Shown: positions 1 to 64,000 of the stretch, one piece after another
Layout of the letters: each line of letters begins with the position of its first letter
Position numbering within the stretch: position 1 is the first letter of the stretch
Origin: an uncultured Actinomycetota bacterium
GTDB lineage: Bacteria > Actinomycetota > Actinomycetes > DATJPE01
DNA length: 64,000 nucleotides
Reading direction: 5' to 3'
Assembly (NCBI GenBank): GCA_963819985.1
Contig: CAWFYH010000004.1
Span: forward strand, 466,713 to 530,712
The notes under the pieces: generated by a model
What the model was told of the DNA's origin: nothing
Databases searched by the model: none
Seen by the model: only the letters and a program-made list of their open reading frames with translations
Translations under genes and position numbers: made by a program

Positions 1-1
1 G

Positions 2-268
2 GAGTCGTGCGGCAAGTGCACGCCGTGCCGCGTGGGGTCCGTACGCGGCACCGAGGTCATCGACCGGATCAGACAAGGGAAGGACAGGGAGGCCAACCTG
101 GTGCTGCTGGAGGATTTGTGCGAGGTGATGACCGAAGGGTCGTTGTGCGCCATGGGAGGACTGACCCCGATGCCGGTGCGCAGCGCGCTGCGCCACTTCC
201 CGGAAGACTTCGGTCCTCAGGACAAGCGTGACGGCAATCCGACCTGGACGGAGGGGCAGGCGCGATGA
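2..268 (+). CDS. fdsB: NAD-dependent formate dehydrogenase beta subunit (NuoF-family flavoprotein), C-terminal part; 5-prime end lies outside the window
   Basis: Frame-2 translation from nt 2 reads ESCGKCTPCR...SLCAMGGLTPMPVRSALRHFPEDF. This is the 4Fe-4S Cys cluster and C-terminus typical of NuoF/FdsB subunits. The stop overlaps the fdsA start (ATGA). Confidence 0.75.
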   Translation, partial: ESCGKCTPCRVGSVRGTEVIDRIRQGKDREANLVLLEDLCEVMTEGSLCAMGGLTPMPVRSALRHFPEDFGPQDKRDGNPTWTEGQAR

Positions 269-3138
269 CACTACTGGAGCAGCCCGGTCTGCTGACCGAG
301 CCCGACCTCGGCACGCCCCCCGCCCCGGGTGAGGCCGCCGGTGAGACGTCGGTCGAGCTCACCGTCGACGGCCTGCCCGTCGCGGTCGCCCCCGGCACCT
401 CAGTGATGCGGGCCGCGGCGCTGGCCGGGGTCGATGTGCCGAAGCTGTGCTCGACCGACCGGCTCGACGCGTTCGGCTCTTGCCGGATGTGTCTGGTCGA
501 GATCGAGGGCGTCAAGGGCACCCCGGCGTCCTGTACGACACCCGTCGCATCCGGCATGGTCGTACGCACGCAGTCCCAGAAGGTGGACCGGCTGCGCCGC
601 GGCGTCGTCGAGCTCTATCTGTCCGACCACCCCGCCGACTGTGCCGGTGACGGCCGCTGCGAGCTGCACGGCATGGCCGAGCGGGTCGGTGTCAGTGACG
701 TGCGCTACGGCAGAGACGGGCACAACCACCTGCACGAGCACGCGGATCACTCCAACCCCTACTTCGACTACGACCCGAAGGCCTGCATCGTCTGCTCGCT
801 GTGTGTCCGCGCCTGCGACGACATCCAGGGCACGTTCGCCCTCACCATTCAGGGTCGCGGCTTCGACTCTCGGATGTCAGCCGGCACGGCCATCGACGAC
901 TTCTTCAGCTCCGAGTGCGTGTCCTGCGGTGCCTGCGTCCAGGCGTGCCCAACCGACGCGTTGCAAGAACGCAGCATCGTCGAGCTCGGCATGCCGACGC
1001 GAACCGTCCTGACCACCTGCGGATATTGCGGTGTCGGCTGCACGTTCAAAGCAGAGCTGCGCCGCGATGGCGGTGGCGACGAGCAGCTGGTGCGGATGGT
1101 CCCCTACAAGGAGGGCGGCGCCAACGAAGGCCACTCCTGCGTCAAGGGTCGGTTCGCCTACGGCTACGCGGCGCACCCCGACCGCGTGCTCAAGCCGCGG
1201 ATGCGCGAGAACATCACCGACCCGTGGCGCGAGGTGGAGTGGGACGAGGCGATCTCCTTCGTCGCACACCGGATGCGGGAGATCCAACAGCTGCATGGGC
1301 CAGGTTCGATCGGTGCAATCGCGTCGTCTCGCTGCACGGCCGAAGAAGTCTTCGTCATGCAGAAACTCGTGCGAGCAGTGTTCGGCAACAACAACGTCGA
1401 CACCTGCGGCCGGGTGTGCCACTCACCGACCGGCTACGGCCTCAACCAGACGTTCGGAACGTCGGCCGGCACCCAGGACTTCCCCTCCGTCGACGAGACC
1501 GACGTCATGCTCGTCATCGGCGCCAACCCAACCGATGCGCACCCGGTCTTCGGGTCTCGGATGAAACGAAGACTGCGGCAAGGTGCGAAGTTGATCGTGG
1601 TCGACCCGCGGCGGACAGACCTGGTGCGCTCACCGCACCTCCGAGCCGACTATCACCTGCCTGTGCGGCCGGGCACGAACGTCGCTGTGGTCAACGCGTT
1701 CTCCCACGTCGTGGTCACCGAAGGCCTGGTCGACGAGGAATTCGTTTCGACCCGTTGCGAGGGGTTCGCCGACTGGGCGTTGTTCATCGCCGAGCCCGAG
1801 CACAGCCCCGAGGCGGTCGAGGAGATCACCGGCATCCCGGCAGCCGATCTGCGCGCCGCCGCCCGGCTCTACGCCTCGGCGAGAAACGCAACCATCTACT
1901 ACGGACTCGGCGTCACCGAGCACAGTCAGGGTTCGACCATGGTGATGGGCATGGCCAACCTGGCGATGGCCACTGGCAACATCGGCCGCTCCGGTGTCGG
2001 CGTGAACCCGTTGCGCGGGCAGAACAACGTCCAGGGCTCCTGCGACATGGGCTCTTTCCCGCACGAGTACCCCGGCTACCGCCACGTCGGCGACGACGAC
2101 GTTCGCGGCATCTTCGAGCGCGCCTGGGGCGTACCACTGCACGCGGAGCCGGGCTTGCGGATCCCTAACATGTTCGACGCCGCCATCGACGGAACGTTCC
2201 GTGCGTTGTTCGTACAGGGCGAGGACATCGCTCAGTCCGACCCGAATCTCAATCACGTGCGCGCCGCGCTCAGCAGCCTCGACCTGCTCGTCGTGCAGGA
2301 CCTGTTTGAGGTCGAGACGTCCAAGTTCGCGCACGTGCTGTTGCCTGGCACGTCGTTCCTCGAGAAGGACGGCACGTTCATCAACTCCGAGCGGCGCATC
2401 AATCGGGTCCGCCCGGTCATGGAGCCCAAGTGCGGAAAGCAGGAGTGGGAGGTCACGTGCGAGATCGCGCTGGCTATGGGCTACTCGATGCACTACGACG
2501 ACGCCAGCCAGATCATGGACGAGATCGCCATGACGACGCCCACCTTCGCTGGTGTGTCGTTCGACCTGCTCGACCGGGTCGGCAGCGTGCAGTGGCCGTG
2601 CAACAGCGCGGCGCCACTCGGTACGCCGGTGATGCACGTCGACGAGTTCGTTCGTGGCAAGGGCCGTTTCGTCGAGACAACCTATGTCCCGACCCTGGAG
2701 CGAACGACCCGTCGGTTCCCCCTCATCCTGACCACCGGTCGGATCCTGTCGCAGTACAACGTCGGCTCGCAGACCAGACGCACCGACAACGTGACCTGGC
2801 ACGATCGCGACGTGCTTGAGCTTCACCCGCATGACGCCGAGGACCGCGGCATCAGCGACGGCGATCTCGTCACACTGACCAGCCGCGTCGGGACGACCAC
2901 TGTGCAAGCCAAGGTCGCGGAGCGGATGCCGGTCGGCGTCTGCTACACGACCTTCCACCACCCGGAGACTGGCGCGAACGTCATCACCACCGAGCACTCC
3001 GACTGGGCCACGAACTGCCCCGAGTACAAGGTCACCGCTGTGCAGGTGGAGCTCGCCCACCCGCGCACCGCGGGTGAGGCGGTGGGTGTCGAGGCGCGGC
3101 ACGTACCTGCCCGTTCGGGGGCCGGACTCGGTGACTGA
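265..3138 (+). CDS. fdsA: formate dehydrogenase alpha subunit (NuoG-like 2Fe-2S/4Fe-4S N-terminus plus molybdopterin oxidoreductase domains)
   Basis: 957-aa ORF. N-terminal CRMCLVEIEGV (2Fe-2S), CxxCxxC ferredoxin motifs, and a molybdopterin oxidoreductase body (GANPTDAHPV) with a C-terminal MopB_CT-like domain. Sits between fdsB-like and fdsD-like genes. Confidence 0.9.
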   Translation: MTLLEQPGLLTEPDLGTPPAPGEAAGETSVELTVDGLPVAVAPGTSVMRAAALAGVDVPKLCSTDRLDAFGSCRMCLVEIEGVKGTPASCTTPVASGMVVRTQSQKVDRLRRGVVELYLSDHPADCAGDGRCELHGMAERVGVSDVRYGRDGHNHLHEHADHSNPYFDYDPKACIVCSLCVRACDDIQGTFALTIQGRGFDSRMSAGTAIDDFFSSECVSCGACVQACPTDALQERSIVELGMPTRTVLTTCGYCGVGCTFKAELRRDGGGDEQLVRMVPYKEGGANEGHSCVKGRFAYGYAAHPDRVLKPRMRENITDPWREVEWDEAISFVAHRMREIQQLHGPGSIGAIASSRCTAEEVFVMQKLVRAVFGNNNVDTCGRVCHSPTGYGLNQTFGTSAGTQDFPSVDETDVMLVIGANPTDAHPVFGSRMKRRLRQGAKLIVVDPRRTDLVRSPHLRADYHLPVRPGTNVAVVNAFSHVVVTEGLVDEEFVSTRCEGFADWALFIAEPEHSPEAVEEITGIPAADLRAAARLYASARNATIYYGLGVTEHSQGSTMVMGMANLAMATGNIGRSGVGVNPLRGQNNVQGSCDMGSFPHEYPGYRHVGDDDVRGIFERAWGVPLHAEPGLRIPNMFDAAIDGTFRALFVQGEDIAQSDPNLNHVRAALSSLDLLVVQDLFEVETSKFAHVLLPGTSFLEKDGTFINSERRINRVRPVMEPKCGKQEWEVTCEIALAMGYSMHYDDASQIMDEIAMTTPTFAGVSFDLLDRVGSVQWPCNSAAPLGTPVMHVDEFVRGKGRFVETTYVPTLERTTRRFPLILTTGRILSQYNVGSQTRRTDNVTWHDRDVLELHPHDAEDRGISDGDLVTLTSRVGTTTVQAKVAERMPVGVCYTTFHHPETGANVITTEHSDWATNCPEYKVTAVQVELAHPRTAGEAVGVEARHVPARSGAGLGD

Positions 3139-3142
3139 CACT

Positions 3143-3448
3143 ATGACTGAGGCGGCTGATCCGCCGCATTTGCCCTCCTACGTGCGGCTCGCGAACGAGA
3201 TCGCTGTGCAGTTCCCCCAGCTCTCTGAGGACGACGCGGCGGATGCGGTCGCGGCGCACATCCGCCGGTTCTGGGATCCGCGGATGCGGGCCGGGCTGCA
3301 CAAGCACCTCGCCGCCGGTGGTGCCGATCTGCTGCCGATCTCCCGGGCGGCCGCGACACTGCTGGACTCAGGTAGCGGCCGGCTAGGCATCCACGCTCGC
3401 CGAACGCCGGGAAAGTGTGCGTTCAGCGGCATCCCCCACGATTACTAG
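3143..3448 (+). CDS. fdsD: formate dehydrogenase delta subunit (FdsD-like accessory protein)
   Basis: ATG at 3143, 5 nt after the fdsA stop. RLANEIAVQF...HIRRFWDPRMR matches the FdsD signature (RMANQIA...KFWEPRMR). The longer 3074 ORF start overlaps fdsA and is less likely. Confidence 0.6.
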   Translation: MTEAADPPHLPSYVRLANEIAVQFPQLSEDDAADAVAAHIRRFWDPRMRAGLHKHLAAGGADLLPISRAAATLLDSGSGRLGIHARRTPGKCAFSGIPHDY

Positions 3449-3461
3449 ACTGCTCGAGCCC

Positions 3462-3534
3462 GCCCTCGTAGCTCAGGGGATAGAGCAACGGTTTCCTAAA
3501 CCGTGTGTCGGCAGTTCGATTCTGCCCGGGGGCA
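3462..3534 (+). tRNA. tRNA-Arg (anticodon CCT)
   Basis: 73-nt cloverleaf read by hand. Acceptor GCCCTCG/CGGGGGC (one G-U), D-arm GCTC-AGGGGATA-GAGC, anticodon arm ACGGT-TTCCTAA-ACCGT (CCT at 3495-3497), T-arm GGCAG-TTCGATT-CTGCC, discriminator A. CCA is not encoded. Confidence 0.85.
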
Positions 3535-3651
3535 CAAGCACCCGACTGGCAACGTCGGACCCAGTTCGGGGACCATCCTCCGGGCACGCCAACGCCGGGG
3601 ACCGTGCCTGGGCGCAGGCCCTGAGATCCACGGTCTGTTGGCGGTAGATTC

Positions 3652-3972
3652 TTGGCCGAGACAGCCAGAGGGGCTGGAACGCCGTGCAAGCTTGCAGGTG
3701 TCCGCAGCTCCCGGGTCCGCGACACCACCACCGCCTCTGAGGGTCTTCGGACGTTCGTCCCGCTAACTGTCATCGACTTCCTCGAGCGCGCTGCGTTGGT
3801 CTACTCAGACCGCGTCGGCGTCGTTGACGAGCCTGATCAACCGGCGATGTCGCTGGGTTCGTGGACCTACTGGCAGTTCGCTGACGCGGCCGGCTCCCAA
3901 GCCGCAGTCCTCGACCGTGCCGGTTGCCCGGCGGCGCCGTGCCGACCATCGACTGCGACCTCTATCACGTGA
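3652..3972 (+). pseudogene. truncated remnant of an AMP-dependent acyl-CoA synthetase (FadD-like) gene, N-terminal ~100 codons only
   Basis: The translation contains PLTVIDFLERAALVYSDRVGVVDEP...SWTYWQFADAAGSQAAVLDRAG, the typical N-terminus of fatty-acid-CoA ligases. The frame ends after 106 aa with no AMP-binding core. It lies between a tRNA and the nar operon. Confidence 0.4.
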
Positions 3973-4016
3973 CCCCCCACCCGCACGGGCAAAGCAGGGC
4001 CAGGTCCCGCTCCGGA

Positions 4017-4036
4017 TCAGGGACCAAAGTCCCTGA
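4017..4036. promoter_or_regulatory. DosR/DevR-type palindromic box (TCAGGGACCAAAGTCCCTGA) upstream of narG, with a degenerate second half-site at 3994-4012
   Basis: 20-bp near-perfect palindrome GGGAC-N4-GTCCC matching the DevR/DosR consensus (TTSGGGACTWWAGTCCCSAA). It is centred ~45 bp upstream of the narG GTG start. A second GGGCC-AG-GTCCC element lies 20 bp upstream. Confidence 0.5.
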
Positions 4037-4069
4037 CGAGCCAGCGTCGGGGAATGGGAGGGTGGGCTG

Positions 4070-7000
4070 GTGACCTATCGAGCCACCGACTCCCCGTCCG
4101 TCGGCGGCGCCGACGGCCCGCTTACCGACGCCCTGTTGAAGACGGGGCGTTTCTTCACCAGATGGGACGAGACCGACGACGGCCGTGCCGTCTTTCGCGA
4201 AGGTGGCCGCAAGGGCGACGTCTTCTATCGAGACCGATGGAGTCACGACAAGGTCGTCCGCTCGACGCACGGTGTCAACTGCACCGGCTCCTGTTCATGG
4301 AAGGTCTACGTCAAGGACGGGATCATCACCTGGGAGACCCAGCAGACCGACTACCCCACGACGGGCCCACACAGCCCGGAGTACGAGCCACGCGGCTGCC
4401 CGCGCGGCGCAGCATTCAGCTGGTACACCTACTCCCCCACCAGGGTGCGCTACCCCTACGTGCGCGGCGTCCTTGTCGAGATGTACCGCGAAGCGAAGTC
4501 GCGGCTGAAGGACCCGGTCCTCGCCTGGGCCGACGTCGTCGGAGACCCCGAGAGGCGCCGCCGCTATCAGCAGGCCCGCGGCAAGGGCGGCCTCGTACGG
4601 ACGACCTGGGATGAGTCAGTAGAGATCGCTGCCGCTGCTCACGTGCACACCATCAAGACGTACGGCCCCGACCGTTGCGCAGGATTCTCACCGATCCCGG
4701 CGATGTCGATCGTCTCGCACTGCATCGGAACGCGGTTCATCCAGCTCATTGGCGGGGTCATGACCTCGTTCTACGACTGGTATGCCGACCTGCCCGTGGC
4801 CAGCCCCCAGGTCTTCGGCGACCAGACCGACGTCCCTGAGTCGGGAGACTGGTGGGACGCGACCTATCTGATGATGTGGGGCTCCAACGTCCCCGTCACC
4901 AGAACCCCGGATGCCCACTGGATGACCGAGGTCCGCTATCGCGGCACCAAGGTCGTCAGCGTCAGCCCCGACTATGCCGACAACACCAAGTTCGCCGACG
5001 AGTGGCTACCCGCGCAGGCCGGCACGGATGCGGCACTGGCCATGGCGATGGGGCACGTCATCCTGCGGGAGTACCTCGTCGACCGGCAGGTACCGTTCTT
5101 TCACGACTACGTGCGCCAATACACCGACCTGCCGTTCCTCGTCACGTTGACTGAACGGGACGGCGCCTACGTGCCCGGCAAGAACCTCACAGCCGCCGAC
5201 CTGGGCGAAACCGGCGAGGGGGCGCAGTTCAAGACCGTGCTGCTCGACGCGGCCAACGGCGATCCGGTGGTGCCCAACGGATCTCTGGGGTTCCGCTACA
5301 CCGACTCCGGTGTCGGAAAGTGGAATCTCGACCTCGAGGACGTCACCCCAGCGCTGTCGGTGCGTGACGCGTCCGGTGACAGCAGCGTCGCTGAGGTGCT
5401 GCTGCCGTCGTTCGAGTCGGCTGACGGCACGGGCGCGGTCATGCACCGAGGAGTGCCCACCCGAACTGTCAATGGTCACCTCGTCACGACCGTCTATGAC
5501 CTGATGCTTGCCCAGTACGGCGTCGCGCGCGACGGCCTGCCCGGAGCTTGGCCGACCGGATACGACGACGCCGGCACCCCCTACACACCCGCGTGGCAGG
5601 AGGCCATCACCTCCGTTCCCGCGCAGGCCGCCACGCGGATCGCCCGGGAGTTCGCGACCAACGCCGAGCAGTCCGGCGGTCGATCGATGATCATCATGGG
5701 TGCAGGAATCTGCCAGTGGTTCCACGGTGACGCCACCTACCGCGCCGTACTGGCCATGTTGATGCTGACCGGCTGCATGGGTCGCAACGGTGGCGGCTGG
5801 GCGCACTACGTCGGGCAGGAGAAGTGCCGCCCGATCACCGGATGGATCTCCCTCGCCAACGCGATGGACTGGAGCCGGCCACCTCGCACCAACCCCGGGA
5901 CCTCGTTCTGGTACATGCACACCGACCAGTGGCGCTTCGACGGCTACCAGGCCGATGCCCTGGCCTCCCCCCTGGCCGAAGGGCACCTCACCGGCCTGCA
6001 CACCGCAGACACGATCGCGAAGTCCGCCCGGCTCGGCTGGATGCCCTTCTACCCTCAGTTCGACCGCAACCCCCTGGACCTGGCCGATGATGCCTTGGCG
6101 GCAAACCCGGACGCCCCCATCGATCACGTGGTCAAGGAGCTGACCGAGGGCACCCTGAAGTTCGCTGTTGACGACGTCGACGCGCCGGAGAACTGGCCAC
6201 GCACGCTGGTGCTGTGGCGAGCCAACCTGCTGGGCTCGTCTGCAAAGGGCAACGAGTACTTCTTGAAGTACTTGCTCGGGACCCACTCCAACGTCACCGC
6301 AGCCGAGCCCGGGCCGGAGGTGCGGCCGAGCGAGGTGACTTGGCGCGACGACATCCCTGAGGGCAAGCTCGACCTGCTGGTGAGCGCGGACTTCCGGATG
6401 ACGTCCACGACCCTGCTGTCCGACATCGTCTTCCCCGCCGCCACCTGGTATGAGAAGCACGATCTGTCCAGCACGGACATGCACCCCTTCGTGCACGCCT
6501 TCTCACCTGCGATCGATCCACCCTGGGAAGCCAAGAGCGACTTCGACACCTTCCATGCAATCGCTCGCAAGATCTCCCAGATGGCGAAGACGCATCTGGG
6601 AACCCGCAAGGACCTGGTCAGCGTCGCGCTGCTGCACGACACCCCCGGGGAGACGGCGCAGCCCGGCGGGCACGCGCTCGACTGGGCCAAGGGCGAGGTT
6701 GCGCCGATCCCAGGCAAGACGATGCCCGCCCTGACCATCGTCGAACGTGACTACACCGCGATCGCCGACAAGCTGGGGGCCGTCGGCCCGCTCGCGGAGA
6801 CGCTCGGTTTCCCGGTCAAGGGCGTGACCTACGACGTCAGCCACCAGGTTGAGCAACTCAGCAAGCTCGGTGGCGTCATGCTCGGTGGGGCGGCCGACGG
6901 ACGACCCGCCATCGACACGGACACCAAGATGGCAGAAGCCATCTTGACCTTCAGCGGCACCACCAACGGCGAGCTCGCTGCCCAGGGGTTCCGCACGTTG

Positions 7001-7780
7001 GAGAAGCGCGTCGGCAAGCCGCTGTCCGACCTCGCAGAGGGCTCGGAGGAGAAGCGGATCACTTTCGCCGACACTCAAGCGCGCCCGGTCGCGGTCATCA
7101 CCTCCCCCGAGTGGTCCGGATCGGAGACCGGCGGTCGCCGCTATGCACCGTTCACGGTCAACGTCGAGCGGCTCAAGCCCTGGCACACCCTCACCGGGCG
7201 AATGCACTTCTTCCTCGACCACGACTGGATGCGCGATCTCGGTGAGGCCCTGCCGACCTATCGGCCACCGCTCGACCTGCACCGACTTCTGGGTGAACCC
7301 GAGCTTGGTGAGGACGGTTCCAAGCAGATCACCGTCAGATATCTGACCCCGCACTCGAAGTGGTCCATCCACTCCGAGTACCAAGACAACTTGTTCATGC
7401 TCTCGTTATCCCGCGGCGGACCGACCGTATGGATGAGCCCTCAGGACGCAGCGGTCATCGAAGCGAAGGACAACGACTGGGTGGAATGCGTGAACGCCAA
7501 CGGCATCATGGTGCTAAGGGCGATCGTGACCCACAAGATGCCGCCCGGGATCGTCTTCGTCTATCACGCGCAGGAACGCACCATCGACGTGCCGAAGACC
7601 GAGCGCACCGGACGCCGCGGTGGCATTCACAACAGCCTGACCCGGCTCCTGATCAAGCCCACCCACCTCATCGGTGGATACGCGCAGCTGTCCTACACGT
7701 TCAACTACCTCGGCCCGACAGGAAACCAGCGGGACATGATCACGACGATCCGCCGGCGCTCCCAGGATGTGACGTACTGA
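4070..7780 (+). CDS. narG: respiratory nitrate reductase alpha subunit
   Basis: 1236 aa. GTG start preceded by GGGAGG. N-terminal GVNCTGSCSWKVYVKDG FeS0 motif and molybdopterin domains. Followed by narH/narI. Confidence 0.93.
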   Translation: MTYRATDSPSVGGADGPLTDALLKTGRFFTRWDETDDGRAVFREGGRKGDVFYRDRWSHDKVVRSTHGVNCTGSCSWKVYVKDGIITWETQQTDYPTTGPHSPEYEPRGCPRGAAFSWYTYSPTRVRYPYVRGVLVEMYREAKSRLKDPVLAWADVVGDPERRRRYQQARGKGGLVRTTWDESVEIAAAAHVHTIKTYGPDRCAGFSPIPAMSIVSHCIGTRFIQLIGGVMTSFYDWYADLPVASPQVFGDQTDVPESGDWWDATYLMMWGSNVPVTRTPDAHWMTEVRYRGTKVVSVSPDYADNTKFADEWLPAQAGTDAALAMAMGHVILREYLVDRQVPFFHDYVRQYTDLPFLVTLTERDGAYVPGKNLTAADLGETGEGAQFKTVLLDAANGDPVVPNGSLGFRYTDSGVGKWNLDLEDVTPALSVRDASGDSSVAEVLLPSFESADGTGAVMHRGVPTRTVNGHLVTTVYDLMLAQYGVARDGLPGAWPTGYDDAGTPYTPAWQEAITSVPAQAATRIAREFATNAEQSGGRSMIIMGAGICQWFHGDATYRAVLAMLMLTGCMGRNGGGWAHYVGQEKCRPITGWISLANAMDWSRPPRTNPGTSFWYMHTDQWRFDGYQADALASPLAEGHLTGLHTADTIAKSARLGWMPFYPQFDRNPLDLADDALAANPDAPIDHVVKELTEGTLKFAVDDVDAPENWPRTLVLWRANLLGSSAKGNEYFLKYLLGTHSNVTAAEPGPEVRPSEVTWRDDIPEGKLDLLVSADFRMTSTTLLSDIVFPAATWYEKHDLSSTDMHPFVHAFSPAIDPPWEAKSDFDTFHAIARKISQMAKTHLGTRKDLVSVALLHDTPGETAQPGGHALDWAKGEVAPIPGKTMPALTIVERDYTAIADKLGAVGPLAETLGFPVKGVTYDVSHQVEQLSKLGGVMLGGAADGRPAIDTDTKMAEAILTFSGTTNGELAAQGFRTLEKRVGKPLSDLAEGSEEKRITFADTQARPVAVITSPEWSGSETGGRRYAPFTVNVERLKPWHTLTGRMHFFLDHDWMRDLGEALPTYRPPLDLHRLLGEPELGEDGSKQITVRYLTPHSKWSIHSEYQDNLFMLSLSRGGPTVWMSPQDAAVIEAKDNDWVECVNANGIMVLRAIVTHKMPPGIVFVYHAQERTIDVPKTERTGRRGGIHNSLTRLLIKPTHLIGGYAQLSYTFNYLGPTGNQRDMITTIRRRSQDVTY

Positions 7781-7811
7781 TGACCAGCCACGCGAGCGCG
7801 GGGATAGCGCG

Positions 7812-10121
7812 ATGAGGGTCATGGCCCAGATGGGCATGGTGATGAACCTCGACAAGTGCATCGGGTGTCACACCTGCTCGGTCACCTGCAAGCAGACCTG
7901 GACCAACCGGGCTGGGGTGGAGTACGTCTGGTTCAACAACGTCGAGACCCGACCCGGCCAAGGTTATCCGCGCCGCAATGACGACCAAGAGACGTGGAAG
8001 GGTGGCTGGAAGCTCAACCGGCGTGGCCGGTTGGCGCTGCGCTCCGGTGGCCGACTGCGCCGCCTGTTGGGGATCTTCGCCAGCCCGGTGCTACCCGAGC
8101 TCGAGGACTACTACGAGCCCTGGACCTACGACTACGCCAACTTGATCGATGCCCCGCTCGGTGATGACTTCCCGGTCGCTCGACCGAAGTCGCTGATCAC
8201 CGGCCAAGACACCAAGGTCACCTGGTCGTCGAACTGGGACGACAACTTGGGTGGCGCAACTGAGTACGGCCACCTCGACCCGATCGTGGAGAAGCTCCGG
8301 GCCGAGTCCTCGGACAAGATCAAGTTCGAGTTCGAGCAGACCTTCATGTTCTATCTGCCACGAATCTGCGAGCACTGTCTGAATCCTGCCTGTCTGGCCT
8401 CATGTCCCTCGGGGGCGATCTACAAGCGGACTGAAGACGGCATCGTGCTGGTGGACCAGGACAAATGCCGAGGGTGGCGACAGTGCATCACCGCCTGTCC
8501 GTACAAGAAGATCTACTTCAACCACAAGACAGGCAAGGCCGAGAAGTGCACGTTCTGCTACCCCCGCATCGAGGTCGGCCTGCCCACCGTGTGTGCCGAG
8601 ACCTGCGTGGGGCGGCTGCGTTACATCGGGTTGTTCCTCTACGACGCAGACAAGGTCACGGCGGCAGCATCCCAGCCCGATGACCAGGACCTGTACGAGG
8701 CGCACCTCGACCTGATCCTGGATCCGACTGACCCCGAGGTGATTGCGGGTGCTCGGGCTGAGGGCATCCCGGACGACTGGATGGATGCCGCCCGCAGGTC
8801 GCCGGTCTATGCCCTCGCGAAGAAGTACAAGGTCGCGCTGCCGCTGCATCCCGAGTTCCGGACCATGCCGATGGTTTGGTACGTCCCGCCGTTGTCGCCG
8901 ATCGTCGACCTGCTGAGGGACCAGGGGCACGACGCGGAGGACCAGGGCAACCTGTTCGGCGCCATCGACGCCTTGCGCATCCCGGTCGAATACCTCGCCG
9001 AGCTGCTCAGCGCCGGTGATACCGAGGTCATCACCACGGTGCTGCAGCGGTTGGCCGCGATGCGCTCGTACATGCGGGGCATCACCCTCGGGGGTGAGGG
9101 AGATGAGTCGATAGCCGAGTCCGTCGGCATGTCCGGTGGCGGCTTGTACGAGATGTATCGACTGATGGCGATCGCCAAGTACGAGGACCGCTACGTCATC
9201 CCCAAGGCCCACGAGGAGCAAGCCCACGACCTCGAGGAGATGGGCTGCTCCGTCGACTTCTACGACGAGGGACCAGGAGCGGGCATGTTCGGCGAGGCGT
9301 CTGGGCGACCGGTCCCCGTGGCGGTCGAGACCTTCGAGGCCCTCAAACGTCGACAGACCTCCGAAGGCATCGCATCCGCGGAGTCCATGCACGGTCGGGT
9401 CAATCTGCTCAACTGGGACGGCGTGGGGGTGCCCGTCGGACTGTTCCCCGGAGTGCAACGACGTGAGCGGCAGCGACGACGCTGGAGACGGCCGATGAGC
9501 ACCCGAGTGGTCCACCAGGTCGCTGCCCGGTGCCTGGACCACCCGCAAGGAGCGTTGCTGGCTTGCCTCCCGGATCTGCAGTCTGCCGTCTGGGTGCTGC
9601 CAGCTCGCCAACGCGACTCTTTCCAACCGTTGCTGGACCACCTGACTGAAACGCCGCTTCCGGTCCTTCAACGCGAATACGTCGACGTGTTCGACATGAC
9701 CAAGAAGCACGCGCTGTACCTTTCGTACTGGACCGACGGCGACACCCGGCGGCGCGGCGAGGTGCTCGCGGCGTTCAAGGCGCGCTACCGCGCGAGCGGC
9801 TGGTTGGTCGACACCCACGGCGAGCTGCCGGACTACCTACCGATGGTCCTCGAGTACGCAGCCCTCGCCGACCCGGTCGATGGGCCTGTGCTGCTTCAGG
9901 AGTACCGAGCGAGCCTGGAGCTGCTCAAGTTCGCGCTGCGCGCCGCGCAGACACCGTATGCAGGTGTGCTCGATGCCGTCTGCGACACCCTTCCGGGTGC
10001 CTCGCCGAAGGATGCTGCGGCGGTCCACCGGCTAGCCGCAGAAGGCCCCCCACGCGAGCAGGTCGGACTCGATGCTTACGATCCGCGATTGCTGTCGATG
10101 GCCGCTGGAGGGTCCCGATGA
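7812..10121 (+). CDS. narH: respiratory nitrate reductase beta subunit with a NarJ (Mo-cofactor assembly chaperone) region fused in frame
   Basis: The N-terminal 561 aa are classic NarH (four Cys clusters CIGCHTC..., CEHCLNPAC..., CRGWRQC..., CTFCYPR...). There is no stop before an in-frame ATG at 9495. After it comes a ~208-aa NarJ-like region (LQREYVDVFD...GELPDYLPMVLEYAAL). The stop overlaps the narI start. Confidence 0.85.
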   Translation: MRVMAQMGMVMNLDKCIGCHTCSVTCKQTWTNRAGVEYVWFNNVETRPGQGYPRRNDDQETWKGGWKLNRRGRLALRSGGRLRRLLGIFASPVLPELEDYYEPWTYDYANLIDAPLGDDFPVARPKSLITGQDTKVTWSSNWDDNLGGATEYGHLDPIVEKLRAESSDKIKFEFEQTFMFYLPRICEHCLNPACLASCPSGAIYKRTEDGIVLVDQDKCRGWRQCITACPYKKIYFNHKTGKAEKCTFCYPRIEVGLPTVCAETCVGRLRYIGLFLYDADKVTAAASQPDDQDLYEAHLDLILDPTDPEVIAGARAEGIPDDWMDAARRSPVYALAKKYKVALPLHPEFRTMPMVWYVPPLSPIVDLLRDQGHDAEDQGNLFGAIDALRIPVEYLAELLSAGDTEVITTVLQRLAAMRSYMRGITLGGEGDESIAESVGMSGGGLYEMYRLMAIAKYEDRYVIPKAHEEQAHDLEEMGCSVDFYDEGPGAGMFGEASGRPVPVAVETFEALKRRQTSEGIASAESMHGRVNLLNWDGVGVPVGLFPGVQRRERQRRRWRRPMSTRVVHQVAARCLDHPQGALLACLPDLQSAVWVLPARQRDSFQPLLDHLTETPLPVLQREYVDVFDMTKKHALYLSYWTDGDTRRRGEVLAAFKARYRASGWLVDTHGELPDYLPMVLEYAALADPVDGPVLLQEYRASLELLKFALRAAQTPYAGVLDAVCDTLPGASPKDAAAVHRLAAEGPPREQVGLDAYDPRLLSMAAGGSR

Positions 10122-10864
10122 GCGTCTTGTTGTGGGGCGTACTCCCCTACATCGTCCTGGTCACCCTGATCGGTGGAACCATCTGGCGCTATCGGTATGA
10201 CCAGTTCGGCTGGACGACCCGTTCCTCGCAGTTGTACGAGTCCAGGTTGCTTCGCATCGGCAGCCCCCTGTTCCACTTCGGGATCCTGTTCGTACTCGTC
10301 GGACACATAGTCGGGCTGGTGATCCCCGAGAGCTGGACCGAGGCGTTCGGGGTGAGTGAGCACCTCTACCACGTGAACGCCCTTGTTGTCGGCGGCATCG
10401 CAGGCTTCTGCACGCTCGCCGGAGTGCTGATCCTCGTCTACCGAAGGCGGACCACCGGTCCGGTGTTCATGGCCACGACCAAGAACGACAAGGCCATGTA
10501 CGTCGCACTCGTCGCGGCGATCGTCTTGGGACTCCTCGCGACCCTGTCCGGCTCCGGCGTCGTGAATGAGGCCTACAACTACCGCGAGTCGGTGTCAGTG
10601 TGGTTCCGCTCGTTGTTCATCCTGCAGCCGAACGTCGACGCGATGGCAGCCGCTCCGTGGGAGTTCCACCTCCACGTGCTGGTGGCGATGCTGCTGTTCG
10701 CAATGTGGCCGTTCACCCGGCTGGTGCACGCCTTCACCGCACCGCTGCACTACGCCTTCCGTCCCTACATCGTCTACCGCAGCCGGGACGCGTCCAGCGC
10801 CCCGGGGGCGAGCGCTCCACGCCGCGGTTGGGACCCCGTCGGCACCAAAGACCGAGGACACTGA
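10118..10864 (+). CDS. narI: respiratory nitrate reductase gamma subunit (dihaem cytochrome b)
   Basis: 248 aa with five predicted TM helices. N-terminus LLWGVLPYIVLVTLIGGTIWRYRYDQFGWTTRSSQ is typical of NarI. ATGA overlap with the preceding gene. Confidence 0.9.
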   Translation: MSVLLWGVLPYIVLVTLIGGTIWRYRYDQFGWTTRSSQLYESRLLRIGSPLFHFGILFVLVGHIVGLVIPESWTEAFGVSEHLYHVNALVVGGIAGFCTLAGVLILVYRRRTTGPVFMATTKNDKAMYVALVAAIVLGLLATLSGSGVVNEAYNYRESVSVWFRSLFILQPNVDAMAAAPWEFHLHVLVAMLLFAMWPFTRLVHAFTAPLHYAFRPYIVYRSRDASSAPGASAPRRGWDPVGTKDRGH

Positions 10865-10905
10865 CGTACCCGCCGACCCTGACTACCCCACCACGTTGAG
10901 GACCA

Positions 10906-12117
10906 ATGACTGAGACCGCAGACGCCGTTGACCTCCGTACGGGCCAGACCCGCCAGCTGATCCTGGCCACCTGGGCCTTCGCGATCTCCTTCTGGGCGTG
11001 GAACCTGATCGGCCCGCTAGGCGTTGCCTACACGCAGAAGTTCGACCTCTCCTCCGGTCAGAAGTCGCTGCTGATCGCGCTCCCGGTTCTCGTTGGCTCC
11101 TTGGGCCGGATTCCCGCCGGCACGCTGACGGACCGCTTCGGCGGCCGGGTCATGTTCAGCGCCCTCCTGGTGATTTCCATCCCACCAGTCATCATGGTGA
11201 TGATCGCCGGGAACATCGACTCCTGGCCGCTGCTGCTGGTCTCGGCCTTCCTGCTGGGCATCGCCGGAACCACGTTCGCCGTCGGCATCCCCTTCGTGAG
11301 CCGGTGGTTCGTGCCATCCCGCAAGGGGTTCGCCACCGGCATCTTCGGTGCGGGCATGGGCGGGACAGCCCTGTCTTCATTCTTCACCCCGCGCTTCGTC
11401 AACTGGTTCGGCTACACCCAGACGCATCTCATCATCGCCGCCGCGTTGGCCGCGACGGCGGTTCTCTGCTGGGCGATGATGGCCAACTCGCCGAGCTTCG
11501 AGCCAAACACAGACCCGGTGGTCCCCAAGTTCGTGGCAGCGATCAAGCTGCCCGTGACTTGGCAGCTGTCCTTCCTGTACGCAATCACCTTTGGTGGCTT
11601 CGTCGCGTTCTCCACCTACCTTCCGACCTACCTGAAGGACGTCTACGACTTCGGGCTCACCCAGGCAGGCACGCGCACCGCAGGTTTTGCCATTGCAGCC
11701 GTTGTTGCGCGACCGATCGGTGGCGTGCTCTCGGACCGCTTCCACCCCAAGCCGGTCGTCATGACCTCCCTGATCGGTGCAGCAGTCATGGCCCTTGTCG
11801 TCTCCACCGTTCCTCCACCCGAACTTGCCGCGGGAGCATCCTTCATCGCGATGGCCTTCTTCCTCGGTATTGGTACCGGAGGGGTGTTCACCTGGGTCGC
11901 CCTGCGATCGCCTGCTGCCCGGGTCGGCTCGGTAAGCGGCATAGTGGGAGCAGCCGGCGGACTGGGCGGCTTCTTCCCACCGCTGGTGCTCGGTGCGACG
12001 TACAACGAGATCACCCACCGCTACACCGTGGGTCTCCTCCTCCTGTTCATCACGGCCACTGTCGCAGCGGTCTTTGTCGCGATCAAGCTCCGGCAGGAGG
12101 AGCCGGCCAAGGTCTGA
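10906..12117 (+). CDS. narK: nitrate/nitrite transporter, MFS NNP family (NarK/NarU-like)
   Basis: 403-aa 12-TM MFS. The FWAWNLIGPLGVAY and GRIPAGTLTDRFGGR motifs match NarK-type porters. Immediately downstream of narGHJI. Confidence 0.85.
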   Translation: MTETADAVDLRTGQTRQLILATWAFAISFWAWNLIGPLGVAYTQKFDLSSGQKSLLIALPVLVGSLGRIPAGTLTDRFGGRVMFSALLVISIPPVIMVMIAGNIDSWPLLLVSAFLLGIAGTTFAVGIPFVSRWFVPSRKGFATGIFGAGMGGTALSSFFTPRFVNWFGYTQTHLIIAAALAATAVLCWAMMANSPSFEPNTDPVVPKFVAAIKLPVTWQLSFLYAITFGGFVAFSTYLPTYLKDVYDFGLTQAGTRTAGFAIAAVVARPIGGVLSDRFHPKPVVMTSLIGAAVMALVVSTVPPPELAAGASFIAMAFFLGIGTGGVFTWVALRSPAARVGSVSGIVGAAGGLGGFFPPLVLGATYNEITHRYTVGLLLLFITATVAAVFVAIKLRQEEPAKV

Positions 12118-12120
12118 CCT

Positions 12121-13119
12121 TCAGAAAGGGTTGGAGGCAAACAGGTTCACGCCGAGTCGATCGGCCAGGAACTTTGTCGCACACTGTCCGCGAACACTGT
12201 TGCCTGCCTCGTCGAGAGGAGGGGAGAAGGTGGCGATCCCGCCCTTCCCCGGCGCCACGGTGACGATGCCACCACCGACGCCACTCTTTCCCGGGAGACC
12301 GATGTCGAACAGCCAGTCACCGGATCGTTCGTAGAGCCCCGAGGTAGCGAGCACGGAGAGCACCTTGGGGCACAGCGAGACGTCGATGACCCGTTGGCCG
12401 GTCAGCGGGTTCACGCCGCCGTCCGCCAAAGTCGCCGCCATGGTCGCGAGATCCCGGGCGGTCACCTCGAGCGAGCACTGACGCGTGTAGAGATCGGTCG
12501 CGTCATCGGGATCGGCGTACATGCGTCCATAGCTGTGCAGCAAATGGGCAACGCCCTGGTTGCGCTGGTTGGTGGCCGCCTCTGAGGCGTAGATCTCCTC
12601 GTTCATCACCAGCGGCCGGCCGGCGAAACCGGAGAGTCCTTCGAGCAGCCCCGCCCACTTCTCCTCCTCCGTCGCACCGGGCAACAGACTTGACGTGGCG
12701 ATGGCGCCGGCGTTGACCAGTGGGTTCATGGTCCGGGTGTCATTGAGCTCAACGGCCATCACGGAGTTGAACGGGAGCCCAGTCGCGTTGACACCCAGAC
12801 GCTCGCGAGCCTCCCGGTAGCCGATCGCCTGACAGACAAGTGCGAAGACGAAGGGCTTGGAGACGCTCTGGATGGAAAACGCATGATCCGCGTCACCGGC
12901 CGTGAACACTCGACCGGCGACACCGACAACAGCGACGCCGAACAATGACGCGTCCACCCGGGCCAGAGCGGGGATGTAGTCGGCCACCGTTCCGTCTGTG
13001 AGGTCTCGATACCGCACATAGGACTCATCGACAACCGCTTGTACGGCCTGCGGATCCGGGAGCTCTCCGGTCGACACCACGCGCGGATCGAGATGGTCCT
13101 CAAAGCTCGGCAGCGTCAC
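12121..13119 (-). CDS. glsA: glutaminase A
   Basis: 332 aa. SIQSVSKPF serine-beta-lactamase-like glutaminase motif, with a full-length match to GlsA architecture. Confidence 0.88.
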   Translation of the reverse strand: MTLPSFEDHLDPRVVSTGELPDPQAVQAVVDESYVRYRDLTDGTVADYIPALARVDASLFGVAVVGVAGRVFTAGDADHAFSIQSVSKPFVFALVCQAIGYREARERLGVNATGLPFNSVMAVELNDTRTMNPLVNAGAIATSSLLPGATEEEKWAGLLEGLSGFAGRPLVMNEEIYASEAATNQRNQGVAHLLHSYGRMYADPDDATDLYTRQCSLEVTARDLATMAATLADGGVNPLTGQRVIDVSLCPKVLSVLATSGLYERSGDWLFDIGLPGKSGVGGGIVTVAPGKGGIATFSPPLDEAGNSVRGQCATKFLADRLGVNLFASNPF

Positions 13120-13418
13120 AAACCGACTCTAGTGACTCTCGGTGACACGCCGTCCCAGGTCACCGATCAATGCGCCCGGCACGGGCACACTCTTAGTGAC
13201 TGGAGGTCGAGATGCGCCTGTCCGACGTCATCCGCCGGTGGACGAGCCGATCCCGCGGCGTGGACACACCGCGGCTTCCCGAAGCCTTCACAACGTTGCA
13301 CTCCGCCGACTTGGACGTCCACATCTCCGGGGTGGCCCGAGGGCCAACGGCCAGGCCGCCGTGGCCGTCTGCGTCCTGGGAGCGTCACGCGAGCGCGCGA
13401 ACCAGCGAGCCCTCAGAC

Positions 13419-13727
13419 ATGGCCAAGGTGCTCCTCGAGATGCACCCGGCCTTCAGGTGCGCCGACCATCCGCACTGGATGCAGGTTGAGCAGGCCGAAT
13501 CCCTGGCCCTGGAGTGGACCTCAGCATGGTTCACCTCCGCCGAGATGACGCTGTGGCAAACCCGACATCCGGGGATCTCCGCCGAGGCGGCCCGGGGCCT
13601 GGTCGATGCCGGGCTGGGGCCGTACGACAGCCTGGATCTCCATGCTCCGGGCGAGCTCCAATCCACGATCGACTTGCGCGAGAGGGGACACCTGGACCGC
13701 CCGCGGCCGACCTCCCGGCCTAGCTAA
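13419..13727 (+). CDS. hypothetical small Trp-rich protein
   Basis: ATG at 13419 inside the 13212 ORF. 102 aa (MAKVLLEMHPAFRC...), protein-like composition, no recognisable family. The upstream part of the ORF looks non-coding. Confidence 0.3.
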   Translation: MAKVLLEMHPAFRCADHPHWMQVEQAESLALEWTSAWFTSAEMTLWQTRHPGISAEAARGLVDAGLGPYDSLDLHAPGELQSTIDLRERGHLDRPRPTSRPS

Positions 13728-14517
13728 ACGGCTCCGGGCTCCGCGGACCCGCATTGTCCAAGCCGCCGTCCACCAGCAAGGTGGCACCCGTGACATAAGC
13801 GCCGGTGGGAGCGACCAGATAGGTCACAGCGTGCGCCACCTCAGCCGGTGCACCCAGTCGACCGGCAGGGATCACAGCCGACGCAACTTCTGGAGCCAGC
13901 CCATACCTCTCCCACGCTTCGGTGTGGATGAACCCCGGAGCCACGCAGTTGAGTCGGATCCCGTGCTGGCCCCACTCGACGGCCATCGTGCGAGTCATGC
14001 TCTCGACGCCCGCCCTTGCAGCCGCCGAGTGTGCCATCCCGGGCAGCGCGCCCCGAGGGCTGAGGACGATGGAGACCACCGCGCCGAATCCGCTGGGAAT
14101 CATCCACCGCTTCGCCACCGACGTCGTGAGGTGCCAGACGGCGTCCAGATTGAGCCGAGTGACCGCTCGGAAACCGTTGAGCGAGATCCCCTCGGCCGGA
14201 CTGACGAACTGACCACCCGCGTTGTTGATGAGCGTGTCAACGCTGCCGAGCTCGGCTCCTATCTGATCAAGCACCGCTTCGACATGATCTGGTTCGCGCA
14301 CATCGACGGGGTATGCGTGGACAGCTCCCGCCCCACGGGCGGCCAGCGCGATGGTCTCGTCCAGGGTCTCCGCGTGTCGGCCGAGCACGGCCACCGTGGC
14401 GCCAAGCTCGGCCAGCTCCAAGGCGATCGCCCGACCGATGCCGGTGCCGCCTCCGGTGACGACGGCGACTCGGTCGACAAGGAGCCCAGGTGCGAAAGGA
14501 TTCGTGGCTGACGTCAT
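13720..14517 (-). CDS. SDR-family NAD(P)-dependent oxidoreductase
   Basis: Start MTSATNPF at 14517. TGGGTGIGRAIA Rossmann motif, NNAG, and the catalytic S...Y...K pattern of short-chain dehydrogenases. Confidence 0.85.
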   Translation of the reverse strand: MTSATNPFAPGLLVDRVAVVTGGGTGIGRAIALELAELGATVAVLGRHAETLDETIALAARGAGAVHAYPVDVREPDHVEAVLDQIGAELGSVDTLINNAGGQFVSPAEGISLNGFRAVTRLNLDAVWHLTTSVAKRWMIPSGFGAVVSIVLSPRGALPGMAHSAAARAGVESMTRTMAVEWGQHGIRLNCVAPGFIHTEAWERYGLAPEVASAVIPAGRLGAPAEVAHAVTYLVAPTGAYVTGATLLVDGGLDNAGPRSPEPFS

Positions 14518-14568
14518 GCCTGGGCACGCTACCGGCCCACGAAGCGACTCAGGGCAGGCGAGCAAGAC

Positions 14569-15186
14569 TCAGACGCGACCGAAACTGACGTGGGAGCTGA
14601 AGATCACGCCAAGTCCGGTGCGGGTGCCCGGGCGGCTGGCGTGGTAGAGCTTGTGGTGGCCGGCGAAGATCCCGACGTGGTAGATGCTCCCGCTGCTGCT
14701 GCGGAAGAAGATCAGGTCGCCAGGGCGGGCGTGAGCGCGGCTCACGTGCTTGACCCTGGTGTACTGCGCGGCGGAGTTGTGCGGCAGGGAATGACCTAGC
14801 TTGGCGAAGACGTACCGCGTGTATCCCGAGCAGTCGAACCCAGCCGGTGAGGTTCCGGCGTAGCGGTAAGGCCCGCCGTCGTACTTGCGCGCCGTCTTGA
14901 GGATGCGCTTGGAGGTCAGGAGGTGCCTGTGCTTGTGTGCCTTGTGCTTGTGCTTGCCGCCTGTTGGCTTGACGCGGGAGAGGGCAGAAGAGCCGTGCGG
15001 ACCCTTGGCAGCACCGGAGTGAGAGCCGGCCACCGTCGCCTTTGCCGCGGGCATGGCCGGTGTCGTGAAGGCTGCGGCCGGCGAAGCCTGCACCAACGGG
15101 GCCACCAGGGCAGCTGCTGTGATCGTCGCAGCGGCCAGGAGGCGCAGCTGGGTAGGGGTTTTGGGGCGTGCAGAAGCCTTGGGCAT
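14569..15186 (-). CDS. secreted NlpC/P60 (C40) family peptidoglycan endopeptidase
   Basis: Start MPKASARPKTP (ATG 15186) gives a signal peptide. C-terminal GFDCSGYTRYVF...IYHVGIF...H is the C40 Cys-His catalytic core. Confidence 0.8.
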   Translation of the reverse strand: MPKASARPKTPTQLRLLAAATITAAALVAPLVQASPAAAFTTPAMPAAKATVAGSHSGAAKGPHGSSALSRVKPTGGKHKHKAHKHRHLLTSKRILKTARKYDGGPYRYAGTSPAGFDCSGYTRYVFAKLGHSLPHNSAAQYTRVKHVSRAHARPGDLIFFRSSSGSIYHVGIFAGHHKLYHASRPGTRTGLGVIFSSHVSFGRV

Positions 15187-15506
15187 CCCGAGCACAACAG
15201 ATCCTTCTCCGACGCCTGCGAGGTGAGCTGTCGGGTTCGGGCCGGAGCTGGCCCGGGCGATCGACCCGCACACGGCGGAACGAGCACCTTCACCCCAAGG
15301 TTGTCGCGAGCGGCCCGAGGCCGTCGTCCCAACCGTGGAACCTGTGGGTCCCCCACTCCTGCCCAACGGACTGTCACGCGAACCTCGACGTGGGGCAGGA
15401 CTCGGCGATCACGTCAAAGCGCCCCCGCCGGTGCGGGAGCGGAACGAGGCTACGTGAGGAGCCCGGCGTTTGTCACGTTTGTGTCACAGCGCGTCCCCCG
15501 AACGGG

Positions 15507-16196
15507 CTAGAAAGTGCTCGGAGCGACAAATACGTGACCCGCCGTCTCGGGGTCGAGCTCCGCGTACTCCATGCCCGAACCGACGAGCACTCCGCCCGCC
15601 GAGGTGGTCACTTTCACGACTTCGCCAGGCCGCACACCTGCGCGGCGTAGCGACGCCATCAGCGCAGCATCAGTCTGCAGCGGCTCACCGATGCGCCGGA
15701 CGACGACCCGGTGTGTCTCGTCCACGGCAGCTGACATCAGCGTGACCAAGGGCTCATCGTCCCTGCCTGGCTCCTCAGCACCCAGCTCGGCCAGGCCAGG
15801 GATCGGATTGCCGTACGGCGAATTCGTCGGGTGCTCAAGCAGCTCGAGCAGCCGTCGTTCGACGGCCTCGGACATCACGTGTTCCCACCTGCACGCCTCG
15901 GCATGGACGTCTTCCCAGGCCATCCCGATGACATCAACGAGCAAGCACTCGGCGAGGCGGTGCTTGCGCATCACTCGAGTCGCGAGCGCGCGCCCCTGCT
16001 CGGACAGCTCCAGATGTCGATCGCCCTCGACGGTGACCAGCTTGTCGCGTTCCATCCGCGCCACGGTCTGGCTGACCGTCGGCCCGCTCTGGCCCAGCCG
16101 TTCGGCGATTCGTGCACGCAGCGGGACGATCCCCTCTTCCTCCAGCTCGAAGATCGTGCGGAGGTACATCTCCGTGGTGTCGATGAGGTCGCTCAC
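15507..16196 (-). CDS. ideR: iron-dependent transcriptional repressor IdeR (DtxR family)
   Basis: 230 aa from GTG 16196 (VSDLIDTTEMYLRTIFELEEEGIVPLRARIAERL...). Near-identical architecture to M. tuberculosis IdeR, including the C-terminal SH3-like domain. Confidence 0.9.
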   Translation of the reverse strand: MSDLIDTTEMYLRTIFELEEEGIVPLRARIAERLGQSGPTVSQTVARMERDKLVTVEGDRHLELSEQGRALATRVMRKHRLAECLLVDVIGMAWEDVHAEACRWEHVMSEAVERRLLELLEHPTNSPYGNPIPGLAELGAEEPGRDDEPLVTLMSAAVDETHRVVVRRIGEPLQTDAALMASLRRAGVRPGEVVKVTTSAGGVLVGSGMEYAELDPETAGHVFVAPSTF

Positions 16197-16212
16197 GAGG
16201 GGACGACTCCAA

Positions 16213-17676
16213 ATGGATGAGGACTTCGGGGACCTGGCGCCGCCTATCCTCACACGCGATGGCGACGACCGGAACCGAGTTGCGCCGGTCGTGTCGGTGC
16301 GCGACGGTCGATCGGTGAGCCCGGCCATCCACTGGTTTCGTCGAGATCTCCGTCTCGCTGACAACCCCGCCCTGCTGTCTGCTGCAGCGGCAGGCGCCGG
16401 CGACGTGCTGGCCCTGTTCGTCCTGGACCCGCTGCTCTGGCGTCGGAGTGGTCCCGTCCGCCAGGCCTACCTGGTCGATTCCCTGCAGGCGCTCAGGGCG
16501 TCGCTCGACGGACGGCTGCTCGTGCGGCACGGCGATCCCACCCGCGTGGTGCCGGAGGTGGCAGACCAGTTCGCCGCCACGTCCGTCCACGCGGCGGCAG
16601 ACTTTGGTCCGTACGGCAGCCGCCGCGACGCCACCGTTAGCGAGGCCCTGGGGGATGCCTTCGTACGTGACGGATCGCCCTATGCCGTCGCACCCGGGAG
16701 GGTCCACAAGCCGGACGGGACGCCGTACCGCGTCTATACCCCCTTCTATCGGGCGTGGCGCGCTCACGGCTGGCGCGCTCCCGCGCCCTCCGCGGTTGAC
16801 GCGAACGTGACCTTCGCAACGCCGGAAGGCGACGACGGGGTCCCCGAGGCACCTAGCGAAAACCGTGCACAGCTACCGAAGGCCGGGGAGCAGGCCGCCT
16901 ACGAGCGCTGGATGAACTTCTGCGAGCGCGGGCTGGACGACTATGCGCAGTCACGTGATCGACCCGACCGGGCCGGAACGTCCGGCCTCAGTGCCGCACT
17001 GAAGTGGGGCGAGATCCATCCGCGCACGTTGCTGACCCACCTCGGGGACTCCCGCTCCCACGACACGTTCCGAAAGGAACTGGCGTGGCGCGAGTTCTAT
17101 GCCGATGTCCTGCACCACAACCCGGGCTCCGCCCACTGGAACCTGCGCTCAGACCTCTCGCACATCGAGGTCGACGAAGGTCCACAGGCCAACGAACGAT
17201 TCGAGGCCTGGGCCTCTGGCCGGACCGGCTATCCCTTCGTCGACGCGGGTATGCGACAGCTGCTGGCCGAGGGCTGGATGCACAACCGCGTGCGCATGGT
17301 GGTGGCGTCCTTCCTGGTGAAGGACCTGCATCTTGCGTGGCCTCGGGGCGCCCGGCATTTCATGCGGTGGCTCCGCGACGGAGACCTGGCATCCAACCAG
17401 CACGGCTGGCAGTGGGTAGCCGGGACCGGCACGGATGCGGCTCCGTACTTCCGCGTGTTCAATCCGGTCAGCCAGGGTCGGCGCTTCGATCCCGACGGCG
17501 ACTATGTCCGGAGGTACGTCCCCGAGCTCGTCGAACTGGCCGGGCCGGCCGTGCACGAACCCTGGAAAACACCGGGCGGCGCACCCCACGGATACCCCGA
17601 ACGGATCGTTGATCACGGCCTCGAGCGACAGGAGGCGCTCGCCCGCTACGACCGCGCCCGGCGGGCTTCTGGATAG
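16213..17676 (+). CDS. phr: deoxyribodipyrimidine photolyase (cryptochrome/photolyase family)
   Basis: The C-terminal part of ORF 15571 carries the FAD-binding domain (WREFY...GWMHNRVRM...WQWVAGTGTDAAPYFRVFNP). The 5-prime 640 nt of that ORF are antisense to ideR and not coding. ATG 16213 is the first start after ideR; alternative GTG starts at 16291/16315 sit just before the IHWFRRDLRL motif. Confidence 0.8.
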   Translation: MDEDFGDLAPPILTRDGDDRNRVAPVVSVRDGRSVSPAIHWFRRDLRLADNPALLSAAAAGAGDVLALFVLDPLLWRRSGPVRQAYLVDSLQALRASLDGRLLVRHGDPTRVVPEVADQFAATSVHAAADFGPYGSRRDATVSEALGDAFVRDGSPYAVAPGRVHKPDGTPYRVYTPFYRAWRAHGWRAPAPSAVDANVTFATPEGDDGVPEAPSENRAQLPKAGEQAAYERWMNFCERGLDDYAQSRDRPDRAGTSGLSAALKWGEIHPRTLLTHLGDSRSHDTFRKELAWREFYADVLHHNPGSAHWNLRSDLSHIEVDEGPQANERFEAWASGRTGYPFVDAGMRQLLAEGWMHNRVRMVVASFLVKDLHLAWPRGARHFMRWLRDGDLASNQHGWQWVAGTGTDAAPYFRVFNPVSQGRRFDPDGDYVRRYVPELVELAGPAVHEPWKTPGGAPHGYPERIVDHGLERQEALARYDRARRASG

Positions 17677-17713
17677 CGGTTCGGAGCGCCGCCGGGTAAG
17701 GCAGACTCAAGGT

Positions 17714-18505
17714 GTGCTCGTGATCAGCGTGGTCAGCCTCAAGGGTGGGGTGGGCAAGACCAGCGTGGTCCTCGGCCTGGCGGGTGCAGCCTGGGAGCGC
17801 GGCCTACGGACGCTCGTCGTGGACCTTGACCCCCAGGGCAACGCCTCCACCGTGCTGGACCCTCCAGAGGTCCGTTTCTCCGCCTCGGATGTGCTGTCTG
17901 ACCCGGGCTCCGGTTTGCTCACCCACGCCATCTCCCGCAGCGGTTGGGGGGAGTCCGTCGATGTGGTTGCCGCCGACAGCTTGCTCGAGCGGCACAACCT
18001 GTTCACGGGGCGCGCCTCCGGGCTTCAGCTTCGCGTTGCGCTCAACGGCCTCAGCGGTTACGACCTGGTGCTGATCGATGCACCGCCCTCGCTCGGTGGC
18101 CTGACTCGCAACGCGCTCGCCGCCTCTCACTACGCGCTCGTCGTGGCCGAGCCTTCGTTGTTCGCCTTGCAGGGCACTCAGTCGGCGCTCGAGGCGATCG
18201 ACATCGTCCAGGCCGACAATCTGCGTCTGCAGACGGCGGGGATCGTCGTCAACAAGCTGCGCGCGCAGTCGACCGAACACCGCTTCCGAATCGAAGAGCT
18301 CCGAGCCGCCTACGGCCTACTCGTGCTGGAACCATTGATTCCGGACCGAACGGCCATCCAGCAGGCTGAAGGGGCGTGTGTACCCGTCCAGGCCTGGCGG
18401 TCCCCCGGCGCACGCGAGGTCGGCGACGCGTTCGACGATCTGCTGGACAAATTGCTCGCACTGCGCGTCGCTGACGGCCCCCTTGCTTCGAGGAAGCACG
18501 CATGA
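17714..18505 (+). CDS. orphan ParA/MinD-family P-loop ATPase
   Basis: GTG 17714 after the photolyase stop. Deviant Walker A KGGVGKTS, then DLDPQGN, a Walker B-like region and an A-prime motif. Stop overlaps the next ORF (ATGA). Confidence 0.8.
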   Translation: MLVISVVSLKGGVGKTSVVLGLAGAAWERGLRTLVVDLDPQGNASTVLDPPEVRFSASDVLSDPGSGLLTHAISRSGWGESVDVVAADSLLERHNLFTGRASGLQLRVALNGLSGYDLVLIDAPPSLGGLTRNALAASHYALVVAEPSLFALQGTQSALEAIDIVQADNLRLQTAGIVVNKLRAQSTEHRFRIEELRAAYGLLVLEPLIPDRTAIQQAEGACVPVQAWRSPGAREVGDAFDDLLDKLLALRVADGPLASRKHA

Positions 18506-18978
18506 ACGCTGTCAACCCGCGCCCGGTCACCAACAGCCGAAACCCCGGACCCCGACCCGCGCTTCGCCGCGAAGGGGGTGAGCCGGATGGCGCCCTGGCG
18601 GTGGCCCGACCCGGGAGCGGAGCAGCCGGCGAGGAGGCCAGCCCGCAAGAACGCCGGATCAGGATTGCTCCGACGCCGGGTCAACGACGGCCCCATGACT
18701 CCGACCCATCCGCTGGCAGCCGCCCGGCGGAGGGCGAGGGGAAGGTCAAGGGAACGAAGAAGAACGCGAAGAAGGAGAAGCGCAGCAAGAAGGACAAGAA
18801 GAAGGGCAAGAAGAAGGAGAACCTCAGTGGTCTGCCATTGAGTGACGTGGTTCCCCCGGAGCTGACCGTCGCCTTGCCGAAGCCCCTACGCCGGGCACTG
18901 GCCGAGGCAGCGACCCAGCGTGACGTAGCGCCTGAGCTCCTGGTGGCTCAAGTTCTCTCGGAGTGGCTCGACCACTGA
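18502..18978 (+). CDS. lysine-rich disordered protein with a C-terminal ribbon-helix-helix (CopG/ParG-like) DNA-binding domain
   Basis: 158 aa. Central KVKGTKKNAKKEKRSKKDKKKGKKK tract. C-terminal LTVALPKPLRRALAEAATQRDVAPELLVAQVLSEWL fits a beta-alpha-alpha RHH fold. Translationally coupled to the ParA-like gene. Confidence 0.55.
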   Translation: MNAVNPRPVTNSRNPGPRPALRREGGEPDGALAVARPGSGAAGEEASPQERRIRIAPTPGQRRPHDSDPSAGSRPAEGEGKVKGTKKNAKKEKRSKKDKKKGKKKENLSGLPLSDVVPPELTVALPKPLRRALAEAATQRDVAPELLVAQVLSEWLDH

Positions 18979-18997
18979 CGCGTGGCGGGCACCCCCC

Positions 18998-19062
18998 ACA
19001 AGTCGAACTGTTCGATTTGCGGGTGCCCTGACCCACGAAAGTCAAACTGTTCGACTTACCGG
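18998..19062. repeat. two ~25-bp direct repeats, each containing a 13-15-bp palindrome (TCGAACTGTTCGA; GTCAAACTGTTCGAC)
   Basis: aagtcgaactgttcgatttgcggg at 18999-19023 and aagtcaaactgttcgacttaccgg at 19038-19062 (palindrome centres ~39 bp apart). They start ~20 bp after the RHH gene stop and ~120 bp upstream of the M15 peptidase gene. Confidence 0.6.
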
Positions 19063-19181
19063 ATGGGTACGGGGCGACTTATGGGGCGGGTACGGCTCCG
19101 CCCCGGGCGGCGCGACACGCGGAAGCAGCGCGATCCCAGCCGAGGCTTGACTCGCGGCTGCGGATCACCGAAGCATGAAGG

Positions 19182-19946
19182 GTGAGCAGTATCCCCGGCT
19201 CGAGGGCCGACTTGAGTCGCGTGGGCCGCGTCGCCATAGTCGCTGCTGCGTCGCTGGTGCTGGTGCTGGTCGGTCCCCAAGGTGCTTCTAGCGCGGCCTC
19301 GGGAGACGGCGAACGGTTCCCGGGAACGGCGCTGACGGTCATCGACCCCATGCCACCGAAGGCGGGGGTGAGCGTTTCCGGACCGCTGACGAGAGCAGAC
19401 GTGCCGTACTCCTATCGGCCCGGTTGTCCCGTGTCGCCGTCCCAGTTGCGGCGCGTCTCGGTGCTGCACGTGGCCTACGACGGCCGGATCGAACGCGGCT
19501 CGGTGATCGTGCGCAAGGACGCCGTGAACGATGTCAGTCATGTGTTCTCAGCGGCTTTCGAGGCGGAATTCCCGATCTTTCGAATGACCCCGGTCGACAC
19601 TTTCTACCGCAAGGGGAAGGTGTCGCCGTCGCGCTCCGACATCCGTGCGATGGAGGCGAACAACACCTCAGCCTTCAACTGCCGACCAGTGACCGGCAAC
19701 CCATACCGCTTGTCGACACACTCGGTCGGGATCGCGATCGACATCAACCCGCGGCAGAATCCGTACGTGACCAGCAGCCGGGTCTATCCAGACGGATCCC
19801 GCACCTTCCTCGACCGAGGCGACAAGCGCAAGGGGATGATCGTCAGAGGCGGAGTCATTGCCCAGGCGATGTCGTCGCGCGGCTGGCCATGGGGGGCTCG
19901 CTGGTCGCACCCCGACTATCAACATTTCTCTGCCAACGGCGGATGA
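19182..19946 (+). CDS. secreted M15-family (VanY / D,D-carboxypeptidase-like) zinc peptidase
   Basis: GTG start with a GAAGGG RBS, followed by a signal peptide. The SHSVGIAIDINP and WGARWSHPDYQHF motifs are typical of M15 peptidases. Confidence 0.7.
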   Translation: MSSIPGSRADLSRVGRVAIVAAASLVLVLVGPQGASSAASGDGERFPGTALTVIDPMPPKAGVSVSGPLTRADVPYSYRPGCPVSPSQLRRVSVLHVAYDGRIERGSVIVRKDAVNDVSHVFSAAFEAEFPIFRMTPVDTFYRKGKVSPSRSDIRAMEANNTSAFNCRPVTGNPYRLSTHSVGIAIDINPRQNPYVTSSRVYPDGSRTFLDRGDKRKGMIVRGGVIAQAMSSRGWPWGARWSHPDYQHFSANGG

Positions 19947-20722
19947 CGGGCGCGTCCGGCTCGGGATCGCGGGCTTCAGTACGCATGTCGCGACGTGTCG
20001 GCCTTGGGACGGCGCTGGTCTTCGGGATTGCCCTAACTGGAGTTCTCGTGGTCCTCGCTGCACGCCATCCGGAACAGCCGTCCACCAGTCCATCGGTTCC
20101 GGCAACACCCCCAACCAGCACCAGATCTCCCACGGTAGAACCGTCAGAAGCTGAGCCAACCCCATCACCTACCGACTCTGATCCAGCCGTCAGGGTGAGC
20201 AACCCGCGAAGGATCATGGGTCCCGATTGGGAACGAGACGGACCCGCTCACGACACCCGCGACGTGGATGAGGTGTTGACGTTGGCCGTCCCCCTGGGGT
20301 GTGTGCAACGTTCGTCCCTCCCCGAGCCGACGCGTGTCGTTGAGGACACGTTCGTCCACCGTGCGTCGTCCGTGCCCGCAGTCATGCTCCGCATGGACTT
20401 CAACACCGCGAAGGCAGCTCGACAGTTCCTGGAGCTGCGACTTGCTGATCTGCGTGCGTGCGCAGGGCAGTCCGAAGACCCCTACTCCGGCGCCCCAGCA
20501 CCCGTCACTGCCATCACCGACACAACTGTGGGGATCACGGCGACGGAGCGCACCGAGCCGTTCGCGGCGCCCAAGAAGGCCACGTGGACCGAGCTGTTCC
20601 ACGCCGACGGGAGCCGCATCTACGGGCTTGCGGTCAACGTGAGGGAAGCACGCGCGGCGACCGTCGGGCTCGAGGGGCTCGCGGCTCGGCTGGCCGCCGT
20701 ACAACGGATTGGATCCTCGTGA
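19943..20722 (+). CDS. hypothetical membrane-anchored protein with a Pro/Thr/Ser-rich linker
   Basis: ATG 19943 overlaps the peptidase stop (ATGA). N-terminal TM helix (LGTALVFGIALTGVLVVLAA), a PSTSPSVPATPPTSTRSPTVEPSEAEPTPSPT linker, and a C-terminal globular domain of unknown family. Confidence 0.5.
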   Translation: MTGASGSGSRASVRMSRRVGLGTALVFGIALTGVLVVLAARHPEQPSTSPSVPATPPTSTRSPTVEPSEAEPTPSPTDSDPAVRVSNPRRIMGPDWERDGPAHDTRDVDEVLTLAVPLGCVQRSSLPEPTRVVEDTFVHRASSVPAVMLRMDFNTAKAARQFLELRLADLRACAGQSEDPYSGAPAPVTAITDTTVGITATERTEPFAAPKKATWTELFHADGSRIYGLAVNVREARAATVGLEGLAARLAAVQRIGSS

Positions 20723-20817
20723 CTAGTTCCCACTTCGGCGAGTGGTTACGAACGGGTCGATCTTGGCCTCTCGATTGACCCGTTCGATGCCACTCGTCAC
20801 CGGAGGAGGCGAGGAAG

Positions 20818-21003
20818 CTAGGCCACCGGAGGCAGCAGGTTGACGAACCAGAGCTTGCAGCCGTGGCCCACGCGATAGATGGCCGAGTAGCCGTCCTTCA
20901 CGGCTAGCTCGAGCTCTTCATTCAGCTGTAGGCGGCGCTCCACGGTGTACGCCCAGCCCTCCAGCGGCCCGTCCCCAGCGGTGTACGCAACGCGCATCGG
21001 CAC
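20818..21003 (-). CDS. hypothetical small protein (61 aa)
   Basis: Protein-like ORF (MPMRVAYTAGDGPLEGWAYTVERRL...) directly downstream of pdxH on the same strand. No family recognised. Confidence 0.3.
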   Translation of the reverse strand: MPMRVAYTAGDGPLEGWAYTVERRLQLNEELELAVKDGYSAIYRVGHGCKLWFVNLLPPVA

Positions 21004-21087
21004 AGCCTCCAGACGCTCCTGAAAACAGGGACTTCGGCTCCGGGAATGCCGGTCTTGAGCGTGCAGCAGAACGGATTCGACGCCTCC

Positions 21088-21768
21088 CTAGGGAGCGAGC
21101 CGTTCGACCCTCCACGGCTGGTCCGCAGACTCCCGGGTGAAGCGCAGCCGGTCGTGCAACCGGTCGCGGCGCCCCTGCCAGAACTCCACTGTCTGGGGGA
21201 TAACCCGCAGCCCGCCCCAACCCGCCGGCAATGGGACCGAGTCTGCGTCGGGAAAGCGAGCCTGGGCTTCCTTCCACCGGTTATCGAGGTCTTCTCGAGA
21301 GCCCACGACCTGCGACTGGGGGCTCGCCCAGCTGCCGAGCCGCGACCCGTACGGTCTCGAGCGCCAGTAGGACTCGGTCTCCTCCCGGCTCACATCCTGG
21401 ACGTCCCCGACCACCAAAACCTGCCGCTCGAGCAGGTACCACGGGAAGACGAGGGAGACCCTGGGGTTATCGGCGATCTCCTGGCCCTTGCGCGAGCCGA
21501 GATTGGTGAAGAAGACGAAACCACGTTCGTCGTAGCCCTTGAGCAGCACCGTGCGCGCGCTCGGCCGACCATCGGCGGACGCAGTCGCCACGACCATCGC
21601 GTTGGGCTCGACAACTCCCTCTTCCAGGGCGGTCGCCAGCCAGCGTTCGAACTGCAACCACGGGTCTGCAGCGAGGTCCTGCTCGCTCAAACCAGCGGAG
21701 CCGTACGCCTGCCGCAATGCCTGAACGTCCACGTGACGTTGACTGCTGGAACTGCTCTCGGGACCCAC
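21088..21768 (-). CDS. pdxH: pyridoxamine 5-prime-phosphate oxidase
   Basis: 226 aa. C-terminal RLEFWQGR-type motif (VEFWQGRRDRLHDRLRF) and the FMN-binding region typical of PdxH. Confidence 0.85.
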   Translation of the reverse strand: MGPESSSSSQRHVDVQALRQAYGSAGLSEQDLAADPWLQFERWLATALEEGVVEPNAMVVATASADGRPSARTVLLKGYDERGFVFFTNLGSRKGQEIADNPRVSLVFPWYLLERQVLVVGDVQDVSREETESYWRSRPYGSRLGSWASPQSQVVGSREDLDNRWKEAQARFPDADSVPLPAGWGGLRVIPQTVEFWQGRRDRLHDRLRFTRESADQPWRVERLAP

Positions 21769-21900
21769 CCGTCCAGCGTGGCATACGTCATATGCGGTTG
21801 AATCGGAGCCACGCGGGTCCCTTCAGGGTGCCCTCAGACAGTGACGCCACGTACCGTGGGCGACCCCTAGGTCCGTGGCGCAGCAATGAGGAGACGACGC

Positions 21901-23037
21901 ATGTCAGATTTCGTACCCGGGCTCGAGGGCATCATCGCCTTCGAGACCGAGATCGCCGAACCTGACCGCGACGGTGGCTCCCTGCGGTATCGCGGCGTGG
22001 ACATCGAAGACTTGGTCGGCCGGGTTTCCTACGGGCAAGTATGGGGCCTGTTGGTCGACAACGAGTTCAACCCAGGCCTGCCACCCGCCGAGCCGTTCCC
22101 GATCCCGATCCACTCCGGCGACGTACGCGTAGACGTGCAGTCAGCGATCGCGATGCTCGCGCCGGCCTGGGGCCTGAAGCCGCTGCTGGACATCGATCAC
22201 GACGAGGCTCGAGAAAACCTCTCGCACGTGTCCGTGATGGCGCTGTCTTTCGTGGCGCAGTCCGCGCGCGGCCTCGGCGAGCCCATGGTGCCGCAGGCGC
22301 GCATCGACGAGGCCCAAACCATCGTCGAGCGGTTCATGATCCGCTGGCGCGAGGATCCTGACCCCAAGCACGTCGAGGCCGTGGACGCCTACTTCGTCTC
22401 GGCGGCCGAGCACGGAATGAACGCCTCCACCTTCACCTCACGCGTCATCGCCTCCACCGGGGCGGACGTCGCGGCAGCCATCTCCGGGGCCGTGGGTGCC
22501 ATGAGCGGCCCCTTGCACGGTGGAGCACCTTCACGCGTCCTGGGCATGATCGAGGAGATCGAGCGCCGCGGGGACGCCACCAGCTATGTCAAGGAGCTGC
22601 TCGACCGAGGCGACCGGCTGATGGGTTTCGGTCACCGGGTGTACCGCGCTGAAGACCCGCGCGCCCGCGTGCTGCGACGTACGGCGAAGCTGCTGGGCGC
22701 CCCCCGCTACGAGGTCGCCGAAGCCTTGGAAAAGGCCGCGCTCGAGGAGCTGCGCGCACGTCGCCCCGACCGAGTGCTCGAGACCAACGTCGAGTTCTGG
22801 GCGGCGATCGTGCTGGACTTCGCAGAGGTGCCTGCTCACTTGTTCACCTCGATGTTTACCTGCGCCCGGCTCGCCGGCTGGAGCGCGCACATCCTCGAGC
22901 AGAAGGAGACCGGGCGCCTGATCCGGCCGTCAGCTCGCTACGTGGGACCAGCACCCCGCAAGCCCGAAGAGGTCCCCGGCTGGGACCCCGTCATGGTTGC
23001 GCCATCCGGCTACACCCTCGCGCCAAGAACCACCTAG
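21901..23037 (+). CDS. citrate synthase (type II, CitA-like)
   Basis: Starts MSDFVPGLEGIIAFETEIAEPD. Citrate synthase active-site region (GFGHRVY, HG..G.PS). ~379 aa, resembling the mycobacterial CitA paralogue. Confidence 0.85.
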   Translation: MSDFVPGLEGIIAFETEIAEPDRDGGSLRYRGVDIEDLVGRVSYGQVWGLLVDNEFNPGLPPAEPFPIPIHSGDVRVDVQSAIAMLAPAWGLKPLLDIDHDEARENLSHVSVMALSFVAQSARGLGEPMVPQARIDEAQTIVERFMIRWREDPDPKHVEAVDAYFVSAAEHGMNASTFTSRVIASTGADVAAAISGAVGAMSGPLHGGAPSRVLGMIEEIERRGDATSYVKELLDRGDRLMGFGHRVYRAEDPRARVLRRTAKLLGAPRYEVAEALEKAALEELRARRPDRVLETNVEFWAAIVLDFAEVPAHLFTSMFTCARLAGWSAHILEQKETGRLIRPSARYVGPAPRKPEEVPGWDPVMVAPSGYTLAPRTT

Positions 23038-23216
23038 TTCAGCCGGCCACTCAAGGGGGCTGGCCGTGCGGTTGCCCGCGACCTGTGAGCCCTCACACGA
23101 GGGAATCGGAAGTGGGATTGGCTTTGTGGTACTAGTGCCATCGTCCCATGGCGTCAGGCACCACCCGGCGTGGGTAATGGGGGCAGTGGACCATCGACTG
23201 ACCCGAGGAGCACCCC

Positions 23217-23591
23217 ATGAAGCGCCTGCTCGCCTTCAGCGTCCTCGCCGCAGCAGCCGTCGTGCCTGCCGTGGTTGGGCTCGCCGGAAACGCATCCTTC
23301 GCGGAGACAGTCCCGGTGCGCGTCCCAGCGCAGGCCCAAGTCGAGGATGACCCCGGTAGCAAGTCAGCCCACCTCGAACCCGGCGATGACGGAGACGACT
23401 CCAGGCACCACGAAGACGACTCCAGACACCACGAAGACGACTCCAGACACCACGAAGACGACTCCAGACACCACGAAGACGGCGACTCCAGACACAATGG
23501 GGACGACTCCAGACACAGCGAAGGCGACGACTCCAAACACCACGAAGACGACGACTCCAGACACAGTGGGGAGGGCTCAGGCCACTCGTGA
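23217..23591 (+). CDS. secreted His/Asp-rich tandem-repeat protein
   Basis: GAGGAG RBS. Signal peptide MKRLLAFSVLAAAAVVPAVVGLAGNASFA. Then about seven copies of the 8-aa unit DDSRHHED (and variants). Stop overlaps the start of the sensor kinase gene. Confidence 0.7.
   Translation: MKRLLAFSVLAAAAVVPAVVGLAGNASFAETVPVRVPAQAQVEDDPGSKSAHLEPGDDGDDSRHHEDDSRHHEDDSRHHEDDSRHHEDGDSRHNGDDSRHSEGDDSKHHEDDDSRHSGEGSGHS
23394..23570 (+). repeat. 24-bp tandem repeat array (~7 copies; gacgactccagacaccacgaagac) inside the His-rich protein gene
   Basis: Head-to-tail 24-nt units visible directly in the sequence, in frame. Copies vary at a few positions (aggcac/agacac, cacgaa/aatggg/agcgaa). Confidence 0.85.
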
Positions 23592-25024
23592 CCGGGATGT
23601 CTGAGAGCACGGGATCCGTAGAGACCCCTTCGGTCTCCTCGGCACTTCCTGCTCCCCCGAACCGGGCCTCCCCATGGGTGGTGGTGACCGACGGCCCCGG
23701 CCGCCCGGCACTGGCCCATCAGCCCGTGCGGATGCGCAGAATCTTCATTCAGGTCATCGCGGCTGCGGCCGTGGTCTTCGTGGCCGTGGCTGTGGTGGGG
23801 GTCTTCGCAAGCCGTCGCGTGGCGGAACGACAGTCGGTGAATGCTGCCGCCCAGACGACTGACCTGCTTGCCGACTCAGTCGTTCAGCCGGCGATTGAGG
23901 ACGGCCTGCTGACCGGTTCGGCGGCCGCGCTCGACAGGCTCGACCAAGCGGTCCGCTCGTCCGTACTCGGCTCGAGAGTGGTGAGGGTCAAAGTCTGGAC
24001 CCCGGAGGGGCAGATCATCTACTCCGATGAGCCAAGGATCGTCGGCGAAACCTTCGACCTCGGGGAGGAGGAACGCTCGGTTCTGGAGAGACCGACGACG
24101 CACGCCGAGGTCAGCGATCTCACCCGCCCGGAGAACCGCTACGAAACGGGGGGAGGCAAGCTCCTCGAGGTCTACCGGCCGATCTGGACGCCGAGCGGGC
24201 AGCCGCTCTTGTTCGAGACATACATGCCCTACGACTCGGTAACGACAAGGACCGGTGAGCTGTGGCGCGGGTTCGCCGGGATCACCCTGGCCAGCCTGCT
24301 GCTCCTGATCGCGCTCATGTTGCCCATTCTGTGGCGGCTACTGGACCAGGTGAACAAGGCCCGAGATCAGCAGGTGGCGCTACTCGAGCATGCCGTCGAC
24401 GCATCCTCCGACGAGAGGAGGCGCATCGCGGCGACCCTTCACGACGGCGTTGTCCAGGAGTTGGCGGCGGCGTCCTTCGCGGTGTCCGGGGCTGCAGAGC
24501 GAGCCACAACGGACGGCAGACGGGACCTTGCAGATGTGCTGACAGGCGCGGCGGCCGCTGTCCGAGGGACTATCGGAGGATTGCGCTCACTCCTTGTCGA
24601 TATCTACCCGCCGAGTCTGCGCACGGCTGGCCTGGTCGCGGCGTTGACCGACCTCGCAGGCACTGTGCAGACCCGGGACATCGACGTCCACCTGGACCTC
24701 CCTGCGGACAATATGACCGGACTTGATGAGGCGCAGGAGCGCCTCGTGTTCCGGGTCGCACAGGAGGCGTTGAGAAACACGGCGAGCCACGCGGCAGCAG
24801 CTCGCGTCGACCTGGCGCTCGTCGTAGCCGGGCACAGAGTGCTGCTCTCAGTGTGCGACGACGGCGTGGGCTTCGACGTCAACGCCGCCCTCCGCAGTCC
24901 GCCCCAAGGCCACCTGGGATTGAGGGTCATGAGGGACCTCGCCGCACAGTCCGGTGCCCGTCTGGAAGTTTCTTCAGCGCCAGGAGCAGGCACCTGTTGG
25001 AAGCTGACGATTCCCCGCCGATGA
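23588..25024 (+). CDS. two-component sensor histidine kinase, NarL/DesK-type (HisKA_3 + HATPase) with a periplasmic sensor domain between two TM helices
   Basis: TM1 ~aa 55-75, extracytoplasmic ~150-aa domain, TM2 ~aa 235-255. H-box ERRRIAATLHDGVVQEL and an ATPase domain (GLRVMRDLAAQSGARLEVSSAPGAGT). Overlaps the upstream and downstream genes by 4 nt each. Confidence 0.85.
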   Translation: MTGMSESTGSVETPSVSSALPAPPNRASPWVVVTDGPGRPALAHQPVRMRRIFIQVIAAAAVVFVAVAVVGVFASRRVAERQSVNAAAQTTDLLADSVVQPAIEDGLLTGSAAALDRLDQAVRSSVLGSRVVRVKVWTPEGQIIYSDEPRIVGETFDLGEEERSVLERPTTHAEVSDLTRPENRYETGGGKLLEVYRPIWTPSGQPLLFETYMPYDSVTTRTGELWRGFAGITLASLLLLIALMLPILWRLLDQVNKARDQQVALLEHAVDASSDERRRIAATLHDGVVQELAAASFAVSGAAERATTDGRRDLADVLTGAAAAVRGTIGGLRSLLVDIYPPSLRTAGLVAALTDLAGTVQTRDIDVHLDLPADNMTGLDEAQERLVFRVAQEALRNTASHAAAARVDLALVVAGHRVLLSVCDDGVGFDVNAALRSPPQGHLGLRVMRDLAAQSGARLEVSSAPGAGTCWKLTIPRR

Positions 25025-25656
25025 TCACCATCCTGCTCGCCGACGACCACAGCCTGGTACGCGCCGGGCTCGCTGCACTGCTGGACGGCACCGATGACCT
25101 TCGGGTTGTCGGACAGGCGGAGAACGGTCGACGTGCCGTGGAACTCTCCAGTGACCTCAGACCAGACGTCGTCTTGATGGATCTGTCCATGCCGGTCATG
25201 GACGGAGTCGAGGCGACCAGAGAACTGCTCCGGACCCAGCCGGACAGCATCGTTGTCGTGCTCACCTCCTTCTCGGACCATCAGCGGGTTGGCGATGCGC
25301 TGCGCGCAGGTGCCGTCGGCTATCTCCTGAAGGACTGCGACCCGGGCGACTTGCTGGCCGCTGTGCGCGCCGCAGCACGGGGCCATGCGCCACTGGACCC
25401 GCGAGTAGCCCGAGCCCTCCTTCCCTCGGCCGACGCCGCATCGCCAGCTGCGGGCATCAGCGCCCGCGAGATGCAGGTCCTTCGTCTTGCCGCGCGCGGA
25501 CTCGCCAACAAGCAGATCGGTCGGTCGCTCGGCATCAGCGAACGCACCGTCAAGGCGCATCTAGGGAAAGTGTTTCGACACATCGGCGTGAGCGACCGGA
25601 CGAGCGCAGCGCTGTGGGCACGCGAGCACCTCCCGCCAGAAAACGAAGGGTCCTGA
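25021..25656 (+). CDS. two-component response regulator, NarL/LuxR family
   Basis: MITILLADDHSLVRAGL... receiver with the phospho-acceptor Asp in VVLMDLSMP, and a C-terminal LuxR HTH (EMQVLRLAARGLANKQIGRSLGISERTVKAHL). Confidence 0.9.
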   Translation: MITILLADDHSLVRAGLAALLDGTDDLRVVGQAENGRRAVELSSDLRPDVVLMDLSMPVMDGVEATRELLRTQPDSIVVVLTSFSDHQRVGDALRAGAVGYLLKDCDPGDLLAAVRAAARGHAPLDPRVARALLPSADAASPAAGISAREMQVLRLAARGLANKQIGRSLGISERTVKAHLGKVFRHIGVSDRTSAALWAREHLPPENEGS

Positions 25657-25886
25657 TGGCGTCGCCTGGTGCGTCACAGACTTCCGACCACCCTGGGTGA
25701 ACCGTCACGCCTTGAGACGACCCTTCACGGTTGTACACCTCACCCGCGCGCGGACCTCTCCAGGCTCGTCCGCTCACGGGTGTCGCACAGTGGTCCTACG
25801 ACCATTGCCCAATGGCGTCCCCGACCCATCTGCCTCGACGCTCATCGATGACAGCAGCAGTTTCGGCCCAAAGAGGGAGCACAACG

Positions 25887-26282
25887 ATGAGCAGGAAGAA
25901 GATCAACGGAATGGTGGTGGCGGTAACGCTCGCAGCGCTGGCCGTACCGATCACGCTTGCCGGCCCAGCGCAGGGCAAGGGTTCCGACGCCGTCAGAGCG
26001 CAGGGCACCTGCTCCAACGGCGCCACCTGGAAACTGAAGGCCAAGCACGATGATGCCCGGATTGAATGGGAGTTCGAGGTCGACACGAACCATTCTGGTC
26101 AGGTCTGGTCGGTAAGGGTCACCGACAACGGGAACAAGGTTTTCGCTGGCCGACGAACCACTCACGGGCCGAGCGGTTCCTTCAGCATCGAACGCCGGAC
26201 GGCTGACCGAGCGGGCATCGACACCGTCAGGGCGACCGCCACCCGCGGAGACGCCATCTGCTCCGCCAAGGTCAAAGTCTGA
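25887..26282 (+). CDS. small secreted protein of unknown function
   Basis: ATG 25887 behind a GAGGGAG RBS. Signal peptide MSRKKINGMVVAVTLAALAVPITLAGPAQG. ~100-aa mature beta-rich domain with two Cys. Confidence 0.55.
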   Translation: MSRKKINGMVVAVTLAALAVPITLAGPAQGKGSDAVRAQGTCSNGATWKLKAKHDDARIEWEFEVDTNHSGQVWSVRVTDNGNKVFAGRRTTHGPSGSFSIERRTADRAGIDTVRATATRGDAICSAKVKV

Positions 26283-26430
26283 CCCCTGTCGAGGGCCGGT
26301 CCTGGCGGGCATCCCTCCGCCAGGAACGGTCTGCAGCCGAGCATGAGCTGAGCAGCTCGACGCTCGTTGAGGAGGCCGAAGTCCAGAACCCCCATTTCCC
26401 GTGCCGTTCCATCCCTACCTTGGAGAATCC

Positions 26431-26919
26431 GTGACCGATCTCGATGCCAAAGCGACAAACGGCAGTCCACCAGGCCTCACCACGGGAGGTCCGAGTCGCC
26501 GAACCGTAGTCCTCACGGGAGGCGTCCTTGCCGCGGCGGCCGTCACCGCCGCTTGCAGTTCGAGTGGCTCGAACATCTCAACGCCCGGGCCGACCGCCAC
26601 AGGCGAGGCGTCAGCCAAAGCAGATGCGGGGACGGCGACAACCGTGCAGACCGGAGACATCCCCGTTCGAGGCGGCGACATCCTGGCTGATCAGAAGATC
26701 GTCGTCACCCAGCCGACCGCCGGAGCGTACAAGGCGTTCACGGCTGTGTGTACCCATCAAGGGTGCACCGTCTCGTCAATCGCCGACGGCGCGATCCAAT
26801 GCCCGTGCCACGGCAGCCAGTATTCAATCGCCGACGGCTCGGTGCTCGGCGGTCCAGCGCCGCGGCCGCTCGCAGCACTACCCATCACCGTGTCCGGCAC
26901 CACCATCACCGTGGGTTAG
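26431..26919 (+). CDS. Tat-exported Rieske [2Fe-2S] lipoprotein
   Basis: GTG 26431 behind GGAGAA. Twin-arginine SRRTVVLTGGVLAAAAV followed by lipobox AACSS. C-terminal CTHQGC...CPCHGSQY Rieske motifs. Confidence 0.75.
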   Translation: MTDLDAKATNGSPPGLTTGGPSRRTVVLTGGVLAAAAVTAACSSSGSNISTPGPTATGEASAKADAGTATTVQTGDIPVRGGDILADQKIVVTQPTAGAYKAFTAVCTHQGCTVSSIADGAIQCPCHGSQYSIADGSVLGGPAPRPLAALPITVSGTTITVG

Positions 26920-27015
26920 GACTGGCGCTTCTGCACAGCCTGCAACTGCACGCCCGAGTGGCCGGGTCGCGAGGTGTCCATCGCGGCGATCGCCGAGGGC
27001 TGAGCGCAACATCTC

Positions 27016-27633
27016 TCAAGGTCTTCGTGCCTGGGGGTATGGCGTGTCACCGCGCGAAAGCATCTGAACGTACTGCGCTATCCGGCGAGCACGGGTCTCT
27101 GGGCGCTTGGCGTCATGCACCCGGTACAGGACGGCGAACCTGTTTGTGCGGGTCAGCACGTCCCACATCGCCTGGGCGCTGGGCGAGGCGGCGAGCGCAT
27201 CGCGTAGGTCGTCCGGGACTTCGATGGATGCAGAACCGGGGTACGCCCGCTGCCACCGCCCATCAGCCTTGGCCCGCTCGACCTCGGCCAGACCCGCAGC
27301 CTGCATCCGTCCGCCAGCGATCAACTGTTCAGCCAGATCGACATTGCGTTGTGACCACGAGCTGCGCGGACGCCGGGGCGTGAACCGAACTCGATACGTG
27401 GCTTCATCGCGACGGGTGAGCTGGCCGTCGATCCACCCGTAGCTGAGCGCCTCGGGCAGCGCATCGTCGTAGGTCAGTCGAGTCGGCTCGCTGACACCCT
27501 TCTTGGCCAGCACAAGGCGAACGCCGCCCGATGTCTGATGGTTGGTAGCCAGCCACGCGCGCCAGGTGGCCGCATCTGCGGTCAGTAGCTCAGGAATCTC
27601 CTTCACGCAAACGATTGTCGTACGCCTCAGCAA
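27016..27633 (-). CDS. YdeI/OmpD-associated family protein (DUF1801-like)
   Basis: 205 aa with ...RLTYDDALPEALSYGWIDGQ...RFAVLYRVHDAKRPETRARRIAQYV, matching the YdeI family signature. The start is ambiguous (MLRRTT or an internal start). Confidence 0.6.
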   Translation of the reverse strand: MLRRTTIVCVKEIPELLTADAATWRAWLATNHQTSGGVRLVLAKKGVSEPTRLTYDDALPEALSYGWIDGQLTRRDEATYRVRFTPRRPRSSWSQRNVDLAEQLIAGGRMQAAGLAEVERAKADGRWQRAYPGSASIEVPDDLRDALAASPSAQAMWDVLTRTNRFAVLYRVHDAKRPETRARRIAQYVQMLSRGDTPYPQARRP

Positions 27634-28517
27634 AGTTTGCGTCGCCCGATCCAGGCAGGGTGGCCGGCGGCTTCCTGGTCACCTGCGTGGCCTCGATGCT
27701 CACGCATACCGGCCGAGCTGGAGGTTGTCCACACCCTGGTTTCTGCTGTGGTGACTGTCGGAGGTGGTCGGTAATATCCGATTTATGTCCGTATCAGAGG
27801 CTCTGCCGGTGGACCCGGCGCCGGAGCTGGCCGCCGCCGACCTGACAGGGCTGGTGTGGGAGGACCTGACCACCTCGGATCTGGGTTCGTGGACCGATGA
27901 GCAGCCGGTGGCCGAGGCGCGTCCCGGTCCTGGCTCGCGCGAGTCGCGCGACACCTGACCAACCGCCTCGACCCGACCGCCGCCGCGAGGAAACGCGAAC
28001 GCGCCCGCGCGTCCCGTTCGGTCAGTGTCGAGACGGCGCGGACGCGATGTCCTGGCTGAGCACCCAACGCCCCTCAGCCCGCATCAACGCCGCCTACCAG
28101 CACCTCGACGATCTCGCACGCACCCAACCGGTCGACGACAGCGACCCGCGCACCCTGGACGCCAAACACGCCGACATCGCCCTCGACCATGCGTCGCCGG
28201 GCACATGGGTGGGGGTCGGGAGCGGGTAAGCGAGCGTGGCCGGGCCTGGCAGGAGGCCGCATGACCATGCGGCCGGGTGGGCGAGCGTGCCGCTCCCGAC
28301 CCCCACCGTCTCGAACGGCCGTGCCGGTACGCCCAGCCAGGTCGGTCCCGTCGACGCCGACACCCTCCACGACGACCTCCTCAACCTGGCTCACGACACC
28401 GCGGGGACCGCCCGACGACGACCCGCCCTACTGATCCGGACAGTTCATCTGGTCGTCTGGGCTGTCTCGCGGAATGGACCGCGCGCGGCGCGCTGAGACG
28501 TCGCATTTACCCTGTGA

Positions 28518-29654
<1,137 letters not shown>

Positions 29655-29673
29655 GGCCGGCGCGGGTCTCGGT

Positions 29674-30708
29674 CTAGTCCGACGTCGACCGGTTGCGCCG
29701 TACGGCAGCCACCCAGGCAAGCCCCCCGCCGAGCACAAGTCCCGCCGCACCGACCCAAGCAATCGACCAACCTGAGCTCTCTTCCAGCGCGGGGCTGGAT
29801 GCGGCAGCGACGGTGGCATCGGTGCCGGTCGGCACGGGCTTCGCTGAGGGAGACTTCGACTCAACGACAGTCGGGACAGGCACCCGCCACACGGCACTCC
29901 GCTCGCCCTCACTACCCACGAGCACCGCAGAGCCGTCGAGGTCCCAGGTCAGAGACTCCCCCTGCGGCTGCAGCGGGAGCGCGAGGCGTGTTGCCTTCTT
30001 GCCTATGCCCGGCGCCACAGTGGCGTCAAGGTAGCCCCGCAGTGCCACTCTCCCATCGGGTGCGAAGGATCCATCCGTCATCAGCGGCCCCGCCGATGCG
30101 ACGCGCGTCAGGACGTTGACCTGGCCAGCGCGTAGCTGCGCCGGCGCCTCGTACACCGCCGCGCCCTGAACTCGCTTGGACACGACGTACAGCCGCCCAC
30201 TGCTTGGGTCAACCAGCAAGGTCTCTGCGTCGCGTGGACCGTCGGGGTAGCGCAAGTCGTAGGCAGTCCAGGCCACGGACTGGTCCTCGGCGGCCGTCGG
30301 CTCCGCAACGCGATAGATCCGGATCGTCGTCCACACCGAGTTGTTGTCACCAATATCCCCAACCCATAGCCAGCTACCACCGTCAGGTCTTGGCCCGACC
30401 GACACTGCCTCCCAGTCGCGATTGGTTGCCCCATCCAGTCGCAGGGTCAGCGCCGTACGGCCGTCCGGACCTACGCCGTAGACCTCCGGTTCGCCGCCGC
30501 TGTCGTTGACCGTCCAGAGAACGTCAGGCAAGGTGCGGCTGGCGGCCAGCCCGCTGGACTCCAGGATCCGCGGATCGCGGATCGTCAGCAGCTTCGTCGG
30601 TCCCGGCGACTCCTCAGCCGCGGTGGAGGGCGGAGTCGCGGCGCAGATGGCAGCCAGCCCAACTCCGAGCGCGGCGACCGCTAGCAGGGAGCGCGTCGAG
30701 CCACTCAC
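29674..30708 (-). CDS. hypothetical secreted protein with a C-terminal membrane anchor
   Basis: GTG 30708 overlaps the stop of the upstream methyltransferase gene and yields an N-terminal signal peptide (LLAVAALGVGLAAICAA). C-terminal hydrophobic helix plus RRNRSTSD. The globular body is of unknown family. Confidence 0.55.
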   Translation of the reverse strand: MSGSTRSLLAVAALGVGLAAICAATPPSTAAEESPGPTKLLTIRDPRILESSGLAASRTLPDVLWTVNDSGGEPEVYGVGPDGRTALTLRLDGATNRDWEAVSVGPRPDGGSWLWVGDIGDNNSVWTTIRIYRVAEPTAAEDQSVAWTAYDLRYPDGPRDAETLLVDPSSGRLYVVSKRVQGAAVYEAPAQLRAGQVNVLTRVASAGPLMTDGSFAPDGRVALRGYLDATVAPGIGKKATRLALPLQPQGESLTWDLDGSAVLVGSEGERSAVWRVPVPTVVESKSPSAKPVPTGTDATVAAASSPALEESSGWSIAWVGAAGLVLGGGLAWVAAVRRNRSTSD

Positions 30709-31895
30709 CGGTCGCGCGCCGCTGCGAGAACTGGGCGGAGCTCCAGCTCGAGCAAGTCCTGAAGCCTTGGACGGACCTGCCACGTCTCAGTGAGGTCGAG
30801 GTAGTCCCTCGCCCGCTTCGCGTTGACGGGAGCGTCGGTCCGGACCGCCCGGATGAGGGAGTTGCGTGGGGTGTGCCGCGAGCCGATGAACTCGATCACC
30901 TCGACCCGATATCCCAGCAGCCGCAACACTTCCGCCCGAAGCGCGTCGGTCAGCACGTCGGCGAACCGCTCACGCAGGATCCCTTGCCGGGTCAGTAGGG
31001 CGTACGGGTCCGGCGTGGTCGCCCGACCCAGCTGACGCTGCAGGTCATGGTGGCAACATGGCGCCGCCAGAATGATCGGAGCTCGCCACCGAACTGCCCG
31101 TGCCAGGGCGTCGTCCGTGGCTGTGTCACATGCATGCAGGGCGAGGGCAAAGTCCAAGGAAGCCGGCCCTAGATCGACGTCTGCGTCGATGATCGTGGAC
31201 TCGACGAAGCTGACGTCGTCTTGCCAGCCGAGCCGGTCCGCAGCCGCCTGGTTGTGCTGACGTGCCTGGGCCTTGACGTCCACTCCCACCACCCGGGTCG
31301 GTCGCTGGCGATTGAGCGTCAGGTGCCGGTAGGCGGCCAACGTCAGGGCCGCGTTGCCGCACCCGAGATCCACGAGACCGATCGGGCGGTCGGTCTCGTC
31401 GGGGACCACTGGGTCGAGTGCTCGCAAGAAGGCCTCAACCTGCCGCCGTTTGTCGGTGTCGGCCGCGACCACATCGAAGACAGGGTCCCCCGCTGAAAGG
31501 AGATGGCCGGGGGTCCGGTCGTGAGCCGTCTGCTGGCTGCGATCCGCAGTCGACCGGTGGACTTGGGCTTCTCCCTTCTTGGTCACTCGCAGTTGCAGCG
31601 TCTGGTCCACGGTGTCGACATGCCAATTGCCGTACGCCTCCGCCAACAACCCGTCGACGACGGCCTCGGCCTCGCAGCCGTACCCGAGATGCTGGGTCGT
31701 CGTCTGGACGCCGTCCCAGGAGGCGACCAAGAGCCGACGCCCGTCCTTCAGGTCCACAGGTCGCAGCTCGACGCGGCCGGCCGCCGGCTTCGGGTGTCCC
31801 TTGCGCCTTCCGGCGCCGACGGCGCGCACCAATCCAGCTGGATCCAGGAGCAGCGTTCGAATCACGGCAAGGGCGGGCAGCAGAGGCTCTGGCAT
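30705..31895 (-). CDS. class I SAM-dependent methyltransferase
   Basis: 396 aa. Motif I VDLGCGNAALTLAA and an acidic loop (VGVDVKAQ). The N-terminal ~170 aa form an extra domain of unknown function. Confidence 0.7.
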   Translation of the reverse strand: MPEPLLPALAVIRTLLLDPAGLVRAVGAGRRKGHPKPAAGRVELRPVDLKDGRRLLVASWDGVQTTTQHLGYGCEAEAVVDGLLAEAYGNWHVDTVDQTLQLRVTKKGEAQVHRSTADRSQQTAHDRTPGHLLSAGDPVFDVVAADTDKRRQVEAFLRALDPVVPDETDRPIGLVDLGCGNAALTLAAYRHLTLNRQRPTRVVGVDVKAQARQHNQAAADRLGWQDDVSFVESTIIDADVDLGPASLDFALALHACDTATDDALARAVRWRAPIILAAPCCHHDLQRQLGRATTPDPYALLTRQGILRERFADVLTDALRAEVLRLLGYRVEVIEFIGSRHTPRNSLIRAVRTDAPVNAKRARDYLDLTETWQVRPRLQDLLELELRPVLAAARDR

Positions 31896-32079
31896 GGGTT
31901 CAGGGTCGAATCAGGTGACGAGAGCGCCGAGAAGGACGAGCAAGACCATGAACACCAGAGCGGCCGGCACCAGCCACCGCCGCGTCCTTGGGTCCATGAA
32001 GTTGAGCGTACGCGGGCAGGGCACCTCCACGGCTGGCCCGACTGGCCCCCGCTGCGGCCAACCTCAATAGGCTGCGTCC

Positions 32080-32313
32080 ATGTCCAGCCACGAGCCTCCG
32101 GACGCTCCGCACGCCGACGCCGTCGTCCCGGTGTTGGTCGGCACCGGCTTGTGGGCCATAGCGCTGCTGATCGGGCTCATCATCGGAGCAGATCCGCCGT
32201 GGGTCCAGGTCAGCGCCGTCGGTCTTGGCATGGGAGTGCTCGGCTCGGCGTTCGTGCTGCGGCGACGTGCGGCCTATCGCCGGGCCGGAAAAGCTTCCTC
32301 CGGCCAGGGCTGA
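32080..32313 (+). CDS. small two-TM membrane protein (DUF2530-like)
   Basis: 77 aa with two hydrophobic helices and a basic tail (RRRAAYRRAGK). Typical of small actinobacterial membrane proteins. Weak evidence. Confidence 0.35.
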   Translation: MSSHEPPDAPHADAVVPVLVGTGLWAIALLIGLIIGADPPWVQVSAVGLGMGVLGSAFVLRRRAAYRRAGKASSGQG

Positions 32314-32321
32314 CGTCCGGC

Positions 32322-33086
32322 TCAGGAGTGCCCGAGGTCGTCGTATCCGAGGTCGTCGACGATCGGTGTGGGCAAACCGCTCGGCTGCCGCAGCCGCCGA
32401 CTCTCCGCCGATCCCTCGGAATGCGCTCCGCAACCATGGTCGAAGGAGACCGCGTGGCCGTCGCTGGGTGAATAGATGTTGGCGCACAGTCCGAAGGCCT
32501 GCCCGAGCACCCCGCCGATGTGAACGAGAAAGCCACAGCCGTCACAGGTGCCCGGCGCCTGCTCGGCCAGGGGGACGTAGGGTCCGCCGGCACCGTTGAC
32601 CCATCGGTCGGCCGCCTCTTCACGACCCTCGGCCGACAGAATCCGTCGTCGCCCCAGTCCAAGGTCGCGCGCGACGAAAACCACATCCTCGTCCGGCTCC
32701 TCCTGACCGAGAGCCGACCAACCCGGCGCGAGCCTGGGATCGTCATCCGCTGTCGGAAGGATGTCACCGACACCTACGTCACCAGCCTCGAGCCGGTCAG
32801 CCCAGGGGATCCAAGCTGGGGCGAGCAGAGCGTCCGGCCCCGGCAGGTGGACGACCTCGTCGATGGTCACAACTCGGCCGCGCGGCACTCGCGCGACCGT
32901 CACCGCCCAACGCCACCCCACGTAGCCGGGCAGCAGGCTGTCGAACAGGTGGGTCACCACCCGTTCATCCGAGGCCTCCGTCGACAGGTGTTCTCCGACA
33001 GCCGCATCACCGGCGACCTCCACCGCGGCCGCCCGGGCATCGTCGACCACCGCGGCTGCGGCCGCATCGAGAGTGAGCGTTGCCAT
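32322..33086 (-). CDS. DUF3027 domain-containing protein
   Basis: Start MATLTLDAAAAAV. C-terminal CDGCGFLVHIGG...GLCANIYSPSDGHAVSFDHGCGAHSE Cys/His-rich region characteristic of DUF3027 proteins conserved in actinobacteria. Confidence 0.6.
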   Translation of the reverse strand: MATLTLDAAAAAVVDDARAAAVEVAGDAAVGEHLSTEASDERVVTHLFDSLLPGYVGWRWAVTVARVPRGRVVTIDEVVHLPGPDALLAPAWIPWADRLEAGDVGVGDILPTADDDPRLAPGWSALGQEEPDEDVVFVARDLGLGRRRILSAEGREEAADRWVNGAGGPYVPLAEQAPGTCDGCGFLVHIGGVLGQAFGLCANIYSPSDGHAVSFDHGCGAHSEGSAESRRLRQPSGLPTPIVDDLGYDDLGHS

Positions 33087-33090
33087 CCGG

Positions 33091-33468
33091 TCAGCCGTCC
33101 ATCTGGTCAGCGACGGCTCGCAGCATCTTCGACACCTTGGTGGTGTCAGCTGGGTAACGCCCGCGGCGGAGGCCATTGCCAACCCCGTCGAGCACCTTGA
33201 TCAGGTCCTCGACGATGACGGCCATGTCCTCGGCCGGACGGCGCTTGGCCTTGGCGACCGACGGGATCGGATCGAGTAGTCGTACGGACAACGCCTGCTC
33301 GCCCTTCTTGCCCTCGGCAACCCCGAACTCGACCCGGGCGCCGGTGGGCAACGCTTCGAGGCCGTCGGGCAGCGCAGATGCATGGACGAAGACATCTCCG
33401 CCGTCGTCGCGGGAAAGGAAACCGAAGCCCTTCTCGGTGTCGAAGAACTTGACTTGACCGGTGGGCAC
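33091..33468 (-). CDS. cold-shock domain protein with a C-terminal extension
   Basis: GTG start. N-terminal 67 aa form a CSD (GQVKFFDTEKGFGFL...VFVH) followed by a ~55-aa basic/acidic tail. Confidence 0.8.
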   Translation of the reverse strand: MPTGQVKFFDTEKGFGFLSRDDGGDVFVHASALPDGLEALPTGARVEFGVAEGKKGEQALSVRLLDPIPSVAKAKRRPAEDMAVIVEDLIKVLDGVGNGLRRGRYPADTTKVSKMLRAVADQMDG

Positions 33469-33587
33469 GAGATTCTCCTGGAACGGGGGTTCGACGGTGG
33501 GTTCGACCCGGACGAGCTGGTCGCGGGTGCTGCCTGATGGCTCGAGTCCTAGCGTAGCCGGGTTGTGTCCCGCTCCGCCCCCGTTGA

Positions 33588-34772
33588 TCAGCCCTTTGCC
33601 ACGTCAACCAGATCGACGGGCGCGTCGTGGGCCACGCAGATCGCCGATGGTTTGTCCCAGGTGACCAGTCCCCACCGACGCGACGCGTCCCGGATCTGCG
33701 CCTTCGTCAACCCGGCTTCCCGCAAAGGGGCCAGCGCCCCACGGTCCTCTGCCGCACCGATGGTGGGTTGGAGACTCGGGAGAGCAGCGTCGTCTGCCTG
33801 GATTCCAGTGACGATGTATCGCACAGCAAGGCGTTCAGCGACCGGACGGAGAACCTCGAGGAGCTCTGCCTTGCAGAAATAGCAACAGCCTGCAGGCTCG
33901 CCGACGACGTCCTTGCGGGTCGCCTCAAACGATCGCGGAGCCACGTGGCGTACACCGAGGTCGTGAGCAATCTCCCGGGCCAGCTCAAGCTCTCCAGGGG
34001 CCAGCGTCTGCGAGACCACCGTGGCCGCAACAACATGCATAGGTCCGAGAGCGCGTACAGCTGCCGCCAGCACGAACGACGAGTCGGCACCGCCACTGAA
34101 CGCCACCACGACCGAGTCCAGCGCCGAGAACTCCTCCTCCAGTGCGGCCAGCTGGGTGAGGAGGAGGTGCTCGTCCAACCAGCCGGGGAAGTCCAGCAGC
34201 GTGTCGAGAACAGCGTTGGCGCCTGCGTCGACCAGTTCGGCGGCTGAAGCTGCACCCGTTGCTACTCCGACTGCGTGAACCCCCGCCTGCCTGGCAGCAG
34301 CCATGTCCCCCGGATGATCACCGACATAGATCCCAGCACCGTGCTCACGCAGGGCTTCAGCCTTGCCCTCCGCCCAACGCCAGCCCTCCAGCTCGTCCAC
34401 GTCCAGAGCAAGGTGGTCGAGATGCAGGGCAGCGTTCGGAGCGAACTTCGCGGTGACGACCAGCGAACGGCCGCCAGCCGCCCGGACGGCCGCGAGGGCC
34501 TCCGAGGCGCCTGCCAGGGCAGCCGTCGGCTCGATGGCCAGGCTGGGGTAGAGCTCCCGGAACCGATCAGCCATCGCCGGCACGAGCTCCGGCGCGAACC
34601 AGTTGGCCAGCTCGGTGTTGAGCGGTGGGCCCAGCCGGGTCAGCACGAGCGGGACATCGATGAACGTCGCCGACTCGGCTGCCAGTGCCTCCAGGACCGC
34701 TCCGATCCCCGGTCGTGAGTCGATCAGGGTCATGTCGAGGTCGAAGCCAACGACCAGCGGAGGGAATGGCAC
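33588..34772 (-). CDS. bifunctional-looking fusion: HAD-superfamily phosphatase (N-terminal) + PP-loop ATP pyrophosphatase of the LarE/TIGR00268 family (C-terminal)
   Basis: HAD motif I FDLDMTLID and motif IV GDHPGDMAAA. The C-terminal half has the PP-loop SGGADSS and the CYFCK motif seen in LarE-like sulfur-insertion ATPases. GTG 34772 is chosen so as not to overlap the divergent gene; the ATG at 34928 is an alternative. Confidence 0.65.
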   Translation of the reverse strand: MPFPPLVVGFDLDMTLIDSRPGIGAVLEALAAESATFIDVPLVLTRLGPPLNTELANWFAPELVPAMADRFRELYPSLAIEPTAALAGASEALAAVRAAGGRSLVVTAKFAPNAALHLDHLALDVDELEGWRWAEGKAEALREHGAGIYVGDHPGDMAAARQAGVHAVGVATGAASAAELVDAGANAVLDTLLDFPGWLDEHLLLTQLAALEEEFSALDSVVVAFSGGADSSFVLAAAVRALGPMHVVAATVVSQTLAPGELELAREIAHDLGVRHVAPRSFEATRKDVVGEPAGCCYFCKAELLEVLRPVAERLAVRYIVTGIQADDAALPSLQPTIGAAEDRGALAPLREAGLTKAQIRDASRRWGLVTWDKPSAICVAHDAPVDLVDVAKG

Positions 34773-34814
34773 GGGAATGAGAGTACTGACGCCACTGCGG
34801 GTAGCGTCGTTCGG

Positions 34815-37175
34815 ATGACCACGGTCCCACCGGCGCGCAGCCTGGCCGAGGCGCTGCGCGCCTGGACCGATGAGCAGTTCGTGGAACTGCTCCGAGCCAG
34901 GCCGGACCTCCTGACGCCGGTCCCCCACGACATGGCCTCCTTGGCCGCTCGAGCCAGCTCGATCCCCTCGGTGTCCCGCGCCCTGGACCAGCTCGATCAG
35001 TTCTCCCTAGACGTCCTGGAGGCGGCAGCCGTACTCCACGAACAGGTCAACGTCGAGACGTTGTCGACAGCTTTGCCCGGAGTCGACAGGGCGGCACTCG
35101 AGGATGCCCTCGTGCAGCTCCGCAGTCTCGCGCTGCTGTACGGCCCGGAGGGCGAGGAGCGGCTGGTACGCGGGGCGGTCGACGCGCTAGGTCCGACGGT
35201 CAGCGGATTGGGGCCGGCGATGGCGGCCTCGCACGCTGACGTCTCAGCGCTGGCCTCGGACCCTGCCAGGCTTCGGGAGCTCCTCGCCGAAGGGCCCGAG
35301 GGAGCCTCGGCTGCCTTGGACCAGCTCCTCTGGGGACCACCGCACGGGCGTATCGAAAACGCGCGGCGTCTGGTCAAGGATCCGGCTCAGGCAAAGACTC
35401 CGGTGGAGTGGCTGCTCGCCCACTCGTTCCTGGTTGCCGTCGGTCCGGACACCGTCGTCCTGCCCCGCGAGGTGGCGCTGGTCCTTCGTGACGGCGTGGT
35501 CCGTCGGGATGCCTCACCCCGACCGCCGATCTTGACCGGTGAACCTCGCGAGCATGTCGAGGCCTCGGCCGCCGGACAGGCCTTCAGCGCCGTGCGCCTG
35601 GTCGAAACCTTGCTGGAGGCTTGGGGGCTGGACTCCCCCGCTGTGCTGCGCGCAGGCGGGTTGGGCGTTCGCGAGCTGAAACGCACGGCTGGGCTCCTCG
35701 ATGTGGACGAGATCACCGCGGCCGCGGTCATCGAAGTTGCTCGTGCCGCCGGTCTGCTCGCCGCAGACGGGGAGCTCAATGAGGCCTTCGCCCCCACCCC
35801 CGGCTACGACCTGTGGTTGGCCCAGGAGACGGCAGACCGCTGGAGCCAGCTGGCCGCGGCATGGTTGGCTGCGCCGCGCGCGGCCGGGCTCGTCGGAAGC
35901 CGCGACACCCGCGACAAGACCCGCGCCGCACTGGGTCCCGACCTCGAGCGGCCCGCGGCACCCGACCTGCGTGCGGCAGTCCTGACCCTGCTGGCTGATC
36001 TTCCCGAGGGCCATGCTCCAAGCCCCGAGCAGCTCATGGAGCAGCTGGACTGGAGCCATCCGCGACGCGGCGGGCCGGCCCGACATGACCTCATCACCTG
36101 GACGTTGGCCGAGGCCGAGCTGTTGGGCATCACCGGGCGAGGCGCCCTCTCCCGCCCCGGCCGAGCGTTGCTCACCGAGGGGTCAGACGAGGCTGCCGAC
36201 ATGTTGGCGCCGCTGCTCCCGACGCCGCTGGATCACGTGCTGATCCAGGCCGACCTGACCGCCGTGGCGCCAGGTCCGCTGGAGTCGGCTCTGGCGGGCG
36301 AGCTGGCCCTGGTCGCTGATGTGGAGTCGACGGGTGGGGCGACGGTCTTTCGCTTCACGCCCGACTCGGTTCGGCGCGCGCTCGACGCTGGTCGCAGTGC
36401 GGCCGATCTCCACGCCATGTTGGCTGCGCGGTCCAAGACGGCAGTGCCGCAGCCGCTGACCTACCTCATCGACGACGTCGCCCGCAGGCACGGGCGGATC
36501 CGGGTGGGCGTTGCGTCCGCCTACATCCGCTGTGACGACCTGGCCCTGCTCGACGAGATGCTCGCGGATCGCAGATCGGCGACGCTGCGGATGCGTCGGT
36601 TGGCGCCGACCGTCGTGGCGGCTCAGGCACCGGTCGACCAGGTGCTTGCCGGACTGCGCTCCATGGGACTGGCGCCCGCGGCCGAGGCTCCTGACGGGAG
36701 CGTGGTGGTGCGTCGCCCCGACAGTCGACGTACGCCTCCGCGGCAGCGCCCGCCTCGCCTCGCCGTACGACAGGCCATGCCTGGCGAGAAGCTGCTGACA
36801 GCAGCCGTACGCGCCATCCGGGCCGGGGAGCGGGCCTCCACCGCACCTCGCGGACGCACGGTGGGGTCGCCGTTTGGCGGCGCTGTCCCGCGTAGCAGCA
36901 CGGCGGAGACGCTGTCCCTGCTCGGATCCGCGGTGCAGGCGGAACGGCCGCTCTGGATCGGCTACGTCGATCCGCACGGTGGGGTGACCGAGCGGGTCGT
37001 CGATCCGCTCCGGCTGGCCGGCGGCTACCTGACGGCCTTCGATCACCGCAAGCAAGAGGTCCACACCTTCGCGGTGCACCGGATCAGCGGGGTGGCCGAG
37101 CTCACCGATGGCGAAACCGTCGGCGGTTCAGGAGACAATGGACAACCCGAATCCAGCCCGGAAGGCGTCGCGTGA
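34815..37175 (+). CDS. large conserved helicase-associated protein (XPB partner, Rv0862c-like)
   Basis: 786-aa Ala/Leu-rich protein. Its stop overlaps the start of the XPB gene (GTGA). No catalytic motif recognised by eye. Confidence 0.6.
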   Translation: MTTVPPARSLAEALRAWTDEQFVELLRARPDLLTPVPHDMASLAARASSIPSVSRALDQLDQFSLDVLEAAAVLHEQVNVETLSTALPGVDRAALEDALVQLRSLALLYGPEGEERLVRGAVDALGPTVSGLGPAMAASHADVSALASDPARLRELLAEGPEGASAALDQLLWGPPHGRIENARRLVKDPAQAKTPVEWLLAHSFLVAVGPDTVVLPREVALVLRDGVVRRDASPRPPILTGEPREHVEASAAGQAFSAVRLVETLLEAWGLDSPAVLRAGGLGVRELKRTAGLLDVDEITAAAVIEVARAAGLLAADGELNEAFAPTPGYDLWLAQETADRWSQLAAAWLAAPRAAGLVGSRDTRDKTRAALGPDLERPAAPDLRAAVLTLLADLPEGHAPSPEQLMEQLDWSHPRRGGPARHDLITWTLAEAELLGITGRGALSRPGRALLTEGSDEAADMLAPLLPTPLDHVLIQADLTAVAPGPLESALAGELALVADVESTGGATVFRFTPDSVRRALDAGRSAADLHAMLAARSKTAVPQPLTYLIDDVARRHGRIRVGVASAYIRCDDLALLDEMLADRRSATLRMRRLAPTVVAAQAPVDQVLAGLRSMGLAPAAEAPDGSVVVRRPDSRRTPPRQRPPRLAVRQAMPGEKLLTAAVRAIRAGERASTAPRGRTVGSPFGGAVPRSSTAETLSLLGSAVQAERPLWIGYVDPHGGVTERVVDPLRLAGGYLTAFDHRKQEVHTFAVHRISGVAELTDGETVGGSGDNGQPESSPEGVA

Positions 37176-38824
37176 CCGACGGACCCCTGATCGTCCAGTC
37201 CGACAAGACCCTGCTGCTCGAGATCGACCACGAGCAGGCAGCAGCGTGCCGCCGCGCCATCGCGCCGTTCGCCGAGCTCGAGCGCTCACCCGAGCATGTC
37301 CACACCTACCGGATCACTCCACTCGGGCTGTGGAATGCCCGCGCGGCCGGACATGACGCGGAGCAGGTCGTCAACGCACTGCTGACCTTCAGTCGCTACG
37401 CCGTCCCGCACGCGCTGCTCGTGGACGTCGCCGAGACCATGGCGCGCTACGGCCGGCTCCGACTGCTCAAGCACCCCGTGCACGGACTTGTGCTCGAGGC
37501 CACTGACCGACCGGTGCTGGAAGAGGTCATCCGCTCGGCGAAGATGCGGCCACTGCTCGGTGAGCGCATCGATCCCGACACCGTGGTCGTTCATCCGAGC
37601 GAGCGCGGGACGGTCAAGCAGGTTCTGCTCAAGCTGGGCTGGCCCGCCGAGGACTTGGCCGGCTACGTCGACGGTGAAGCGCATCCGATCGACCTGGTCG
37701 AGGACGACTGGACGCTTCGCGCCTACCAGCACGAGGCCGTCGAAGGCTTCTGGCACGGCGGATCCGGGGTCGTTGTCCTGCCGTGCGGCGCGGGAAAGAC
37801 TCTTGTCGGAGCGGCAGCGATGGCTCGGGCGGGAGCGACCACGCTGATCCTGGTGACCAACACCGTGTCGGCCAGGCAGTGGAAGCACGAGCTCATCAAA
37901 CGCACCAGTCTCACCGAGGACGAGATCGGTGAATACTCGGGCTCCCGCAAGGAGATCCGCCCGGTCACTATCGCGACCTACCAGATCATGACCACCCGCC
38001 GAAAAGGCGTCTACGCCCATCTCGAGCTCTTCGACGAACGCGACTGGGGGCTGATCATCTACGACGAGGTTCACCTTCTCCCCGCGCCGATCTTCCGGTT
38101 CACCGCAGACATCCAGTCCCGCCGCAGGTTGGGGCTCACAGCGACGCTGGTCCGCGAGGACGGGCGCGAGGGCGACGTGTTCTCCCTCATCGGGCCGAAG
38201 CGCTACGACGCCCCCTGGAAGGACATCGAAGCGCAGGGCTGGATCGCTCCGGCCGATTGCGTCGAGGTCCGGGTGACCCTCACCGACCACGAGCGGCTGG
38301 CCTACGCGACGGCCGAGCCCGAGGAGCGCTACCGGCTGTGCGCTACCGCGCGATCGAAGACCGCGACCATCGAGGCGCTCGTCCAGCGCCACGAAGGCGA
38401 GCGGGTGCTCGTCATCGGGCAGTACCTCGACCAGCTCGACGACCTGGGCGAACGCTTGGACGCCCCTGTTCTCAAGGGCGAGACGACCGTGAAGGAGCGA
38501 GAACGACTGTTCGAGGCTTTCCGGACCGGGGAGATCCCGACCCTGGTGGTGAGCAAGGTCGCCAACTTCTCGATCGACCTTCCCGAGGCGGCAGTGGCCA
38601 TCCAGGTGTCCGGCACATTCGGGTCTCGTCAGGAGGAAGCGCAGCGACTCGGCCGGGTGCTTCGCCCGAAGGCCGACGGCCGTACCGCCCGGTTCTACAC
38701 CGTGGTCTCCCGCGACACCCAGGACCAGGACTACGCCGCCCACCGGCAGCGGTTCCTCGCCGAGCAGGGCTACGCCTACCGCATCGTCGACGCCCACGAG
38801 CTCAACACCCTCGACGCCGACTGA
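37172..38824 (+). CDS. DNA repair helicase XPB/ERCC3 homologue (SF2, 3-prime-to-5-prime)
   Basis: 550 aa. N-terminal damage-recognition-like domain. Helicase motif I LPCGAGKT, motif II IYDEVH, a RED-like motif and C-terminal motifs (TATLVREDG, QRLGRVLR). Confidence 0.88.
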   Translation: MTDGPLIVQSDKTLLLEIDHEQAAACRRAIAPFAELERSPEHVHTYRITPLGLWNARAAGHDAEQVVNALLTFSRYAVPHALLVDVAETMARYGRLRLLKHPVHGLVLEATDRPVLEEVIRSAKMRPLLGERIDPDTVVVHPSERGTVKQVLLKLGWPAEDLAGYVDGEAHPIDLVEDDWTLRAYQHEAVEGFWHGGSGVVVLPCGAGKTLVGAAAMARAGATTLILVTNTVSARQWKHELIKRTSLTEDEIGEYSGSRKEIRPVTIATYQIMTTRRKGVYAHLELFDERDWGLIIYDEVHLLPAPIFRFTADIQSRRRLGLTATLVREDGREGDVFSLIGPKRYDAPWKDIEAQGWIAPADCVEVRVTLTDHERLAYATAEPEERYRLCATARSKTATIEALVQRHEGERVLVIGQYLDQLDDLGERLDAPVLKGETTVKERERLFEAFRTGEIPTLVVSKVANFSIDLPEAAVAIQVSGTFGSRQEEAQRLGRVLRPKADGRTARFYTVVSRDTQDQDYAAHRQRFLAEQGYAYRIVDAHELNTLDAD

Positions 38825-38963
38825 ATCCTCCCTGGGCGCGCTTCACAGTGGAGTGTCCCCTTCGGCGCTTGCGATGCCACGCTTTGTCCGTTTTGGGGGG
38901 TATTCCGGCAGGTGAAGCAGGGCGCTCCGGCGGGTGAAGCACCGGGGTGGTAGACCGGAGACC

Positions 38964-39599
38964 ATGCAGCCGCATCATCTCGCTCCGGCGTGGATCGAGG
39001 TTTGCCGGGTCGTCGCAGCGCGAGATGACGTCGCCGGCACCGGCGCACGGCTCCTGGAGGCCTACGCCGACCCGAGCCGCCGCTATCACGACCTGCGCCA
39101 CCTGATGGACGTGCTCGACCACATCGACACCCTCGAGGCGGTGACACCGGACCCTGCCGTCGTGCGACTCGCGGCGTGGTTCCATGACGCCGTCTATGAC
39201 CCCGAGAGAGCTGACAACGAAGACCGCAGCGCAGACCTCGCGATCCACGAACTTTCCGGGCTGCAAGTGTCGCCAGGAGTCGTGGAGGAGGTGGCGCGCC
39301 TTGTACGGCTCACGGCAACCCACGACCCGGATCCGGACGACCGGGACGGGGCGGTTCTGTGCGACGCGGACCTGGCCGTGCTCGGCCGAGACCCTGAGGG
39401 CTACGCCTCCTACGCCGCAGCTGTGCACCAGGAGTACGCCTTCGTCGACGACGAGGCCTTCCGGACCGGCCGTACGGCAGTCCTGCAAGGACTGCTGGAC
39501 CAGCCCACCATCTATCGAACCGCCGAAGGCCTGGCCCGCTGGGAGAGCGCCGCTCGCCGCAACCTCACCAACGAGCTCGTCACCCTCGCAGCGGGGTAG
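38964..39599 (+). CDS. HD-domain metal-dependent phosphohydrolase
   Basis: H..HDLRH...AAWFHDAVYD HD motif. ATG 38964 behind GGAG is preferred over GTG 38934. Confidence 0.65.
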   Translation: MQPHHLAPAWIEVCRVVAARDDVAGTGARLLEAYADPSRRYHDLRHLMDVLDHIDTLEAVTPDPAVVRLAAWFHDAVYDPERADNEDRSADLAIHELSGLQVSPGVVEEVARLVRLTATHDPDPDDRDGAVLCDADLAVLGRDPEGYASYAAAVHQEYAFVDDEAFRTGRTAVLQGLLDQPTIYRTAEGLARWESAARRNLTNELVTLAAG

Positions 39600-39625
39600 T
39601 TCGTAACGGCCATAGCCGTCGCGTT

Positions 39626-39922
39626 TTACCCCAATCCGAGCGGGGGCGGCGGTCGGTGCTTGGGGCGGCGCAGCCCTGCGGCGGTGATCCGCGCGACCAA
39701 GATCTTGCTGGAGACCTCGATCGCTCCGGCGGTCACGACAACCGCCCGGTGCGACTCAGGAACGTCGTAGTGATCGCGATGGAAGCCTCGCTCGGGTATC
39801 CCGACCAGCGCGGCGAAAGCGTGCAGCTCCTCGAACGACTGGTCGCTGACCAGGTGACACCACAGGCGTCCACGGCCGGCCCAGATCGCCGAGTCCACGA
39901 GCACCGTCACGTCGTCAAACAC
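39626..39922 (-). CDS. DUF4031 domain-containing protein
   Basis: 98 aa (MFDDVTVLVD...WCHLVSDQSFEELHAFAALVGIPERGFHRDHYDVP) matching the DUF4031 pattern. Confidence 0.6.
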   Translation of the reverse strand: MFDDVTVLVDSAIWAGRGRLWCHLVSDQSFEELHAFAALVGIPERGFHRDHYDVPESHRAVVVTAGAIEVSSKILVARITAAGLRRPKHRPPPPLGLG

Positions 39923-39986
39923 TAGGCGCTGCTACCCTCACCCGGCTCCCCACCCGCCGTGAACGCCTCCTGGGAGGAGCCCAGCC

Positions 39987-42029
39987 ATGCCTGATGACAG
40001 CGTGCCTCGCGGCACCACCGATCCTGTCGCCACGCTCGTGCGCGAGCAGGCCTTCTTGGCCAAGGCCCGCGGCGACCTGGCAGCGATGCGTGAGCGAGTG
40101 CTGGCACTCGATGCGGTCGGAGGCGACGCCATCTCCGACGGCTACCTCGCCGCCACCCTCGAGCATCGCGCCCGCTCCCTTGTCGACAACCCCGACGTCC
40201 CGCTGTTCTTCGGGCGCATCGACTCCCAATCCGGGCGTTGGCACATCGGCCGACGGCACGTCCAAGACGAGCTCGGCGAGCCGGTAGTCGTCGACTGGCG
40301 TGCCGACGTCTCGCTCGCGTTCTATCGCGCGACCAGAACCGACCCGATGGGAGTAGCGCTGCGTCGCCGGTACGGCTTCGAAGGCGGCCGACTGACCGCC
40401 TACGAGGACGAGCACCTCACCGACACCACCGAGATCATGCAACGCAGCGCGATCCTGGCTGGAGAGATCGAACGTCCCCGCACCGGTCCGATGCGCGACA
40501 TCGTCGCGACGATCCAGCCCGAGCAAGATGCCCTGGTCCGTGCCGACCTCAGCGAGTCGCTGTGCATTCAGGGGGCCCCCGGCACCGGAAAGACAGCCGT
40601 CGGACTGCACCGCATCGCCTTTCTGGTCTACACCTTCCGTGAGCGGCTCGGTCGCAGCGGCGTGCTCGTGGTCGGCCCGAACCGAGCCTTTCTCTCCTAT
40701 ATCGCCCAAGTACTCCCAGCCCTCGGCGAGTACGAGGTGGAGCAGACAACCGTGGAGCAGCTCACCGGCGGCGACCGGTTCCGGCTGCGATCGGTCGACA
40801 CGACCGAGGTCGCGCAGCTCAAGGGCGACGCCCGGATGGCGACGGTCTTGCGCCGGGCGGTCTGGTCCCACGTTCGAGCACCGACCGAGCCGCTGATCGT
40901 GTCCGTCGGATCCCGCCGCTGGCGAGTCCCGACCTCGCAGGTCGCTCGGGCCGTCGAGGCATTGCGCGAGCGAGACGTGCGGTACGGCGCCGGCCGGGCG
41001 GTGCTGGGTCAACGCCTCGCCCACGAGGTCCTCGTCGCCATGGAGCGTCAGGGAATTGTCACAGACGACCGCGACCAGGATCGCGTAGCCCGTACGCGTG
41101 ACATGAAGGCATACGTCGACACGATCTGGCCGCGCCTGGATCCGACCAAGCTGGTGATGCGGCTGCTGGGCGAGCAGGATCTGCTCGAAGACAGTGCCCA
41201 GGGCGTTCTCTCCCAGGAGGAGATCACCGCCCTGCGTTGGGCAGACCCGGCGCGCGGCCCCGCCTCGGCTCGGTGGGCGGCAGCCGACACCGTGCTCATC
41301 GACGAGGTGGCCGACCTCATCGAGCGCACCCCGAGCCTTGGCCATGTCGTGCTCGACGAAGCACAAGACCTTTCACCCATGCAGCTGCGGGCGGTGGGGC
41401 GGCGGGCCAGCACGGGCTCGATCACCGTGCTCGGCGATCTCGCCCAGGGCACGACACCATGGGCCGCCACCAGCTGGTCCGAGGCGTTGACGCACCTGGG
41501 TCGTCCAGACACACCCGTTGCAGACCTCACCCGAGGCTTTCGGGTCCCTGCCGCCGTCATCGATTTCGCCGCTCGACTCCTGCCACACCTCGACGTGCAG
41601 CTCGATCCGCCGACGTCCGTGCGCGCCGATCCAGGATTGCTCGAAGTGGTGGCGGCCGAATCACTGGCGGCGTCGGTGGTCTCCGCGTGCCGCGCAGTCC
41701 TTGACTATCCGGGCTCGGTCGGAGTCATCTGCGCCGATGCTTTGGCCAGCGACCTAGGAGGCTGGTTGGAGGACGCGGCGCTCGAACCGGTGGTGCTGGG
41801 CGACGAGATGACCTTCGCCGCCGATCTCACGATCGTGCCGGCCTCCCTCGCCAAGGGCCTGGAGTTCGACCACGTGGTAGTCGTCGAACCAGCGGCCATC
41901 GTGGCGGCGGAGCCACGCGGTCTCAACCGGCTCTACGTCGTGCTCACTCGAGCTGTCTCCGGCCTGACCGTTGTCCACGAACGGGCCCTGCCAGCGGAGC
42001 TCAGCCCGCAACTGCTCACGATGAGATAG
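39987..42029 (+). CDS. HelD-like UvrD-family helicase (helicase IV / RNA-polymerase-associated, HelR-type)
   Basis: 680 aa. N-terminal HelD-specific domain (FFGRIDSQSGRWHIGRRHV), Walker A GAPGTGKTAV, and UvrD-like 1A/2A domains with the characteristic split. ATG behind GGGAGGAG. Confidence 0.8.
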   Translation: MPDDSVPRGTTDPVATLVREQAFLAKARGDLAAMRERVLALDAVGGDAISDGYLAATLEHRARSLVDNPDVPLFFGRIDSQSGRWHIGRRHVQDELGEPVVVDWRADVSLAFYRATRTDPMGVALRRRYGFEGGRLTAYEDEHLTDTTEIMQRSAILAGEIERPRTGPMRDIVATIQPEQDALVRADLSESLCIQGAPGTGKTAVGLHRIAFLVYTFRERLGRSGVLVVGPNRAFLSYIAQVLPALGEYEVEQTTVEQLTGGDRFRLRSVDTTEVAQLKGDARMATVLRRAVWSHVRAPTEPLIVSVGSRRWRVPTSQVARAVEALRERDVRYGAGRAVLGQRLAHEVLVAMERQGIVTDDRDQDRVARTRDMKAYVDTIWPRLDPTKLVMRLLGEQDLLEDSAQGVLSQEEITALRWADPARGPASARWAAADTVLIDEVADLIERTPSLGHVVLDEAQDLSPMQLRAVGRRASTGSITVLGDLAQGTTPWAATSWSEALTHLGRPDTPVADLTRGFRVPAAVIDFAARLLPHLDVQLDPPTSVRADPGLLEVVAAESLAASVVSACRAVLDYPGSVGVICADALASDLGGWLEDAALEPVVLGDEMTFAADLTIVPASLAKGLEFDHVVVVEPAAIVAAEPRGLNRLYVVLTRAVSGLTVVHERALPAELSPQLLTMR

Positions 42030-43440
42030 CTAGCTGACCGCGGAGGGCGATTGCGAAGGTCTCCAGGTTGGCGACGAACCGAGCGACGTCCTCGTCGGTG
42101 TGCTGCACCGACATCGTCCACTGCTCGCACTTGCCCCACGGCGGCAGAAACACGTGACCGTTGTGCTGATAGAGCCAATGCGCATTTCCCCACTGGTCGT
42201 CATAGCCGAGGAAGTCGCGATAGTCGTTGAGGCGATTGGTGAAGATGACTGCGCCCTTGGCCCCGAAGGACTGCACGTAACCTGGCAAGTCATAGCGGCG
42301 TAGCACGTCCTCGCAGCCGCTCACCTGCTTGACCCTGAGGCGCTCGAACTCGGTGTACGCCTCCTCGGTCAGCACGTCCTCGAGCATGGCCCGCGATGCA
42401 GCCATCGTCAGTGGGTTCCCGTTGAAGGTGCCGACCTGCTCATAAGTCTTGTCGGTGACGAGATTCATGACCTCAGGTACGGCACCGATGGCACCGCACG
42501 GCAGGCCACCACCCATCGCTTTGGCGATGCACACGATGTCGGGGATCACCCCTGACAGCTCGGTCGCCCCACCGAAAGCCACGCCGAAGCCCGTCTTCAC
42601 CTCGTCGAAGGCGAGATAGGCCCCGTGCGCGTGGAGGAGCTCCTTGAGGGCCTGGAGGTAGCCCGGAGGGGGCGGGATCATGCCGATGTTCATCATGATC
42701 GGTTCGACGATCATCCCGGCGATCTCGCCGCGGTTCTCGACGAGCACCTGCTCGACGGTTCCAAGGTTTCCGAACGGCACGATGATCGTCAGGTCCGCGA
42801 CGGCCTGCGGGATCGACGCAGCTGCCCGAACGGACTTGGGTCGATCCACTGGGCCGACCTGGTCGTCCTCCGGGTAGACCGAGACCTGCGCAGAGTCGTG
42901 GTGCCCGTGATAGCTGCCCTCGATCTTGATCACCTTGTCGCGCCCCGTGGCGATCCGCATCAGGTGGAATGCGTCCATGGTCGACTCAGTGCCCGAGTTG
43001 TTGTAGCGCCACAACGGGATCCCGAAGCGTCGGGTCAGCTCACGCGATACCGGGATGACATCCTCGGTCGGCTGGGCGAAGTGCGTGCCCAACTTGACCC
43101 GCCGGGTCACGGCCTCGACGATCGCCGGATGAGCATGTCCGGCCAAACCAACGCCGAAGCCGCCGTGGAAGTCCGAGTACTCAAAGCCGTCGACGTCCCA
43201 GACGCGAGAACCGGCGCCGTGACTGATCCAGATCGCTGCCGGAGGCGCGTCCTGCCAAGACGAGGCAACTCCCCCGGCCAAGGAGGCACGAGCCTGCTCA
43301 CGCAATGCCTGCGAGGCGGTCGTCCTATCCAGGACGATCTGCTCCTGCTCGACGATCAGCCGATCCATCGCCACCAGGTCCGCGTCGGGCGTGTGCTCCT
43401 GTTCTGCAACCGCGTGAGTCGACGCGTCGGTGAGCGTCAT
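42016..43440 (-). CDS. class-III (omega / GSA-aminomutase-like) PLP-dependent aminotransferase
   Basis: 474 aa with the class-III aminotransferase fold (SYHGHHD, the EVKTGFG lysine region). ATGA overlap with the upstream oxygenase gene. Confidence 0.8.
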   Translation of the reverse strand: MTLTDASTHAVAEQEHTPDADLVAMDRLIVEQEQIVLDRTTASQALREQARASLAGGVASSWQDAPPAAIWISHGAGSRVWDVDGFEYSDFHGGFGVGLAGHAHPAIVEAVTRRVKLGTHFAQPTEDVIPVSRELTRRFGIPLWRYNNSGTESTMDAFHLMRIATGRDKVIKIEGSYHGHHDSAQVSVYPEDDQVGPVDRPKSVRAAASIPQAVADLTIIVPFGNLGTVEQVLVENRGEIAGMIVEPIMMNIGMIPPPPGYLQALKELLHAHGAYLAFDEVKTGFGVAFGGATELSGVIPDIVCIAKAMGGGLPCGAIGAVPEVMNLVTDKTYEQVGTFNGNPLTMAASRAMLEDVLTEEAYTEFERLRVKQVSGCEDVLRRYDLPGYVQSFGAKGAVIFTNRLNDYRDFLGYDDQWGNAHWLYQHNGHVFLPPWGKCEQWTMSVQHTDEDVARFVANLETFAIALRGQLAISS

Positions 43441-44666
43441 GCTCGGAAGCTCCGTTCGGCGGCGAGAGAGCCCTCAGATACAGGCGGTGGGTCGGCGGAG
43501 ATGGGCGTGCCGTCGCGGTAGGCACGAGCCAGCTGTTGGGTGAACGCCTGAAGAACGATCTCGTGAAAGCTCGAGAACGGCCCAGGGACGAAGGAGCGGG
43601 CTGTCACTCCACGCTGCACCGACTCACAGGCCGTCCAGTCCTGTCGATTGGTCAGGTCCCAGAAGTCGACCGCGTAGGACGGGCTGAAGCCTTCAAGGTC
43701 GAAGGCCTCCGCCGGGAACAACCACTGGCACTCAACCTTGGTTCGGTCGGCCGCCAACGGTTCCATCCGATGGGTCATGACGTAGTCGGGATGCAGGCTC
43801 ACCAGCAGGTTCGGCGTTACCTGCACATAGATCACGTCGCGCAGCCGGCCAGGCGGGACGCTCGGGATCGGCACACCGTGCGAGACACCGTCGAGAGACA
43901 TCGTCTCGTTCCCCTCGATCAGCTCCATGTCCCCGCCGATCCAGGACCCGCGTCCGAGCATGGATTCACCCGAGGTAGGCGAGGACACGCGGCACAGCTC
44001 GGGATGGATCGACACGCAGTGGAAGCACTCGTGGTAGTTCTCCACGATCAACTTCCAGTTCGCCTCGAGTTCGTAGGCGTGCGTCGCAGCGACCATGAGA
44101 GAACGCGTGCTGTAGCGGTCGAATATCTCGCCCAACCCATCCAGATGGTCCGCCAGCGGAGCGGCGTCTCCGGACAAATTGATCATGACAAAGCCTTGCC
44201 ACTCCTCGATTCGCACGCCGTTGAGCGAGAACGGCGTCCGATCCGGAACGTCATCGCGATGCAGCGGGGGAACACCCTTCAGCTCACCTTCGAAGTCATA
44301 CACCCAGGCGTGGTAGGGGCACACGATCGCCTTGCCCGTGGTGGCTCCACCACACGGCAGCAATTCATGACCTCGGTGCCGGCAGGAGTTCGAGAAGCCA
44401 CGCAGCACGCCATCGTTTCCTCGCACCAGCAAGACACCCTCGTCCCCGACGGTGACCGCGCGCTGCTGTCCTGACTCAGCCAGCTCATCAGCACGCCCGG
44501 CGCAGACCCAGCCGCGCCGGAACAGGAAGTCCCGCTCCCACGCCAGGACCTCCGCATCGACGTAAGCGGCTCGCGGCAGCATGCTGCCGCTCGTCTCAAG
44601 GTCGAGTACGGGCTCGAGCTGGGCCGGGTCGACCGGCGCCGGGATCGACGTTTCTACGCTGCTCAT
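43437..44666 (-). CDS. Rieske non-haem iron oxygenase, alpha subunit (no beta subunit present)
   Basis: CRHRGHEL...CPYHAW Rieske motif, and a mononuclear iron site (EN.HE.FH...D) in the C-terminal catalytic domain. Confidence 0.85.
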   Translation of the reverse strand: MSSVETSIPAPVDPAQLEPVLDLETSGSMLPRAAYVDAEVLAWERDFLFRRGWVCAGRADELAESGQQRAVTVGDEGVLLVRGNDGVLRGFSNSCRHRGHELLPCGGATTGKAIVCPYHAWVYDFEGELKGVPPLHRDDVPDRTPFSLNGVRIEEWQGFVMINLSGDAAPLADHLDGLGEIFDRYSTRSLMVAATHAYELEANWKLIVENYHECFHCVSIHPELCRVSSPTSGESMLGRGSWIGGDMELIEGNETMSLDGVSHGVPIPSVPPGRLRDVIYVQVTPNLLVSLHPDYVMTHRMEPLAADRTKVECQWLFPAEAFDLEGFSPSYAVDFWDLTNRQDWTACESVQRGVTARSFVPGPFSSFHEIVLQAFTQQLARAYRDGTPISADPPPVSEGSLAAERSFRA

Positions 44667-44679
44667 TTGACGTCCCTTC

Positions 44680-46323
44680 TCAGGTCGAGCGACGGAACCG
44701 GCGGCGCTTGCGGTCGCTCAGCATCTTCGTGCTGCACAGGTAGCCAGCGATGCCGGTCACACCGCCACCGCCATGCGTGGCCGAGGAACACTGGTAGAGC
44801 CCGTCGATCGGCGTCGTGTAGTCGCTGTATCCCGGGGCCGGCCGCATGTGGAACAGCTGCTCGGGGGTGAGCTCTCCGTGGAAGATGTTGCCGCCGATCA
44901 GGCCGTACTCGTGCTCCATCTCGTAGGGGCCGATCACCTGCCGGTGCAGCACCTGCTTCTTGAAACCGGGCGCCAGCTTGTCGTAGAGGTCGATGACCCT
45001 ATCGGCATACGCAGCGAGCTCCTCGGGGTGCGACTCATCGCTCCAGGTGTGTGGCACCCATTGGGTGAACATGGACATCACGTTGGTCCCGTCGGGGCAC
45101 AGGGTCCGGTCAACGGTCGACGGGATGACCGTGTCGCTGAAGGGAGCCGTCGCCGCCTTGCCGGCGCGGGCCTCCTGGAAGGCAGTCTCCACGTACTCGA
45201 GGGAGTCGCACAGCTCGAGGACACCCGTGTAGTCCTCCGGCGCCAGGTCGGGCGCCGAGGCGAACTTCGGCAGACCTTCGATGGCCAAGTTGATCTTCAC
45301 CGTGCCGCTGCGTGACTTCCACCGCTCGATGTCCTCGACGAAGTCGGACGGAAGGTCGCGCCGATCGAGCTGACGGAGGAAAGTGATCTGCGGGTGCGTC
45401 GCAGCCACGACCAAGTCCGCCCTGATCTCGGTCCCGTCGGCCAGTGCGACCCCCACCGCCTTGCCGCCTTGCACAAGGATCCGCTCGACGGGGGCGTTGG
45501 TCCTGATCTCGGCACCGAACGATCGCGCACTGCTCGCGATCGACGCTGACACAGCCCCCATGCCACCGACGGGATAGCCCCAGGAACCCATGGTGCCGCT
45601 CATGGATCCGTCGCCGACATCGCCGATGGAGTGGTGCAGCATGACGTACGCCGTTCCGGGCTCGCACGGTCCGGCCCACGTGCCGATGACGCCGTTGATG
45701 GCCATCATCCCCTTGACCTCGGGCGACTCGAACCAGTCGTCGAGCAGGTCGGCGATGCTCATGGTGAACAAACGCGTGGTGTCTCCCACCTTGCGCACGT
45801 CGAGACCGCGCATGCCCCAGGCCAGCCTGAGCTGGTCGAGCAGGTCACCAGGCCGCTTGGAGCCGACCTTGGGCGGGCTCTTCATGAGCAGCGGCGACAA
45901 GACGTCGGCGATCCCCTTGAGCCAGGCTTCGTACTTCGGGAAGGCGTCGGCGTCCTTCGTAGAGAACTTGCTGAGCTCCTTGTGGTCGTTTGCGTGATCA
46001 CCGTTGAGCAGCATCGAACGGCCATCCGGGAAGGGGATGAAGCTCGGTCCCATCGGGATGACGTTGTAGCCGTGCTCGGGCAGACGTAGCTCCCGCAGGA
46101 TCTGCCCCGGCATCAGACTCATGACGTAGGACAACGCGGTGATCTTGAACTCCGGTCCCCACGGCGTCTCCGTTGTCGCCGCGCCACCGAGGTTGTCTCT
46201 TGCTTCCAAGACGAGTGGCTTCAGCCCGGCCCGAGCGAGATAGGCCGCCGTGACCAGTCCGTTGTGGCCCCCTCCGACGATGATCGCGTCATAGCTACCG
46301 CGTGCGGTGCCCGTGCCGGTCAC
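44680..46323 (-). CDS. FAD-dependent oxidoreductase of the phytoene-desaturase / amine-oxidase (CrtI-like) family
   Basis: 547 aa. N-terminal dinucleotide fold GGGHNGLVTAAYLARAG, and a C-terminal amine-oxidase-like region. Confidence 0.8.
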   Translation of the reverse strand: MTGTGTARGSYDAIIVGGGHNGLVTAAYLARAGLKPLVLEARDNLGGAATTETPWGPEFKITALSYVMSLMPGQILRELRLPEHGYNVIPMGPSFIPFPDGRSMLLNGDHANDHKELSKFSTKDADAFPKYEAWLKGIADVLSPLLMKSPPKVGSKRPGDLLDQLRLAWGMRGLDVRKVGDTTRLFTMSIADLLDDWFESPEVKGMMAINGVIGTWAGPCEPGTAYVMLHHSIGDVGDGSMSGTMGSWGYPVGGMGAVSASIASSARSFGAEIRTNAPVERILVQGGKAVGVALADGTEIRADLVVAATHPQITFLRQLDRRDLPSDFVEDIERWKSRSGTVKINLAIEGLPKFASAPDLAPEDYTGVLELCDSLEYVETAFQEARAGKAATAPFSDTVIPSTVDRTLCPDGTNVMSMFTQWVPHTWSDESHPEELAAYADRVIDLYDKLAPGFKKQVLHRQVIGPYEMEHEYGLIGGNIFHGELTPEQLFHMRPAPGYSDYTTPIDGLYQCSSATHGGGGVTGIAGYLCSTKMLSDRKRRRFRRST

Positions 46324-46378
46324 GAGAGTTCCCTTCGTTGGCGCGGCCCCATGACCCGAGGCTCGCTGGGAACAGCCT

Positions 46379-46398
46379 AACTGAACGACCAGTCAGTT
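46379..46398. promoter_or_regulatory. operator-like imperfect palindrome AACTGAACGACCAGTCAGTT upstream of the minus-strand oxidoreductase/oxygenase/aminotransferase operon
   Basis: Located ~55 bp upstream of the first gene of the operon (44680..46323). One of three copies of the motif AACTGAAC-N4-AGTCAG in this window. Confidence 0.5.
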
Positions 46399-46438
46399 TG
46401 GCAAGACCGGAACGCGCCTCAGCAGGTCCGAGCGCGCC

Positions 46439-47422
46439 TCAGTAGGTCGGGATCCGTCGAGCAATAAGGTCGTCGGCACGCCCGGACACCTCGCTGTCGC
46501 CAGTGACCGCAGACAAGAAGTCGTCCCGCTCGAGATAGAGCAGGACACAGTCCTCATCTGCGGTGACCGTCGCGGTCCGTGGCACATCACGCAGCAGCGC
46601 AATTTCGCCGAATGGATCGCCAGGGCCGGCAGTCGACAAGGTCTCGCCGGCGAACGTCGCTGTCACGTGCCCGCTCTCCAGCACATAGAAGCGGTCGCCG
46701 GACTCACCTTCCCTGATGATCACGTCACCAGCCGGCACCTCGCGGCGGCCGAGCTGTTGGGCCACAAGTTCCAGCGACTTCGGTTCCAGTGGCGAGAACA
46801 GCGGCACCCTGCGCAGAACGGGCAGGCCTTCCGGTTCACCGAGCGTCTTGTCCAGTCGGCGTAGCCGGACCATCGCGGGCGTCACGATGACCGTGATGAA
46901 CAGGGCCAGCACCGCCAGGGACCAGCGAAGACCCCACAGATGAACCATGACCGGCATCGCGACCGAGCCCAGGGCCATTGCCGTGATCAGGCCGGTCTCC
47001 AGCGCGCCGAAGACCCGCCCCATCACCGAGTCATCGGCCAACCGCTGAATGATGGTCGAAGCGTTGACGTCGACGATGGGATTGGCGAACCCGATGATGA
47101 ACATCGCGAGGAAGGCGGCCCAGAGCTCTGGCCAGATCGCGGCAAGCAGGAGCGGAAGCGCCCAGAAGATGACACCGACCCCGAAGTCCGTGGCCAGCTT
47201 GCGGGCTGAGGCGCGGCCGATGGCGACCAGACCGCCCAGGACCGCTCCGACGCCGAGCACGCTGTCGAGGTAGCCGACGCCCTTGGGGCCGAAGTCGGTC
47301 ATCTGAACAGCGATCTCTACGCTGAACACGATCGACGCACCTGCCACGATCGTCTGTGCGCAGTAGACGAGCGTGACCAACAACAGGTCACGGTTTCGCG
47401 CGATGACCGCAAAGCCAGCCAT
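46439..47422 (-). CDS. C-terminal half of an MFS transporter fused to a cyclic-nucleotide-binding (cNMP/CAP-effector) domain; out of frame with the upstream N-terminal half, so a probable frameshifted gene
   Basis: Six TM helices, then a cNMP-binding domain (FGEIALL...RTATVTA). Together with 47509..48165 it would form a 12-TM MFS-cNMP protein. The frames differ by +1 across a hexanucleotide repeat. Confidence 0.6.
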   Translation of the reverse strand: MAGFAVIARNRDLLLVTLVYCAQTIVAGASIVFSVEIAVQMTDFGPKGVGYLDSVLGVGAVLGGLVAIGRASARKLATDFGVGVIFWALPLLLAAIWPELWAAFLAMFIIGFANPIVDVNASTIIQRLADDSVMGRVFGALETGLITAMALGSVAMPVMVHLWGLRWSLAVLALFITVIVTPAMVRLRRLDKTLGEPEGLPVLRRVPLFSPLEPKSLELVAQQLGRREVPAGDVIIREGESGDRFYVLESGHVTATFAGETLSTAGPGDPFGEIALLRDVPRTATVTADEDCVLLYLERDDFLSAVTGDSEVSGRADDLIARRIPTY

Positions 47423-47460
47423 GGACTCAGCCAGGAACCCACCCTCGTCGGTGCCGGCAA

Positions 47461-47532
47461 GAGACTCAGACGCAGATCCAGACCGAGACTCAGACTCAGA
47501 CTCAGACGTCAGACCTCAGACTCAGACTCAGC
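47461..47532. repeat. imperfect hexanucleotide simple-sequence repeat (GACTCA/GAGTCT)n at the break point of the split MFS gene
   Basis: gagactcagacgcagatccagaccgagactcagactcagactcagacgtcagacctcagactcagactcag. In the minus frame it encodes (SE)n and contains the TGA that ends the N-terminal fragment. Confidence 0.8.
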
Positions 47533-48165
47533 TTCGGCGGGCACCCGGATGCGGGAAACGATCACAGCCGACCAGGCGAAGGTGGCCGCGTTGAACACCA
47601 GGACCGCTGGCACCGAAAGGGCAGTGATCAGGATGCCGCCGAGGGCAGGGCCGACGAAGAAGGCCAGGCTCTCGATCGTGCTAGCCGTCCCGTTGGCTGC
47701 CGTCAGCTCCTCCGGACGCGACACGAGCTTGGGGAGGAGCGCAGCCACCGCAGGCCGAAACGGTGCGGCGACCAGCGAGGTCAGCGTGGCGAGCACGAAG
47801 ATGAAGCCGGCCGGTGCCTCGCCCCAGATGAGCAGGGCCGACCCCACGACAAATGCACCACGAACGACATCGGTCGTGACCATCACGGCCTTGCGTGAAT
47901 ACCTGTCCACGATCGCCGAAGCGAACGGCGTCACGACGGCCATCAGCAGCAGCCGTACGGTCCCCCAGATGCCGACCGCGGTGACCCCGCCGACGTCATA
48001 GGCCCAGACGACGATCGCGGTCGCGTAGGCCCAGTCACCGATCGCGGAGCCGGCAAAGGCCAAGTTGATCCGACGCAGACCTGGGTTCTTGAAGACCGTC
48101 GAGAGCGAGGATCCGGTCTCGCTCAGCGCCGAACCGACTTTGGACATGCGCTCCCCCAACTCCAA
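47509..48165 (-). CDS. N-terminal half (first six TM helices) of the same MFS transporter; ends AEAESESEV inside the repeat tract
   Basis: 218 aa with an MFS signature (DRYSRK loop 2-3). See the C-terminal fragment above. Confidence 0.6.
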   Translation of the reverse strand: MELGERMSKVGSALSETGSSLSTVFKNPGLRRINLAFAGSAIGDWAYATAIVVWAYDVGGVTAVGIWGTVRLLLMAVVTPFASAIVDRYSRKAVMVTTDVVRGAFVVGSALLIWGEAPAGFIFVLATLTSLVAAPFRPAVAALLPKLVSRPEELTAANGTASTIESLAFFVGPALGGILITALSVPAVLVFNAATFAWSAVIVSRIRVPAEAESESEV

Positions 48166-48286
48166 GACTCGACCCGCACACGAGACGACGCGGGCACGAA
48201 CCTAGTGCTCTGCTCAGCTAGGCACAGCGCTTCGTCGATATTCGGACCTGGCCTGGTTGACCCGTGTTTGGCAGACTGGCCGGCGG

Positions 48287-48314
48287 CTGACTGTCTGTTC
48301 AGTCAGTTGACTCG
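48287..48314. promoter_or_regulatory. operator-like motif copy (minus-strand CTGAACAGACAGTCAG, overlapping a plus-strand GTTCAGTCAGTTGAC) 13 bp upstream of the acyl-CoA dehydrogenase GTG
   Basis: Same CTGAAC-N4-AGTCAG core as at 46379 and 49645. Sits in the divergent region between the MFS fragment and the ACAD gene. Confidence 0.5.
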
Positions 48315-48326
48315 AAAGGACCCGCC

Positions 48327-49514
48327 GTGGACTTCGCCTACTCCCCACAGCTCGCAGACCTCTCCGACCGGGCGACCCGGTTGGTCGCGGCGATCGAGCC
48401 GTTCGAGTTGAGCTGCGAGTTCGACAACGGCCTCGACGCCAACGCGCACGAGACGATAGCCAGTGCCGTACGGGCCGAGTCTCTGCACGCCATCAACATG
48501 CCGACCGAGTGGGGAGGCCAGGGACTCACCTTGCTCGAGCAGGTCGTGGTCCAGGAGCGGCTCGGACGGTTGACCAATGCGCTGTGGGACTGCGTCTGGC
48601 GGCCGGCGAACGCCCTCAAGGCCTGCACCGAACAGCAGCGCGAGCGGTGGCTGCTTCCGGGGATCCAAGGCCAGCGCCGAGACGCGGTGGCGATCACCGA
48701 GGAGCTGGCGGGCAGTGACCCGCTGGCCATGCGGACGACCGCGCGGCGAGACGGCGACGACTGGGTCATCGACGGGGTCAAGTGGTTCGTGACGGTGGGC
48801 GACGTCGCCGACTACCTGCTCGTCCTAGCCCTTGCGGGTGAGGATCGGGCCGCCACCATGTTCCTGGTCGACAAGGACACCCCAGGTGTTTCGATCGCCC
48901 GAACTCCGCGCTACATGCACACGTTCGTCTACGAGCACCCCGAGTTCGTCCTGGACGGCGTGCGAGTGAGTGACAGCCAACGCCTAGGCGAGATCGGCCA
49001 AGGCTATGAGCTGACGCGCGACTGGTTCACCGAGGAGCGGTTGATGATCGGAGCTCGTACGATCGGCGCAGCCGAACGGGCCTTGCAAGAGGCAACCGCC
49101 TGGGCGACAACGCGCGAGCAAGGTGGCACAACGATCGCGAACCACCAGCTCATCCAAGGCATGCTCGCCGACTGCGCCGTCGACATTGCCACCAACCGAG
49201 CGCTGGTCCACCAGGTCGCCTGGGAGGGGAGCCAGGGGATGGATCGCAAGACCCTGCACGCCAAGGCTGCGCTGGTGAAGCTGGCCGCGTCCGAGGCCGC
49301 GGGACGCGTCGTAGACCGCTGCGTCCAGATCTTCGGGGGGCGCGGCTACATGCGTGAGTACGCCGTCGAGCGGCTCTACCGCGAGCTACGCGTCGATCGG
49401 ATCTGGGAAGGCACCTCCGAGGTTCAACGCCTGATCATCGCCAACGAGATGGTCAAACGCGGTACGGATGCTCTGCTCTCCCTGTCCCGACCGCCCGCCG
49501 CTCCCCAGGCGTAG
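48327..49514 (+). CDS. acyl-CoA dehydrogenase family protein
   Basis: 395 aa. ACAD N-terminal, middle and C-terminal domains, and the terminal IYEGTSE-type motif (WEGTSEVQRLIIA). Confidence 0.85.
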   Translation: MDFAYSPQLADLSDRATRLVAAIEPFELSCEFDNGLDANAHETIASAVRAESLHAINMPTEWGGQGLTLLEQVVVQERLGRLTNALWDCVWRPANALKACTEQQRERWLLPGIQGQRRDAVAITEELAGSDPLAMRTTARRDGDDWVIDGVKWFVTVGDVADYLLVLALAGEDRAATMFLVDKDTPGVSIARTPRYMHTFVYEHPEFVLDGVRVSDSQRLGEIGQGYELTRDWFTEERLMIGARTIGAAERALQEATAWATTREQGGTTIANHQLIQGMLADCAVDIATNRALVHQVAWEGSQGMDRKTLHAKAALVKLAASEAAGRVVDRCVQIFGGRGYMREYAVERLYRELRVDRIWEGTSEVQRLIIANEMVKRGTDALLSLSRPPAAPQA

Positions 49515-49644
49515 CCGGACTCGATCCGCGCCAGACCACAGACTCATCACGATTTGGTCCGCATGAACCCCAGTGCGCGCACCGTGACTGACAATGGCCC
49601 AGCAAACACCACCCTTGTCATCGGCGCTCGTTCTCGACAGACTT

Positions 49645-49663
49645 AACTGAACAACCAGTCAGG
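49645..49663. promoter_or_regulatory. operator-like motif copy AACTGAACAACCAGTCAGG upstream of the ABC transporter substrate-binding protein gene
   Basis: ~50 bp upstream of ATG 49715. Third copy of the shared motif. Confidence 0.5.
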
Positions 49664-49714
49664 AGAGCCCGACTACGGAGACCCGACAGCCCCTTGCTCC
49701 CAGGAGGACCCGGC

Positions 49715-51007
49715 ATGCCTTTCGATCCCAAGCCCACCGACCGAGCCCCGCAGAGGCGACCGCAGCTGGCCCGCCGCGACGTCCTCCGGCTCGGAGGCTT
49801 GGCCGCCGCTGGCCTGACGGCCGCACCCCTGCTATCCGCCTGCTCGCGCGACTCGAACAACACCGCCACCACTGGCGGCACCGGCGCCTCAGGCGGCACC
49901 GGCGACGGGCCTTACCCGCTGGCGCGCCCGGATGCGCCGGTCACCCTGCCGATCTTCGACGACACCCCGGCGATTGCCAGCGGGCAACAGATCGAGAAGG
50001 TCTCCGCGCTGCGCGTGCTGAACTACGCCGACTACATCGCCCCCAAGGTGAAGAAGCAGTTCGGGCAGAAGTACGGCGTGGAAATTCAGGTCACTCCCTA
50101 CAACAACTATGACGAGATGCTCACCAAGCTCACCGCGCCCGGCGCCGCGTTCGATGTCGTCTTTCCAGGGCCGAGCTATCTGAGCCGCATGGTCTACGGC
50201 AAGCTCCTGCAGCCTCTCCAGCATTCCTACGTACCCAACCTGAAGAACGTCTGGCCGGAGTACGAGGACCCGTGGTACGACCAGGGCTCGCAGTACACGG
50301 TGCCCTACACCGTCTACACCAGCGGTATCGGATATCGCACCGACCGCGTCACCGACCCCTCCGAGGGTTACAAGATGCTGTGGAACAGCGCTTACTCCGG
50401 CAAGATGGGCGTTCTCGACGATGCCGGCGAAGCGCTCGCTATGGCGATGCTGGCCTGGGACATCACGCGTGACATCAACACGGCCGATCCCGCGCTGGTC
50501 CAAGCCGCCCAGGACAAGCTGGACGAGCTGATCCCGCTCGGGGTGAAGGTCGACATCACGCAGTACGAAACGATCGCAAGCGGCAAGTTCACGGTTCACC
50601 AAGCCTGGTCGGGCGACATGATCGCAGCCAGGTGGTATCTGCCGAAGGGTGTGAGCACCGACGTCCTTGGCTACTGGGTCCCCGAGGCCAACACCGACCG
50701 CGTGATCGGGAACGACAACATGGCGATTCCCGCGTCCTCCCCATCACCTGTCCTGGCACACACCTTCCTCAACGAGCTGCTCGACAACGATGTCTCCGAG
50801 CTGAACTTCAGCTGGAACGGCTACCAACCCCCCCTCACGAAACTGACCGCCGACTATCTCATCAAGCAGGACTACATCAAGTCGAACATGATGCCCGCGG
50901 TCGTCGTCCCCGCAGATTTCGCCTCAGAGCTCCAGTTCTTCGAGCGACCGCCTGCGGTAGAGAACATGTGGCTGGCCGCCTTCCAGGCGTTCCAGAGTGG
51001 CGGCTGA
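49715..51007 (+). CDS. Tat-signal lipoprotein; polyamine-type (PotD/PotF-like) ABC transporter substrate-binding protein
   Basis: ATG behind CAGGAGGA. RRDVLRLGGLAAAGLTAAPLLSACS Tat/lipobox. PBP2 PotD/PotF-like body. Confidence 0.8.
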   Translation: MPFDPKPTDRAPQRRPQLARRDVLRLGGLAAAGLTAAPLLSACSRDSNNTATTGGTGASGGTGDGPYPLARPDAPVTLPIFDDTPAIASGQQIEKVSALRVLNYADYIAPKVKKQFGQKYGVEIQVTPYNNYDEMLTKLTAPGAAFDVVFPGPSYLSRMVYGKLLQPLQHSYVPNLKNVWPEYEDPWYDQGSQYTVPYTVYTSGIGYRTDRVTDPSEGYKMLWNSAYSGKMGVLDDAGEALAMAMLAWDITRDINTADPALVQAAQDKLDELIPLGVKVDITQYETIASGKFTVHQAWSGDMIAARWYLPKGVSTDVLGYWVPEANTDRVIGNDNMAIPASSPSPVLAHTFLNELLDNDVSELNFSWNGYQPPLTKLTADYLIKQDYIKSNMMPAVVVPADFASELQFFERPPAVENMWLAAFQAFQSGG

Positions 51008-51911
51008 GGTTTTAGCGGGGGGGCGACGCGACGCCTCGACCCGCTTTCTATGGCCGATCCTCGCGCTTCCGGGAACGGTCTGGCTCATCTTGCTCTTCCT
51101 GGTGCCGTTCTACGGGATCATGGCGGTCGCCTTCTCGAGCCAGCTCGACCTCCTCGGTCAGCCCATCCCCGAATGGAACCCTGCCTACTGGGACTTCAGC
51201 GTCATGCAGTCGGTGCTCAGCCAGTCGGTGGATGGGATATATCGGTCGGCCTGGGAGCACACGTTCATCTACTGCGCTATCGCCATGTCGATCTGCGTCC
51301 TGGTGGGCTACCCGGTCGCCTACTACGTGGCGCGTCTCGCAGGCGGCAACCGTGGCCTGCTGCTCGCGCTGATCCTGGCCCCGTGGTGGATCAACTACCT
51401 CACCCGAATGCTCGCGTGGGTCGGGATCCTCGGCGACGAGGGCTACGCCAATGACATCGTCACCAAGTTCGGGTTCGCCAAGGTCGACTGGCTGGGCGGG
51501 CAGTGGTACGTCGTCGTCGCCGGCCTGGTCTACGGCTACTTGCCGTTCTTCATCGTCCCGCTCTACGCCTTCCTCGACCGCATCGATCAGCGCATGATGG
51601 AAGCCTCGCGCGACCTGGGTGCTAACGGCTTTCGTACCTTCTTCCGGGTGACCTTGCCATTGAGTCGGGTCGGTCTGATCACCTCGCTGGTCATCACGGC
51701 CCTTCCGATGTTCGGCGACTACTACACGAACACCCTCGTCTCGAACTCTCCGACCACCGTCATGATCGGCAACTCGATCGAGAGGTCGATCCAAAGCGGC
51801 TTCTCCAGGTCACAAGGAGCCAGCCTGGTTCTGCTGCTGTCGGCGGTTCTCCTCGTGTTCATGGCGTACTACCTGACCATGACCATACGAACATCACGGG
51901 CGGCTCGATGA
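50997..51911 (+). CDS. ABC transporter permease (PotB/PotH-like)
   Basis: Six TM helices and an EAA loop (EASRDLGANGFRTFFRVTLPL). Confidence 0.8.
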   Translation: MAAEVLAGGRRDASTRFLWPILALPGTVWLILLFLVPFYGIMAVAFSSQLDLLGQPIPEWNPAYWDFSVMQSVLSQSVDGIYRSAWEHTFIYCAIAMSICVLVGYPVAYYVARLAGGNRGLLLALILAPWWINYLTRMLAWVGILGDEGYANDIVTKFGFAKVDWLGGQWYVVVAGLVYGYLPFFIVPLYAFLDRIDQRMMEASRDLGANGFRTFFRVTLPLSRVGLITSLVITALPMFGDYYTNTLVSNSPTTVMIGNSIERSIQSGFSRSQGASLVLLLSAVLLVFMAYYLTMTIRTSRAAR

Positions 51912-52894
51912 CCACCATCGGGATCGACTCGCCGGACGCCTCTAAGGCATGGGACGAACGCGGTCGCTACGTCCCCCCACCGACATCGGTGAAGCCAGCC
52001 AAGAAGGGGTTCGTTCCGCCTTGGCGAAACCCTTGGCGCCGCCCCTACGTCCTGGCGACGATCACCTGGGTCTACGTGGCCTGGAGCCTCGTGCCAGTCC
52101 TCATTGCGATTCAGTTCTCGTTCAATGACTCCCGGTCTCGAAGTTCGTGGAACGGATTCACCACCGACTGGTATTGCTGCGGGGGCCCCGACTCCATTGC
52201 CGCCGGTGCATCCGTTGCCGAAGACCCAGCGCTGCTCCTCTCGCTGAAGAACAGCCTGATCCTCGGTGTTCTGGCCACTCTCATCTCGGTGCCCATCGGC
52301 ACTGCGCTCGCCCTGGGCCTGACCAGGTGGCGCTCCCGGACCAGCAACGTGGCCAACGGCGTCTCGCTGTTCCCCCTCGTTACACCCGAGCTCGTTCTCG
52401 GATCAGCGCTCTACCTGGTGATCACCAACCTCTACGTCGGGATCGGACTCGGTCGTACGGCGCTGCTGCTCGGCCACATCACGTTCTCGATCTCATTCAT
52501 CCTGGTCATCGTGCGTGGTCGACTGGTCAGCATCGGCCCCGAGTTCGAGACCGCAGCTCAAGATCTAGGCGCCACGCGCATGCAGGCGATCCGCACCATC
52601 CTGCTTCCACTGCTGGTTCCCGCCATCTTCGCAGCGGCGATGATCACCTTCGCCGCGTCACTCGACGACTTCGTTGTGAGCAACTTCCTGTACGGCGACG
52701 CGAGCAACATCACCGTCCCGGTCTTGCTGTACAGCGCGGTCAAGGCGGCGCCGTCCCCGGCCCTCAATGCTCTGGCCACCATCTTGCTGGTCGGAACGAT
52801 GACCGCCCTGGTGCTCGCCTACATCGTCTTGCGGTTGCGAAGAAGGGGCGAGGGAGGCTCAGCCCTGGACGACCTGGCCGGCATCGAGATGTAG
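51908..52894 (+). CDS. ABC transporter permease (PotC/PotI-like)
   Basis: ATGA-coupled to the preceding permease gene. EAA loop AAQDLGATRMQAIRTILLPL. Confidence 0.8.
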   Translation: MTTIGIDSPDASKAWDERGRYVPPPTSVKPAKKGFVPPWRNPWRRPYVLATITWVYVAWSLVPVLIAIQFSFNDSRSRSSWNGFTTDWYCCGGPDSIAAGASVAEDPALLLSLKNSLILGVLATLISVPIGTALALGLTRWRSRTSNVANGVSLFPLVTPELVLGSALYLVITNLYVGIGLGRTALLLGHITFSISFILVIVRGRLVSIGPEFETAAQDLGATRMQAIRTILLPLLVPAIFAAAMITFAASLDDFVVSNFLYGDASNITVPVLLYSAVKAAPSPALNALATILLVGTMTALVLAYIVLRLRRRGEGGSALDDLAGIEM

Positions 52895-52944
52895 CTTCAG
52901 TCGCAGACTGGATCGAGCACAGCACGCCTCTCGGCTGAACCGAC

Positions 52945-54090
52945 TCAGCCGGCCGCAGCCACCGGGCCACTGTCGGTCCACGCGTGGTCCTCGGAGTGCT
53001 CGAGCACTCGCAAGGCGTCGGAGAGCATGCGCACGCGGCAGGCGTCACCGGAGCTCCACGGCTCCTCGTGCACGGCATTGGTGACCAGGGACTGCACGGA
53101 GGAACCATCCGGCAGTCGTACAAACACCTGCGAGGTCGAGCCCAGGTAGACCACGCGTTCGACCATCCCCGGCACCCGGTTGTCCCCGGTGCCGTCACCC
53201 TCTTCGAGGTGGATGCTCTCCGGGCGGATGACCGCCCGCCCCAGCCCAGTCGGGAACCCCTCTGGAATCTGAGCATCAAGGGTGAACTCACCCAGGCGGA
53301 CACGGCCTGTTCCTCCGCCGCCGGACTCGACCGTGACATCCAGCAGGTTGGCGACACCGAGGAAGTCGGCGACGAACTCGCTGCGCGGAAACTGGTAGAT
53401 GTCGCGCGGGGCGCCGAGCTGCATGATCCGCCCCAAGCTCATGACTGCCAGTCGGTCCGACATCTCCAGGGCTTCCTCCTGGTCATGGGTGACAAAGACG
53501 AAGGTGATGCCGACCTCGCGCTGAAGGCTTGTGAGCTGGGCTCGCAATGAGTGGCGGAGCTTGGCGTCCAACGCGCCGAGTGGCTCGTCGAGCAGCAACA
53601 CCGAGGGCTCGAGCACGAGGGCTCGGGCCAGTGCGACCCGCTGCTGCTGGCCTCCCGAGAGCTGGCTGGGACGGCGCTTGGCATATTCCGACATCTCCAC
53701 GAGCTCAAGGGCGGCATCCACCTTCGGCTTCCGCTCGCCCTTGCTCACATCCGCCCAGCGCAGCCCGTACTCGACGTTCTTCCACACATCCATGTGTGGG
53801 AACAGCGCGTAGCTCTGGAAGACGGTGTTCACCGGCCGCTTGTGCGGCGGGGTCTGGGCCACGTCGGTGCCATCGATCATGATCTGGCCGTCCGTGGGCT
53901 GCTCGAAACCGGCCAACATCCGAAGGGTGGTCGTCTTGCCGCAGCCGGAAGGCCCGAGCAGCGAGAAGAACTCTCCCGAAGCGATGTCGAGGTCGATCCC
54001 GTCCACCGCGATCGAGCCGCCCTCGAACTCCTTGCGGAGCCCTCGAATCGCGATCGATCCGCCGCCGGTCCCCTTCGCGTCGTCAGTCAT
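52945..54090 (-). CDS. ABC transporter ATP-binding protein (PotA/PotG-like, with a C-terminal TOBE-type domain)
   Basis: Walker [10 protein letters not shown], signature [15 protein letters not shown], Walker B LLLDEP. Convergent to the permease genes. The first ~110 codons of the ORF lack a protein-like pattern, so ATG 54090 (or 54117) is the likely start. Confidence 0.8.
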
Positions 54091-54171
54091 GAACAGGAGT
54101 TTAGGTGTGCTCGCCATCCTGCGCGCAGACAATGCTGAGTATTCAGACAGGCTCTCGCTACTCTGCTCGGG

Positions 54172-54579
54172 ATGAGCGAACACGGCACCGCGGAGGGGCA
54201 CAGCGCCGCCGAGCTGGACGCCGCTCTCGGGCTCACCCGGGCCGCCGACGACGGCAACCGAGCGGTCTTGCGCCTGGACCCGTCCGATTTGGCCATCGGC
54301 GCCACGGACCCGGTCGCCTACCTGCACGGCGGCGCACTGGCGACGTGCGTCGACACAGCCGCCTGGGAGGCCGTCGTGAAGGAGAGCGCCGAGAGCTGGG
54401 TGGTGGCCGACCTGCGTATCGACTTTCTTCGGTTGGCCCGGGCGGAGCCGCACCGAGTCTCCGCGGTCGCTCGAAGGGTCGGTCGGTCACAGGCTGTGGC
54501 CGACGTCGAAATCGCGTCGTGGGACGACCCCGGACGTGTGGTGGCCCTCGGCCGAGTCGCCCTGACCAGGGTCGGTTGA
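54172..54579 (+). CDS. PaaI-family hotdog-fold thioesterase
   Basis: 135 aa with the PaaI-like pattern (HGGALATCVDTAAWEAV...VADLRIDFLR). Confidence 0.65.
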   Translation: MSEHGTAEGHSAAELDAALGLTRAADDGNRAVLRLDPSDLAIGATDPVAYLHGGALATCVDTAAWEAVVKESAESWVVADLRIDFLRLARAEPHRVSAVARRVGRSQAVADVEIASWDDPGRVVALGRVALTRVG

Positions 54580-54580
54580 G

Positions 54581-56581
54581 TCAGCCGACGGTGAAGGTCC
54601 TGGGCGTCGAGCAGTCGCTCACGTTGCCTGCGGCATCCTCGGCCTCGGCGCTGACGGAGTACGTCTCCGGGGTCAGCGGACCGAGCGCGATGCCAGCCGC
54701 ACCGAAGGCACCGGCTGTCACCGATCCCACGGCCGGACCGGTGCAGTTGGAGCTGAGATAGACCGTCACCGTGCTGCCGGGTTCGGCCGTACCCGTGGCC
54801 AGCGGGTCTTGATCCGGACCGTCGGGGATCGGCTCGACCTCTGGCGCATCCGGGGCGGTGGTGTCGACCTCGAAAGCGAACGGGTCGGAGCAGTCCCCGA
54901 TATTGCCTGCGCCGTCGGTCGCCCGCGCGACCACCTGGTGTTGGCCATCGGCCAGGTTGGGGAGCCCACTGATCCCTGGTCCGGCAAACGTTGCGGCCGA
55001 GCCCGCCGCATCTGCACCGCCCGCGCAATTCGCCCCGACCCATACCTGCACCTGAGAGCCGGCTTCCGCCGTACCCCTGACCAGCGGTGCGGAATCAGTC
55101 GTGGGTGACCCGCCGACGATGCCCAGTCCGGTCGGCTTGTCCGGGCCGATGGTGTCGATCACCAGGGGTAGCTCGCTACAGGAGCTCACGTTCCCGGCAG
55201 CGTCAGTTGCGTTGAACCGGATCGTGTGGGGCACATCGGGTGTCAGCGGCCCCACTGAGACACCAGCAGCAAGCTCAGCCGGCGTGAAGATACCGATGGG
55301 GGTTGCGGAACAATTGGTGTCGACGAACACCTTGACCTGGGAACCCGCCTCAGCGTGGCCCGTGACCTTCGGCGAAAGGTCTTGGGTCGGGCTGGTCGGC
55401 ACCGATGCCAAAGCGTCGGGGGCGTCTGGGGCGATGTCGTCATGGACGTAGGTGAACGGGTCGGAGCAGGCAGTGTCCGTGCCACCAACGGTGTTGGTGG
55501 CACGCACCGACACGACATTTGCGGTGTTGGCCGTCATCGGCACCGTGATTCCCGGGTCTGCGAACTCCGTCGCCGAACCTGAGGCGATCGGTGTGTCGCT
55601 GCACGAACCGTTCCCGAAGACCTGAACAGTCGATTCCGCCGGCGCGATCCCGATCAGCTTGGGGTTCTGGATCGGGCTGGGACTCGGCGGGTTAGAGGAC
55701 AGGATCTGCGGCTGCAACGGGCCATCGTCGTCAAGCAGGGTCATCGACGTGGGGTGCGACGGCAGCTTGACGTGGGAAGGTTTCGACCAGGCGATCGTGA
55801 AGGTCTCGTCGGGCTCATCCTTTGCGTCGCCAAACACGTCAACCTTGATCTTCTTGGTCGTTTGCCCTGGCTTGAAGTTGAGGACGGCGCTTCCGCCGGC
55901 GAGGTCGGTGCCGAGCGAAGCCGCACCGCTGATGAGCTTGTAGCGCGCCGAGATGGGCTTGCCGCTGGGCGCCGACAGCACAACGGCGATCTTTCGCTTG
56001 ATCGGCAACGTCGAGGTGCCCTCGATCACCGTCCGGGTCGGCACGGTGATCTTGGGGCGCGGATCGTCGTCGCGAATCGTCGCGGTGGCATTGGGTTTGG
56101 CGATCTTGACCCCGCCGGACGCCTTGCTCAGGCGGACTCGGAAGGTCTCCTTGAACTCGTCGAGGGCGTCGGCGTTGACCCGCACGAACAGCACTGTCGA
56201 GGTCGCGCCCTTGGGGATGCTGGCCTTGGTGCCCTTGCGCACTGGCTTGAAGTCTCCAGCCGACGCCGAGGCAGTTCCCGCCTTGGTGCGCCAGGAGAAG
56301 GTGATCTTCTTGGGGGCCGGCTTCGACAGCCGTACCGAAAATGCCACGAGCCCCTGACCACCGGTGCCCTCGACCAGTGTCGCGTCGTAGACGCGCAGCT
56401 TCAGGGTGGCCGCGGAGGCTGGTGGCGCTGCCACGACAACTGTCGCCAAACCGAGCGTCACCGCGACGAGCGCCACCCACAGACGGCGTACGGCTCGCGG
56501 CACGTGGCACTCCCCCGGCGGAACGGGACCTGCTGGCTGATCGGCAGCTGACGTGCACCCACGATGCCAGACCAGCGCCAC
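54581..56581 (-). CDS. large secreted protein with Calx-beta and repeated Ig-like (Big) domains
   Basis: Signal peptide (VALVAVTLGLATVVVAAPPASA). Calx-beta-like segments (ATIRDDDP..., TLLDDDGP). Four copies of a ~90-aa unit containing GTAEAGSQV.V.V..NC...P.G and ATDAAGNVSDCS. The true start is probably an internal GTG near 56500. Confidence 0.65.
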   Translation of the reverse strand: MALVWHRGCTSAADQPAGPVPPGECHVPRAVRRLWVALVAVTLGLATVVVAAPPASAATLKLRVYDATLVEGTGGQGLVAFSVRLSKPAPKKITFSWRTKAGTASASAGDFKPVRKGTKASIPKGATSTVLFVRVNADALDEFKETFRVRLSKASGGVKIAKPNATATIRDDDPRPKITVPTRTVIEGTSTLPIKRKIAVVLSAPSGKPISARYKLISGAASLGTDLAGGSAVLNFKPGQTTKKIKVDVFGDAKDEPDETFTIAWSKPSHVKLPSHPTSMTLLDDDGPLQPQILSSNPPSPSPIQNPKLIGIAPAESTVQVFGNGSCSDTPIASGSATEFADPGITVPMTANTANVVSVRATNTVGGTDTACSDPFTYVHDDIAPDAPDALASVPTSPTQDLSPKVTGHAEAGSQVKVFVDTNCSATPIGIFTPAELAAGVSVGPLTPDVPHTIRFNATDAAGNVSSCSELPLVIDTIGPDKPTGLGIVGGSPTTDSAPLVRGTAEAGSQVQVWVGANCAGGADAAGSAATFAGPGISGLPNLADGQHQVVARATDGAGNIGDCSDPFAFEVDTTAPDAPEVEPIPDGPDQDPLATGTAEPGSTVTVYLSSNCTGPAVGSVTAGAFGAAGIALGPLTPETYSVSAEAEDAAGNVSDCSTPRTFTVG

Positions 56582-56651
56582 TTCTCGAAACCGGCGAGTG
56601 GACCCCCGCCGATGGGCCGATCGGGTGACCCAGCTCCCCTACCAAATGCGA

Positions 56652-56683
56652 GAAGGGCGGTCCCCCATCGGGGGACCGCCCTT

Positions 56684-56684
<1 letters not shown>
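56652..56684 (-). terminator. 15-bp-stem / 3-nt-loop GC hairpin followed (on the minus strand) by a T-containing tract; putative groEL terminator
   Basis: GAAGGGCGGTCCCCC-ATC-GGGGGACCGCCCTTC is a perfect inverted repeat located after the repeat array downstream of groEL. Confidence 0.55.
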
Positions 56685-58728
<2,044 letters not shown>

Positions 58729-58882
58729 CCCGGCCGAGGCCCCGTCCTTCTCCACCACCCGCGCTTCACCCGCTGGAGCATCCCTCTGAGCGTCGCGAAA
58801 TCAACATAAACCGGACAGAACGTCACGAGTCAGGGTGCGTCTGCCGGGTGACGCGCCGAAAACGTGGGCGGAGGAGAACTGG

Positions 58883-59086
58883 TCAGGGGATGACGCGGAC
58901 GTCCTCAGCCTGGGGGCCCTTCTGACCTTGGGTGATCTCAAGCTCGACGCGCTGGTCGGCCTCCAATGTGCGAAACCCGTCACTTTGGATCGCGCTGTAG
59001 TGGACGAAGACATCCTGCCCGCCGTCCACGGCGATGAAGCCGTAGCCCTTCTCCCCGTTGAACCACTTGACGGTGCCTTCGGCCAT
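58883..59086 (-). CDS. cspA: cold-shock protein CspA family
   Basis: 67 aa [33 protein letters not shown]... with the RNP1/RNP2 motifs. Confidence 0.92.
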
Positions 59087-59169
59087 GCTGCGCTCCCGAT
59101 CGGTGTCGTACGTCTCCCGCACTGCAACAACGAGACGAGAGTAGTGCGCCGATCCTTGCGGAACCAGGC

Positions 59170-59904
59170 TCAACTGGCTGCAGGTTGCGGGGGCAGGTCG
59201 AACTCGTCGTTGGTCATTCTCAGCAGGGCCACTGAAGCTCCCGCAAATCCCACCGCGGCCACGGTCAGGCCTGCGGCGATGAGCACGTTGTTGACGCTGA
59301 AGAACGGATGCGTGAAGGTCCCGAAGATCAGGGCCATGCCCATCCACGCGGGAGCCGCCTTGCTGCGCCATAGCGCGAATCCGAGCAGCGGCAGACCGAT
59401 CAGGATCGCGATGATGAAACCCAAGGATGCGAGCTGCTGGATCGGATTGGCCTCAAACGCATCCTCCAACGCGGAGATGGCCGACACGTCCAGCCCGTGC
59501 TGGGCTATGGCCAGCGCGTCATCATCCCCGCCGCGCAACACGGCGACCGCAGACAGGAGCCCACCAGCTCCCAGCACTGCGCCAATCGTCGTCAGTCGAG
59601 GCGCGCCGCGGCGGGACACCCAGGCCACGGCCACGATCGCCGGAACGATGAGCACGACGAACGCTGCGTCAAACCACTGCAGCACCTCCATCCGCTGCTG
59701 ATGGGCCGCGAAGGCTGCCACTCCGTCCGCCAGTGGGACGTCCCCCTTGCCTGGGTAGAGCAGGTAGTTCACTGCCTTCGCCAGCATGGGCAACGGTGCA
59801 ATGACCGCGAGCAGGATCCGCCAGAAGCCGCGCCAGTCGTGGAGGGCGGCAGCCGACGGCCGATCTGCAGAGGACGTTGAACGGCCTGCGGAGCTGATCG
59901 TCAT
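59170..59904 (-). CDS. hypothetical polytopic membrane protein
   Basis: ATG 59904 behind GGAGG. ~6 TM helices. No family recognised. Confidence 0.5.
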
Positions 59905-60062
59905 GGGGACCTCCAGGGACGGCGGGAATCTGTCGGAGGCAACCCTGGGTCGCACGAAGTGATCCGTCATGGGAGCACCGGCCCAAAATCCCCCGGACGA
60001 ACCCGGGCCAATTAGGTGCCTGCTCCTATGTCCAGCACCCTCCAGCGGGGCCACAATGAACC

Positions 60063-62027
60063 ATGGTCGCTGCGGCCCGTGGCCCGATGGCCGTGTTGGG
60101 GGTGACGGTCGGGATTTCGGTCGCGGCCTGGTGGGCCTGGTTCATCGCAGGCAACACCTTCGCGGGATCTATCGAAACCTATCTGCTGTCAAACACGACG
60201 CTGGCCGTCACGTTCACAGCGTTCGGGGTGCTCGTCCTGGCCCATCGTCCCAGGCACACCATCGGTCGGCTGTTCATGGCCTTCGGTGCTTGCTATCTCG
60301 TGAGCGTCGCCTGCTTAGGTCTCGTCTCCGGTGCCTTTGCGCTATCCCCTGCCTGGGAGCGGTGGATCACCGTCGTCGGGATCACCGTCTGGATCCCCGC
60401 ACCCTTGGTGGTCCTTCCGCTGATCCTCCAGCTGTTCCCCGACGGACGCCCGCTTTCCTCGCGCTGGCGCCCCGTCGTGGCAGTTACTCTCGCCCTGACC
60501 TTGACCGCGCCGTTGCTGGCCCTGGCCCCAGGAGCGATCGAGGAAGAACCGATCGCTGACGCCAGTCCGCTACTGCCTGCTCGGGGCGGCGAGGCGGTCC
60601 AAGCCGTCCTACCGTTCTTCGGCGCTCTGGCCGCGGCGACCCTGCTGCTCAGCCTCGGCTCCCTGGCCCTCCGGGCGCGAAGGTCGGACGGAGTGCAGCG
60701 GCTGCAGGTTATGTGGCTGGTTTGGGCGGTCGCCGTCTTTGTCGTGCTCAACGCGCAACGCCTGGTCACTACCGACGGCCCGATCCTGTTCTTGCTGACC
60801 CTGGCGCTGATCCCGGCGGCCGGCACGGTGGCCATCGTGCGCTACCACCTCTACGACATCCGCCTGATCGTCAACCGATCTGCGGTCTACGGGATCCTCA
60901 CGCTGGGCGTCGTCCTTGCGTACCTGTCTCTCGTGGCTGTGATCGGCACGTTGGTCGGGGATCACACGCGGGCTGGGGCCCTGCTAGCAACGGGTGTGGT
61001 CGCTGTGGCCTTTGCCCCAGCACGTGCGCGCGTGCAAGCGCGCGTCGACCACGTGATGTACGGCCGCCGCCGCGATCCCGCGGAGGCCGCCGCCCGCGTC
61101 GTGGTTCGCCTGGGCGACGGTCTCGATGGCGTGCTGAGGGCGATGTGTGAAGCGCTGGCGCTGCCCTACGCGGCGGTCAGCTCGAACGGGCGCATCGTCG
61201 CCTCGCACGGTGTGCTCCCGGATCTTCGTCATACCTTCGCCCTCGATGCCCCAGAAGGCCTCGGGGCTGACCTGCTCGTGGGTCTGAGAATCGGCGAGTC
61301 AAGGCTGTCCAACGCCGACGAACGAACCCTGGATCTGCTGAGAGCACCGATCTCGGTCGCTTGGCAAGCCATGATCCTTTCGGAGGATCTCCTCGACTCC
61401 CGAGCGCGCATCGTCACCGGCCGGGAGGAGGAACGACGTCGCTTGCGGAGAGATTTGCACGACGCCCTCGGCGGCTCGCTGACCGCTGTGAGCCTCAAGG
61501 TCGACGCCGCACTCAACCTCAGGAAGGCGGATCCCCAGCGGTCCTACGAGCTGTTGACGGGGGTGCGGGCCGACCTGACAGCACTGATCGACGACATCCG
61601 TCGACTCGTGCACGCGCTGCGTCCCCAACCGCTGGACGAGCTCGGGCTCATCGGTGCCCTTCGGGAGCGAGCCGATCATGCATGGAGCCGAGAAGACGGC
61701 ACCTTCCTCGTCACCATCGACGCGCCTGACCCGATGCCTGCGATGCCTGCGGCCGTGGAGGTAGCGGCCTATCGGATCGCCTCCGAGGCCGTGACCAACA
61801 CCATGCGGCATGCCCAGGCCCGCCACTGCGCCGTCACGATGCGTGTGGACGGCGACCTCTTCCTCGAGGTCAGGGACGACGGGACGGACTGCACCAGGCC
61901 CTGGCGGCTCGGCGTGGGCCTGACGTCGATGACCGAGCGCGCGAGCGAGCTGGGCGGACGACTGGTGGCCGGCCCGACGGACCACGGCGGCCGGGTCCAC
62001 GCGGTGCTCCCCTTGGACCCCGCATGA
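60063..62027 (+). CDS. sensor histidine kinase (NarL-type HisKA_3/HATPase) with a large N-terminal multi-TM sensing domain
   Basis: ~8 TM helices in the first 320 aa, a linker/GAF-like region, an H-box EERRRLRRDLHDALGGSL, and an ATPase domain. Confidence 0.8.
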   Translation: MVAAARGPMAVLGVTVGISVAAWWAWFIAGNTFAGSIETYLLSNTTLAVTFTAFGVLVLAHRPRHTIGRLFMAFGACYLVSVACLGLVSGAFALSPAWERWITVVGITVWIPAPLVVLPLILQLFPDGRPLSSRWRPVVAVTLALTLTAPLLALAPGAIEEEPIADASPLLPARGGEAVQAVLPFFGALAAATLLLSLGSLALRARRSDGVQRLQVMWLVWAVAVFVVLNAQRLVTTDGPILFLLTLALIPAAGTVAIVRYHLYDIRLIVNRSAVYGILTLGVVLAYLSLVAVIGTLVGDHTRAGALLATGVVAVAFAPARARVQARVDHVMYGRRRDPAEAAARVVVRLGDGLDGVLRAMCEALALPYAAVSSNGRIVASHGVLPDLRHTFALDAPEGLGADLLVGLRIGESRLSNADERTLDLLRAPISVAWQAMILSEDLLDSRARIVTGREEERRRLRRDLHDALGGSLTAVSLKVDAALNLRKADPQRSYELLTGVRADLTALIDDIRRLVHALRPQPLDELGLIGALRERADHAWSREDGTFLVTIDAPDPMPAMPAAVEVAAYRIASEAVTNTMRHAQARHCAVTMRVDGDLFLEVRDDGTDCTRPWRLGVGLTSMTERASELGGRLVAGPTDHGGRVHAVLPLDPA

Positions 62028-62737
62028 CTGTCGAGCAGACGCCTGCTGACTCCCCCGCTGCCGAATTCTTGACTGCTGACAGCCCGATCCGGCTGGTCAT
62101 CGTCGACGACCACCCGCTCATGCGCGACGCGCTGCGGGCGTTGATGAGTTCGCTTCCCGACTTCGTGGTGGTCGGTGAAGCAAACGACGGGCTGACCGCG
62201 GCGAAAGAGGTCCAGCTGACCCGGCCCGACGTCGTGATCATGGACCTGCACCTGCCAGGGGCCAGTGGCATCGAGGCCACCCGAGCCATCCGCGAGAACT
62301 CACCCGGCACGAAAGTTCTCGTGCTGACCATGCTGGAGGACGATGACTCGGTCTTTTCAGCCATGCGCGCCGGCGCAGCGGGCTACGTGGTCAAAGGCGC
62401 GCAGCAGGACGAGATCGTGCGGTCGATTCGTTCGGTCGCTGCTGGCCAGGCCGTGTTCGGTCCATCCATCGCCGAACGCATCAGGGACTACTTTGCGCGC
62501 GGCAGCGCGAGGGCCACCCCCCGCGCCCCCTTCCCAGAGCTGACCCCGCGAGAACGCGAGATCCTCGACCTCGTGGCTCAGGGGCGGTCCAACTCATCGA
62601 TCGCGCAGATATTGGTGATCAGCACCAAGACGGTCAGTAACCACATCTCCGCCATCTTCGCCAAACTGGCCGTGGCGGATCGCTCCGAGGCCATCGTTCG
62701 GGCCCGCCAGGCCGGCCTCGGAGGCACGACGGACTGA
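62024..62737 (+). CDS. two-component response regulator, NarL/LuxR family
   Basis: ATGA-coupled to the kinase gene. Receiver domain (VVIMDLHLPG) plus LuxR HTH (EILDLVAQGRSNSSIAQILVISTKTVSNHI). Confidence 0.9.
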   Translation: MTVEQTPADSPAAEFLTADSPIRLVIVDDHPLMRDALRALMSSLPDFVVVGEANDGLTAAKEVQLTRPDVVIMDLHLPGASGIEATRAIRENSPGTKVLVLTMLEDDDSVFSAMRAGAAGYVVKGAQQDEIVRSIRSVAAGQAVFGPSIAERIRDYFARGSARATPRAPFPELTPREREILDLVAQGRSNSSIAQILVISTKTVSNHISAIFAKLAVADRSEAIVRARQAGLGGTTD

Positions 62738-62753
62738 GTGGCTGATCGAAGAT

Positions 62754-63029
62754 TCAGCCTCCGGCAACAGCAGGTATGACCGAGACCGAACATCCGTCGG
62801 GAGTCGCCGTCCCGAGTCCCTCGGCGAACCGTACGTCGTCGTCGTTGACGTAGACATTCACGAAGCGCCTCAGCTTGCCCTCGTCGTCGAGCACGCGAGC
62901 CCCGATCCCGGGGTGCGCGCCGTCCAGCGCCGCCACCACCTCCGCGACCGTGCCACCGTCGACCGACACCTCAGCGGCGCCGCCGGTGTATTGGCGCAGG
63001 ATGGTCGGAACCCGAACGGTGACGCTCAT
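62754..63029 (-). CDS. MoaD/ThiS-family sulfur-carrier protein with C-terminal Gly-Gly (CysO/MetO-like)
   Basis: 91 aa ending ...VIPAVAGG. The start overlaps the stop of the upstream threonine-synthase-like gene (ATGA). Confidence 0.75.
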   Translation of the reverse strand: MSVTVRVPTILRQYTGGAAEVSVDGGTVAEVVAALDGAHPGIGARVLDDEGKLRRFVNVYVNDDDVRFAEGLGTATPDGCSVSVIPAVAGG

Positions 63030-64000
63030 CAGGACACAACCTCTCGGAAGGCTTCTAGGGACGGGCTGATCGTGGCAGACGGCCCGACCACCGGGGCGAC
63101 CGCATCGAGGGTTTTCAGCCCCTCCCCGGTATTCAGGATGACCGTCTCCGCCGACGGATCCAAGGCCCCACTCGCCAGCAGCGCACGCAGGACGGCGACG
63201 GTCACTCCGCCCGCGGTCTCCGCAAAGATCCCTTCCGTCTCGGCAAGCAGCCTGATCCCTTCGACCACCTGCTCGTCCGAGACGTCGCCGACGGCGCCGC
63301 CCGTCCGGCGAACCACGTCGAGGGCGTACGGCCCGTCCGCGGGATTGCCGATGGCCAACGACTTGGCGATCGTCTGCGGGCGCACGGGGCGGACCACGTC
63401 ATGACCGGCACGCCAAGCCTGGGCCACTGGTGAGCAGCCGGTCGCCTGGGCGCCGAAGACGCGGCACGGCGTCCCCTCCACCAACCCCAGGGAGGCCAGC
63501 TCCCGGAAGGCTTTGTCGACCTTGGTCAGCAACGAGCCGGACGCGACCGGAGAGACGATCTGCTCAGGAAGCCGCCAGCCGAGATCCTCGGCCACCTCGT
63601 ATCCGACGGTCTTGGACCCCTCGGCGTAGTAGGGCCGCAGGTTGACGTTGACGAAGCCCCAGTCGGACTTGTCCGGCTCTCCCGCGATCTCCGAGCACAG
63701 CCGGTTGACGTCGTCGTAGGTGCCGTCGACAGCGACCAGCGTGCCGCCATACACGGCCGTGGTCAGCACCTTGCCCGCCTCGAGGTCGGACGGGATGACC
63801 ACCACGGAGCGCAGGCCCGCTCGGGCGGCTGCAGCTGCCACGGCGTTGGCCAGGTTGCCCGTGGAGGCACAAGCGATGGTGCGCACCCCAAGAGGGCGAG
63901 CGGCGGCGAGAGCGACGGCGACCACCCGGTCCTTGAACGAGTGCGTGGGGTTGCCGCTGTCGTCCTTCACCCACAACGTCTTCATACCGAGGGCGCGAGC
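63029..64000 (-). CDS. threonine-synthase-like fold-II PLP enzyme (MetM/ThrC-like); N-terminus outside the window
   Basis: PTHSFKDRVVAVAL...IACASTGNLANAVAAAAARAGL matches the threonine synthase PLP-lysine region and glycine-rich loop. The ORF continues beyond nt 64000. Confidence 0.7.
   Translation of the reverse strand, partial: ARALGMKTLWVKDDSGNPTHSFKDRVVAVALAAARPLGVRTIACASTGNLANAVAAAAARAGLRSVVVIPSDLEAGKVLTTAVYGGTLVAVDGTYDDVNRLCSEIAGEPDKSDWGFVNVNLRPYYAEGSKTVGYEVAEDLGWRLPEQIVSPVASGSLLTKVDKAFRELASLGLVEGTPCRVFGAQATGCSPVAQAWRAGHDVVRPVRPQTIAKSLAIGNPADGPYALDVVRRTGGAVGDVSDEQVVEGIRLLAETEGIFAETAGGVTVAVLRALLASGALDPSAETVILNTGEGLKTLDAVAPVVGPSATISPSLEAFREVVS

Follow-up and report, generated by a model that had tools for sequence, protein, structure and literature searches.

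A DosR/OsdR-type palindrome upstream of the narG operon of an uncultured actinobacterium and its recurrence at actinobacterial nar promoters

Results

The nar operon and its neighbourhood

The DNA studied here, referred to as the window, is a 64-kb stretch from an uncultured actinobacterium that carries a nitrate reductase operon (Table 1). By GroEL, the nearest relatives bearing a name are MAGs labelled Nanopelagicales, Actinomycetes or Kineosporiaceae, and the taxonomic placement relies on GroEL and NarG neighbours alone. A first-pass annotation had named the gene behind the palindrome described below narG, and Pfam agrees. narG is followed by narH, narJ, narI and a NarK-family nitrate/nitrite transporter gene, the latter being probably the last gene of the operon. 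The start of narG is well defined: GTG 4070 is the sole ATG, GTG or TTG codon between the in-frame TGA at 4034-4036 and the conserved N-terminal region of NarG, and the N-terminus read from it aligns with those of homologues.

The narH and narJ genes are separate in the related loci L004 and L082 and fused in the window, with the junction at about 9440..9497. Near the tail of the window NarH, the +1 frame reads ...DDAGDGR*, its TGA overlapping the narJ ATG at 9495. Because this frame ends at the narJ ATG, the fusion looks like a 1-nt frameshift, due either to an assembly error or to a recent mutation.

Between the fdhA-like gene and narG lie a tRNA-Arg(CCT) gene and a short ORF (3652..3972). 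The similarity of this ORF to acyl-CoA synthetases is weak, no PDB match was found for it, and its sequence suggests that it is probably a gene remnant. The neighbourhood hints at arrival of the nar operon by rearrangement beside the tRNA gene. Neither an integrase nor a clear att repeat nor a GC anomaly was seen.

Two gene models elsewhere in the window deserve mention. On the minus strand, 46439..48165 holds two neighbouring ORFs, each covering about half of an MFS_1 domain, and the downstream one (46439..47422) ends with a cyclic-nucleotide-binding domain. The alternatives here are a transporter that has been split or frameshifted and an MFS transporter unusually fused to a cNMP-binding domain. 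The photolyase ORF 15571..17676 encodes 701 aa with photolyase domains from residue 252 only, so that either its start codon is over-extended or it has an unannotated N-terminal extension.

Table 1 Features of the nar region of the window and DosR-like boxes at related genes
Feature	Position	Strand	Remarks
fdhA-like gene	265..3138		Upstream of the box
tRNA-Arg(CCT) gene	3462..3535		Between the fdhA-like gene and narG
ORF, probable gene remnant	3652..3972		After tRNA-Arg(CCT); residues 34-63 weakly like acyl-CoA synthetase N-terminus, NCBIfam E=0.0016
CGGACGTTCGTCCC	3748..3761	.	Only other core match with ≤1 mismatch in the window, also upstream of narG; probably chance
Claimed second site, GGGCC-AG-GTCCC	3994..4010	.	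4/10 core mismatches, chance level
DosR/OsdR-type box, TCAGGGAC-CAAA-GTCCCTGA	4017..4036	.	Core 4020..4033; centre -43.5 from GTG
GGGAGGG, Shine-Dalgarno reading	4055..4061	+	8 nt before GTG; overlaps GAGGGT; read from sequence
-10-like hexamer GAGGGT (putative)	4058..4063	+	A at position 2, T at position 6; +32 from box centre
narG, nitrate reductase alpha subunit	4070..7780	+	1236 aa; Pfam; one database protein 100% identical
narH reading into narJ	7812..10121	+	One 769-aa ORF; narJ own ATG at 9495
narI, gamma subunit	10118..10864	+	
NarK-family nitrate/nitrite MFS transporter	10906..12117	+	TIGR00886 E=5e-61, under curated cut-off
DosR-like boxes near Pyridox_ox_2	L025: 1812, 2958; L062: 5152, 5217, 5836		

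A single DosR-type palindrome lies upstream of narG

Directly upstream of narG we find the inverted repeat TCAGGGACCAAAGTCCCTGA, the two arms of which (TCAGGGAC and GTCCCTGA) pair perfectly over 8 bp each around a 4-bp CAAA spacer (8-4-8). Its core matches GGGAC-N4-GTCCC at 10/10 positions, and the whole site matches the published 20-bp DosR consensus TTSGGGACTWWAGTCCCSAA (PMC2275270, PMC2703886) at 15/20. It has the sequence of a Dev box as defined in M. tuberculosis, i.e. an 18-20-bp inverted repeat with the core and with the critical G, G, G and C in both halves (PMC3177182): the GGGxC positions named in that work as critical for DevR binding are unbroken in both half-sites. As GTG 4070 is the only possible start codon, the centre of the palindrome (4026.5) can be placed 43.5 bp upstream of it. 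The DosR/DevR-type palindrome that the first-pass annotation had put directly before narG is thus present, with its core intact and correctly placed for narG control.

This is the only perfect GGGAC-N4-GTCCC in the window. Dinucleotide shuffles give an expectation of 0.26 perfect cores per 64 kb, 25% of shuffles holding one, from which the chance of a perfect core in a 250-bp promoter region is about 1e-3. With up to one mismatch allowed, two core matches were seen in the window versus 7 expected from shuffles. The second of these, CGGACGTTCGTCCC, lies 272 bp upstream of the main box; reading of the sequence yielded no -10-like partner for it, and its match is a probable chance occurrence.

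The palindrome had been described as one of a pair, with a degenerate second DosR site at 3994..4010. That part of the description falls. The stretch reads GCAGGGCCAGGTCCCGC, in which GGGCC-AG-GTCCC (3997..4008) has a spacer of 2 bp, not 4. In the best DosR register it carries four mismatches in the ten core positions, a level that about 1,900 positions of the window reach, so it is indistinguishable from chance. This register keeps the GGGCC left half-site alone, with its centre 23 bp from that of the main box; for the site as a whole the distance is 23-25 bp. In M. tuberculosis, every DevR regulon promoter has 2-4 tandem boxes, which are spaced 21 bp centre to centre, in helical phase, and of which the secondary ones are sometimes very degenerate (PMC3177182). 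At most, to judge from its sequence, 3994..4010 could be an isolated GGGCC half-site serving as a weak secondary cooperative site. Beside 4017..4036, no second box above chance was seen in the registers from -21 to -23 or in that at +21, with the proviso that secondary sites can be degenerate.

Sites for other regulators were also sought. Neither Rex nor GlnR sites were found in the narG upstream region. A CRP-like TGCGA-N6-TCACG at 3954..3969, with two mismatches, was rejected as being at chance level (6 such matches in the window versus 20 expected).

The box recurs at nar promoters of other actinobacteria

Upstream of narG, none of the loci that we collected could be aligned with the window; over the nar genes themselves, DNA identity reaches 76% at most. 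Because no locus was close enough for promoter alignment, we examined recurrence of the motif at other nar promoters. A first set comprised 80 actinobacterial narG loci from species-representative genomes. All palindromes with 5-mer half-sites and spacers of 0-10 bp were enumerated, allowing up to one mismatch, which gave 10,139 patterns; the foreground was the 250 bp preceding narG, or preceding a co-directional narK where one lies upstream of it, and the background was the remaining locus DNA. GGGAC-N4-GTCCC ranked first of the 10,139 for enrichment (14 matches in 26 kb versus 52 in 948 kb, p=2e-9). Shifted forms of the same palindrome were also high in the ranking, and perfect boxes were 54-fold enriched in promoter regions. 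The result was replicated in another 80 loci, an independent set from metagenomes, where 13 matches fell in promoter regions and 22 elsewhere (9.5-fold, p=4e-8), and where perfect boxes were found six times in promoter regions versus once elsewhere.

Box-bearing loci include those of Nocardioides, Amycolatopsis, Pseudonocardia, Nakamurella, Actinomadura, Microbispora, Micromonospora and a Mycobacterium MAG. Among the closer relatives by NarG sequence, the box is present in L082 (85% identity) and L086 (83%) and absent in L081, L084 and most of L001-L011. At L084, a metagenome contig with a NarG 84% identical to that of the window, narG overlaps the end of an upstream gene for an HTH_20 (ArsR-like) regulator, and the region (2333..3004) holds no DosR-like box; this layout suggests that a near neighbour controls nar in another way.

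DosR-like boxes also lie in intergenic DNA upstream of Pyridox_ox_2 (PF12900) genes adjoining nar in L025 (Phytoactinopolyspora) and L062 (Micromonospora). In other genomes, recurrence of the kind expected for a regulon was thus seen for nar/narK promoters and for these Pyridox_ox_2 genes. The window itself holds no usp, hspX or nitroreductase-type genes and has the one perfect box.

The box keeps a fixed spacing to a -10-like hexamer

We then lined up 30 box-bearing nar promoters (that of the window and 29 others) by their box centres, taking the gene side as downstream. Of the TANNNT hexamers in +11..+80, 5/11 are at +29..+33 (p=6e-4). When only A at position 2 and T at position 6 are demanded (NANNNT), 17 of the 29 promoters other than that of the window have a hexamer that starts at one of two neighbouring positions, +31 (9 sites) and +32 (8 sites), which form a sharp peak. 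Examples are TAGGTT (L004), TATGGT (L092), TAGGGT (L122) and GAGGGT (twice, in L053); the window counterpart is GAGGGT at +32. By these counts, the GGGAC-N4-GTCCC box predominates among the palindromes of actinobacterial nar promoters and stands at a fixed spacing to a -10-like element, a modest addition to what is known.

Two loci show the arrangement in compact form. In L004, within a divergent intergenic region of 60 bp, the box is followed by 19 nt, TAGGTT, 7 nt and the narG ATG; in L092 the order is box, 21 nt, TATGGT, 7 nt and the narG ATG. This layout implies a leaderless narG at both. The window shares the spacing, the -10 elements of L004 and L092 being the better ones. In L082, too, 7 nt separate a TACGGT from the ATG, but the box there is centred at -60.5, off the 19-21-nt spacing.

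At L053 (Microbispora sp. H13382), the region upstream of narK (4632..4760) contains two DosR-like boxes 60 bp apart. The hexamer of the window, GAGGGT, comes after each of them, at +30/+31, and the second box with its flank (GGACCAAGGTCCCTGACG...GGGAGGGT) closely resembles the window promoter.

A predicted leaderless start of narG

In the window, GAGGGT occupies -12..-7 relative to GTG 4070. Should these also be its positions relative to the transcription start, the box centre would lie at -42.5/-43.5, as at M. tuberculosis hspX (-43.5; PMC13486717) and tgs1 (-42.5; PMC3177182). From this geometry between box and hexamer, the predicted transcription start is the G of GTG 4070, in which case the narG mRNA would be leaderless; narG in this lineage is probably leaderless.

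We infer that GAGGGT may work as a promoter element from sequence and spacing, and the hexamer can be read in two ways. The position expected of a Dev box (centre at about -42.5/-43.5, over the -35) is consistent with what we see, but the bases of the hexamer also read as a Shine-Dalgarno sequence, and GAGGGT is the weaker as a -10 for having G, not T, as its first base. Use of GGGAGGG as a Shine-Dalgarno sequence conflicts with a start at 4070 and would need one upstream of about 4050; a start further upstream would leave the box in a repressing position or within the transcript. The sequence GGGAGGGT is common to the window and L053, and at L053 it lies about 35 nt from the start codon. Since this is too distant for a Shine-Dalgarno role, the promoter reading of GAGGGT is favoured. 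Taken alone, what the window and L053 promoters share on the gene side of the box falls short of significance (275 of 2000 shuffles).

The NarL-family systems in the window are unlikely cognates

Two NarL-family two-component systems had been noted in the window by the first-pass annotation (23588..25656 and 60063..62737), and both exist; as cognates of the box they are unlikely. Their response regulators, generic members of the NarL family, show 35-36% identity to DosR of M. tuberculosis (query sequence identical to PDB 3c3w). The best PDB and NCBIfam matches of these regulators are VraR, NarL and MadR, all under curated cut-offs. At K179, K182 and N183, the DNA-contact residues of DosR in the 1ZLK structure, the regulator at 25021..25656 has R, K and A (one kept) and that at 62024..62737 has K, S and N (two kept). 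The kinases show HisKA_3 and HATPase domains, with no GAF domain seen in either. The pairs were rejected as DosRS on identity, contact residues, missing GAF domains and NCBIfam scores.

The 64-kb window encodes no DosR orthologue. Likewise, in the 80 genome loci no DosR-like regulator lies within 6 kb of narG, and no response regulator is found consistently next to box-bearing nar loci.

Discussion

Comparison with known systems

The closest known case is OsdR at narG2 of S. coelicolor, which is a direct published precedent; the Dev boxes of M. tuberculosis come next. OsdR (SCO0204) has a site, AGGGACCTTCGGCCCC, at -53 of the start codon of narG2 (SCO0216), and nar2 transcripts fall in an osdR mutant (Urem et al. 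2016, PMC5069765). There as here, a DevR-like palindrome lies directly upstream of a narGHJI operon, AGGGACCAAAGTCCCT of the window being centred at -43.5 versus -53. A further likeness is that the neighbouring pyridoxamine-oxidase-like SCO0214 is a predicted OsdR target, and that the box occurs upstream of Pyridox_ox_2 in L025 and L062. The sites differ in type: the Streptomyces consensus AGGGCCGATCGGCCCT favours GGGCC/GGCCC, whereas the window site, which matches it at 11/16, is of the mycobacterial GGGAC/GTCCC type. The surroundings differ too, since osdRK and many usp genes lie near nar2 in S. coelicolor and nothing comparable is found in the window.

Dev boxes in M. tuberculosis are found for example at narK2-Rv1738, hspX and tgs1 (Chauhan et al. 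2011, PMC3177182; DosR-RNAP cryo-EM, PMC13486717). The window site has the same core and the same critical G and C positions, would lie at about -43 from the predicted start, over the -35 of a putative weak core promoter, and has its predicted target within nitrate metabolism. The target itself is narK2X in M. tuberculosis and would be the narG operon in the window; narGHJI is not known to be a DosR target in M. tuberculosis. Promoters there have 2-4 boxes in tandem, at intervals of about 21 bp, and the window has one recognisable box. The sites also differ in detail, with C after the left GGGAC in the window where the consensus has T, and with flanks TCA/TGA versus TTS/SAA.

The E. coli narG promoter, with its NarL 7-2-7 and FNR sites, is similar in that a narGHJI promoter is under NarL-family or anaerobic control, as is proposed for the window. 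A TACYYMT heptamer, a 7-2-7 site or an FNR half-site pair is not found in 3536..4069, and the half-sites of the window palindrome are reversed relative to a 7-2-7 site, the G-rich arm coming before the C-rich arm.

Interpretation of the site

Taken together, we consider that 4017..4036 is probably the primary operator of a NarL-family response regulator of the DosR/DevR/OsdR type, which would switch on the narG operon from a start at about 4070. The DosR-type reading made at first pass gains from the ranking of the same box type at the top upstream of nar operons in two independent locus sets, from the M. tuberculosis DosR promoter geometry kept at the site (PMC13486717, PMC3177182) and from the experimental precedent of OsdR at narG2 (PMC5069765). 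The regulator, once phosphorylated (by analogy, under oxygen limitation or in the presence of NO), would bind as a dimer to the two GGGAC half-sites. Placed over the -35 position, with its centre about 43 bp ahead of the transcription start, the dimer would recruit RNA polymerase to a weak core promoter with the -10-like GAGGGT. The narG-narH(J)-narI-narK transcript would have its first nucleotide at the G of GTG 4070 or beside it, giving an mRNA that is leaderless or nearly so. The site, its uniqueness in the window, its recurrence at other nar promoters and the conserved spacing between box and hexamer are observations; from these we infer the binding and identity of the regulator, the signal, activation and the start of transcription at narG.

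Enrichment ties this type of box to nar promoters and says nothing of the protein that binds it. The palindrome could thus be a real operator at an activator-dependent promoter and yet be bound by a regulator that is not an orthologue of DosR or OsdR. This could be a LuxR/NarL dimer that has converged on the same specificity, for which either response regulator of the window might be a candidate, or a helix-turn-helix dimer of unrelated origin. That the window encodes no DosR orthologue, and that its two regulators keep two (62024..62737) and one (25021..25656) of the three DosR contact residues, speaks for such a protein. We nevertheless hold it unlikely: motif, critical bases and -42.5/-43.5 geometry all agree with what is established for DevR and OsdR (PMC3177182, PMC13486717, PMC5069765), the regulators in the window score best, below cut-offs, with MadR, NarL and VraR models and are paired with kinases that have no GAF domain, and no response regulator is consistently encoded beside box-bearing nar loci. 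That the palindrome is a functionless coincidence appears very unlikely. A perfect core is not rare enough to dismiss this outright, with 0.26 expected per 64 kb and one held by 25% of shuffles; many known motifs could have been matched at first reading, and several close NarG relatives do not conserve the site. On the other side stand the position-specific expectation of about 1e-3, arms that reach 8 bp, the top rank of the same motif at nar promoters in two independent sets and a partner hexamer at +32.

Rather than an activator, the palindrome could serve a repressor, as an operator or roadblock below an upstream promoter, or could act in RNA, as a hairpin in the 5' UTR or as the terminator of an upstream transcript. 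The GGGAGGG 8 nt before the GTG is a textbook Shine-Dalgarno sequence that needs a start upstream of about 4050, and the 8-bp GC-rich stem could form in RNA. No sigma-70-like promoter and no terminator-like site was found in 3000..4400; an intrinsic terminator, i.e. a GC-rich hairpin with a T run, was rejected as the stem is followed by CGAGCC. An RNA hairpin or riboswitch at the box was rejected as well: the fold of 3985..4075 is no better than those of shuffles (z=-0.25), the minimum-energy structure leaves the arms unpaired with each other, and no Rfam family matches over the box. The spacing common to 17 other promoters points to the position of an activator, and these other mechanisms are, in our estimation, the least probable of the readings, with very little chance of being correct.

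Implications for nar control in actinobacteria

In the reading as an operator for a DosR/DevR/OsdR-type regulator, the control predicted here is of a known kind, extended to one more, uncultured, actinobacterium, and the nar box does not overturn current understanding. A broader view is possible, though we regard it as rather doubtful: DosR/OsdR-type control of nar may be a widespread and ancient actinobacterial promoter module, in which the box, present in about 15% of actinobacterial-type nar operons, stands 31-32 bp from an unusual nAGGGT/TANNNT -10, with narG leaderless here as well as in L004 and L092, and with GGGAGGG really being the -10 region. The operator reading, if true, extends to many other genera a regulatory link for which experimental evidence is confined to S. 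coelicolor and, as regards narK2, to M. tuberculosis. The arrangement provides a rule for annotating actinobacterial nar promoters (box, 31-32 bp, -10-like hexamer), which also marks a set of probable leaderless narG genes. For the organism of the window, the operator reading, if true, would mean that an uncultured actinomycete turns on nitrate respiration via dormancy-type (DosR-like) signalling by oxygen or NO.

Follow-up and report, generated by a model that had tools for sequence, protein, structure and literature searches.

In this study, we describe a gene pair that is probably a chromosomally fixed, vertically inherited type Ib-like ParA/adaptor positioning module. It lies in a stretch of 64,000 nucleotides from an uncultured member of the Actinomycetota, the whole of which we refer to as the window. 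A previous sequence-only reading of the window had recognized a minimal type Ib anatomy, and this is borne out by our analysis: a small ParA without an HTH domain is coupled to a partner that has a flexible tail and a ribbon-helix-helix (RHH) domain, and the pair shares homology with cassettes on Rhodococcus plasmids. The same reading had termed the ATPase an orphan, a label we find misleading because the RHH protein is its ParB-equivalent partner.

The first gene (17714-18505, plus strand, 263 aa) encodes a ParA/Soj-type deviant-Walker-A ATPase, as judged from its translation, Pfam and structure-profile matches; an alternative GTG start at 17720 would give a protein of 261 aa, the form found in databases. 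In line with the original description of the ATPase, residues 8-17 read SLKGGVGKTS, a deviant Walker A motif with its signature lysine, the motif itself (KGGVGKTS, 17741-17764, plus strand, read from the translation) beginning at residue 10. The protein matches the Pfam families AAA_31 (2e-27) and CbiA (1e-19), and its closest solved structure is Soj of T. thermophilus (1wcv, about 2.5e-22), to which it aligns end to end (residues 2-234) with both DLDPQGNAS and LVLIDAPPSL kept. It is small and lacks an N-terminal HTH domain, a type Ib criterion, as type Ia ParA proteins have one. Inspection of the C-terminus revealed a variable basic tail after a conserved DGPL and no amphipathic membrane helix, and we infer the nucleoid to be the matrix of this ATPase. 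A promoter-like element (17702-17716, plus strand, identified by conservation) places a -10 hexamer, CAGACT (17702-17707), 6 nt before the GTG start (17714-17716). The sequence GGCAGACTC is conserved at the same offset from a GTGCT start in the window and at five related loci (L009, L010, L001, L004 and L038), the last being a distant Jiangellaceae locus at which the ATPase gene is divergent from a DtxR gene. This arrangement suggests that the ATPase/partner pair has its own leaderless transcript.

The second gene (18502-18978, plus strand, 158 aa, defined by its ORF and homologue alignments) begins with an ATG that overlaps the stop codon of the ATPase gene (ATGA), by which arrangement it is translationally coupled to that gene. 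Its product matched no Pfam model (cut-off E<=0.01) and no NCBIfam model, and a search with the single sequence returned only 7 homologues, so that a profile was needed to recover the family. With one, a word-indexed search gave 97 matches and an exhaustive HMM search 336 clusters at 50% identity. Members are mostly 90-240 aa long and repeat the same three-part architecture end to end, with conservation limited to an N-terminal peptide and the RHH domain. Among relatives, the partner diverges far more (35-53% identity) than the ATPase (81-91%).

The N-terminal peptide, NPGPRPALRR (18541-18570, plus strand, residues 14-23), follows the family consensus NPxPRPAL[RK][RK]; among 46 members of the family, P15, P17, R18, P19, A20 and L21 hardly vary. 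ParA/MinD ATPases are contacted by the charged, disordered N-terminus of their partners (PMC10241942). Because this is a general rule for such partners (PMC10241942; PMC3074162), we regard NPGPRPALRR as the candidate peptide for contacting and stimulating the ATPase. The peptide is followed by a disordered linker with an AlphaFold2 pLDDT of about 50, the Lys-rich part of which, KVKGTKKNAKKEKRSKKDKKKGKKKE, spans residues 81-106 (18742-18819, plus strand). Six linker lysines are invariant in the 7 closest homologues, and partners from other lineages have different basic or Pro/Thr/Lys-rich linkers in their place. The Lys-rich linker probably confers non-specific affinity for DNA.

The C-terminal domain, ELTVALPKPLRRALAEAATQRDVAPELLVAQVLSEWLDH (18856-18975, plus strand, residues 119-158), is confidently predicted to adopt an RHH fold, which agrees with the initial proposal of a small protein combining a basic disordered region with a C-terminal RHH. 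AlphaFold2 models residues 121-158 with a pLDDT of 90-96 as an extended segment and two helices (127-140 and 144-157), the remainder of the protein being disordered. The top-ranked Foldseek matches in the PDB are RHH proteins, with TM scores of 0.6-0.72 on the target, rmsd values of 1.6-1.9 A and E-values above 0.1; non-RHH matches are confined to a weak tail. At the sequence level, the partner-family profile finds the CopG-family RHH protein 9kkd (E=0.03) and ParG (1p94, E=0.54), and weak Pfam matches of family members land on RHH families, ParG included. The window partner itself does not reach the Pfam ParG model (PF09274), which 3 of 46 relatives touch at E 0.0015 or weaker. The domain on which the assignment rests comprises 40 residues, and the sequence E-values are individually weak. 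The strand residues predicted to face the DNA (E/T/A) are not the ones seen in the plasmid RHH and have no evident aptitude for base-specific reading.

From what is known of these families, the pair might work as follows. The ATPase would bind ATP, form a sandwich dimer and coat the nucleoid; the partner would dimerize through its C-terminal RHH domain, the beta-ribbon of which would bind DNA with the help of the basic disordered linker; and the NPxPRPAL[RK][RK] peptide would touch the dimeric ATPase and set off hydrolysis of ATP, so that the resulting ParA gradient could move or space the partner-bound cargo. Since the partner looks like a DNA binder, this cargo is most likely DNA, either a chromosomal site or a region, and not a protein organelle. 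For the family as a whole, no centromere-like site or cargo is identifiable: we found no repeats upstream of the operon, and no convincing iterated repeats or dyads near the pair at L001, L006, L038 or L039.

A positioning role could also be served by a protein cargo. ParA/MinD partners are extremely diverse, and many of them position protein cargos (PMC10241942); the partner described here might likewise link the ATPase to something other than DNA, as McdB, PomXY and ParP do, using its RHH domain only for dimerization or cargo binding. That diversity, the lack of a DNA site common to the whole family and a long disordered linker recalling McdB-type adaptors would all be compatible with such a role. 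We nevertheless think it quite improbable, as the conserved neighbours of the pair (DtxR, photolyase, pdxH and citrate synthase) include no candidate cargo gene, with no microcompartment genes nearby, the RHH fold and Lys-rich or basic linkers indicate DNA, and, among systems built in this way, plasmid DNA-partition cassettes are the nearest relatives.

Repression is the typical function of RHH proteins. Accordingly, the pair might be mainly regulatory or nucleoid-associated, the RHH protein being a repressor or a nucleoid-associated protein, like omega of pSM19035 or CdbA, and the ATPase modulating its binding to DNA. The RHH nucleoid protein CdbA is among the Foldseek structural matches of the partner, the basic linker is akin to the tails of nucleoid-associated proteins, and most lineages show no visible centromere-like array near the pair. 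However, strict pairing, translational coupling with a highly conserved ParA and a conserved N-peptide are hallmarks of ATPase/partner systems, and an operator-like dyad was not seen at the putative promoter, which together make a chiefly regulatory role improbable. We favour DNA positioning as the function of the pair.

The distribution of the pair supports its fixation in the chromosome. An ATPase gene followed by a partner gene was found at all 11 distinct related loci (L001, L002, L004, L005, L006/7, L008, L009, L010, L038, L039 and the window). In agreement with the lack of plasmid context noted from the sequence, the pairs of relatives sit on contigs of 0.5-2 Mb in conserved synteny, no plasmid homologue of the window partner was found, and the best plasmid ParA match to the window ATPase is 45% identical. 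Orthologues of the ATPase show 81-96% identity when they come from close MAGs, and about 60% when they come from Vallicoccus, Jiangellales or freshwater Actinomycetota. Judging from this pattern, the pair is chromosomal and vertically inherited, mostly in uncultured actinobacteria. The partner clusters that we sampled all come from uncultured Actinomycetes; relatives bear the names Jiangellales, Frankiales and, in the match list, Nanopelagicales for freshwater lineages, and no model actinobacterium appeared among the carriers. A scan of a genome collection yielded only 3 MAG loci. The pair had initially been described as lying between photolyase and cell-wall peptidase genes, and it does often follow a photolyase gene, but the more stable neighbour is a gene of the DtxR family, which is near the pair at every related chromosomal locus examined. 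In intergenic regions near the pair, the best match to an IdeR box agrees at 11 of 19 positions.

Downstream of the pair lies a lineage-specific segment of about 140 nt (18979-19121), bounded by an imperfect outer inverted repeat (18979-18995 and 19105-19121), that contains two boxes. Box 1, CCCCCACAAGTCGAACTGTTCGATTTGCGGG, occupies 18993-19023 (dyad core 19000-19018) and box 2, CCCACGAAAGTCAAACTGTTCGACTTACCGG, 19032-19062 (dyad core 19039-19057); an inter-box block, CCCTGACCC (19026-19034), is identical in the window, L009 and L010. The paired palindromic repeats reported earlier are thus real, and the reported size of 25 bp and distance of 20 bp downstream are close to what we measured: the units are 31 nt long, and the first begins 15 nt past the partner stop codon, with its core 22 nt past it. 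The units are 77% identical, their starts are 39 nt apart, and the dyad AAGTC(G/A)AAC-T-GTTCGA(T/C)TT is present in both of these AAGTCRAACTGTTCGA-like boxes. Within the 64 kb, the box 15-mer occurs at these two sites only when up to one mismatch is allowed, and TCNAAC-N0-10-GTTNGA, expected 0.22 times, is observed twice, side by side. A scan of the window for dispersed half-sites gave one extra, at 50879, that is indistinguishable from chance. The actinobacterial LexA SOS box has the spacing TCGAAC-N4-GTTCGA. The boxes described here instead have TCGAAC-N1-GTTCGA, and a scan for the N4 form found weak matches elsewhere in the window and none at the locus, leading us to dismiss LexA as an explanation.

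Comparison between relatives indicates both constraint on these boxes and a narrow distribution. Between the window and L010, the box core is identical at 55 of 67 positions (82%), whereas identity at the four-fold sites of parA is 46% (P about 1e-9); by this measure, the boxes are under selection. Nevertheless, of 12 loci only three, namely the window, L009 and L010, have them; the other 9 lack them and all retain the partner gene, the ParA gene being visible as well at 8 of these; no box-like sequence was found within about 5 kb in 8 relatives. At L001, a spacer of just 77 nt takes the place of the segment of about 140 nt. The sequence-only reading had treated the repeats as part of the module and had named their absence from relatives that keep the pair as evidence against it. 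The pair is indeed conserved, at 11 of 11 loci, but the repeats are largely not, and they are missing even where the RHH domain is almost the same, as at L001 and on the P0005 contig. Given their absence at 9 of 12 related loci keeping the small gene, the boxes are not integral to the module but, from their distribution, a lineage-specific accessory site. The occurrence of nearly the same RHH sequence without boxes further argues that the conserved target of the RHH domain lies elsewhere. We also considered a correlation between the boxes and an RHH strand residue, which is Thr at box-bearing loci and Val at L001 and L004, and rejected it because the P0005 contig has Thr with only a 40-nt gap to the M15 gene and L002 has Thr and no boxes.

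What the boxes do is a separate question from what the pair does. We tentatively propose that they are candidate high-affinity sites for the RHH partner, a reading that is quite possible but falls short of probable. We read them as a later, lineage-specific addition to a conserved module that works without boxes at this position.

A first alternative involves the downstream M15 peptidase gene. A promoter-like block for this neighbour, outside the module, lies at 19147-19184 (plus strand); it was recognized by conservation, its promoter function being inferred, and consists of TTGACT (19147-19152), 18 nt, AAGCAT (19171-19176), 5 nt and a GTG start (19182). The boxes might be unrelated to the pair and be bound, in this sub-lineage, by a transcription factor acting on the promoter of the M15 peptidase/membrane-protein genes. 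They lie about 85-190 nt upstream, between the partner stop codon and the promoter-like block, are conserved in primary sequence as expected of a protein site, and come as two direct copies 39 nt apart that would fit a dimeric or tetrameric regulator; the relatives with nearly the same RHH and no boxes also agree with this view. However, the position is unusually distant for an activator or repressor site, the same promoter block occurs without boxes at L001, L004 and on the P0005 contig, no candidate regulator is known and no further box copy exists in the 64 kb, and the likeness in class and position to dyads of plasmid cassettes favours the RHH partner. We therefore consider control of the M15 promoter unlikely. 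Nor does it appear that the pair itself regulates the M15 peptidase/membrane-protein operon, as had been suggested: the M15 gene follows the pair in some lineages only, and its promoter block is kept with the repeats (window, L010) and without them (L001, L004), from which we see no conserved functional link between the pair and the M15 peptidase.

A second alternative places the function of the boxes at the RNA level, as tandem hairpins forming a terminator or insulator without a U-tract for the parA-partner transcript, or takes them for what is left of a small, mobile element of palindromic type. The segment begins directly after the stop codon, its presence and absence look insertion-like, L001 having no more than a short hairpin there, and 18979-19181 folds better than shuffled sequences on either strand (z -3.9 and -4.4), forming an outer stem and, at box 1, a strong hairpin. 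In L010, by contrast, the fold is no better than that of shuffled sequences (z -0.44), and box 1 has lost its hairpin but retained the 14-nt box sequence. What is conserved is thus the primary sequence and not the hairpin, on which ground we reject the RNA hairpin or terminator idea and consider a protein-binding site likelier than an RNA structure. The asymmetric TCAAAC..GTTCGA form of three of the four boxes points the same way. An intrinsic terminator was likewise discarded, there being no terminator call and no U-tract at 18979-19125. As to a mobile element, no other copy was found in the 64 kb or at the relatives' loci, the 147-nt element had no blastn match in plasmids and phages, and Rfam had nothing on the box region. 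A metagenome scan for paired boxes returned 27 matches, all of them low-GC tandem repeats without ParA or partner homologues, and we set these aside as irrelevant. Taken together, an RNA-level or mobile-element origin is very unlikely, and our preferred candidate for the boxes stays the RHH partner.

Many bacteria have ParA-like ATPases that count as orphans, with neither partner nor cargo assigned. For the present ATPase a partner can be named, as a member of a three-part family of 336 clusters for which there is no Pfam or NCBIfam model. The tie to type Ib plasmid cassettes, moreover, yields testable ideas, namely that the N-peptide is an ATPase activator and that the RHH domain and basic linker form a DNA tether. 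That the ATPase is highly conserved, and its chromosomal surroundings stable, in several actinobacterial lineages speaks for a housekeeping role in organizing the nucleoid or a cargo, which would have gone unstudied so far because our set of carriers includes no model actinobacteria. The boxes in turn offer a rare comparative handle, with relatives that have and relatives that lack a strongly constrained dyad pair beside the same genes. In its boldest form, our reading would be that a widespread group, mostly of uncultured Actinomycetes, carries a second, plasmid-derived DNA-positioning system fixed in the chromosome, in which an RHH adaptor with a histone-tail-like linker tethers the ParA gradient to a specific chromosomal region, and that the TCRAAC-T-GTTCGA boxes are a newly acquired centromere-like site in the sub-lineage of the window. 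We regard this extension as speculative and rather doubtful; if true, a type Ib system would have been caught as its chromosomal centromere arises or relocates.

To place the pair among known systems, we compared it with type Ib plasmid systems, namely ParF/ParG of TP228, delta/omega of pSM19035 and ParA/ParB of Leifsonia pCXC100 (PMC3074162). These systems also have a small Walker-type ParA without HTH and a partner gene directly downstream, and type Ib ParB proteins consist of a flexible N-tail and an RHH domain (PMC3074162). The window partner shares this combination of N-terminal tail and C-terminal RHH (dimeric in type Ib), as well as an RHH domain that escapes ordinary sequence searches. 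Unlike type Ib systems, which are located on the replicon that they partition (a plasmid or mobile element), the window pair is chromosomal and vertical, with synteny conserved across orders, and has no iterated centromere repeat array upstream of the operon, where type Ib centromeres are typically found. Its partner has a basic and much longer linker (about 100 residues), and the NPxPRPAL[RK][RK] motif is specific to its family.

The closest resemblance is to cassettes of the Rhodococcus plasmids pRWAY04 and pFAJ2600, whose genes are annotated as 'ParA family protein' and 'hypothetical protein'. Their ParA is 42% identical to the window ATPase over its full length (E=8e-51), and an overlapping downstream gene encodes a product of 89-91 aa with an RHH at its end, which hhalign connects to the partner family (E=1.4e-4). 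By these alignments, the Rhodococcus type Ib parA/RHH cassettes are the nearest relatives of the partner family with comparable architecture. TCTAAC..GTTAGA dyads are found in them both at the promoter of parA and 19 nt past the partner stop codon, the latter sharing with the window boxes both the post-stop position and the rare TCNAAC/GTTNGA half-site class. In contrast to the window, where no box-like operator was found at the putative parA promoter, the cassettes have dyads there too; they are also plasmid-borne, and their partners have another N-terminal peptide (KKPSAFGG...) and a shorter linker. To our knowledge, these plasmid partners have not been the subject of experimental tests.

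Compared with chromosomal ParA(Soj)/ParB/parS systems, the ATPase resembles Soj, with DLDPQGNAS and the Walker motifs kept, but neither a ParB/Srx nor an HTH domain is present in the partner and there is no recognizable origin-proximal parAB context. Consistent with the earlier statement that parB is missing, the 64 kb contain no ParB-type gene and no parS site (TGTTTCACGTGAAACA) at up to 3 mismatches. Actinobacteria have further small chromosomal ParA-like ATPases, among them Rv3213c and PldP/Rv1708/SCO1772. Rv3213c ('ParP') of M. tuberculosis, for which no partner is known, is a substrate of the PafE-proteasome (bioRxiv 10.1101/249060), and PldP is located in an xerD-scpAB context (PMC4255298). 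No RHH partner has been reported for these published proteins. The ParA-like protein 4pfs of M. smegmatis is only as close to the window ATPase as Soj (1e-21) and is thus not an orthologue. Finally, McdA/McdB-type pairs likewise consist of two genes, for an ATPase and an adaptor that is largely disordered and has a charged, conserved N-terminus (PMC10241942); unlike McdB, the adaptor described here ends in a DNA-binding fold.

The gene pair under study is most aptly viewed as a ParA/RHH-adaptor module that is fixed in the chromosome of mostly uncultured Actinomycetes, and a ParA ATPase, a coupled ribbon-helix-helix (RHH) protein and paired repeats do lie where the sequence-only reading had placed them. 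In the high-GC, actinobacterial DNA of the window, gene order runs from an NlpC/P60 gene and a DtxR/IdeR-family regulator, both on the minus strand, through a DNA photolyase (ending at 17676), the 263-aa ParA-like ORF (17714-18505), a 158-aa partner ORF (18502-18978) whose ATG overlaps the stop codon of the ParA gene (ATGA) and an M15_4 peptidase (19182-19946), to a 246-aa ORF with no family match, pdxH on the minus strand and citrate synthase. The leader of the NlpC/P60 cell-wall hydrolase contains a c-di-AMP (ydaO-type) riboswitch (15198-15417, minus strand; 54.1 bits; gathering score, 38), so that the true start of this gene lies downstream of the first start codon of the long ORF. The sole tRNA gene in the window is tRNA-Arg(CCT) (3462-3535, plus strand).

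The ATPase bears a deviant Walker A motif, SLKGGVGKTS, at its extreme N-terminus, matches AAA_31 and CbiA strongly and aligns over its whole length with Soj of T. thermophilus (2.5e-22); its nearest NCBIfam model is 'ParA_partition', at a score far under the model cut-off. Relatives number in the thousands, the closest (76-92% identical) belonging to uncultured Actinomycetota and others, at about 60% identity, to Vallicoccus soli, Jiangellales and freshwater Actinomycetota. At 7 nt upstream of the GTG start stands a conserved GGCAGACTC, present even in the Jiangellaceae locus L038, which suggests that the pair may have its own, leaderless promoter.

The partner protein matched nothing in Pfam or NCBIfam, and a single-sequence search returned seven homologues only, in which three parts are conserved: NPGPRPALRR..V.RPG at the N-terminus, a central stretch rich in Lys and, almost without variation, the C-terminal L.V.LPKPLRRALA.AA.....PE.LVA.VLSEWLDH. 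With a family profile built after adding partners encoded beside more distant ATPase orthologues, a word-indexed search found 97 proteins, on which the precomputed Pfam domains amounted to one RepB-RCR_reg in one protein, and an exhaustive HMM search found 336 clusters (50% identity, E<=1e-3; 146 at E<=1e-10), most of them 90-240 aa and matched from the N-terminal motif to the C-terminus. Source names of the clusters sampled were MAG labels only (Actinomycetes, Frankiales, Nanopelagicales). In a 46-sequence alignment, P15, P17, R18, P19, A20 and L21 are nearly invariant (motif NPxPRPAL[RK][RK]), as is the C-terminal pattern L.V.(L/V)PK..R......A.........L..W. The linker is variable, being Lys-rich in the window's clade and Pro/Thr/Lys-rich, with an extra FxGSTSDHLRVP motif, in the freshwater lineages. 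One 234-aa family member (P0133) fuses the ATPase C-terminus to the partner, probably through an assembly error.

Structurally, AlphaFold2 with the family alignment predicts residues 1-118 to be disordered and residues 121-158 to form an extended segment and two helices (pLDDT 90-96). The top-ranked Foldseek matches in the PDB are RHH proteins (StnY, PutA RHH, ORF56, CopG, Arc, AmrZ, VapB and CdbA; TM 0.6-0.72 on the target, rmsd 1.6-1.9 Å, about 39 columns), at E-values that, for a domain of this size, fall short of significance. Further, the family profile gave weak, whole-domain matches to the CopG-family RHH 9kkd (E=0.03) and to ParG 1p94 (E=0.54), and sub-threshold Pfam matches of members were to FitA-like_RHH, ParG, RHH_10, RHH_5, Arc and CopG_antitoxin. 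At the level of the predicted fold we regard the C-terminus as established to be an RHH, from which we infer dimerisation and DNA binding.

Conservation was assessed at ten loci besides the window (L001, identical to L003; L002; L004; L005; L006/L007; L008; L009; L010; L038; L039). All ten have the ATPase gene followed by a small gene of identical three-part architecture, overlapping in most. Among close MAGs the ATPase is 81-96% identical, against only 35-53% for the partner. Apparent frameshifts break the partner gene in L005 and L008 and seem to split photolyase, ATPase and citrate synthase in L002, all three long-read MAG contigs; these are probably assembly errors. The order NlpC/P60, DtxR, photolyase, ParA, partner ... 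pdxH, citrate synthase, serC is retained in the freshwater lineage (ATPase 59% identical), while in L038 photolyase is missing, the pair and DtxR are immediate divergent neighbours, and a HAD hydrolase (6156-7004) lies 3′ of the pair; in L039 this place is taken by uracil-DNA glycosylase (6203-6829). Since neighbours vary between lineages, the stable unit is the ATPase and its partner, usually near DtxR, and, with relatives' contigs of 0.5-2 Mb, its context is chromosomal and its inheritance vertical. DNA-repair genes of two kinds adjoin the pair in different lineages, photolyase upstream or uracil-DNA glycosylase downstream, which may be coincidence.

The suggested regulation of the M15 peptidase operon found no conserved link among the loci compared, as among the relatives this gene lies 3′ of the pair only in L001, L004, L010 and the contig of P0005. 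It is preceded by a promoter-like block (19147-19184: GCTTGACTC, 18 nt, AAGCAT, 5 nt, GTG), suggestive of a leaderless mRNA, which recurs at the equivalent place in L010, L001 and L004 and is retained with or without the repeats.

These repeats are two 31-nt units or boxes (18993-19023 and 19032-19062), 77% identical and 39 nt apart from start to start, each with the dyad AAGTC(G/A)AAC-T-GTTCGA(T/C)TT; at up to one mismatch, the box 15-mer has no further site in the 64 kb. Two relatives carry them at the equivalent position with the spacing unchanged: L009, whose partner is 87% identical, and L010, with 56% for the partner and 92% for the ATPase. L001 (53% and 91%, respectively) lacks them, its spacer before the M15 promoter block measuring 77 nt rather than 203, as do L002, L004, L005, L006, L008, L038 and L039; the 40-nt gap to M15 in the P0005 contig is too small for them. 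The window and L010 are near synonymous saturation (four-fold sites of parA 46% identical versus 34% by chance), and despite this, 82% identity (P about 1e-9) is kept over a 67-nt core that spans the two boxes with the intervening CCCTGACCC block; this indicates purifying selection on the element in that sub-lineage. The repeats are real and constrained; being lineage-specific, they are not a defining part of the module.

What is conserved in the boxes is the primary sequence AAGTC(A/G)AACTGTTC, not a hairpin. The asymmetric form TCAAAC..GTTCGA occurs in three of four boxes, and the dyad is lost in box 1 of L010, whose segment has no folding advantage over shuffled sequence (z -0.44); the window segment does have one (z -3.9, -4.4). 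The box segment has no U-tract, terminator call or Rfam family and no similarity to plasmids or phages, and the hits of a metagenome scan for paired boxes were all low-GC tandem repeats unrelated to them. This combination favours a protein-binding DNA site, and an RNA-level or relic feature appears improbable. A second direct repeat (19052-19072 and 19075-19095: CGACTTACCGGATGGGTACGG and CGACTTATGGGGCGGGTACGG, 81% identical) echoes the right end of box 2 (CGACTTA), is found in L009 and is unrecognisable in L010; it may be a third, degenerate half-box. Nine nucleotides of the box, GTCGAACTG, also occur at 17530-17538 in the photolyase 3′ end, some 180 nt ahead of the ATPase start, and as an extra site are indistinguishable from chance in GC-rich coding sequence (roughly 0.5 expected per 64 kb).

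As to the factor bound, we tentatively favour the RHH partner, for which the boxes are candidate sites. They sit directly after its gene, and the two TCGA sub-sites 9 bp apart in the dyad could, in our own reading, suit an RHH dimer of dimers. Moreover, TCTAAC..GTTAGA dyads stand at the parA promoter of homologous Rhodococcus plasmid cassettes and, in the case of pRWAY04, also 19 nt beyond the partner stop codon; the generic form TCNAAC-N0-10-GTTNGA is a rare one, with 0.22 occurrences expected in 64 kb, and, among all loci examined, is confined to the boxes and the Rhodococcus plasmid sites. On the other hand, the RHH is almost identical in L001 and P0005, yet boxes are missing there, the putative parA promoter has no box, and the predicted DNA-facing RHH residues are unlike those of the plasmid proteins. 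Binding by another regulator acting on the M15 promoter is a reading we consider rather unlikely.

Our literature search found no description of this ATPase/partner pair. For the orphan-ParA problem this is a helpful result that lends itself to direct testing, if one that will not surprise a specialist. M. tuberculosis has an extra ParA, 'ParP' (Rv3213c), reported to lack a conspicuous partner. In a search of 72,556 plasmids, the ATPase was matched best by actinobacterial plasmid ParAs (39-45% identity) and the partner by none. The 45% match (3001-3705 of the 465-kb Microbacterium sp. 'plasmid' NZ_CP072877.1) has no annotated gene underneath in the PLSDB gene table and adjoins two MerR-family genes, an FHA-domain gene and lpdA, which looks like chromosomal-type content; it probably represents another ParA paralogue. 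ParA of the Rhodococcus plasmids pRWAY04 and pFAJ2600 is 42% identical to the ATPase (E=8e-51), and the 3′ end of its gene overlaps a gene of 89-91 codons whose product ends in ...AFATRLPPDMQRMVKTACAQRGIRIQDAVYEALWHWLN and compares with the family RHH at an hhalign probability of 53% (E=1.4e-4). These cassettes are flanked by dyads with shared TCTAAC/GTTAGA arms and spacers of 2, 8 or 10 nt (pRWAY04 locus, 1467-1494 and 2564-2585; pFAJ2600 locus, 981-1018 and 1169-1194), one of which overlaps the -10 element of a TTGACA promoter immediately ahead of parA; the plasmid RHH proteins likely use these dyads as operators or centromeres.

In the type Ib systems ParF/ParG, delta/omega and ParA/ParB of the actinobacterial pCXC100, the partner of a small ParA combines a flexible N-terminal tail with an RHH that escapes sequence searches (PMC3074162), and it is a general rule that partners address ParA/MinD ATPases via a charged, disordered N-terminus (PMC10241942). 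The window pair follows the same plan, and its description as a minimal type Ib-like module is backed by architecture, fold and homology. It departs from a plasmid partition locus in two features that define one, as it is not plasmid-borne and has no evident centromere array. Its cargo is probably DNA; by analogy, the module is predicted to work like type Ib partition cassettes, and it is probably either their descendant or their ancestor.

Follow-up and report, generated by a model that had tools for sequence, protein, structure and literature searches.

What is the role of a small, His- and Asp-rich repeat protein whose gene lies directly in front of the genes for a sensor histidine kinase and its response regulator? 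This question is raised by a locus in a 64,000-nucleotide stretch of DNA (the window) from an uncultured Actinomycetota bacterium. An earlier reading made from the letters and open reading frames alone (the sequence-only reading) had suggested that the repeat protein serves the kinase as a metal-buffering or sensing accessory. Its coordinates and gene order proved exact (Table 1). Comparison with other actinomycete genomes now leads us to assume, with a probability of about 0.5, that the repeat protein is encoded by the first gene of a conserved and probably autoregulated three-component signalling operon of Actinomycetes, in which it would act as an exported polyanionic co-sensor.

Table 1. 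Features of the repeat-protein locus and its surroundings (positions are those of the window)
Feature	Position	Strand	Basis or remark
Candidate promoter/operator-like cassette, GGTACTAGTGCC-ATCGTCCCATGGCG	23128..23153	+	Starts 89 nt before the accessory ATG
GAGGAG, Shine-Dalgarno-like	23205..23210	+	6 nt 5' of ATG 23217; read from the letters
Accessory gene (exported, intrinsically disordered His/Asp-rich repeat protein, 124 aa; predicted)	23217..23591	+	ORF list and composition
Conserved N-terminal module of the accessory gene: signal-peptide-like/anchor segment (residues 1-29) plus ETVPVRVP	23217..23327	+
Tandem repeat array	23389..23552	+	Tandem Repeats Finder: period 21, 7.5 copies, score 211
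Sensor histidine kinase, 478 aa from GTG 23588 (alternative ATG 23597)	23588..25024	+	Pfam, orthologue alignment, AlphaFold model
NarL/LuxR-type response regulator, 211 aa, REC and GerE HTH	25021..25656	+	Pfam
Second cassette copy, GGTCCTACGACC-ATTGCCCAATGGCG	25792..25817	+	Starts 95 nt before ATG 25887
Linked gene: 131-aa secreted all-beta (Ig-like sandwich) protein with two invariant Cys	25887..26282	+

The repeat protein and its gene

The N-terminus of the accessory protein, MKRLLAFSVLAAAAVVPAVVGLAGNASFA, resembles a Sec signal peptide as judged by inspection, with an MKR n-region, a 21-residue hydrophobic region and small residues in front of VPVRVP, and the protein has neither a lipobox Cys nor a folded domain. 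It contains 15 His, fewer than the approximately 20 that had been estimated before, and its 95-aa mature part carries 21 Asp and 10 Glu. The calculated pI is 4.75 and the charge shifts steeply between pH 5 and pH 7, in the tail from about -3 to about -20. No Pfam family (E<=0.01) and no NCBIfam model matches the protein, and its exact sequence is absent from database records of called genes. The tail is composed of eight units beginning with DS[R/K]H, which span 23397 to the stop codon, where seven had been counted previously, and the supposed 24-bp repeat is in fact a mixed 21/24-bp array with a detected period of 21, the DNA units measuring 21, 21, 21, 24, 21, 24 and 24 bp in order, followed by a terminal unit. 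The expected variability of the repeats is borne out between species, as the tracts differ strongly among relatives. Those with 92% and 89% kinase identity have very different tracts, e.g., ten copies of DDNSGHGG, and nucleotide identity to them amounts to 55-57% in the repeat tract versus 84-90% in the flanking coding sequence. No same-species alleles of the tract were found, and two exact-pattern scans of metagenome contigs were empty.

A low-complexity reading frame of this kind could also be a spurious or decaying by-product of tandemly repeated DNA in a genome of high G+C. High G+C does keep several frames open over long stretches, as in the antisense ORF of 195 aa at 23132-23719, which is itself most likely nothing but a by-product of the base composition, and several copies in metagenome-assembled genomes (MAGs) seem to be frameshifted within the tract (L005, L057, L066, L070, and L079). 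Since all of these are found in MFD-series MAGs, the frameshifts may be assembly errors. However, the N- and C-terminal motifs are kept in the same frame in 67 loci, the family comprises 537 representatives, and a Shine-Dalgarno sequence as well as a conserved upstream cassette are present. Because the terminal motifs are kept in frame in so many loci, the ORF 23217-23591 is, on comparative grounds, truly coding, and the spurious-frame explanation, to which we assign hardly any credence, can be regarded as effectively refuted by conservation.

The kinase, the regulator and the accessory family

The kinase consists of a cytoplasmic N-terminal tail, a first transmembrane helix (TM1), an extracytoplasmic alpha/beta domain of about 150 aa, a second transmembrane helix (TM2), and the HisKA_3 and HATPase_c domains. 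The AlphaFold model predicts the extracytoplasmic domain with confidence (pLDDT >90), between two long helices (residues 49-102 and 215-269). HisKA_3 (PF07730) is found above the cutoff with E=5.5e-9, with H285 in the motif ATLHDGV invariant across 21 orthologues, and HATPase_c (PF02518) with E=1.5e-9 and 38.7 bits vs a cutoff of 26.4; the catalytic core matches those of DesK and VraS in Foldseek. The regulator contains a Response_reg domain (PF00072, 98 bits) and a GerE domain (PF00196, 65.8 bits). With HisKA_3 and its conserved His, HATPase_c, and a receiver plus GerE HTH, both proteins form a two-component system of the NarL/LuxR type. Neither the kinase nor the regulator scores above the cutoff of the named NCBIfam equivalogs NarXL/NarQP, UhpBA, LiaSR, MctSR, MadSR or MacSR; the best ones are MctS for the kinase, with 114.7 bits vs a cutoff of 700 and in the cytoplasmic core only, and MadR for the regulator, with 169 vs a cutoff of 300. 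In the orthologue alignment the outside domain is highly conserved with many invariant acidic and basic residues, and TM2 is nearly invariant. A profile of the sensor domain has no match among PDB sequences even at E<=10.

The TGA stop of the accessory gene (23589-23591) overlaps the kinase GTG at 23588 (GTGA), and the kinase stop overlaps the regulator ATG (ATGA, 25021-25024). The overlap with the accessory gene holds if the kinase starts at GTG 23588 and becomes a gap of 5 nt with the alternative ATG 23597, at which the kinase of the closest relative begins (MSE...). Whichever kinase start applies, the coupling between the accessory gene and the kinase gene is tight.

The proposed association of the repeat protein with the kinase is strongly supported by comparison. 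Far from being absent or unlinked in the relatives, an accessory homolog lies immediately 5' of the orthologous kinase in 67 of the 70 loci with enough upstream DNA, and only three loci (L067, L069, and L074) have the kinase without it. The 67 carriers span Nanopelagicales-like MAGs, Cellulomonas, Marmoricola/Nocardioidaceae, Phycicoccus/Pedococcus, Kineosporia, Pseudonocardiales, and Streptosporangiales. Conversely, all three reverse look-ups that started from an accessory protein found a HisKA_3 kinase and a GerE regulator directly downstream, two of them with a 4-nt overlap or zero gap. The order of accessory gene, HisKA_3 kinase gene and REC/GerE regulator gene is therewith conserved, with tight or overlapping junctions. 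From this synteny the accessory protein is most likely an outside-the-cell helper of the adjacent sensor kinase.

With a family profile, 318 unnamed proteins were found, as well as 537 representatives at the level of 50% identity. The family is covered by no Pfam or NCBIfam model, and no Pfam family is recurrent in the 35 members compared; DUF4179 is seen most often, with only two. Three features are conserved among the proteins, which are 95-340 aa long: an N-terminus of the type VPAxxGLxGNxSF..VPVRVP, a tail that carries EPGDD[RKH]GG repeats, and DDGSGHS or GHGSDD at the C-terminus. Residues P17, A18, G21, L22, G24, N25, S27, P33, V34, and P37 are conserved to at least 90%. Across 19 genomes, the N-terminal segment has a mean pairwise identity of 56%, which is like that of a folded domain (50%), whereas the signal peptide that the Ig-like protein has in these genomes reaches 30%. 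The tail is hypervariable, fast-evolving and predicted to be disordered, and is composed of 21.5% Gly, 16.3% Asp, 15% Ser, and 6.3% His, while hydrophobic residues make up only 3.8%; 46 of 56 members contain PGDD motifs. A reading of the invariant N-x-S as an N-glycosylation sequon was dropped, as several members have Pro at the middle position. By these comparisons the gene of the window is a local, unusually His-rich version of an unnamed family that precedes one kinase-regulator pair in many actinomycete lineages.

This bears on the metal binding that had been proposed from the composition. The protein of the window is the most His-rich (18%) and the most acidic of 56 family members, while the family median is 5.7% His and some members have less than 2%. 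Metal binding as a family-wide property is weakened by these sequences, and a single specific transition-metal ligand is disfavoured, because the tail is hypervariable and some members are nearly free of His. As the extreme His content is confined to this lineage, Ca/Mg, protons or cationic ligands have the same likelihood as Ni/Zn/Cu. No His or Cys is invariant in the sensor domain of the kinase in the orthologue alignment, and the neighbourhood comparison of the loci found no metal transporter as conserved neighbour. A CusS-type metal sensor domain (PF21085) was rejected, as it reached 22.0 bits vs a cutoff of 24.1 and appeared in one of 21 orthologues only. Further neighbours were discarded as conserved context, namely citrate synthase, pdxH, Rieske, and OmdA, which are local only, and CorC/TerC/CorA, which were seen in a Microbacterium locus (L081) and in no other. 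Judged from the alignments, what is conserved throughout the family in place of His richness is a disordered tail, polyanionic and rich in Asp/Gly/Ser, and the specific sequence of the N-terminus.

The upstream cassette, a possible mechanism and its competitors

The accessory gene is preceded by a 26-nt cassette, GGTACTAGTACC-AAGGTCCGATGGCG, that consists of a 12-nt palindrome and a 14-nt block, with the consensus GGTACTAGTACCAAGGTCCGATGGCG across loci. The palindrome is found with at most two mismatches in 51 of 60 loci, in 48 of those at a distance of 60-110 nt from the start codon. Using a matrix trained solely on cassettes 5' of accessory genes, the second copy in the window at 25792 scores 23.2 bits, compared to 10.4 for the best shuffled window and 7.0 for the next real site. 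This copy lies upstream of the gene for the Ig-like protein, which has no Pfam or NCBIfam match, and the same arrangement is found in 18 of 24 loci; the Ig-like gene probably belongs to the regulon. The cassette also precedes a secreted protein with the motif KIQAKD..GGIFQMEPE in three loci (L067, L014, and L069). In locus L040 it precedes a second Asp/His-rich secreted repeat protein with no adjoining kinase, which is compatible with an output role as well as with a sensor role. A riboswitch or leader RNA in the cassette region was rejected, as Rfam gave no match (E<=1, positions 22000-27000) and RNAalifold predicted zero pairs in 37 leaders. A scan for sigma-70-type promoters detected none, and by eye the cassette does not fit sigma-70, ECF or sigma-28 spacings. 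From the co-occurrence we infer that the cassette is a putative site of the operon's own regulator.

Based on these observations, the three-component operon could work as follows. The accessory protein would be exported via Sec and then either be cleaved just before VPVRVP or be held by its N-terminal helix, so that its conserved N-terminal segment may touch the outside alpha/beta domain or the membrane helices of the kinase. The polyanionic tail would bind cations, which might be protons, Ca/Mg, transition metals in the His-rich variants, or cationic peptides and polyamines, and cation binding would alter the restraint or the activation that the accessory protein exerts on the kinase. The phosphorylated regulator would then bind the GGTAC-TA-GTACC palindrome and control both its own operon, with the accessory gene in it and hence in a feedback loop, and a few genes for secreted proteins. 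Ligand capacity and preference may be tuned between lineages as the repeats expand, contract and mutate. Going further, and only tentatively, the locus may represent an undescribed Actinomycetes-wide module in which a disordered polyanionic repeat protein is the primary sensor instead of the folded domain of the kinase. In such a module the N-terminus would plug into the kinase, the fast-evolving Asp/Gly/His tract would set which cation is sensed and at which level, and the output would be a small secreted regulon with the GGTACTAGTACC-AAGGTCCGATGGCG cassette.

The accessory protein might alternatively be output only, i.e., a secreted polyanionic product such as a cation or metal buffer or a mineral- or wall-binding protein, whose gene is the first regulated one and which does not modulate the kinase. 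That the cassette also precedes the genes of the Ig-like, the KIQAKD..GGIFQMEPE and the second Asp/His-rich secreted proteins would fit this explanation, as would the rapid evolution of the tail, which is typical of surface and matrix proteins. However, the near-obligate position directly 5' of the kinase, often with stop/start overlap, is unusual for a mere target, and the conservation of VPVRVP and of the hydrophobic segment at the N-terminus is much stronger than export would require. Moreover, the analogues CiaX, CpxP, and ZraP are both regulon members and modulators, and therefore the output and modulator roles are compatible with each other. A role as output only is in our view rather improbable.

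We regard it as unlikely, too, that the protein is a membrane-anchored regulator acting via helix-helix contacts only, as known for YycH/YycI-WalK and LiaF-LiaS, with the N-terminal helix as retained anchor on the membrane helices of the kinase and the acidic tail as a spacer or bristle with no specific ligand. The 21-residue hydrophobic stretch with its invariant small residues G21 and G24 and N25 argues for such an anchor, and so do its conservation above that of the control signal peptide and the near-invariance of kinase TM2. In Foldseek, the model of the full-length kinase is matched best by 9a5d, an integrative model of WalK-YycH, with a low TM-score in a comparison that is dominated by the cytoplasmic core and uninformative on the sensor domain. 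Against the anchor speak the small residues just before VPVRVP, which by inspection fit the -3/-1 rule of signal peptidase in most members, and also the tail itself, since EPGDD[RKH]GG and the conserved C-terminus are recognisable across orders and thus suggest a function beyond spacing. Even the order of genes invites another idea, as an exported small protein encoded ahead of kinase and regulator generally resembles Gram-positive pheromone loci, and the segment conserved after the signal sequence could belong to the precursor of a secreted quorum-sensing peptide in front of its receptor kinase, as in ComC-ComDE. Pheromones diversify for specificity, though, whereas the VPVRVP region is nearly identical across orders, a linked ABC transporter for processing or export is absent, and proteins of the length found here with long repeat tails do not suit a pheromone precursor, which makes this origin very improbable.

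Comparison with known two-component accessory proteins

Extracytoplasmic helper proteins have been described for two-component systems, though to our knowledge for few in Actinobacteria, and we found no described system whose helper is a polyanionic, disordered repeat protein that would dock through a conserved N-terminus. What was one odd His-rich ORF has become a defined family of 537 representatives, which has a fixed partner in the kinase-regulator pair and comes with candidates for its operator and its regulon. Its signal and mechanism are directly testable in the cultivable genera Cellulomonas, Kineosporia, Pedococcus, and Microbacterium, where Cellulomonas fimi, Kineosporia aurantiaca JCM 3230, and Pedococcus bigeumensis are among the carriers. 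If it is true that the repeat tract tunes ligand preference, the family would be a simple natural case of sensor specificity evolving by repeat change.

ZraP of ZraSR and CpxP of CpxAR in Enterobacteria are extracytoplasmic accessory proteins which are members of their own regulon and feed back on the kinase, ZraP being associated with zinc, and the system proposed here would be analogous in these respects. However, ZraP and CpxP are folded helical proteins, whereas the accessory protein of the window matches no Pfam family and has the hydrophobic-poor tail of its family; also, ZraR is sigma-54-dependent, and the accessory genes of both systems are divergent or separate rather than translationally coupled as here. 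No Pfam match assigns the protein of the window or the 35 family members to the CpxP/ZraP/Spy or HbpS types. YycH/YycI of WalKR, LpqB of MtrAB, and CseA of CseBC are likewise extracytoplasmic proteins encoded together with a two-component system whose kinase activity they control, but they are folded domains or lipoproteins, and the accessory gene here precedes the kinase gene instead of following it. HbpS is folded, oligomeric and haem-binding and senses redox stress, in contrast to the accessory protein here, which is predicted to be disordered and polyanionic and lacks any Pfam match. With HbpS-SenS-SenR of Streptomyces, an actinobacterial three-component system in which the secreted accessory protein modulates the membrane kinase (PMC4991794), the locus shares the combination of a secreted accessory protein, a membrane kinase and a regulator.

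LuxR-type regulators as a rule have palindromic operators, e.g., the DosR box TTSGGGACTWWAGTCCCSAA (PMC2275270). The GGTAC-TA-GTACC inverted repeat of the cassette, with GG(G/T)AC half-sites, is similar to the core of this DosR/DevR box (PMC2275270), but has a centre spacing of 2 nt vs 4 nt, and the block AAGGTCCGATGGCG has no DosR counterpart. A parallel in overall design is CiaX, the secreted calcium-binding protein encoded by the first gene of ciaXRH in Streptococcus mutans, where calcium represses the operon through CiaX (PMC8317062). CiaRH is not a NarL/LuxR-HisKA_3 pair, and compared by architecture, not by sequence, the family described here differs from CiaX by the VPVRVP module, the EPGDD[RKH]GG repeats and the much greater length of its hypervariable tail. 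The resemblance, which is architectural only, lies in a signal-like N-terminus (by inspection), a tail with 16% Asp and 15% Ser, and the position as first gene. As in CiaX-CiaR-CiaH, a small exported Ser/Asp-rich protein is encoded ahead of a kinase and a regulator, in the case of CiaX in an autoregulated operon on which a cation acts via the peptide (PMC8317062).

The accessory gene in the window

The protein encoded by the accessory gene starts with MKRLLAFSVLAAAAVVPAVVGLAGNASFA, followed by ETVPVRVPAQAQVEDDPGSKSAHLEPGDDG and eight units beginning with DS[R/K]H, and ends with GEGSGHS. It contains 15 His, 21 Asp and 10 Glu residues, and for the mature protein a pI of 4.75 and a charge of about -20 at pH 7 and about -3 at pH 5 were calculated. 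At the DNA level the units measure 21, 21, 21, 24, 21, 24 and 24 bp plus a terminal unit, and Tandem Repeats Finder reports an array at 23389-23552 with a period of 21, 7.5 copies and a score of 211. The sequence-only reading, which had named seven repeats of 24 bp and about 20 His, was thus roughly correct, albeit inexact in unit number, His count and unit length. The chain of overlapping genes that it described is present, as the accessory stop codon shares GTGA with the kinase start GTG at 23588 (an alternative start is the ATG at 23597) and the kinase in turn overlaps the regulator.

Features of the module and its surroundings in the window
Feature	Position	Strand	Description
Cassette, copy 1	23128-23153		upstream of accessory gene
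Accessory ORF	23217-23591	+	124 aa; GAGGAG ahead at 23205-23210
Kinase	to 25024	+	HisKA_3 and HATPase_c domains
Regulator	25021-25656	+	Response_reg and GerE domains; ATGA overlap with kinase
Cassette, copy 2	25792-25817		starts 95 nt ahead of the ATG of the Ig-like gene
Ig-like gene	25887-26282	+	131-aa secreted protein

Within the repeats (23397-23575) the rare codon AGA makes up 6 of 9 Arg codons versus 11 of 117 in the neighbouring genes, and Glu is encoded by GAA. This usage was presumably fixed by chance when the unit was amplified, and it could slow down translation before the coupled kinase start. An antisense ORF of 195 aa (23132-23719, minus strand) spans the entire accessory gene, but is most likely a high-G+C artefact, since the family-conserved motifs sit in the sense frame. 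Just downstream of the module region, 26401-26919 encodes a protein that combines a Rieske [2Fe-2S] domain with a twin-arginine-like N-terminus; only 2 of 80 loci have such a protein near the module.

An accessory family linked to orthologous kinases

Close homologues of the kinase are numerous, and a scan with one genome per species gave 80 loci, which include Nanopelagicales-labelled and other Actinomycetota MAGs, Cellulomonas, Marmoricola/Nocardioidaceae, Phycicoccus/Pedococcus/Lapillicoccus, Kineosporia, Pseudonocardiales, Streptosporangiales-type MAGs and Rathayibacter. When accessory homologues are read as the ORF ending at the kinase start, an accessory-type protein precedes the kinase at nearly every locus. 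An HMM of the first 40 accessory residues has a same-strand match directly upstream of the kinase in 67 of the 80 loci; ten of the 13 negative loci have less than 430 nt of upstream DNA, and the other three (L067, L069, L074) truly lack the gene. Conversely, in three of three reverse look-ups the two genes after the accessory gene encode a HisKA_3 kinase and a REC-GerE regulator, with a 4-nt overlap or zero gap at two junctions. The linkage to the two-component system extends to the relatives, and the accessory protein is a member of a conserved, unnamed family locked to the orthologous kinase. No Pfam or NCBIfam model covers this family, and its source names, where there are any, are “hypothetical protein” apart from a few unrelated automatic labels. 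At the 50% identity level, an exhaustive profile search gave 537 representatives for E<=1e-3 and 320 for the stricter E<=1e-10. One database protein annotated as response regulator (P0215, 329 aa, Jatrophihabitantaceae MAG) has REC and GerE domains in addition to an accessory-profile match that spans 85% of the query, and is probably the product of two genes fused in gene calling.

Family members begin with M-K-R-(hydrophobic)-VPAxxGLxGNxSF-xx-VPVRVP, continue in a variable tail packed with AEPGDD[RKH]GG, DDHGG and SGS/DDS repeats, and have a C-terminal DDG[SA]GH[SQ] or GHGSDD. Among 56 members the tail consists of G (21.5%), D (16.3%), S (15.0%), A (8.4%), T (8.2%), H (6.3%), P (6.3%) and R (6.2%), with only 3.8% hydrophobic residues, a composition that marks the tail as a polyanion predicted to be intrinsically disordered. 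Of these members, the window protein has the highest His content (18.3%; median 5.7%, minimum 1.8%), and its Asp+Glu content (36.6%) reaches the family maximum. The kinases of its two closest relatives share 92% and 89% identity with that of the window, yet the tracts are quite different, one with ten DDNSGHGG units (L035) and one degenerate (L001), and the tracts share 55-57% nucleotide identity versus 84-90% in the flanking coding sequence. Therefore, repeat turnover between species is evident. In several MFD-series MAGs (L005, L057, L066, L070, L079) the accessory ORF shifts into an Arg/Pro-rich frame within the tract, which could reflect either indel errors of the assembly or genuine frameshifts in the repeats. 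In 19 genomes with both accessory and Ig-like proteins, the accessory N-terminal hydrophobic segment has a mean pairwise identity of 56%, whereas the Ig-like signal peptide reaches 30% and the Ig-like folded domain 50%. The segment is thus under sequence-specific constraint, which suggests a role beyond directing export, perhaps that of a retained anchor, a specific contact or a processing site.

A cassette common to accessory and other genes

Common to the accessory-gene upstream regions is GGTACTAGTACC-AAGGTCCGATGGCG, the palindrome of which occurs with at most two mismatches in 51 of 60 loci; in 48 of these its distance to the start codon is 60-110 nt and in most cases 78-99 nt. A weight matrix built from these sites found, besides copy 1, exactly one strong site in the window, copy 2, with 23.2 bits (shuffled-window best 10.4, next real site 7.0). 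The Ig-like gene behind it is a direct neighbour of the module in 23 of 80 loci, upstream or downstream and on either strand, and has the cassette 86-101 nt ahead of its start in 18 of 24 cases. The cassette also lies about 85-120 nt before other genes (L067:3122, L014:3370, L069:4318(-), L069:7447(-), L050:3894, L014:6937, L040:562). These encode a secreted “KIQAKD..GGIFQMEPE” family (L067, L014, L069), stand-alone receiver-domain proteins (L069, L050), one membrane protein and, in L040, a second Asp/His-rich repeat protein (DDSRDDSRDD, HAEPGDD) without adjoining kinase. A further receiver-domain coding region was found in the window at 62093-62443 (tblastn with the REC-only protein of L069, 38% identity).

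Since the cassette region has neither a known-RNA match in Rfam nor a conserved RNA structure, a DNA promoter/operator is the best reading of the cassette. LuxR-family regulators, e.g., DosR, typically have palindromic sites (PMC2275270). From co-occurrence we infer that the cassette is a putative target of the module's regulator, and the genes sharing it would form a small putative regulon. In many loci it is followed at fixed spacing by “ACC” about 8 nt after GATGGCG (alignment columns 41-43) and, about 18 nt after GATGGCG, by a block resembling GGGAGAAAGG (columns 52-61), corresponding to about 23160-23185 in the window; in some loci the bases after this block are able to pair with the Shine-Dalgarno region. 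These blocks might be a transcription start region or a leader element.

Possible roles of the accessory protein

A three-component system is the most economical model; in it, the exported polyanionic protein would sense together with the kinase or modulate it, and the regulator would feed back on its own operon via the cassette. In the AlphaFold model of the kinase, a domain with pLDDT > 90 lies between long helices at 49-102 and 215-269 and consists, in this order, of helices, two strands, a helix and three strands, as expected of a PDC/PAS-like sensor, for which the domain is a candidate. The main rival is that the accessory protein is a regulated secreted product and not a sensor component, which is supported by the kinase-less repeat protein of L040. 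Both roles are compatible.

Regarding the ligand, the binding of Ni, Zn, Cu or Co proposed from the sequence alone is disfavoured as a family-wide role, because His content ranges widely within the family, no His or Cys of the outside domain is invariant in the orthologue alignment, metal-transport genes are not among the conserved neighbours of the module loci, and the match of this domain to CusS-type sensors fails. In one Microbacterium sp. (L081, GCA_042267145.1; 1210-3655 and 8197-8471) the module is flanked by genes of the divalent-cation transport families CNNM/CorC, TerC and CorA. This is an anecdote and not a conserved link, as the CorC and TerC proteins were found in no other locus. 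The hard cations Ca and Mg, protons, cationic peptides or polyamines would suit the conserved chemistry at least as well as transition metals, towards which, or towards pH, the His-rich window variant could be extended.

Two-component systems with an extracytoplasmic accessory protein are already known as a kind; the accessory family, the architecture, the cassette and the linked Ig-like gene appear to be undescribed in the libraries and papers searched. The system is widespread, cleanly delimited and now testable, its function being only predicted. Its nearest functional precedent is CiaX-CiaRH, where the first gene of the operon encodes a secreted peptide, rich in Ser/Asp, that binds calcium and through which calcium exerts repression (PMC8317062). 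ZraP, CpxP, HbpS and YycH/I are looser analogues.

Follow-up and report, generated by a model that had tools for sequence, protein, structure and literature searches.

The core of the helicase-rich neighbourhood described here is probably (we would put the probability at roughly 0.55) a two-gene module, in which the DNA translocase XPB is paired with a regulatory or scaffold subunit resembling p52/Tfb2 of TFIIH, and not a five-gene machine. The first-pass annotation of the window (the whole 64,000-nucleotide stretch of DNA analysed) had listed five genes in this neighbourhood, and all five exist as open reading frames. The features referred to below are as follows.

34815..37175, + strand: partner gene, 786 aa, its product p52/Tfb2-like with WYL at the C-terminus
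34815..36224, + strand: partner residues 1-470, successive helical and winged-helix-like domains
36237..36605, + strand: partner residues 475-597, a 'clutch'-like segment paralogous to the XPB N-terminal domain (Helicase_C_3; BLASTP against the window's own XPB)
36906..37094, + strand: partner residues 698-760, WYL domain (Pfam WYL; structural matches to BrxR, PafBC, CapW and DriD)
37172..37175, + strand: GTGA, overlap of the partner stop codon TGA with the XPB start codon GTG (read from the sequence)
37172..38824, + strand: XPB, ERCC3/Rad25-type SF2 translocase, 550 aa (NCBIfam NF045503; Pfam; motifs)
38964..39599, + strand: HD-type phosphohydrolase-like gene, 211 aa (phrog_19425; H...HD...D motifs)
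39626..39922, - strand: DUF4031 gene, 98 aa (PF13223), in convergent orientation to the HD gene and divergent orientation to the HelD-like gene
39923..39986, no strand: divergent intergenic region and HelD-like leader, 64 bp, between the DUF4031 and HelD-like genes
39987..42029, + strand: HelD-like gene, 680 aa, a small class II paralogue that lacks the primary-channel (PCh) loop (phmmer; motifs)
41286..41351, + strand: HelD-like junction, residues 434-455, the expected site of the PCh loop (alignment to M. smegmatis HelD)

Pairing of the XPB and partner genes

The XPB protein matched the NCBIfam model NF045503 (repair_heli_XPB) over profile positions 1-548 of 548 with a score of 864.6 bits (cut-off 610). 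It carries the Pfam domains Helicase_C_3 (residues 6-134), ResIII and ERCC3_RAD25_C, and its translation displays the GAGKT (Walker A), DEVH and RED motifs. Consistent with the translational coupling proposed in the first-pass annotation, the partner and XPB reading frames share the four bases at 37172-37175; the hexamer GGAAGG lies 7-12 nt upstream of this overlap, and an identical four-base overlap is present in the relative L083. Moreover, in 71 of 80 genome loci, covering Streptomyces, Kitasatospora, Actinacidiphila, Embleya, Streptacidiphilus and a Nanopelagicales MAG, the partner gene has XPB no more than 10 kb away; the pairing is also seen in Vallicoccus, so that the expected co-occurrence outside a single genus is borne out. 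In the Streptomycetaceae the two genes are often 0.3-7 kb apart, and in Angustibacter and L086 no partner gene adjoins XPB, which together indicate that strict co-translation is not required. The pairing is real, is translationally coupled here and in L083, and extends well beyond one genus.

Domains and predicted fold of the partner

Pfam Helicase_C_3 matched partner residues 475-597 (9e-44), and BLASTP aligned the same segment to the N-terminal domain of the window's XPB with 28% identity over 124 aa (E 1e-6). A WYL domain (PF13280) was found at residues 698-760 (1e-11), its score of 44.9 bits being above the cut-off of 21.8. The structure prediction that had been called for in the first-pass annotation gave a confident AlphaFold model of the 786-aa protein as a single chain (pLDDT 91.7). 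When this model was compared with solved structures using Foldseek, TFIIH p52/Tfb2 provided the top matches (∼510 aligned columns, E 4e-7), followed by the N-terminal region of XPB and then by WYL-domain proteins that bind single-stranded DNA; winged-helix proteins were also among the matches. The TM-scores are low (0.13-0.31) and the rmsd is high because the domain arrangement differs.

Many winged-helix DNA-binding folds match the N-terminal part of the partner, and such folds are common.

The conserved gene pair of XPB and a dedicated partner had previously been likened to archaeal XPB-Bax1, and the presence of a conserved gene adjoining XPB, as in archaea, is all that favours a helicase-nuclease pair here. 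However, Bax1 is an XPG-related nuclease that sits on the XPB thumb motif and HD2, whereas no nuclease family or fold was found for the partner among the listed matches from Pfam, NCBIfam and structure searches, the last of which gave p52/Tfb2, the XPB N-terminal region, WYL and winged-helix folds. In addition, the XPB of the archaeon A. fulgidus appears to be without the N-terminal domain seen in the window's XPB. The Bax1-like nuclease was rejected on this basis, and its probability is close to negligible. The p52-XPB pair is the better analogy, because p52 is the best structural match and because partner residues 475-597 are paralogous to the XPB N-terminal domain, as is the 'clutch' of p52.

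The same matches could be read to mean that the partner acts chiefly as a WYL-type transcription factor comparable to PafBC, DriD, BrxR or CapW, which would respond to single-stranded DNA by turning on xpb or a damage regulon, and would not be a stoichiometric XPB subunit. The WYL domain itself, the winged-helix folds of the N-terminal part, the inserted genes that split the partner from xpb in many Streptomyces, and the Foldseek matches to PafBC 6sj9 (∼380 columns, E 9e-5), BrxR, CapW and DriD, the last two of which were solved bound to single-stranded DNA, all point in this direction. Those sensors share the C-terminal WYL fold; however, they are HTH-WYL(-WCX) transcription regulators, and the ones matched here have 190-640 residues, whereas the partner has 786 residues, some 120 of them paralogous to the XPB N-terminal domain, and uses WYL to end a p52-like scaffold. 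A WCX domain was not detected in the partner, p52 outranks the WYL regulators among the structural matches, and the partner stop codon overlaps the XPB start codon here. A regulator in place of a subunit is unlikely, although a WYL-regulator role and a role as a p52-like subunit are compatible and not exclusive.

When residues 1-470 were modelled alone, p52 was still ranked first, including 6tru, the crystal structure of the p52 N-terminal half, which favours a p52-like subunit. Several observations count against one, among them the low TM-scores and the commonness of winged-helix folds noted above. The similarity of the N-terminal half on its own is weak (E 0.02-0.3, probability 0.5-0.96), and no structural match was obtained at E ≤ 0.001. 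A sequence-level link to p52 is absent: none of 16 partner-family members matched Pfam Tfb2 (PF03849), even at E 10, and a partner-family profile searched against PDB sequences found neither a p52 nor an XPB chain. The clutch-like domain could also be an independent duplication of the XPB N-terminal domain.

Comparison with TFIIH and a proposed XPB-p52-like module

In the XPB-p52(-p8) unit of TFIIH (human GTF2H4/ERCC3; yeast Tfb2/Ssl2), the p52 clutch and the XPB N-terminal domain form a pseudo-symmetric dimer, which recruits XPB and through which p52 activates the XPB ATPase. The N-terminal domain is common to bacterial and eukaryotic XPB, and the window encodes an XPB translocase of this kind. 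The clutch (MD2) domain with the XPB N-terminal-domain fold is present in the partner and, as in p52, follows a run of helical, winged-helix-like domains. According to the authors of the p52 structure, the p52 NTD, MD1 and MD2 have no significant structural homologues; a bacterial p52 had previously been reported as not found, and no partner of bacterial XPB has been known so far. There are also clear differences. The partner is ∼320 residues longer than p52, lacks a match to the Tfb2 family and would bind XPB by analogy with p52; the C-terminal domain of p52 dimerises with p8/Tfb5, whereas the partner terminates in a WYL domain that is absent from p52. Moreover, no p8, p34, p44, p62 or XPD context was identified at the locus, and the bacterial XPB is without the eukaryotic C-terminal extension.

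In the proposed module, XPB, a double-stranded-DNA translocase, would be co-expressed with the 786-aa partner, the clutch domain of which may pair with the XPB N-terminal domain as a pseudo-symmetric heterodimer, like p52 in TFIIH. This heterodimer would keep the two RecA lobes of XPB ATPase-competent, and so could stimulate its ATPase, while the winged-helix domains of the partner would touch duplex DNA. The WYL domain, possibly a bacterial addition to a p52-like build, might have as its ligand the single-stranded DNA of a bubble, a lesion or a stalled complex, and in this way target or switch on the XPB motor.

The characterised bacterial XPB is Rv0861c (ercc3) of M. tuberculosis, which belongs to a different order of Actinobacteria. 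The adjoining gene, Rv0862c, is uncharacterised, and we take it to belong to the same Helicase_C_3 and WYL family as the partner. In the literature examined, Rv0862c appears in gene lists only. On its own, M. tuberculosis XPB has weak activity and must be in molar excess over its DNA substrate, which would be expected if an activator were missing, and deletion of ercc3 leads to rifampicin hypersusceptibility. The broader proposal that Rv0862c-type actinobacterial proteins are true homologues of TFIIH p52/Tfb2, binding and activating XPB via a clutch-N-terminal-domain heterodimer, is a tentative one, to which we give slightly less than even odds. If it is correct, bacteria possess the XPB-p52 core of TFIIH, tied to a WYL sensor of single-stranded DNA, which would bear on the origin of this part of the transcription and repair machinery of eukaryotes and would explain the poor activity of isolated bacterial XPB. 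A p52-like partner widespread in Actinobacteria would be a direct and testable reason for the weakness of XPB alone, and suggests a candidate second gene behind the rifampicin phenotype of M. tuberculosis without ercc3. It would also provide a bacterial model, made of two proteins, for the XPB-p52 regulatory unit, defects of which cause human disease.

The HelD-like gene and the wider neighbourhood

On sequence grounds the HelD-like protein is of the HelD class, matching M. smegmatis HelD (6yxu_H) at E 2e-71 (phmmer) and displaying DWR at residues 103-105 (D103-W104-R105), Walker A GAPGTGKT and Walker B VVLDEAQ. This part of the first-pass annotation stood; the suggested kinship with HelR did not. 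Residues 34-451 align to M. smegmatis HelD residues 32-452, with the clamp-opening domain aligned over 261-447, and residues 434-451 align both to M. smegmatis 435-452 and to the stretch that starts at M. smegmatis residue 506, with no counterpart of M. smegmatis residues ∼453-505 in the phmmer alignment. The PCh loop, which is required for rifampicin resistance, comprises M. smegmatis HelD residues 448-503, with its tip at 482-DDED-485. The protein also scored far below the NCBIfam cut-offs for HelR_2 (337/1100), HelD_MYCSM (300/1051) and HelR (275/750).

The rifamycin-associated element (RAE) is a 19-bp palindrome upstream of HelR, and an RAE-type repeat had been anticipated in the HelD-like leader. 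No inverted repeat was found in 39880-40010, and a search of the 64-bp intergenic region for symmetry, rather than for the RAE consensus, revealed no palindrome with 8-bp arms and ≤ 1 mismatch. The same 64 bp gave no sigma-70 consensus match, no Rfam match and an RNA fold z-score of -0.38. With neither a PCh loop nor an RAE-type palindrome, and with scores below the family cut-offs, the gene was rejected as a rifamycin-resistance HelR and should not be annotated as one.

Like the class II HelD/HelR proteins (M. smegmatis MSMEG_2174, M. abscessus MAB_3189c, S. venezuelae SVEN_6029), the HelD-like protein has an N-terminal DWR domain, a split SF1 ATPase and a clamp-opening domain; unlike them it is 56 residues shorter (680 versus 736 aa) and has no PCh loop, acidic tip or RAE. 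It resembles the 'small' Streptomyces isoforms SCO4195 and SCO4316 (680-681 aa), which are listed but unstudied in the literature. It should still bind RNA polymerase via its N-terminal and clamp-opening domains and, lacking a PCh loop, would be unable to extend to either the active site or the rifampicin pocket.

The five genes might instead form one transcription/repair-coupling island, in which XPB, the partner and the HelD-like ATPase act jointly on stalled RNA polymerase. Indeed, the same genes recur near each other in other actinobacterial genomes, which is not chance: 67 of 80 loci have the HelD-like gene no more than 10 kb from the partner; it lies on the XPB strand in 58 loci with both genes and is < 1 kb downstream of XPB in ∼40 of these 58, and a loose XPB...HelD-like...HD/DUF4031 order is seen in Angustibacter, L085 and L086. 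The rifampicin phenotype of the ercc3 deletion also fits. However, synteny across the actinobacterial lineages is loose and of variable spacing, and so is weak evidence for a functional island. Variable genes (a two-component system, a protease, transporters, a cyclase) lie in between, the order of the HD/DUF4031 pair differs among lineages, and the HelD-like gene of L087 adjoins dnaB with no XPB nearby, while M. tuberculosis has XPB and most of its strains lack HelD. The genes here are separate units, one of them on the opposite strand, and the flanking housekeeping genes are likewise syntenic, such that shared ancestry suffices to explain the neighbourhood. A joint five-gene function is accordingly doubtful. 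In the favoured two-gene reading, the HD-type phosphohydrolase, DUF4031 and small HelD paralogue would be separate transcription units that are nearby through old synteny.

An anti-phage defence island, in which a WYL regulator would work alongside SF2 and SF1 helicases, is suggested by domain-level PADLOC matches to WYL (2e-8), to a PbeA-like helicase core for XPB (4e-24) and to a GajB-like profile for the HelD-like protein (3e-8). These matches concern generic domains, however, and do not add up to a full system. XPB belongs to a curated equivalog family, and the genes sit in core chromosome, where the cold-shock protein, DUF3027 and DUF2530 flanks are conserved across orders and GC content shows no anomaly, making defence highly improbable.

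The remaining two genes were both present, one with a revised start and the other with a revised strand. The HD gene most likely starts at ATG 38964, a change from the first-pass start. It matched phrog_19425 ('phosphohydrolase') over its whole length (4e-29) and displays H...HD...D metal-ligand motifs (YHDLRH, FHDAVYD), with a sub-threshold Pfam HD score (15.3 bits, cut-off 22); a homologue is found in 35 related loci. The DUF4031 gene (PF13223, 7.7e-31; 106.6 bits, cut-off 25.6) also matched phrog_4887 (function unknown) and was reassigned to the minus strand, only 64 bp from the divergently transcribed HelD-like gene. Other lineages also have the HD and DUF4031 genes as a convergent pair.

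Gene content of the locus

The five genes named in the first-pass annotation are all present in the window, as follows:

34815-37175, plus strand: 786-residue protein, the proposed partner of XPB, with Pfam matches to Helicase_C_3 (residues 475-597) and WYL (residues 698-760)
37172-38824, plus strand: XPB, matching a curated equivalog model at 864.6 bits (cut-off 610)
38964-39599, plus strand: HD-type phosphohydrolase-like protein, start most likely the ATG at 38964
39626-39922, minus strand: DUF4031 protein
39987-42029, plus strand: HelD-like protein, 680 residues, HelD class

The GTGA overlap of the partner and XPB reading frames is real; the DUF4031 gene, which had been implied to lie on the plus strand, is in fact encoded on the minus strand. 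It forms a convergent, tail-to-tail pair with the HD gene, and this arrangement is kept in every related locus that shows both genes, from Streptomyces to Angustibacter, while the placement of the pair relative to the HelD-like gene varies. The HD gene product scored below threshold on Pfam HD and matched a phage phosphohydrolase family (4e-29). GC content is 64-70% across the window, and composition does not change abruptly at the locus. The window proteins have their nearest relatives in actinobacterial assemblies and, after these, in Motilibacter, Angustibacter, Nanopelagicales and Streptomycetaceae; the source is not a Mycobacterium. A reading of the cluster as a defence system was discarded, PADLOC giving generic domain matches only. 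Overall, the first-pass annotation had observed the locus largely correctly, and its interpretation needs two changes: the partner is to be compared with p52 and not with Bax1, and the HelD-like protein lacks the loop characteristic of HelR proteins that displace rifampicin.

Divergent from the partner gene, 33588-34928 (minus strand) encodes a HAD-type phosphatase fused to a LarE-like ATP-dependent sulfur transferase domain, the latter matching TIGR00268 at 157 bits (cut-off 150). Past the HelD-like gene, the minus strand (42016-46323) encodes a class III aminotransferase, a Rieske oxygenase of the glycine-betaine-monooxygenase type and an FAD amine oxidase; the same trio occurs in the related locus L083.

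Predicted structure of the proposed XPB partner

The partner had been likened to Bax1, the nuclease that pairs with archaeal XPB and contacts its thumb motif and HD2. An AlphaFold2 model of the partner, built from an alignment of 117 sequences, was confident (pLDDT 91.7, pTM 0.82) and was compared by Foldseek with 350,542 PDB chains. The top rank fell to the TFIIH subunit p52/Tfb2, with E-values of 4e-7 to 1e-4, a probability of 1.0 and ∼ 510 aligned columns, which cover nearly the whole of p52. These matches include 6trs_A/B, explicitly p52, together with chains D or 2 in numerous TFIIH entries from human and yeast, which were taken to be p52 from their length and from the chain naming of 6NMI. 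The N-terminal part of XPB came next in the ranking, and then the WYL proteins PafBC, BrxR, CapW and DriD. It is thus p52 that the model resembles instead of Bax1, and no nuclease was among the structural matches listed.

Partner residues 475-597 belong to the same Pfam family as the N-terminal domain of the window XPB and align with it at 28% identity over 124 residues (E 1e-6). As judged from this alignment, the segment is a paralogue of that domain. The relation is of the clutch type, paralogy to the XPB N-terminal domain being the defining feature of the p52 clutch. In order to see whether the likeness to p52 extends past the clutch, residues 1-470 were modelled separately (pLDDT 96.4). 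Nine of the top 12 matches of this model were p52, among them 6tru, a crystal structure of its N-terminal half, with E-values of only 0.02-0.3. Since the authors of the p52 structure reported its NTD, MD1 and MD2 to be without significant structural homologues, the ranking of p52 in first place would carry some weight, although it is statistically not firm. None of 16 members of the partner family scanned matched Pfam Tfb2, and a family profile run against PDB sequences found no p52 or XPB chain; predicted structure is the sole basis on which p52 homology of the partner is proposed.

In addition to the N-terminal domain, the window XPB has an SF2 core and shows the GAGKT, DEVH and RED motifs. 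The N-terminal domain is common to bacterial and eukaryotic XPB, and A. fulgidus XPB appears to be without it. In human TFIIH, the N-terminal domain of XPB and its structural homologue, the clutch of p52, form a pseudo-symmetric dimer that recruits XPB, and the XPB ATPase is activated by p52/p8 via this interface. An XPB with a p52-binding domain, encoded beside a p52-like protein, makes a coherent picture. The mechanism with most support is a bacterial module of XPB and a p52-like protein with a WYL sensor, in which we infer that the partner would bind and activate XPB; we put the odds of this reading slightly better than even (about 0.55). According to the M. tuberculosis XPB paper, neither a p52 homologue nor an XPB complex had been found in bacteria, and the paper reported that isolated M. 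tuberculosis XPB is active only in molar excess over DNA. Our literature search found no report on a bacterial p52-like protein or on the function of Rv0862c, the gene adjoining M. tuberculosis XPB (Rv0861c). Deletion of M. tuberculosis ercc3 leads to rifampicin hypersusceptibility, which is an experimental hint at a connection of XPB with transcription stress.

The HelD-like protein and its leader

Assignment to the HelD class, as first annotated, was borne out by alignment with M. smegmatis HelD (E 2e-71), which spans the N-terminal domain (D103-W104-R105), Walker A (GAPGTGKT), the clamp-opening domain and Walker B (VVLDEAQ). A HelR-type reading, with a role in rifamycin resistance, was not supported. 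The alignment skips from M. smegmatis residue 452 to 506, and the absent stretch is the primary-channel loop (residues 448-503, tip 482-DDED-485), which in HelD folds into the RNA polymerase active site and which M. abscessus HelR requires for rifampicin resistance. The HelD-like protein scores far under the HelD/HelR family cut-offs. It has 56 residues fewer than M. smegmatis HelD and is the same size as the ‘small’ Streptomyces isoforms SCO4195 and SCO4316 (680–681 residues), which are expressed but unstudied.

The leader of the gene is a 64-bp intergenic region (39923-39986) shared divergently with DUF4031. An inverted repeat of the rifamycin-associated element (RAE) type, proposed as something to look for here, was not found by a general palindrome search, which did not use the published consensus; the leader gave no Rfam match and no significant RNA fold (z-score −0.38). 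In S. venezuelae, the RAE occurs only upstream of rox and helR (SVEN_6029). Given this restriction, the missing loop and the leader without an inverted repeat, the HelD-like gene is, by its sequence, not HelR. Most likely, the protein would bind RNA polymerase and open its clamp but not extend to the active site. A near-palindrome of 19 bp at 39477-39495 was rejected as an RAE: it sits within the HD gene, on the far side of DUF4031, which is on the opposite strand, and is expected by chance because 76 such palindromes occur in the 64 kb.

Streptomycetaceae orthologues (L001-L080) share a conserved leader 40-170 bp upstream of their HelD-like genes (for example, L022 at about 15540-15640). It comprises, in order, a TAnAAT-like box, a hairpin (CCTCC-loop-GGAG) with covariation at its closing pair, GCCGCCG and a near-palindrome of 19 bp, CCGGACGGAAACCGGNCGG; CGGAAACCG is present in 53 of 70 regions upstream of these genes. 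This leader has no Rfam match, its palindrome has no match in the window, and it may be an undescribed regulatory element. An extended form of the palindrome was found at 23 metagenomic loci, 21 with a HelD-like or XPB gene and two on short contigs. The palindrome was rejected as an RAE, BLAST against plasmids yielding chance matches and the extended form being confined, in metagenomes, to the XPB/HelD-like context.

The neighbourhood in other genomes and elsewhere in the window

A genome scan gave 80 loci, mostly from Streptomycetaceae, which dominate the synteny sample. Within 10 kb of the partner, 71 loci have XPB, 67 the HelD-like gene and 20 DUF4031; the HD gene was present in 35 loci, a count to which the Angustibacter locus L081 also contributes. 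A homologue of the HAD/LarE fusion, mostly upstream, lies within the same distance in 67 of the 80.

In the related locus L083 (65% partner identity), gene order is identical to the window, including the four-base overlap and the downstream metabolic genes; XPB and the HelD-like gene are less than 1 kb apart in about 40 of 58 loci. Elsewhere, the gap between partner and XPB ranges from 53 to 7424 bp, and four genes separate the two in Vallicoccus. In Angustibacter and L086, XPB precedes the HelD-like gene by ∼ 6 kb, unrelated genes intervene, there is no adjacent partner, and HD/DUF4031 are further downstream. In L087, the HelD-like gene adjoins dnaB. In L085, XPB is reduced to a 91-residue remnant (3758-4033, 6 kb upstream of the HelD-like gene, ERCC3_RAD25_C domain only), which suggests decay of an XPB gene in its syntenic place. 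Synteny also takes in the housekeeping genes on the flanks (DUF2530, DUF3027, a cold-shock protein and the HAD/LarE fusion). The neighbourhood is old but loosely organised, and such loose synteny agrees better with inherited chromosomal order than with an operon-like island.

Elsewhere in the window, two intergenic copies of the palindrome AAGTCRAACTGTTCGAYTT (18999-19018 and 19039-19057, 40 bp apart) resemble paired operator sites; the flanking reading frames, 18502-18978 and 19424-20722, have no Pfam match. A DNA photolyase of 701 residues (15571-17676, plus strand) carries an unassigned N-terminal extension of ∼ 250 residues, its photolyase domains starting only at residue 252.
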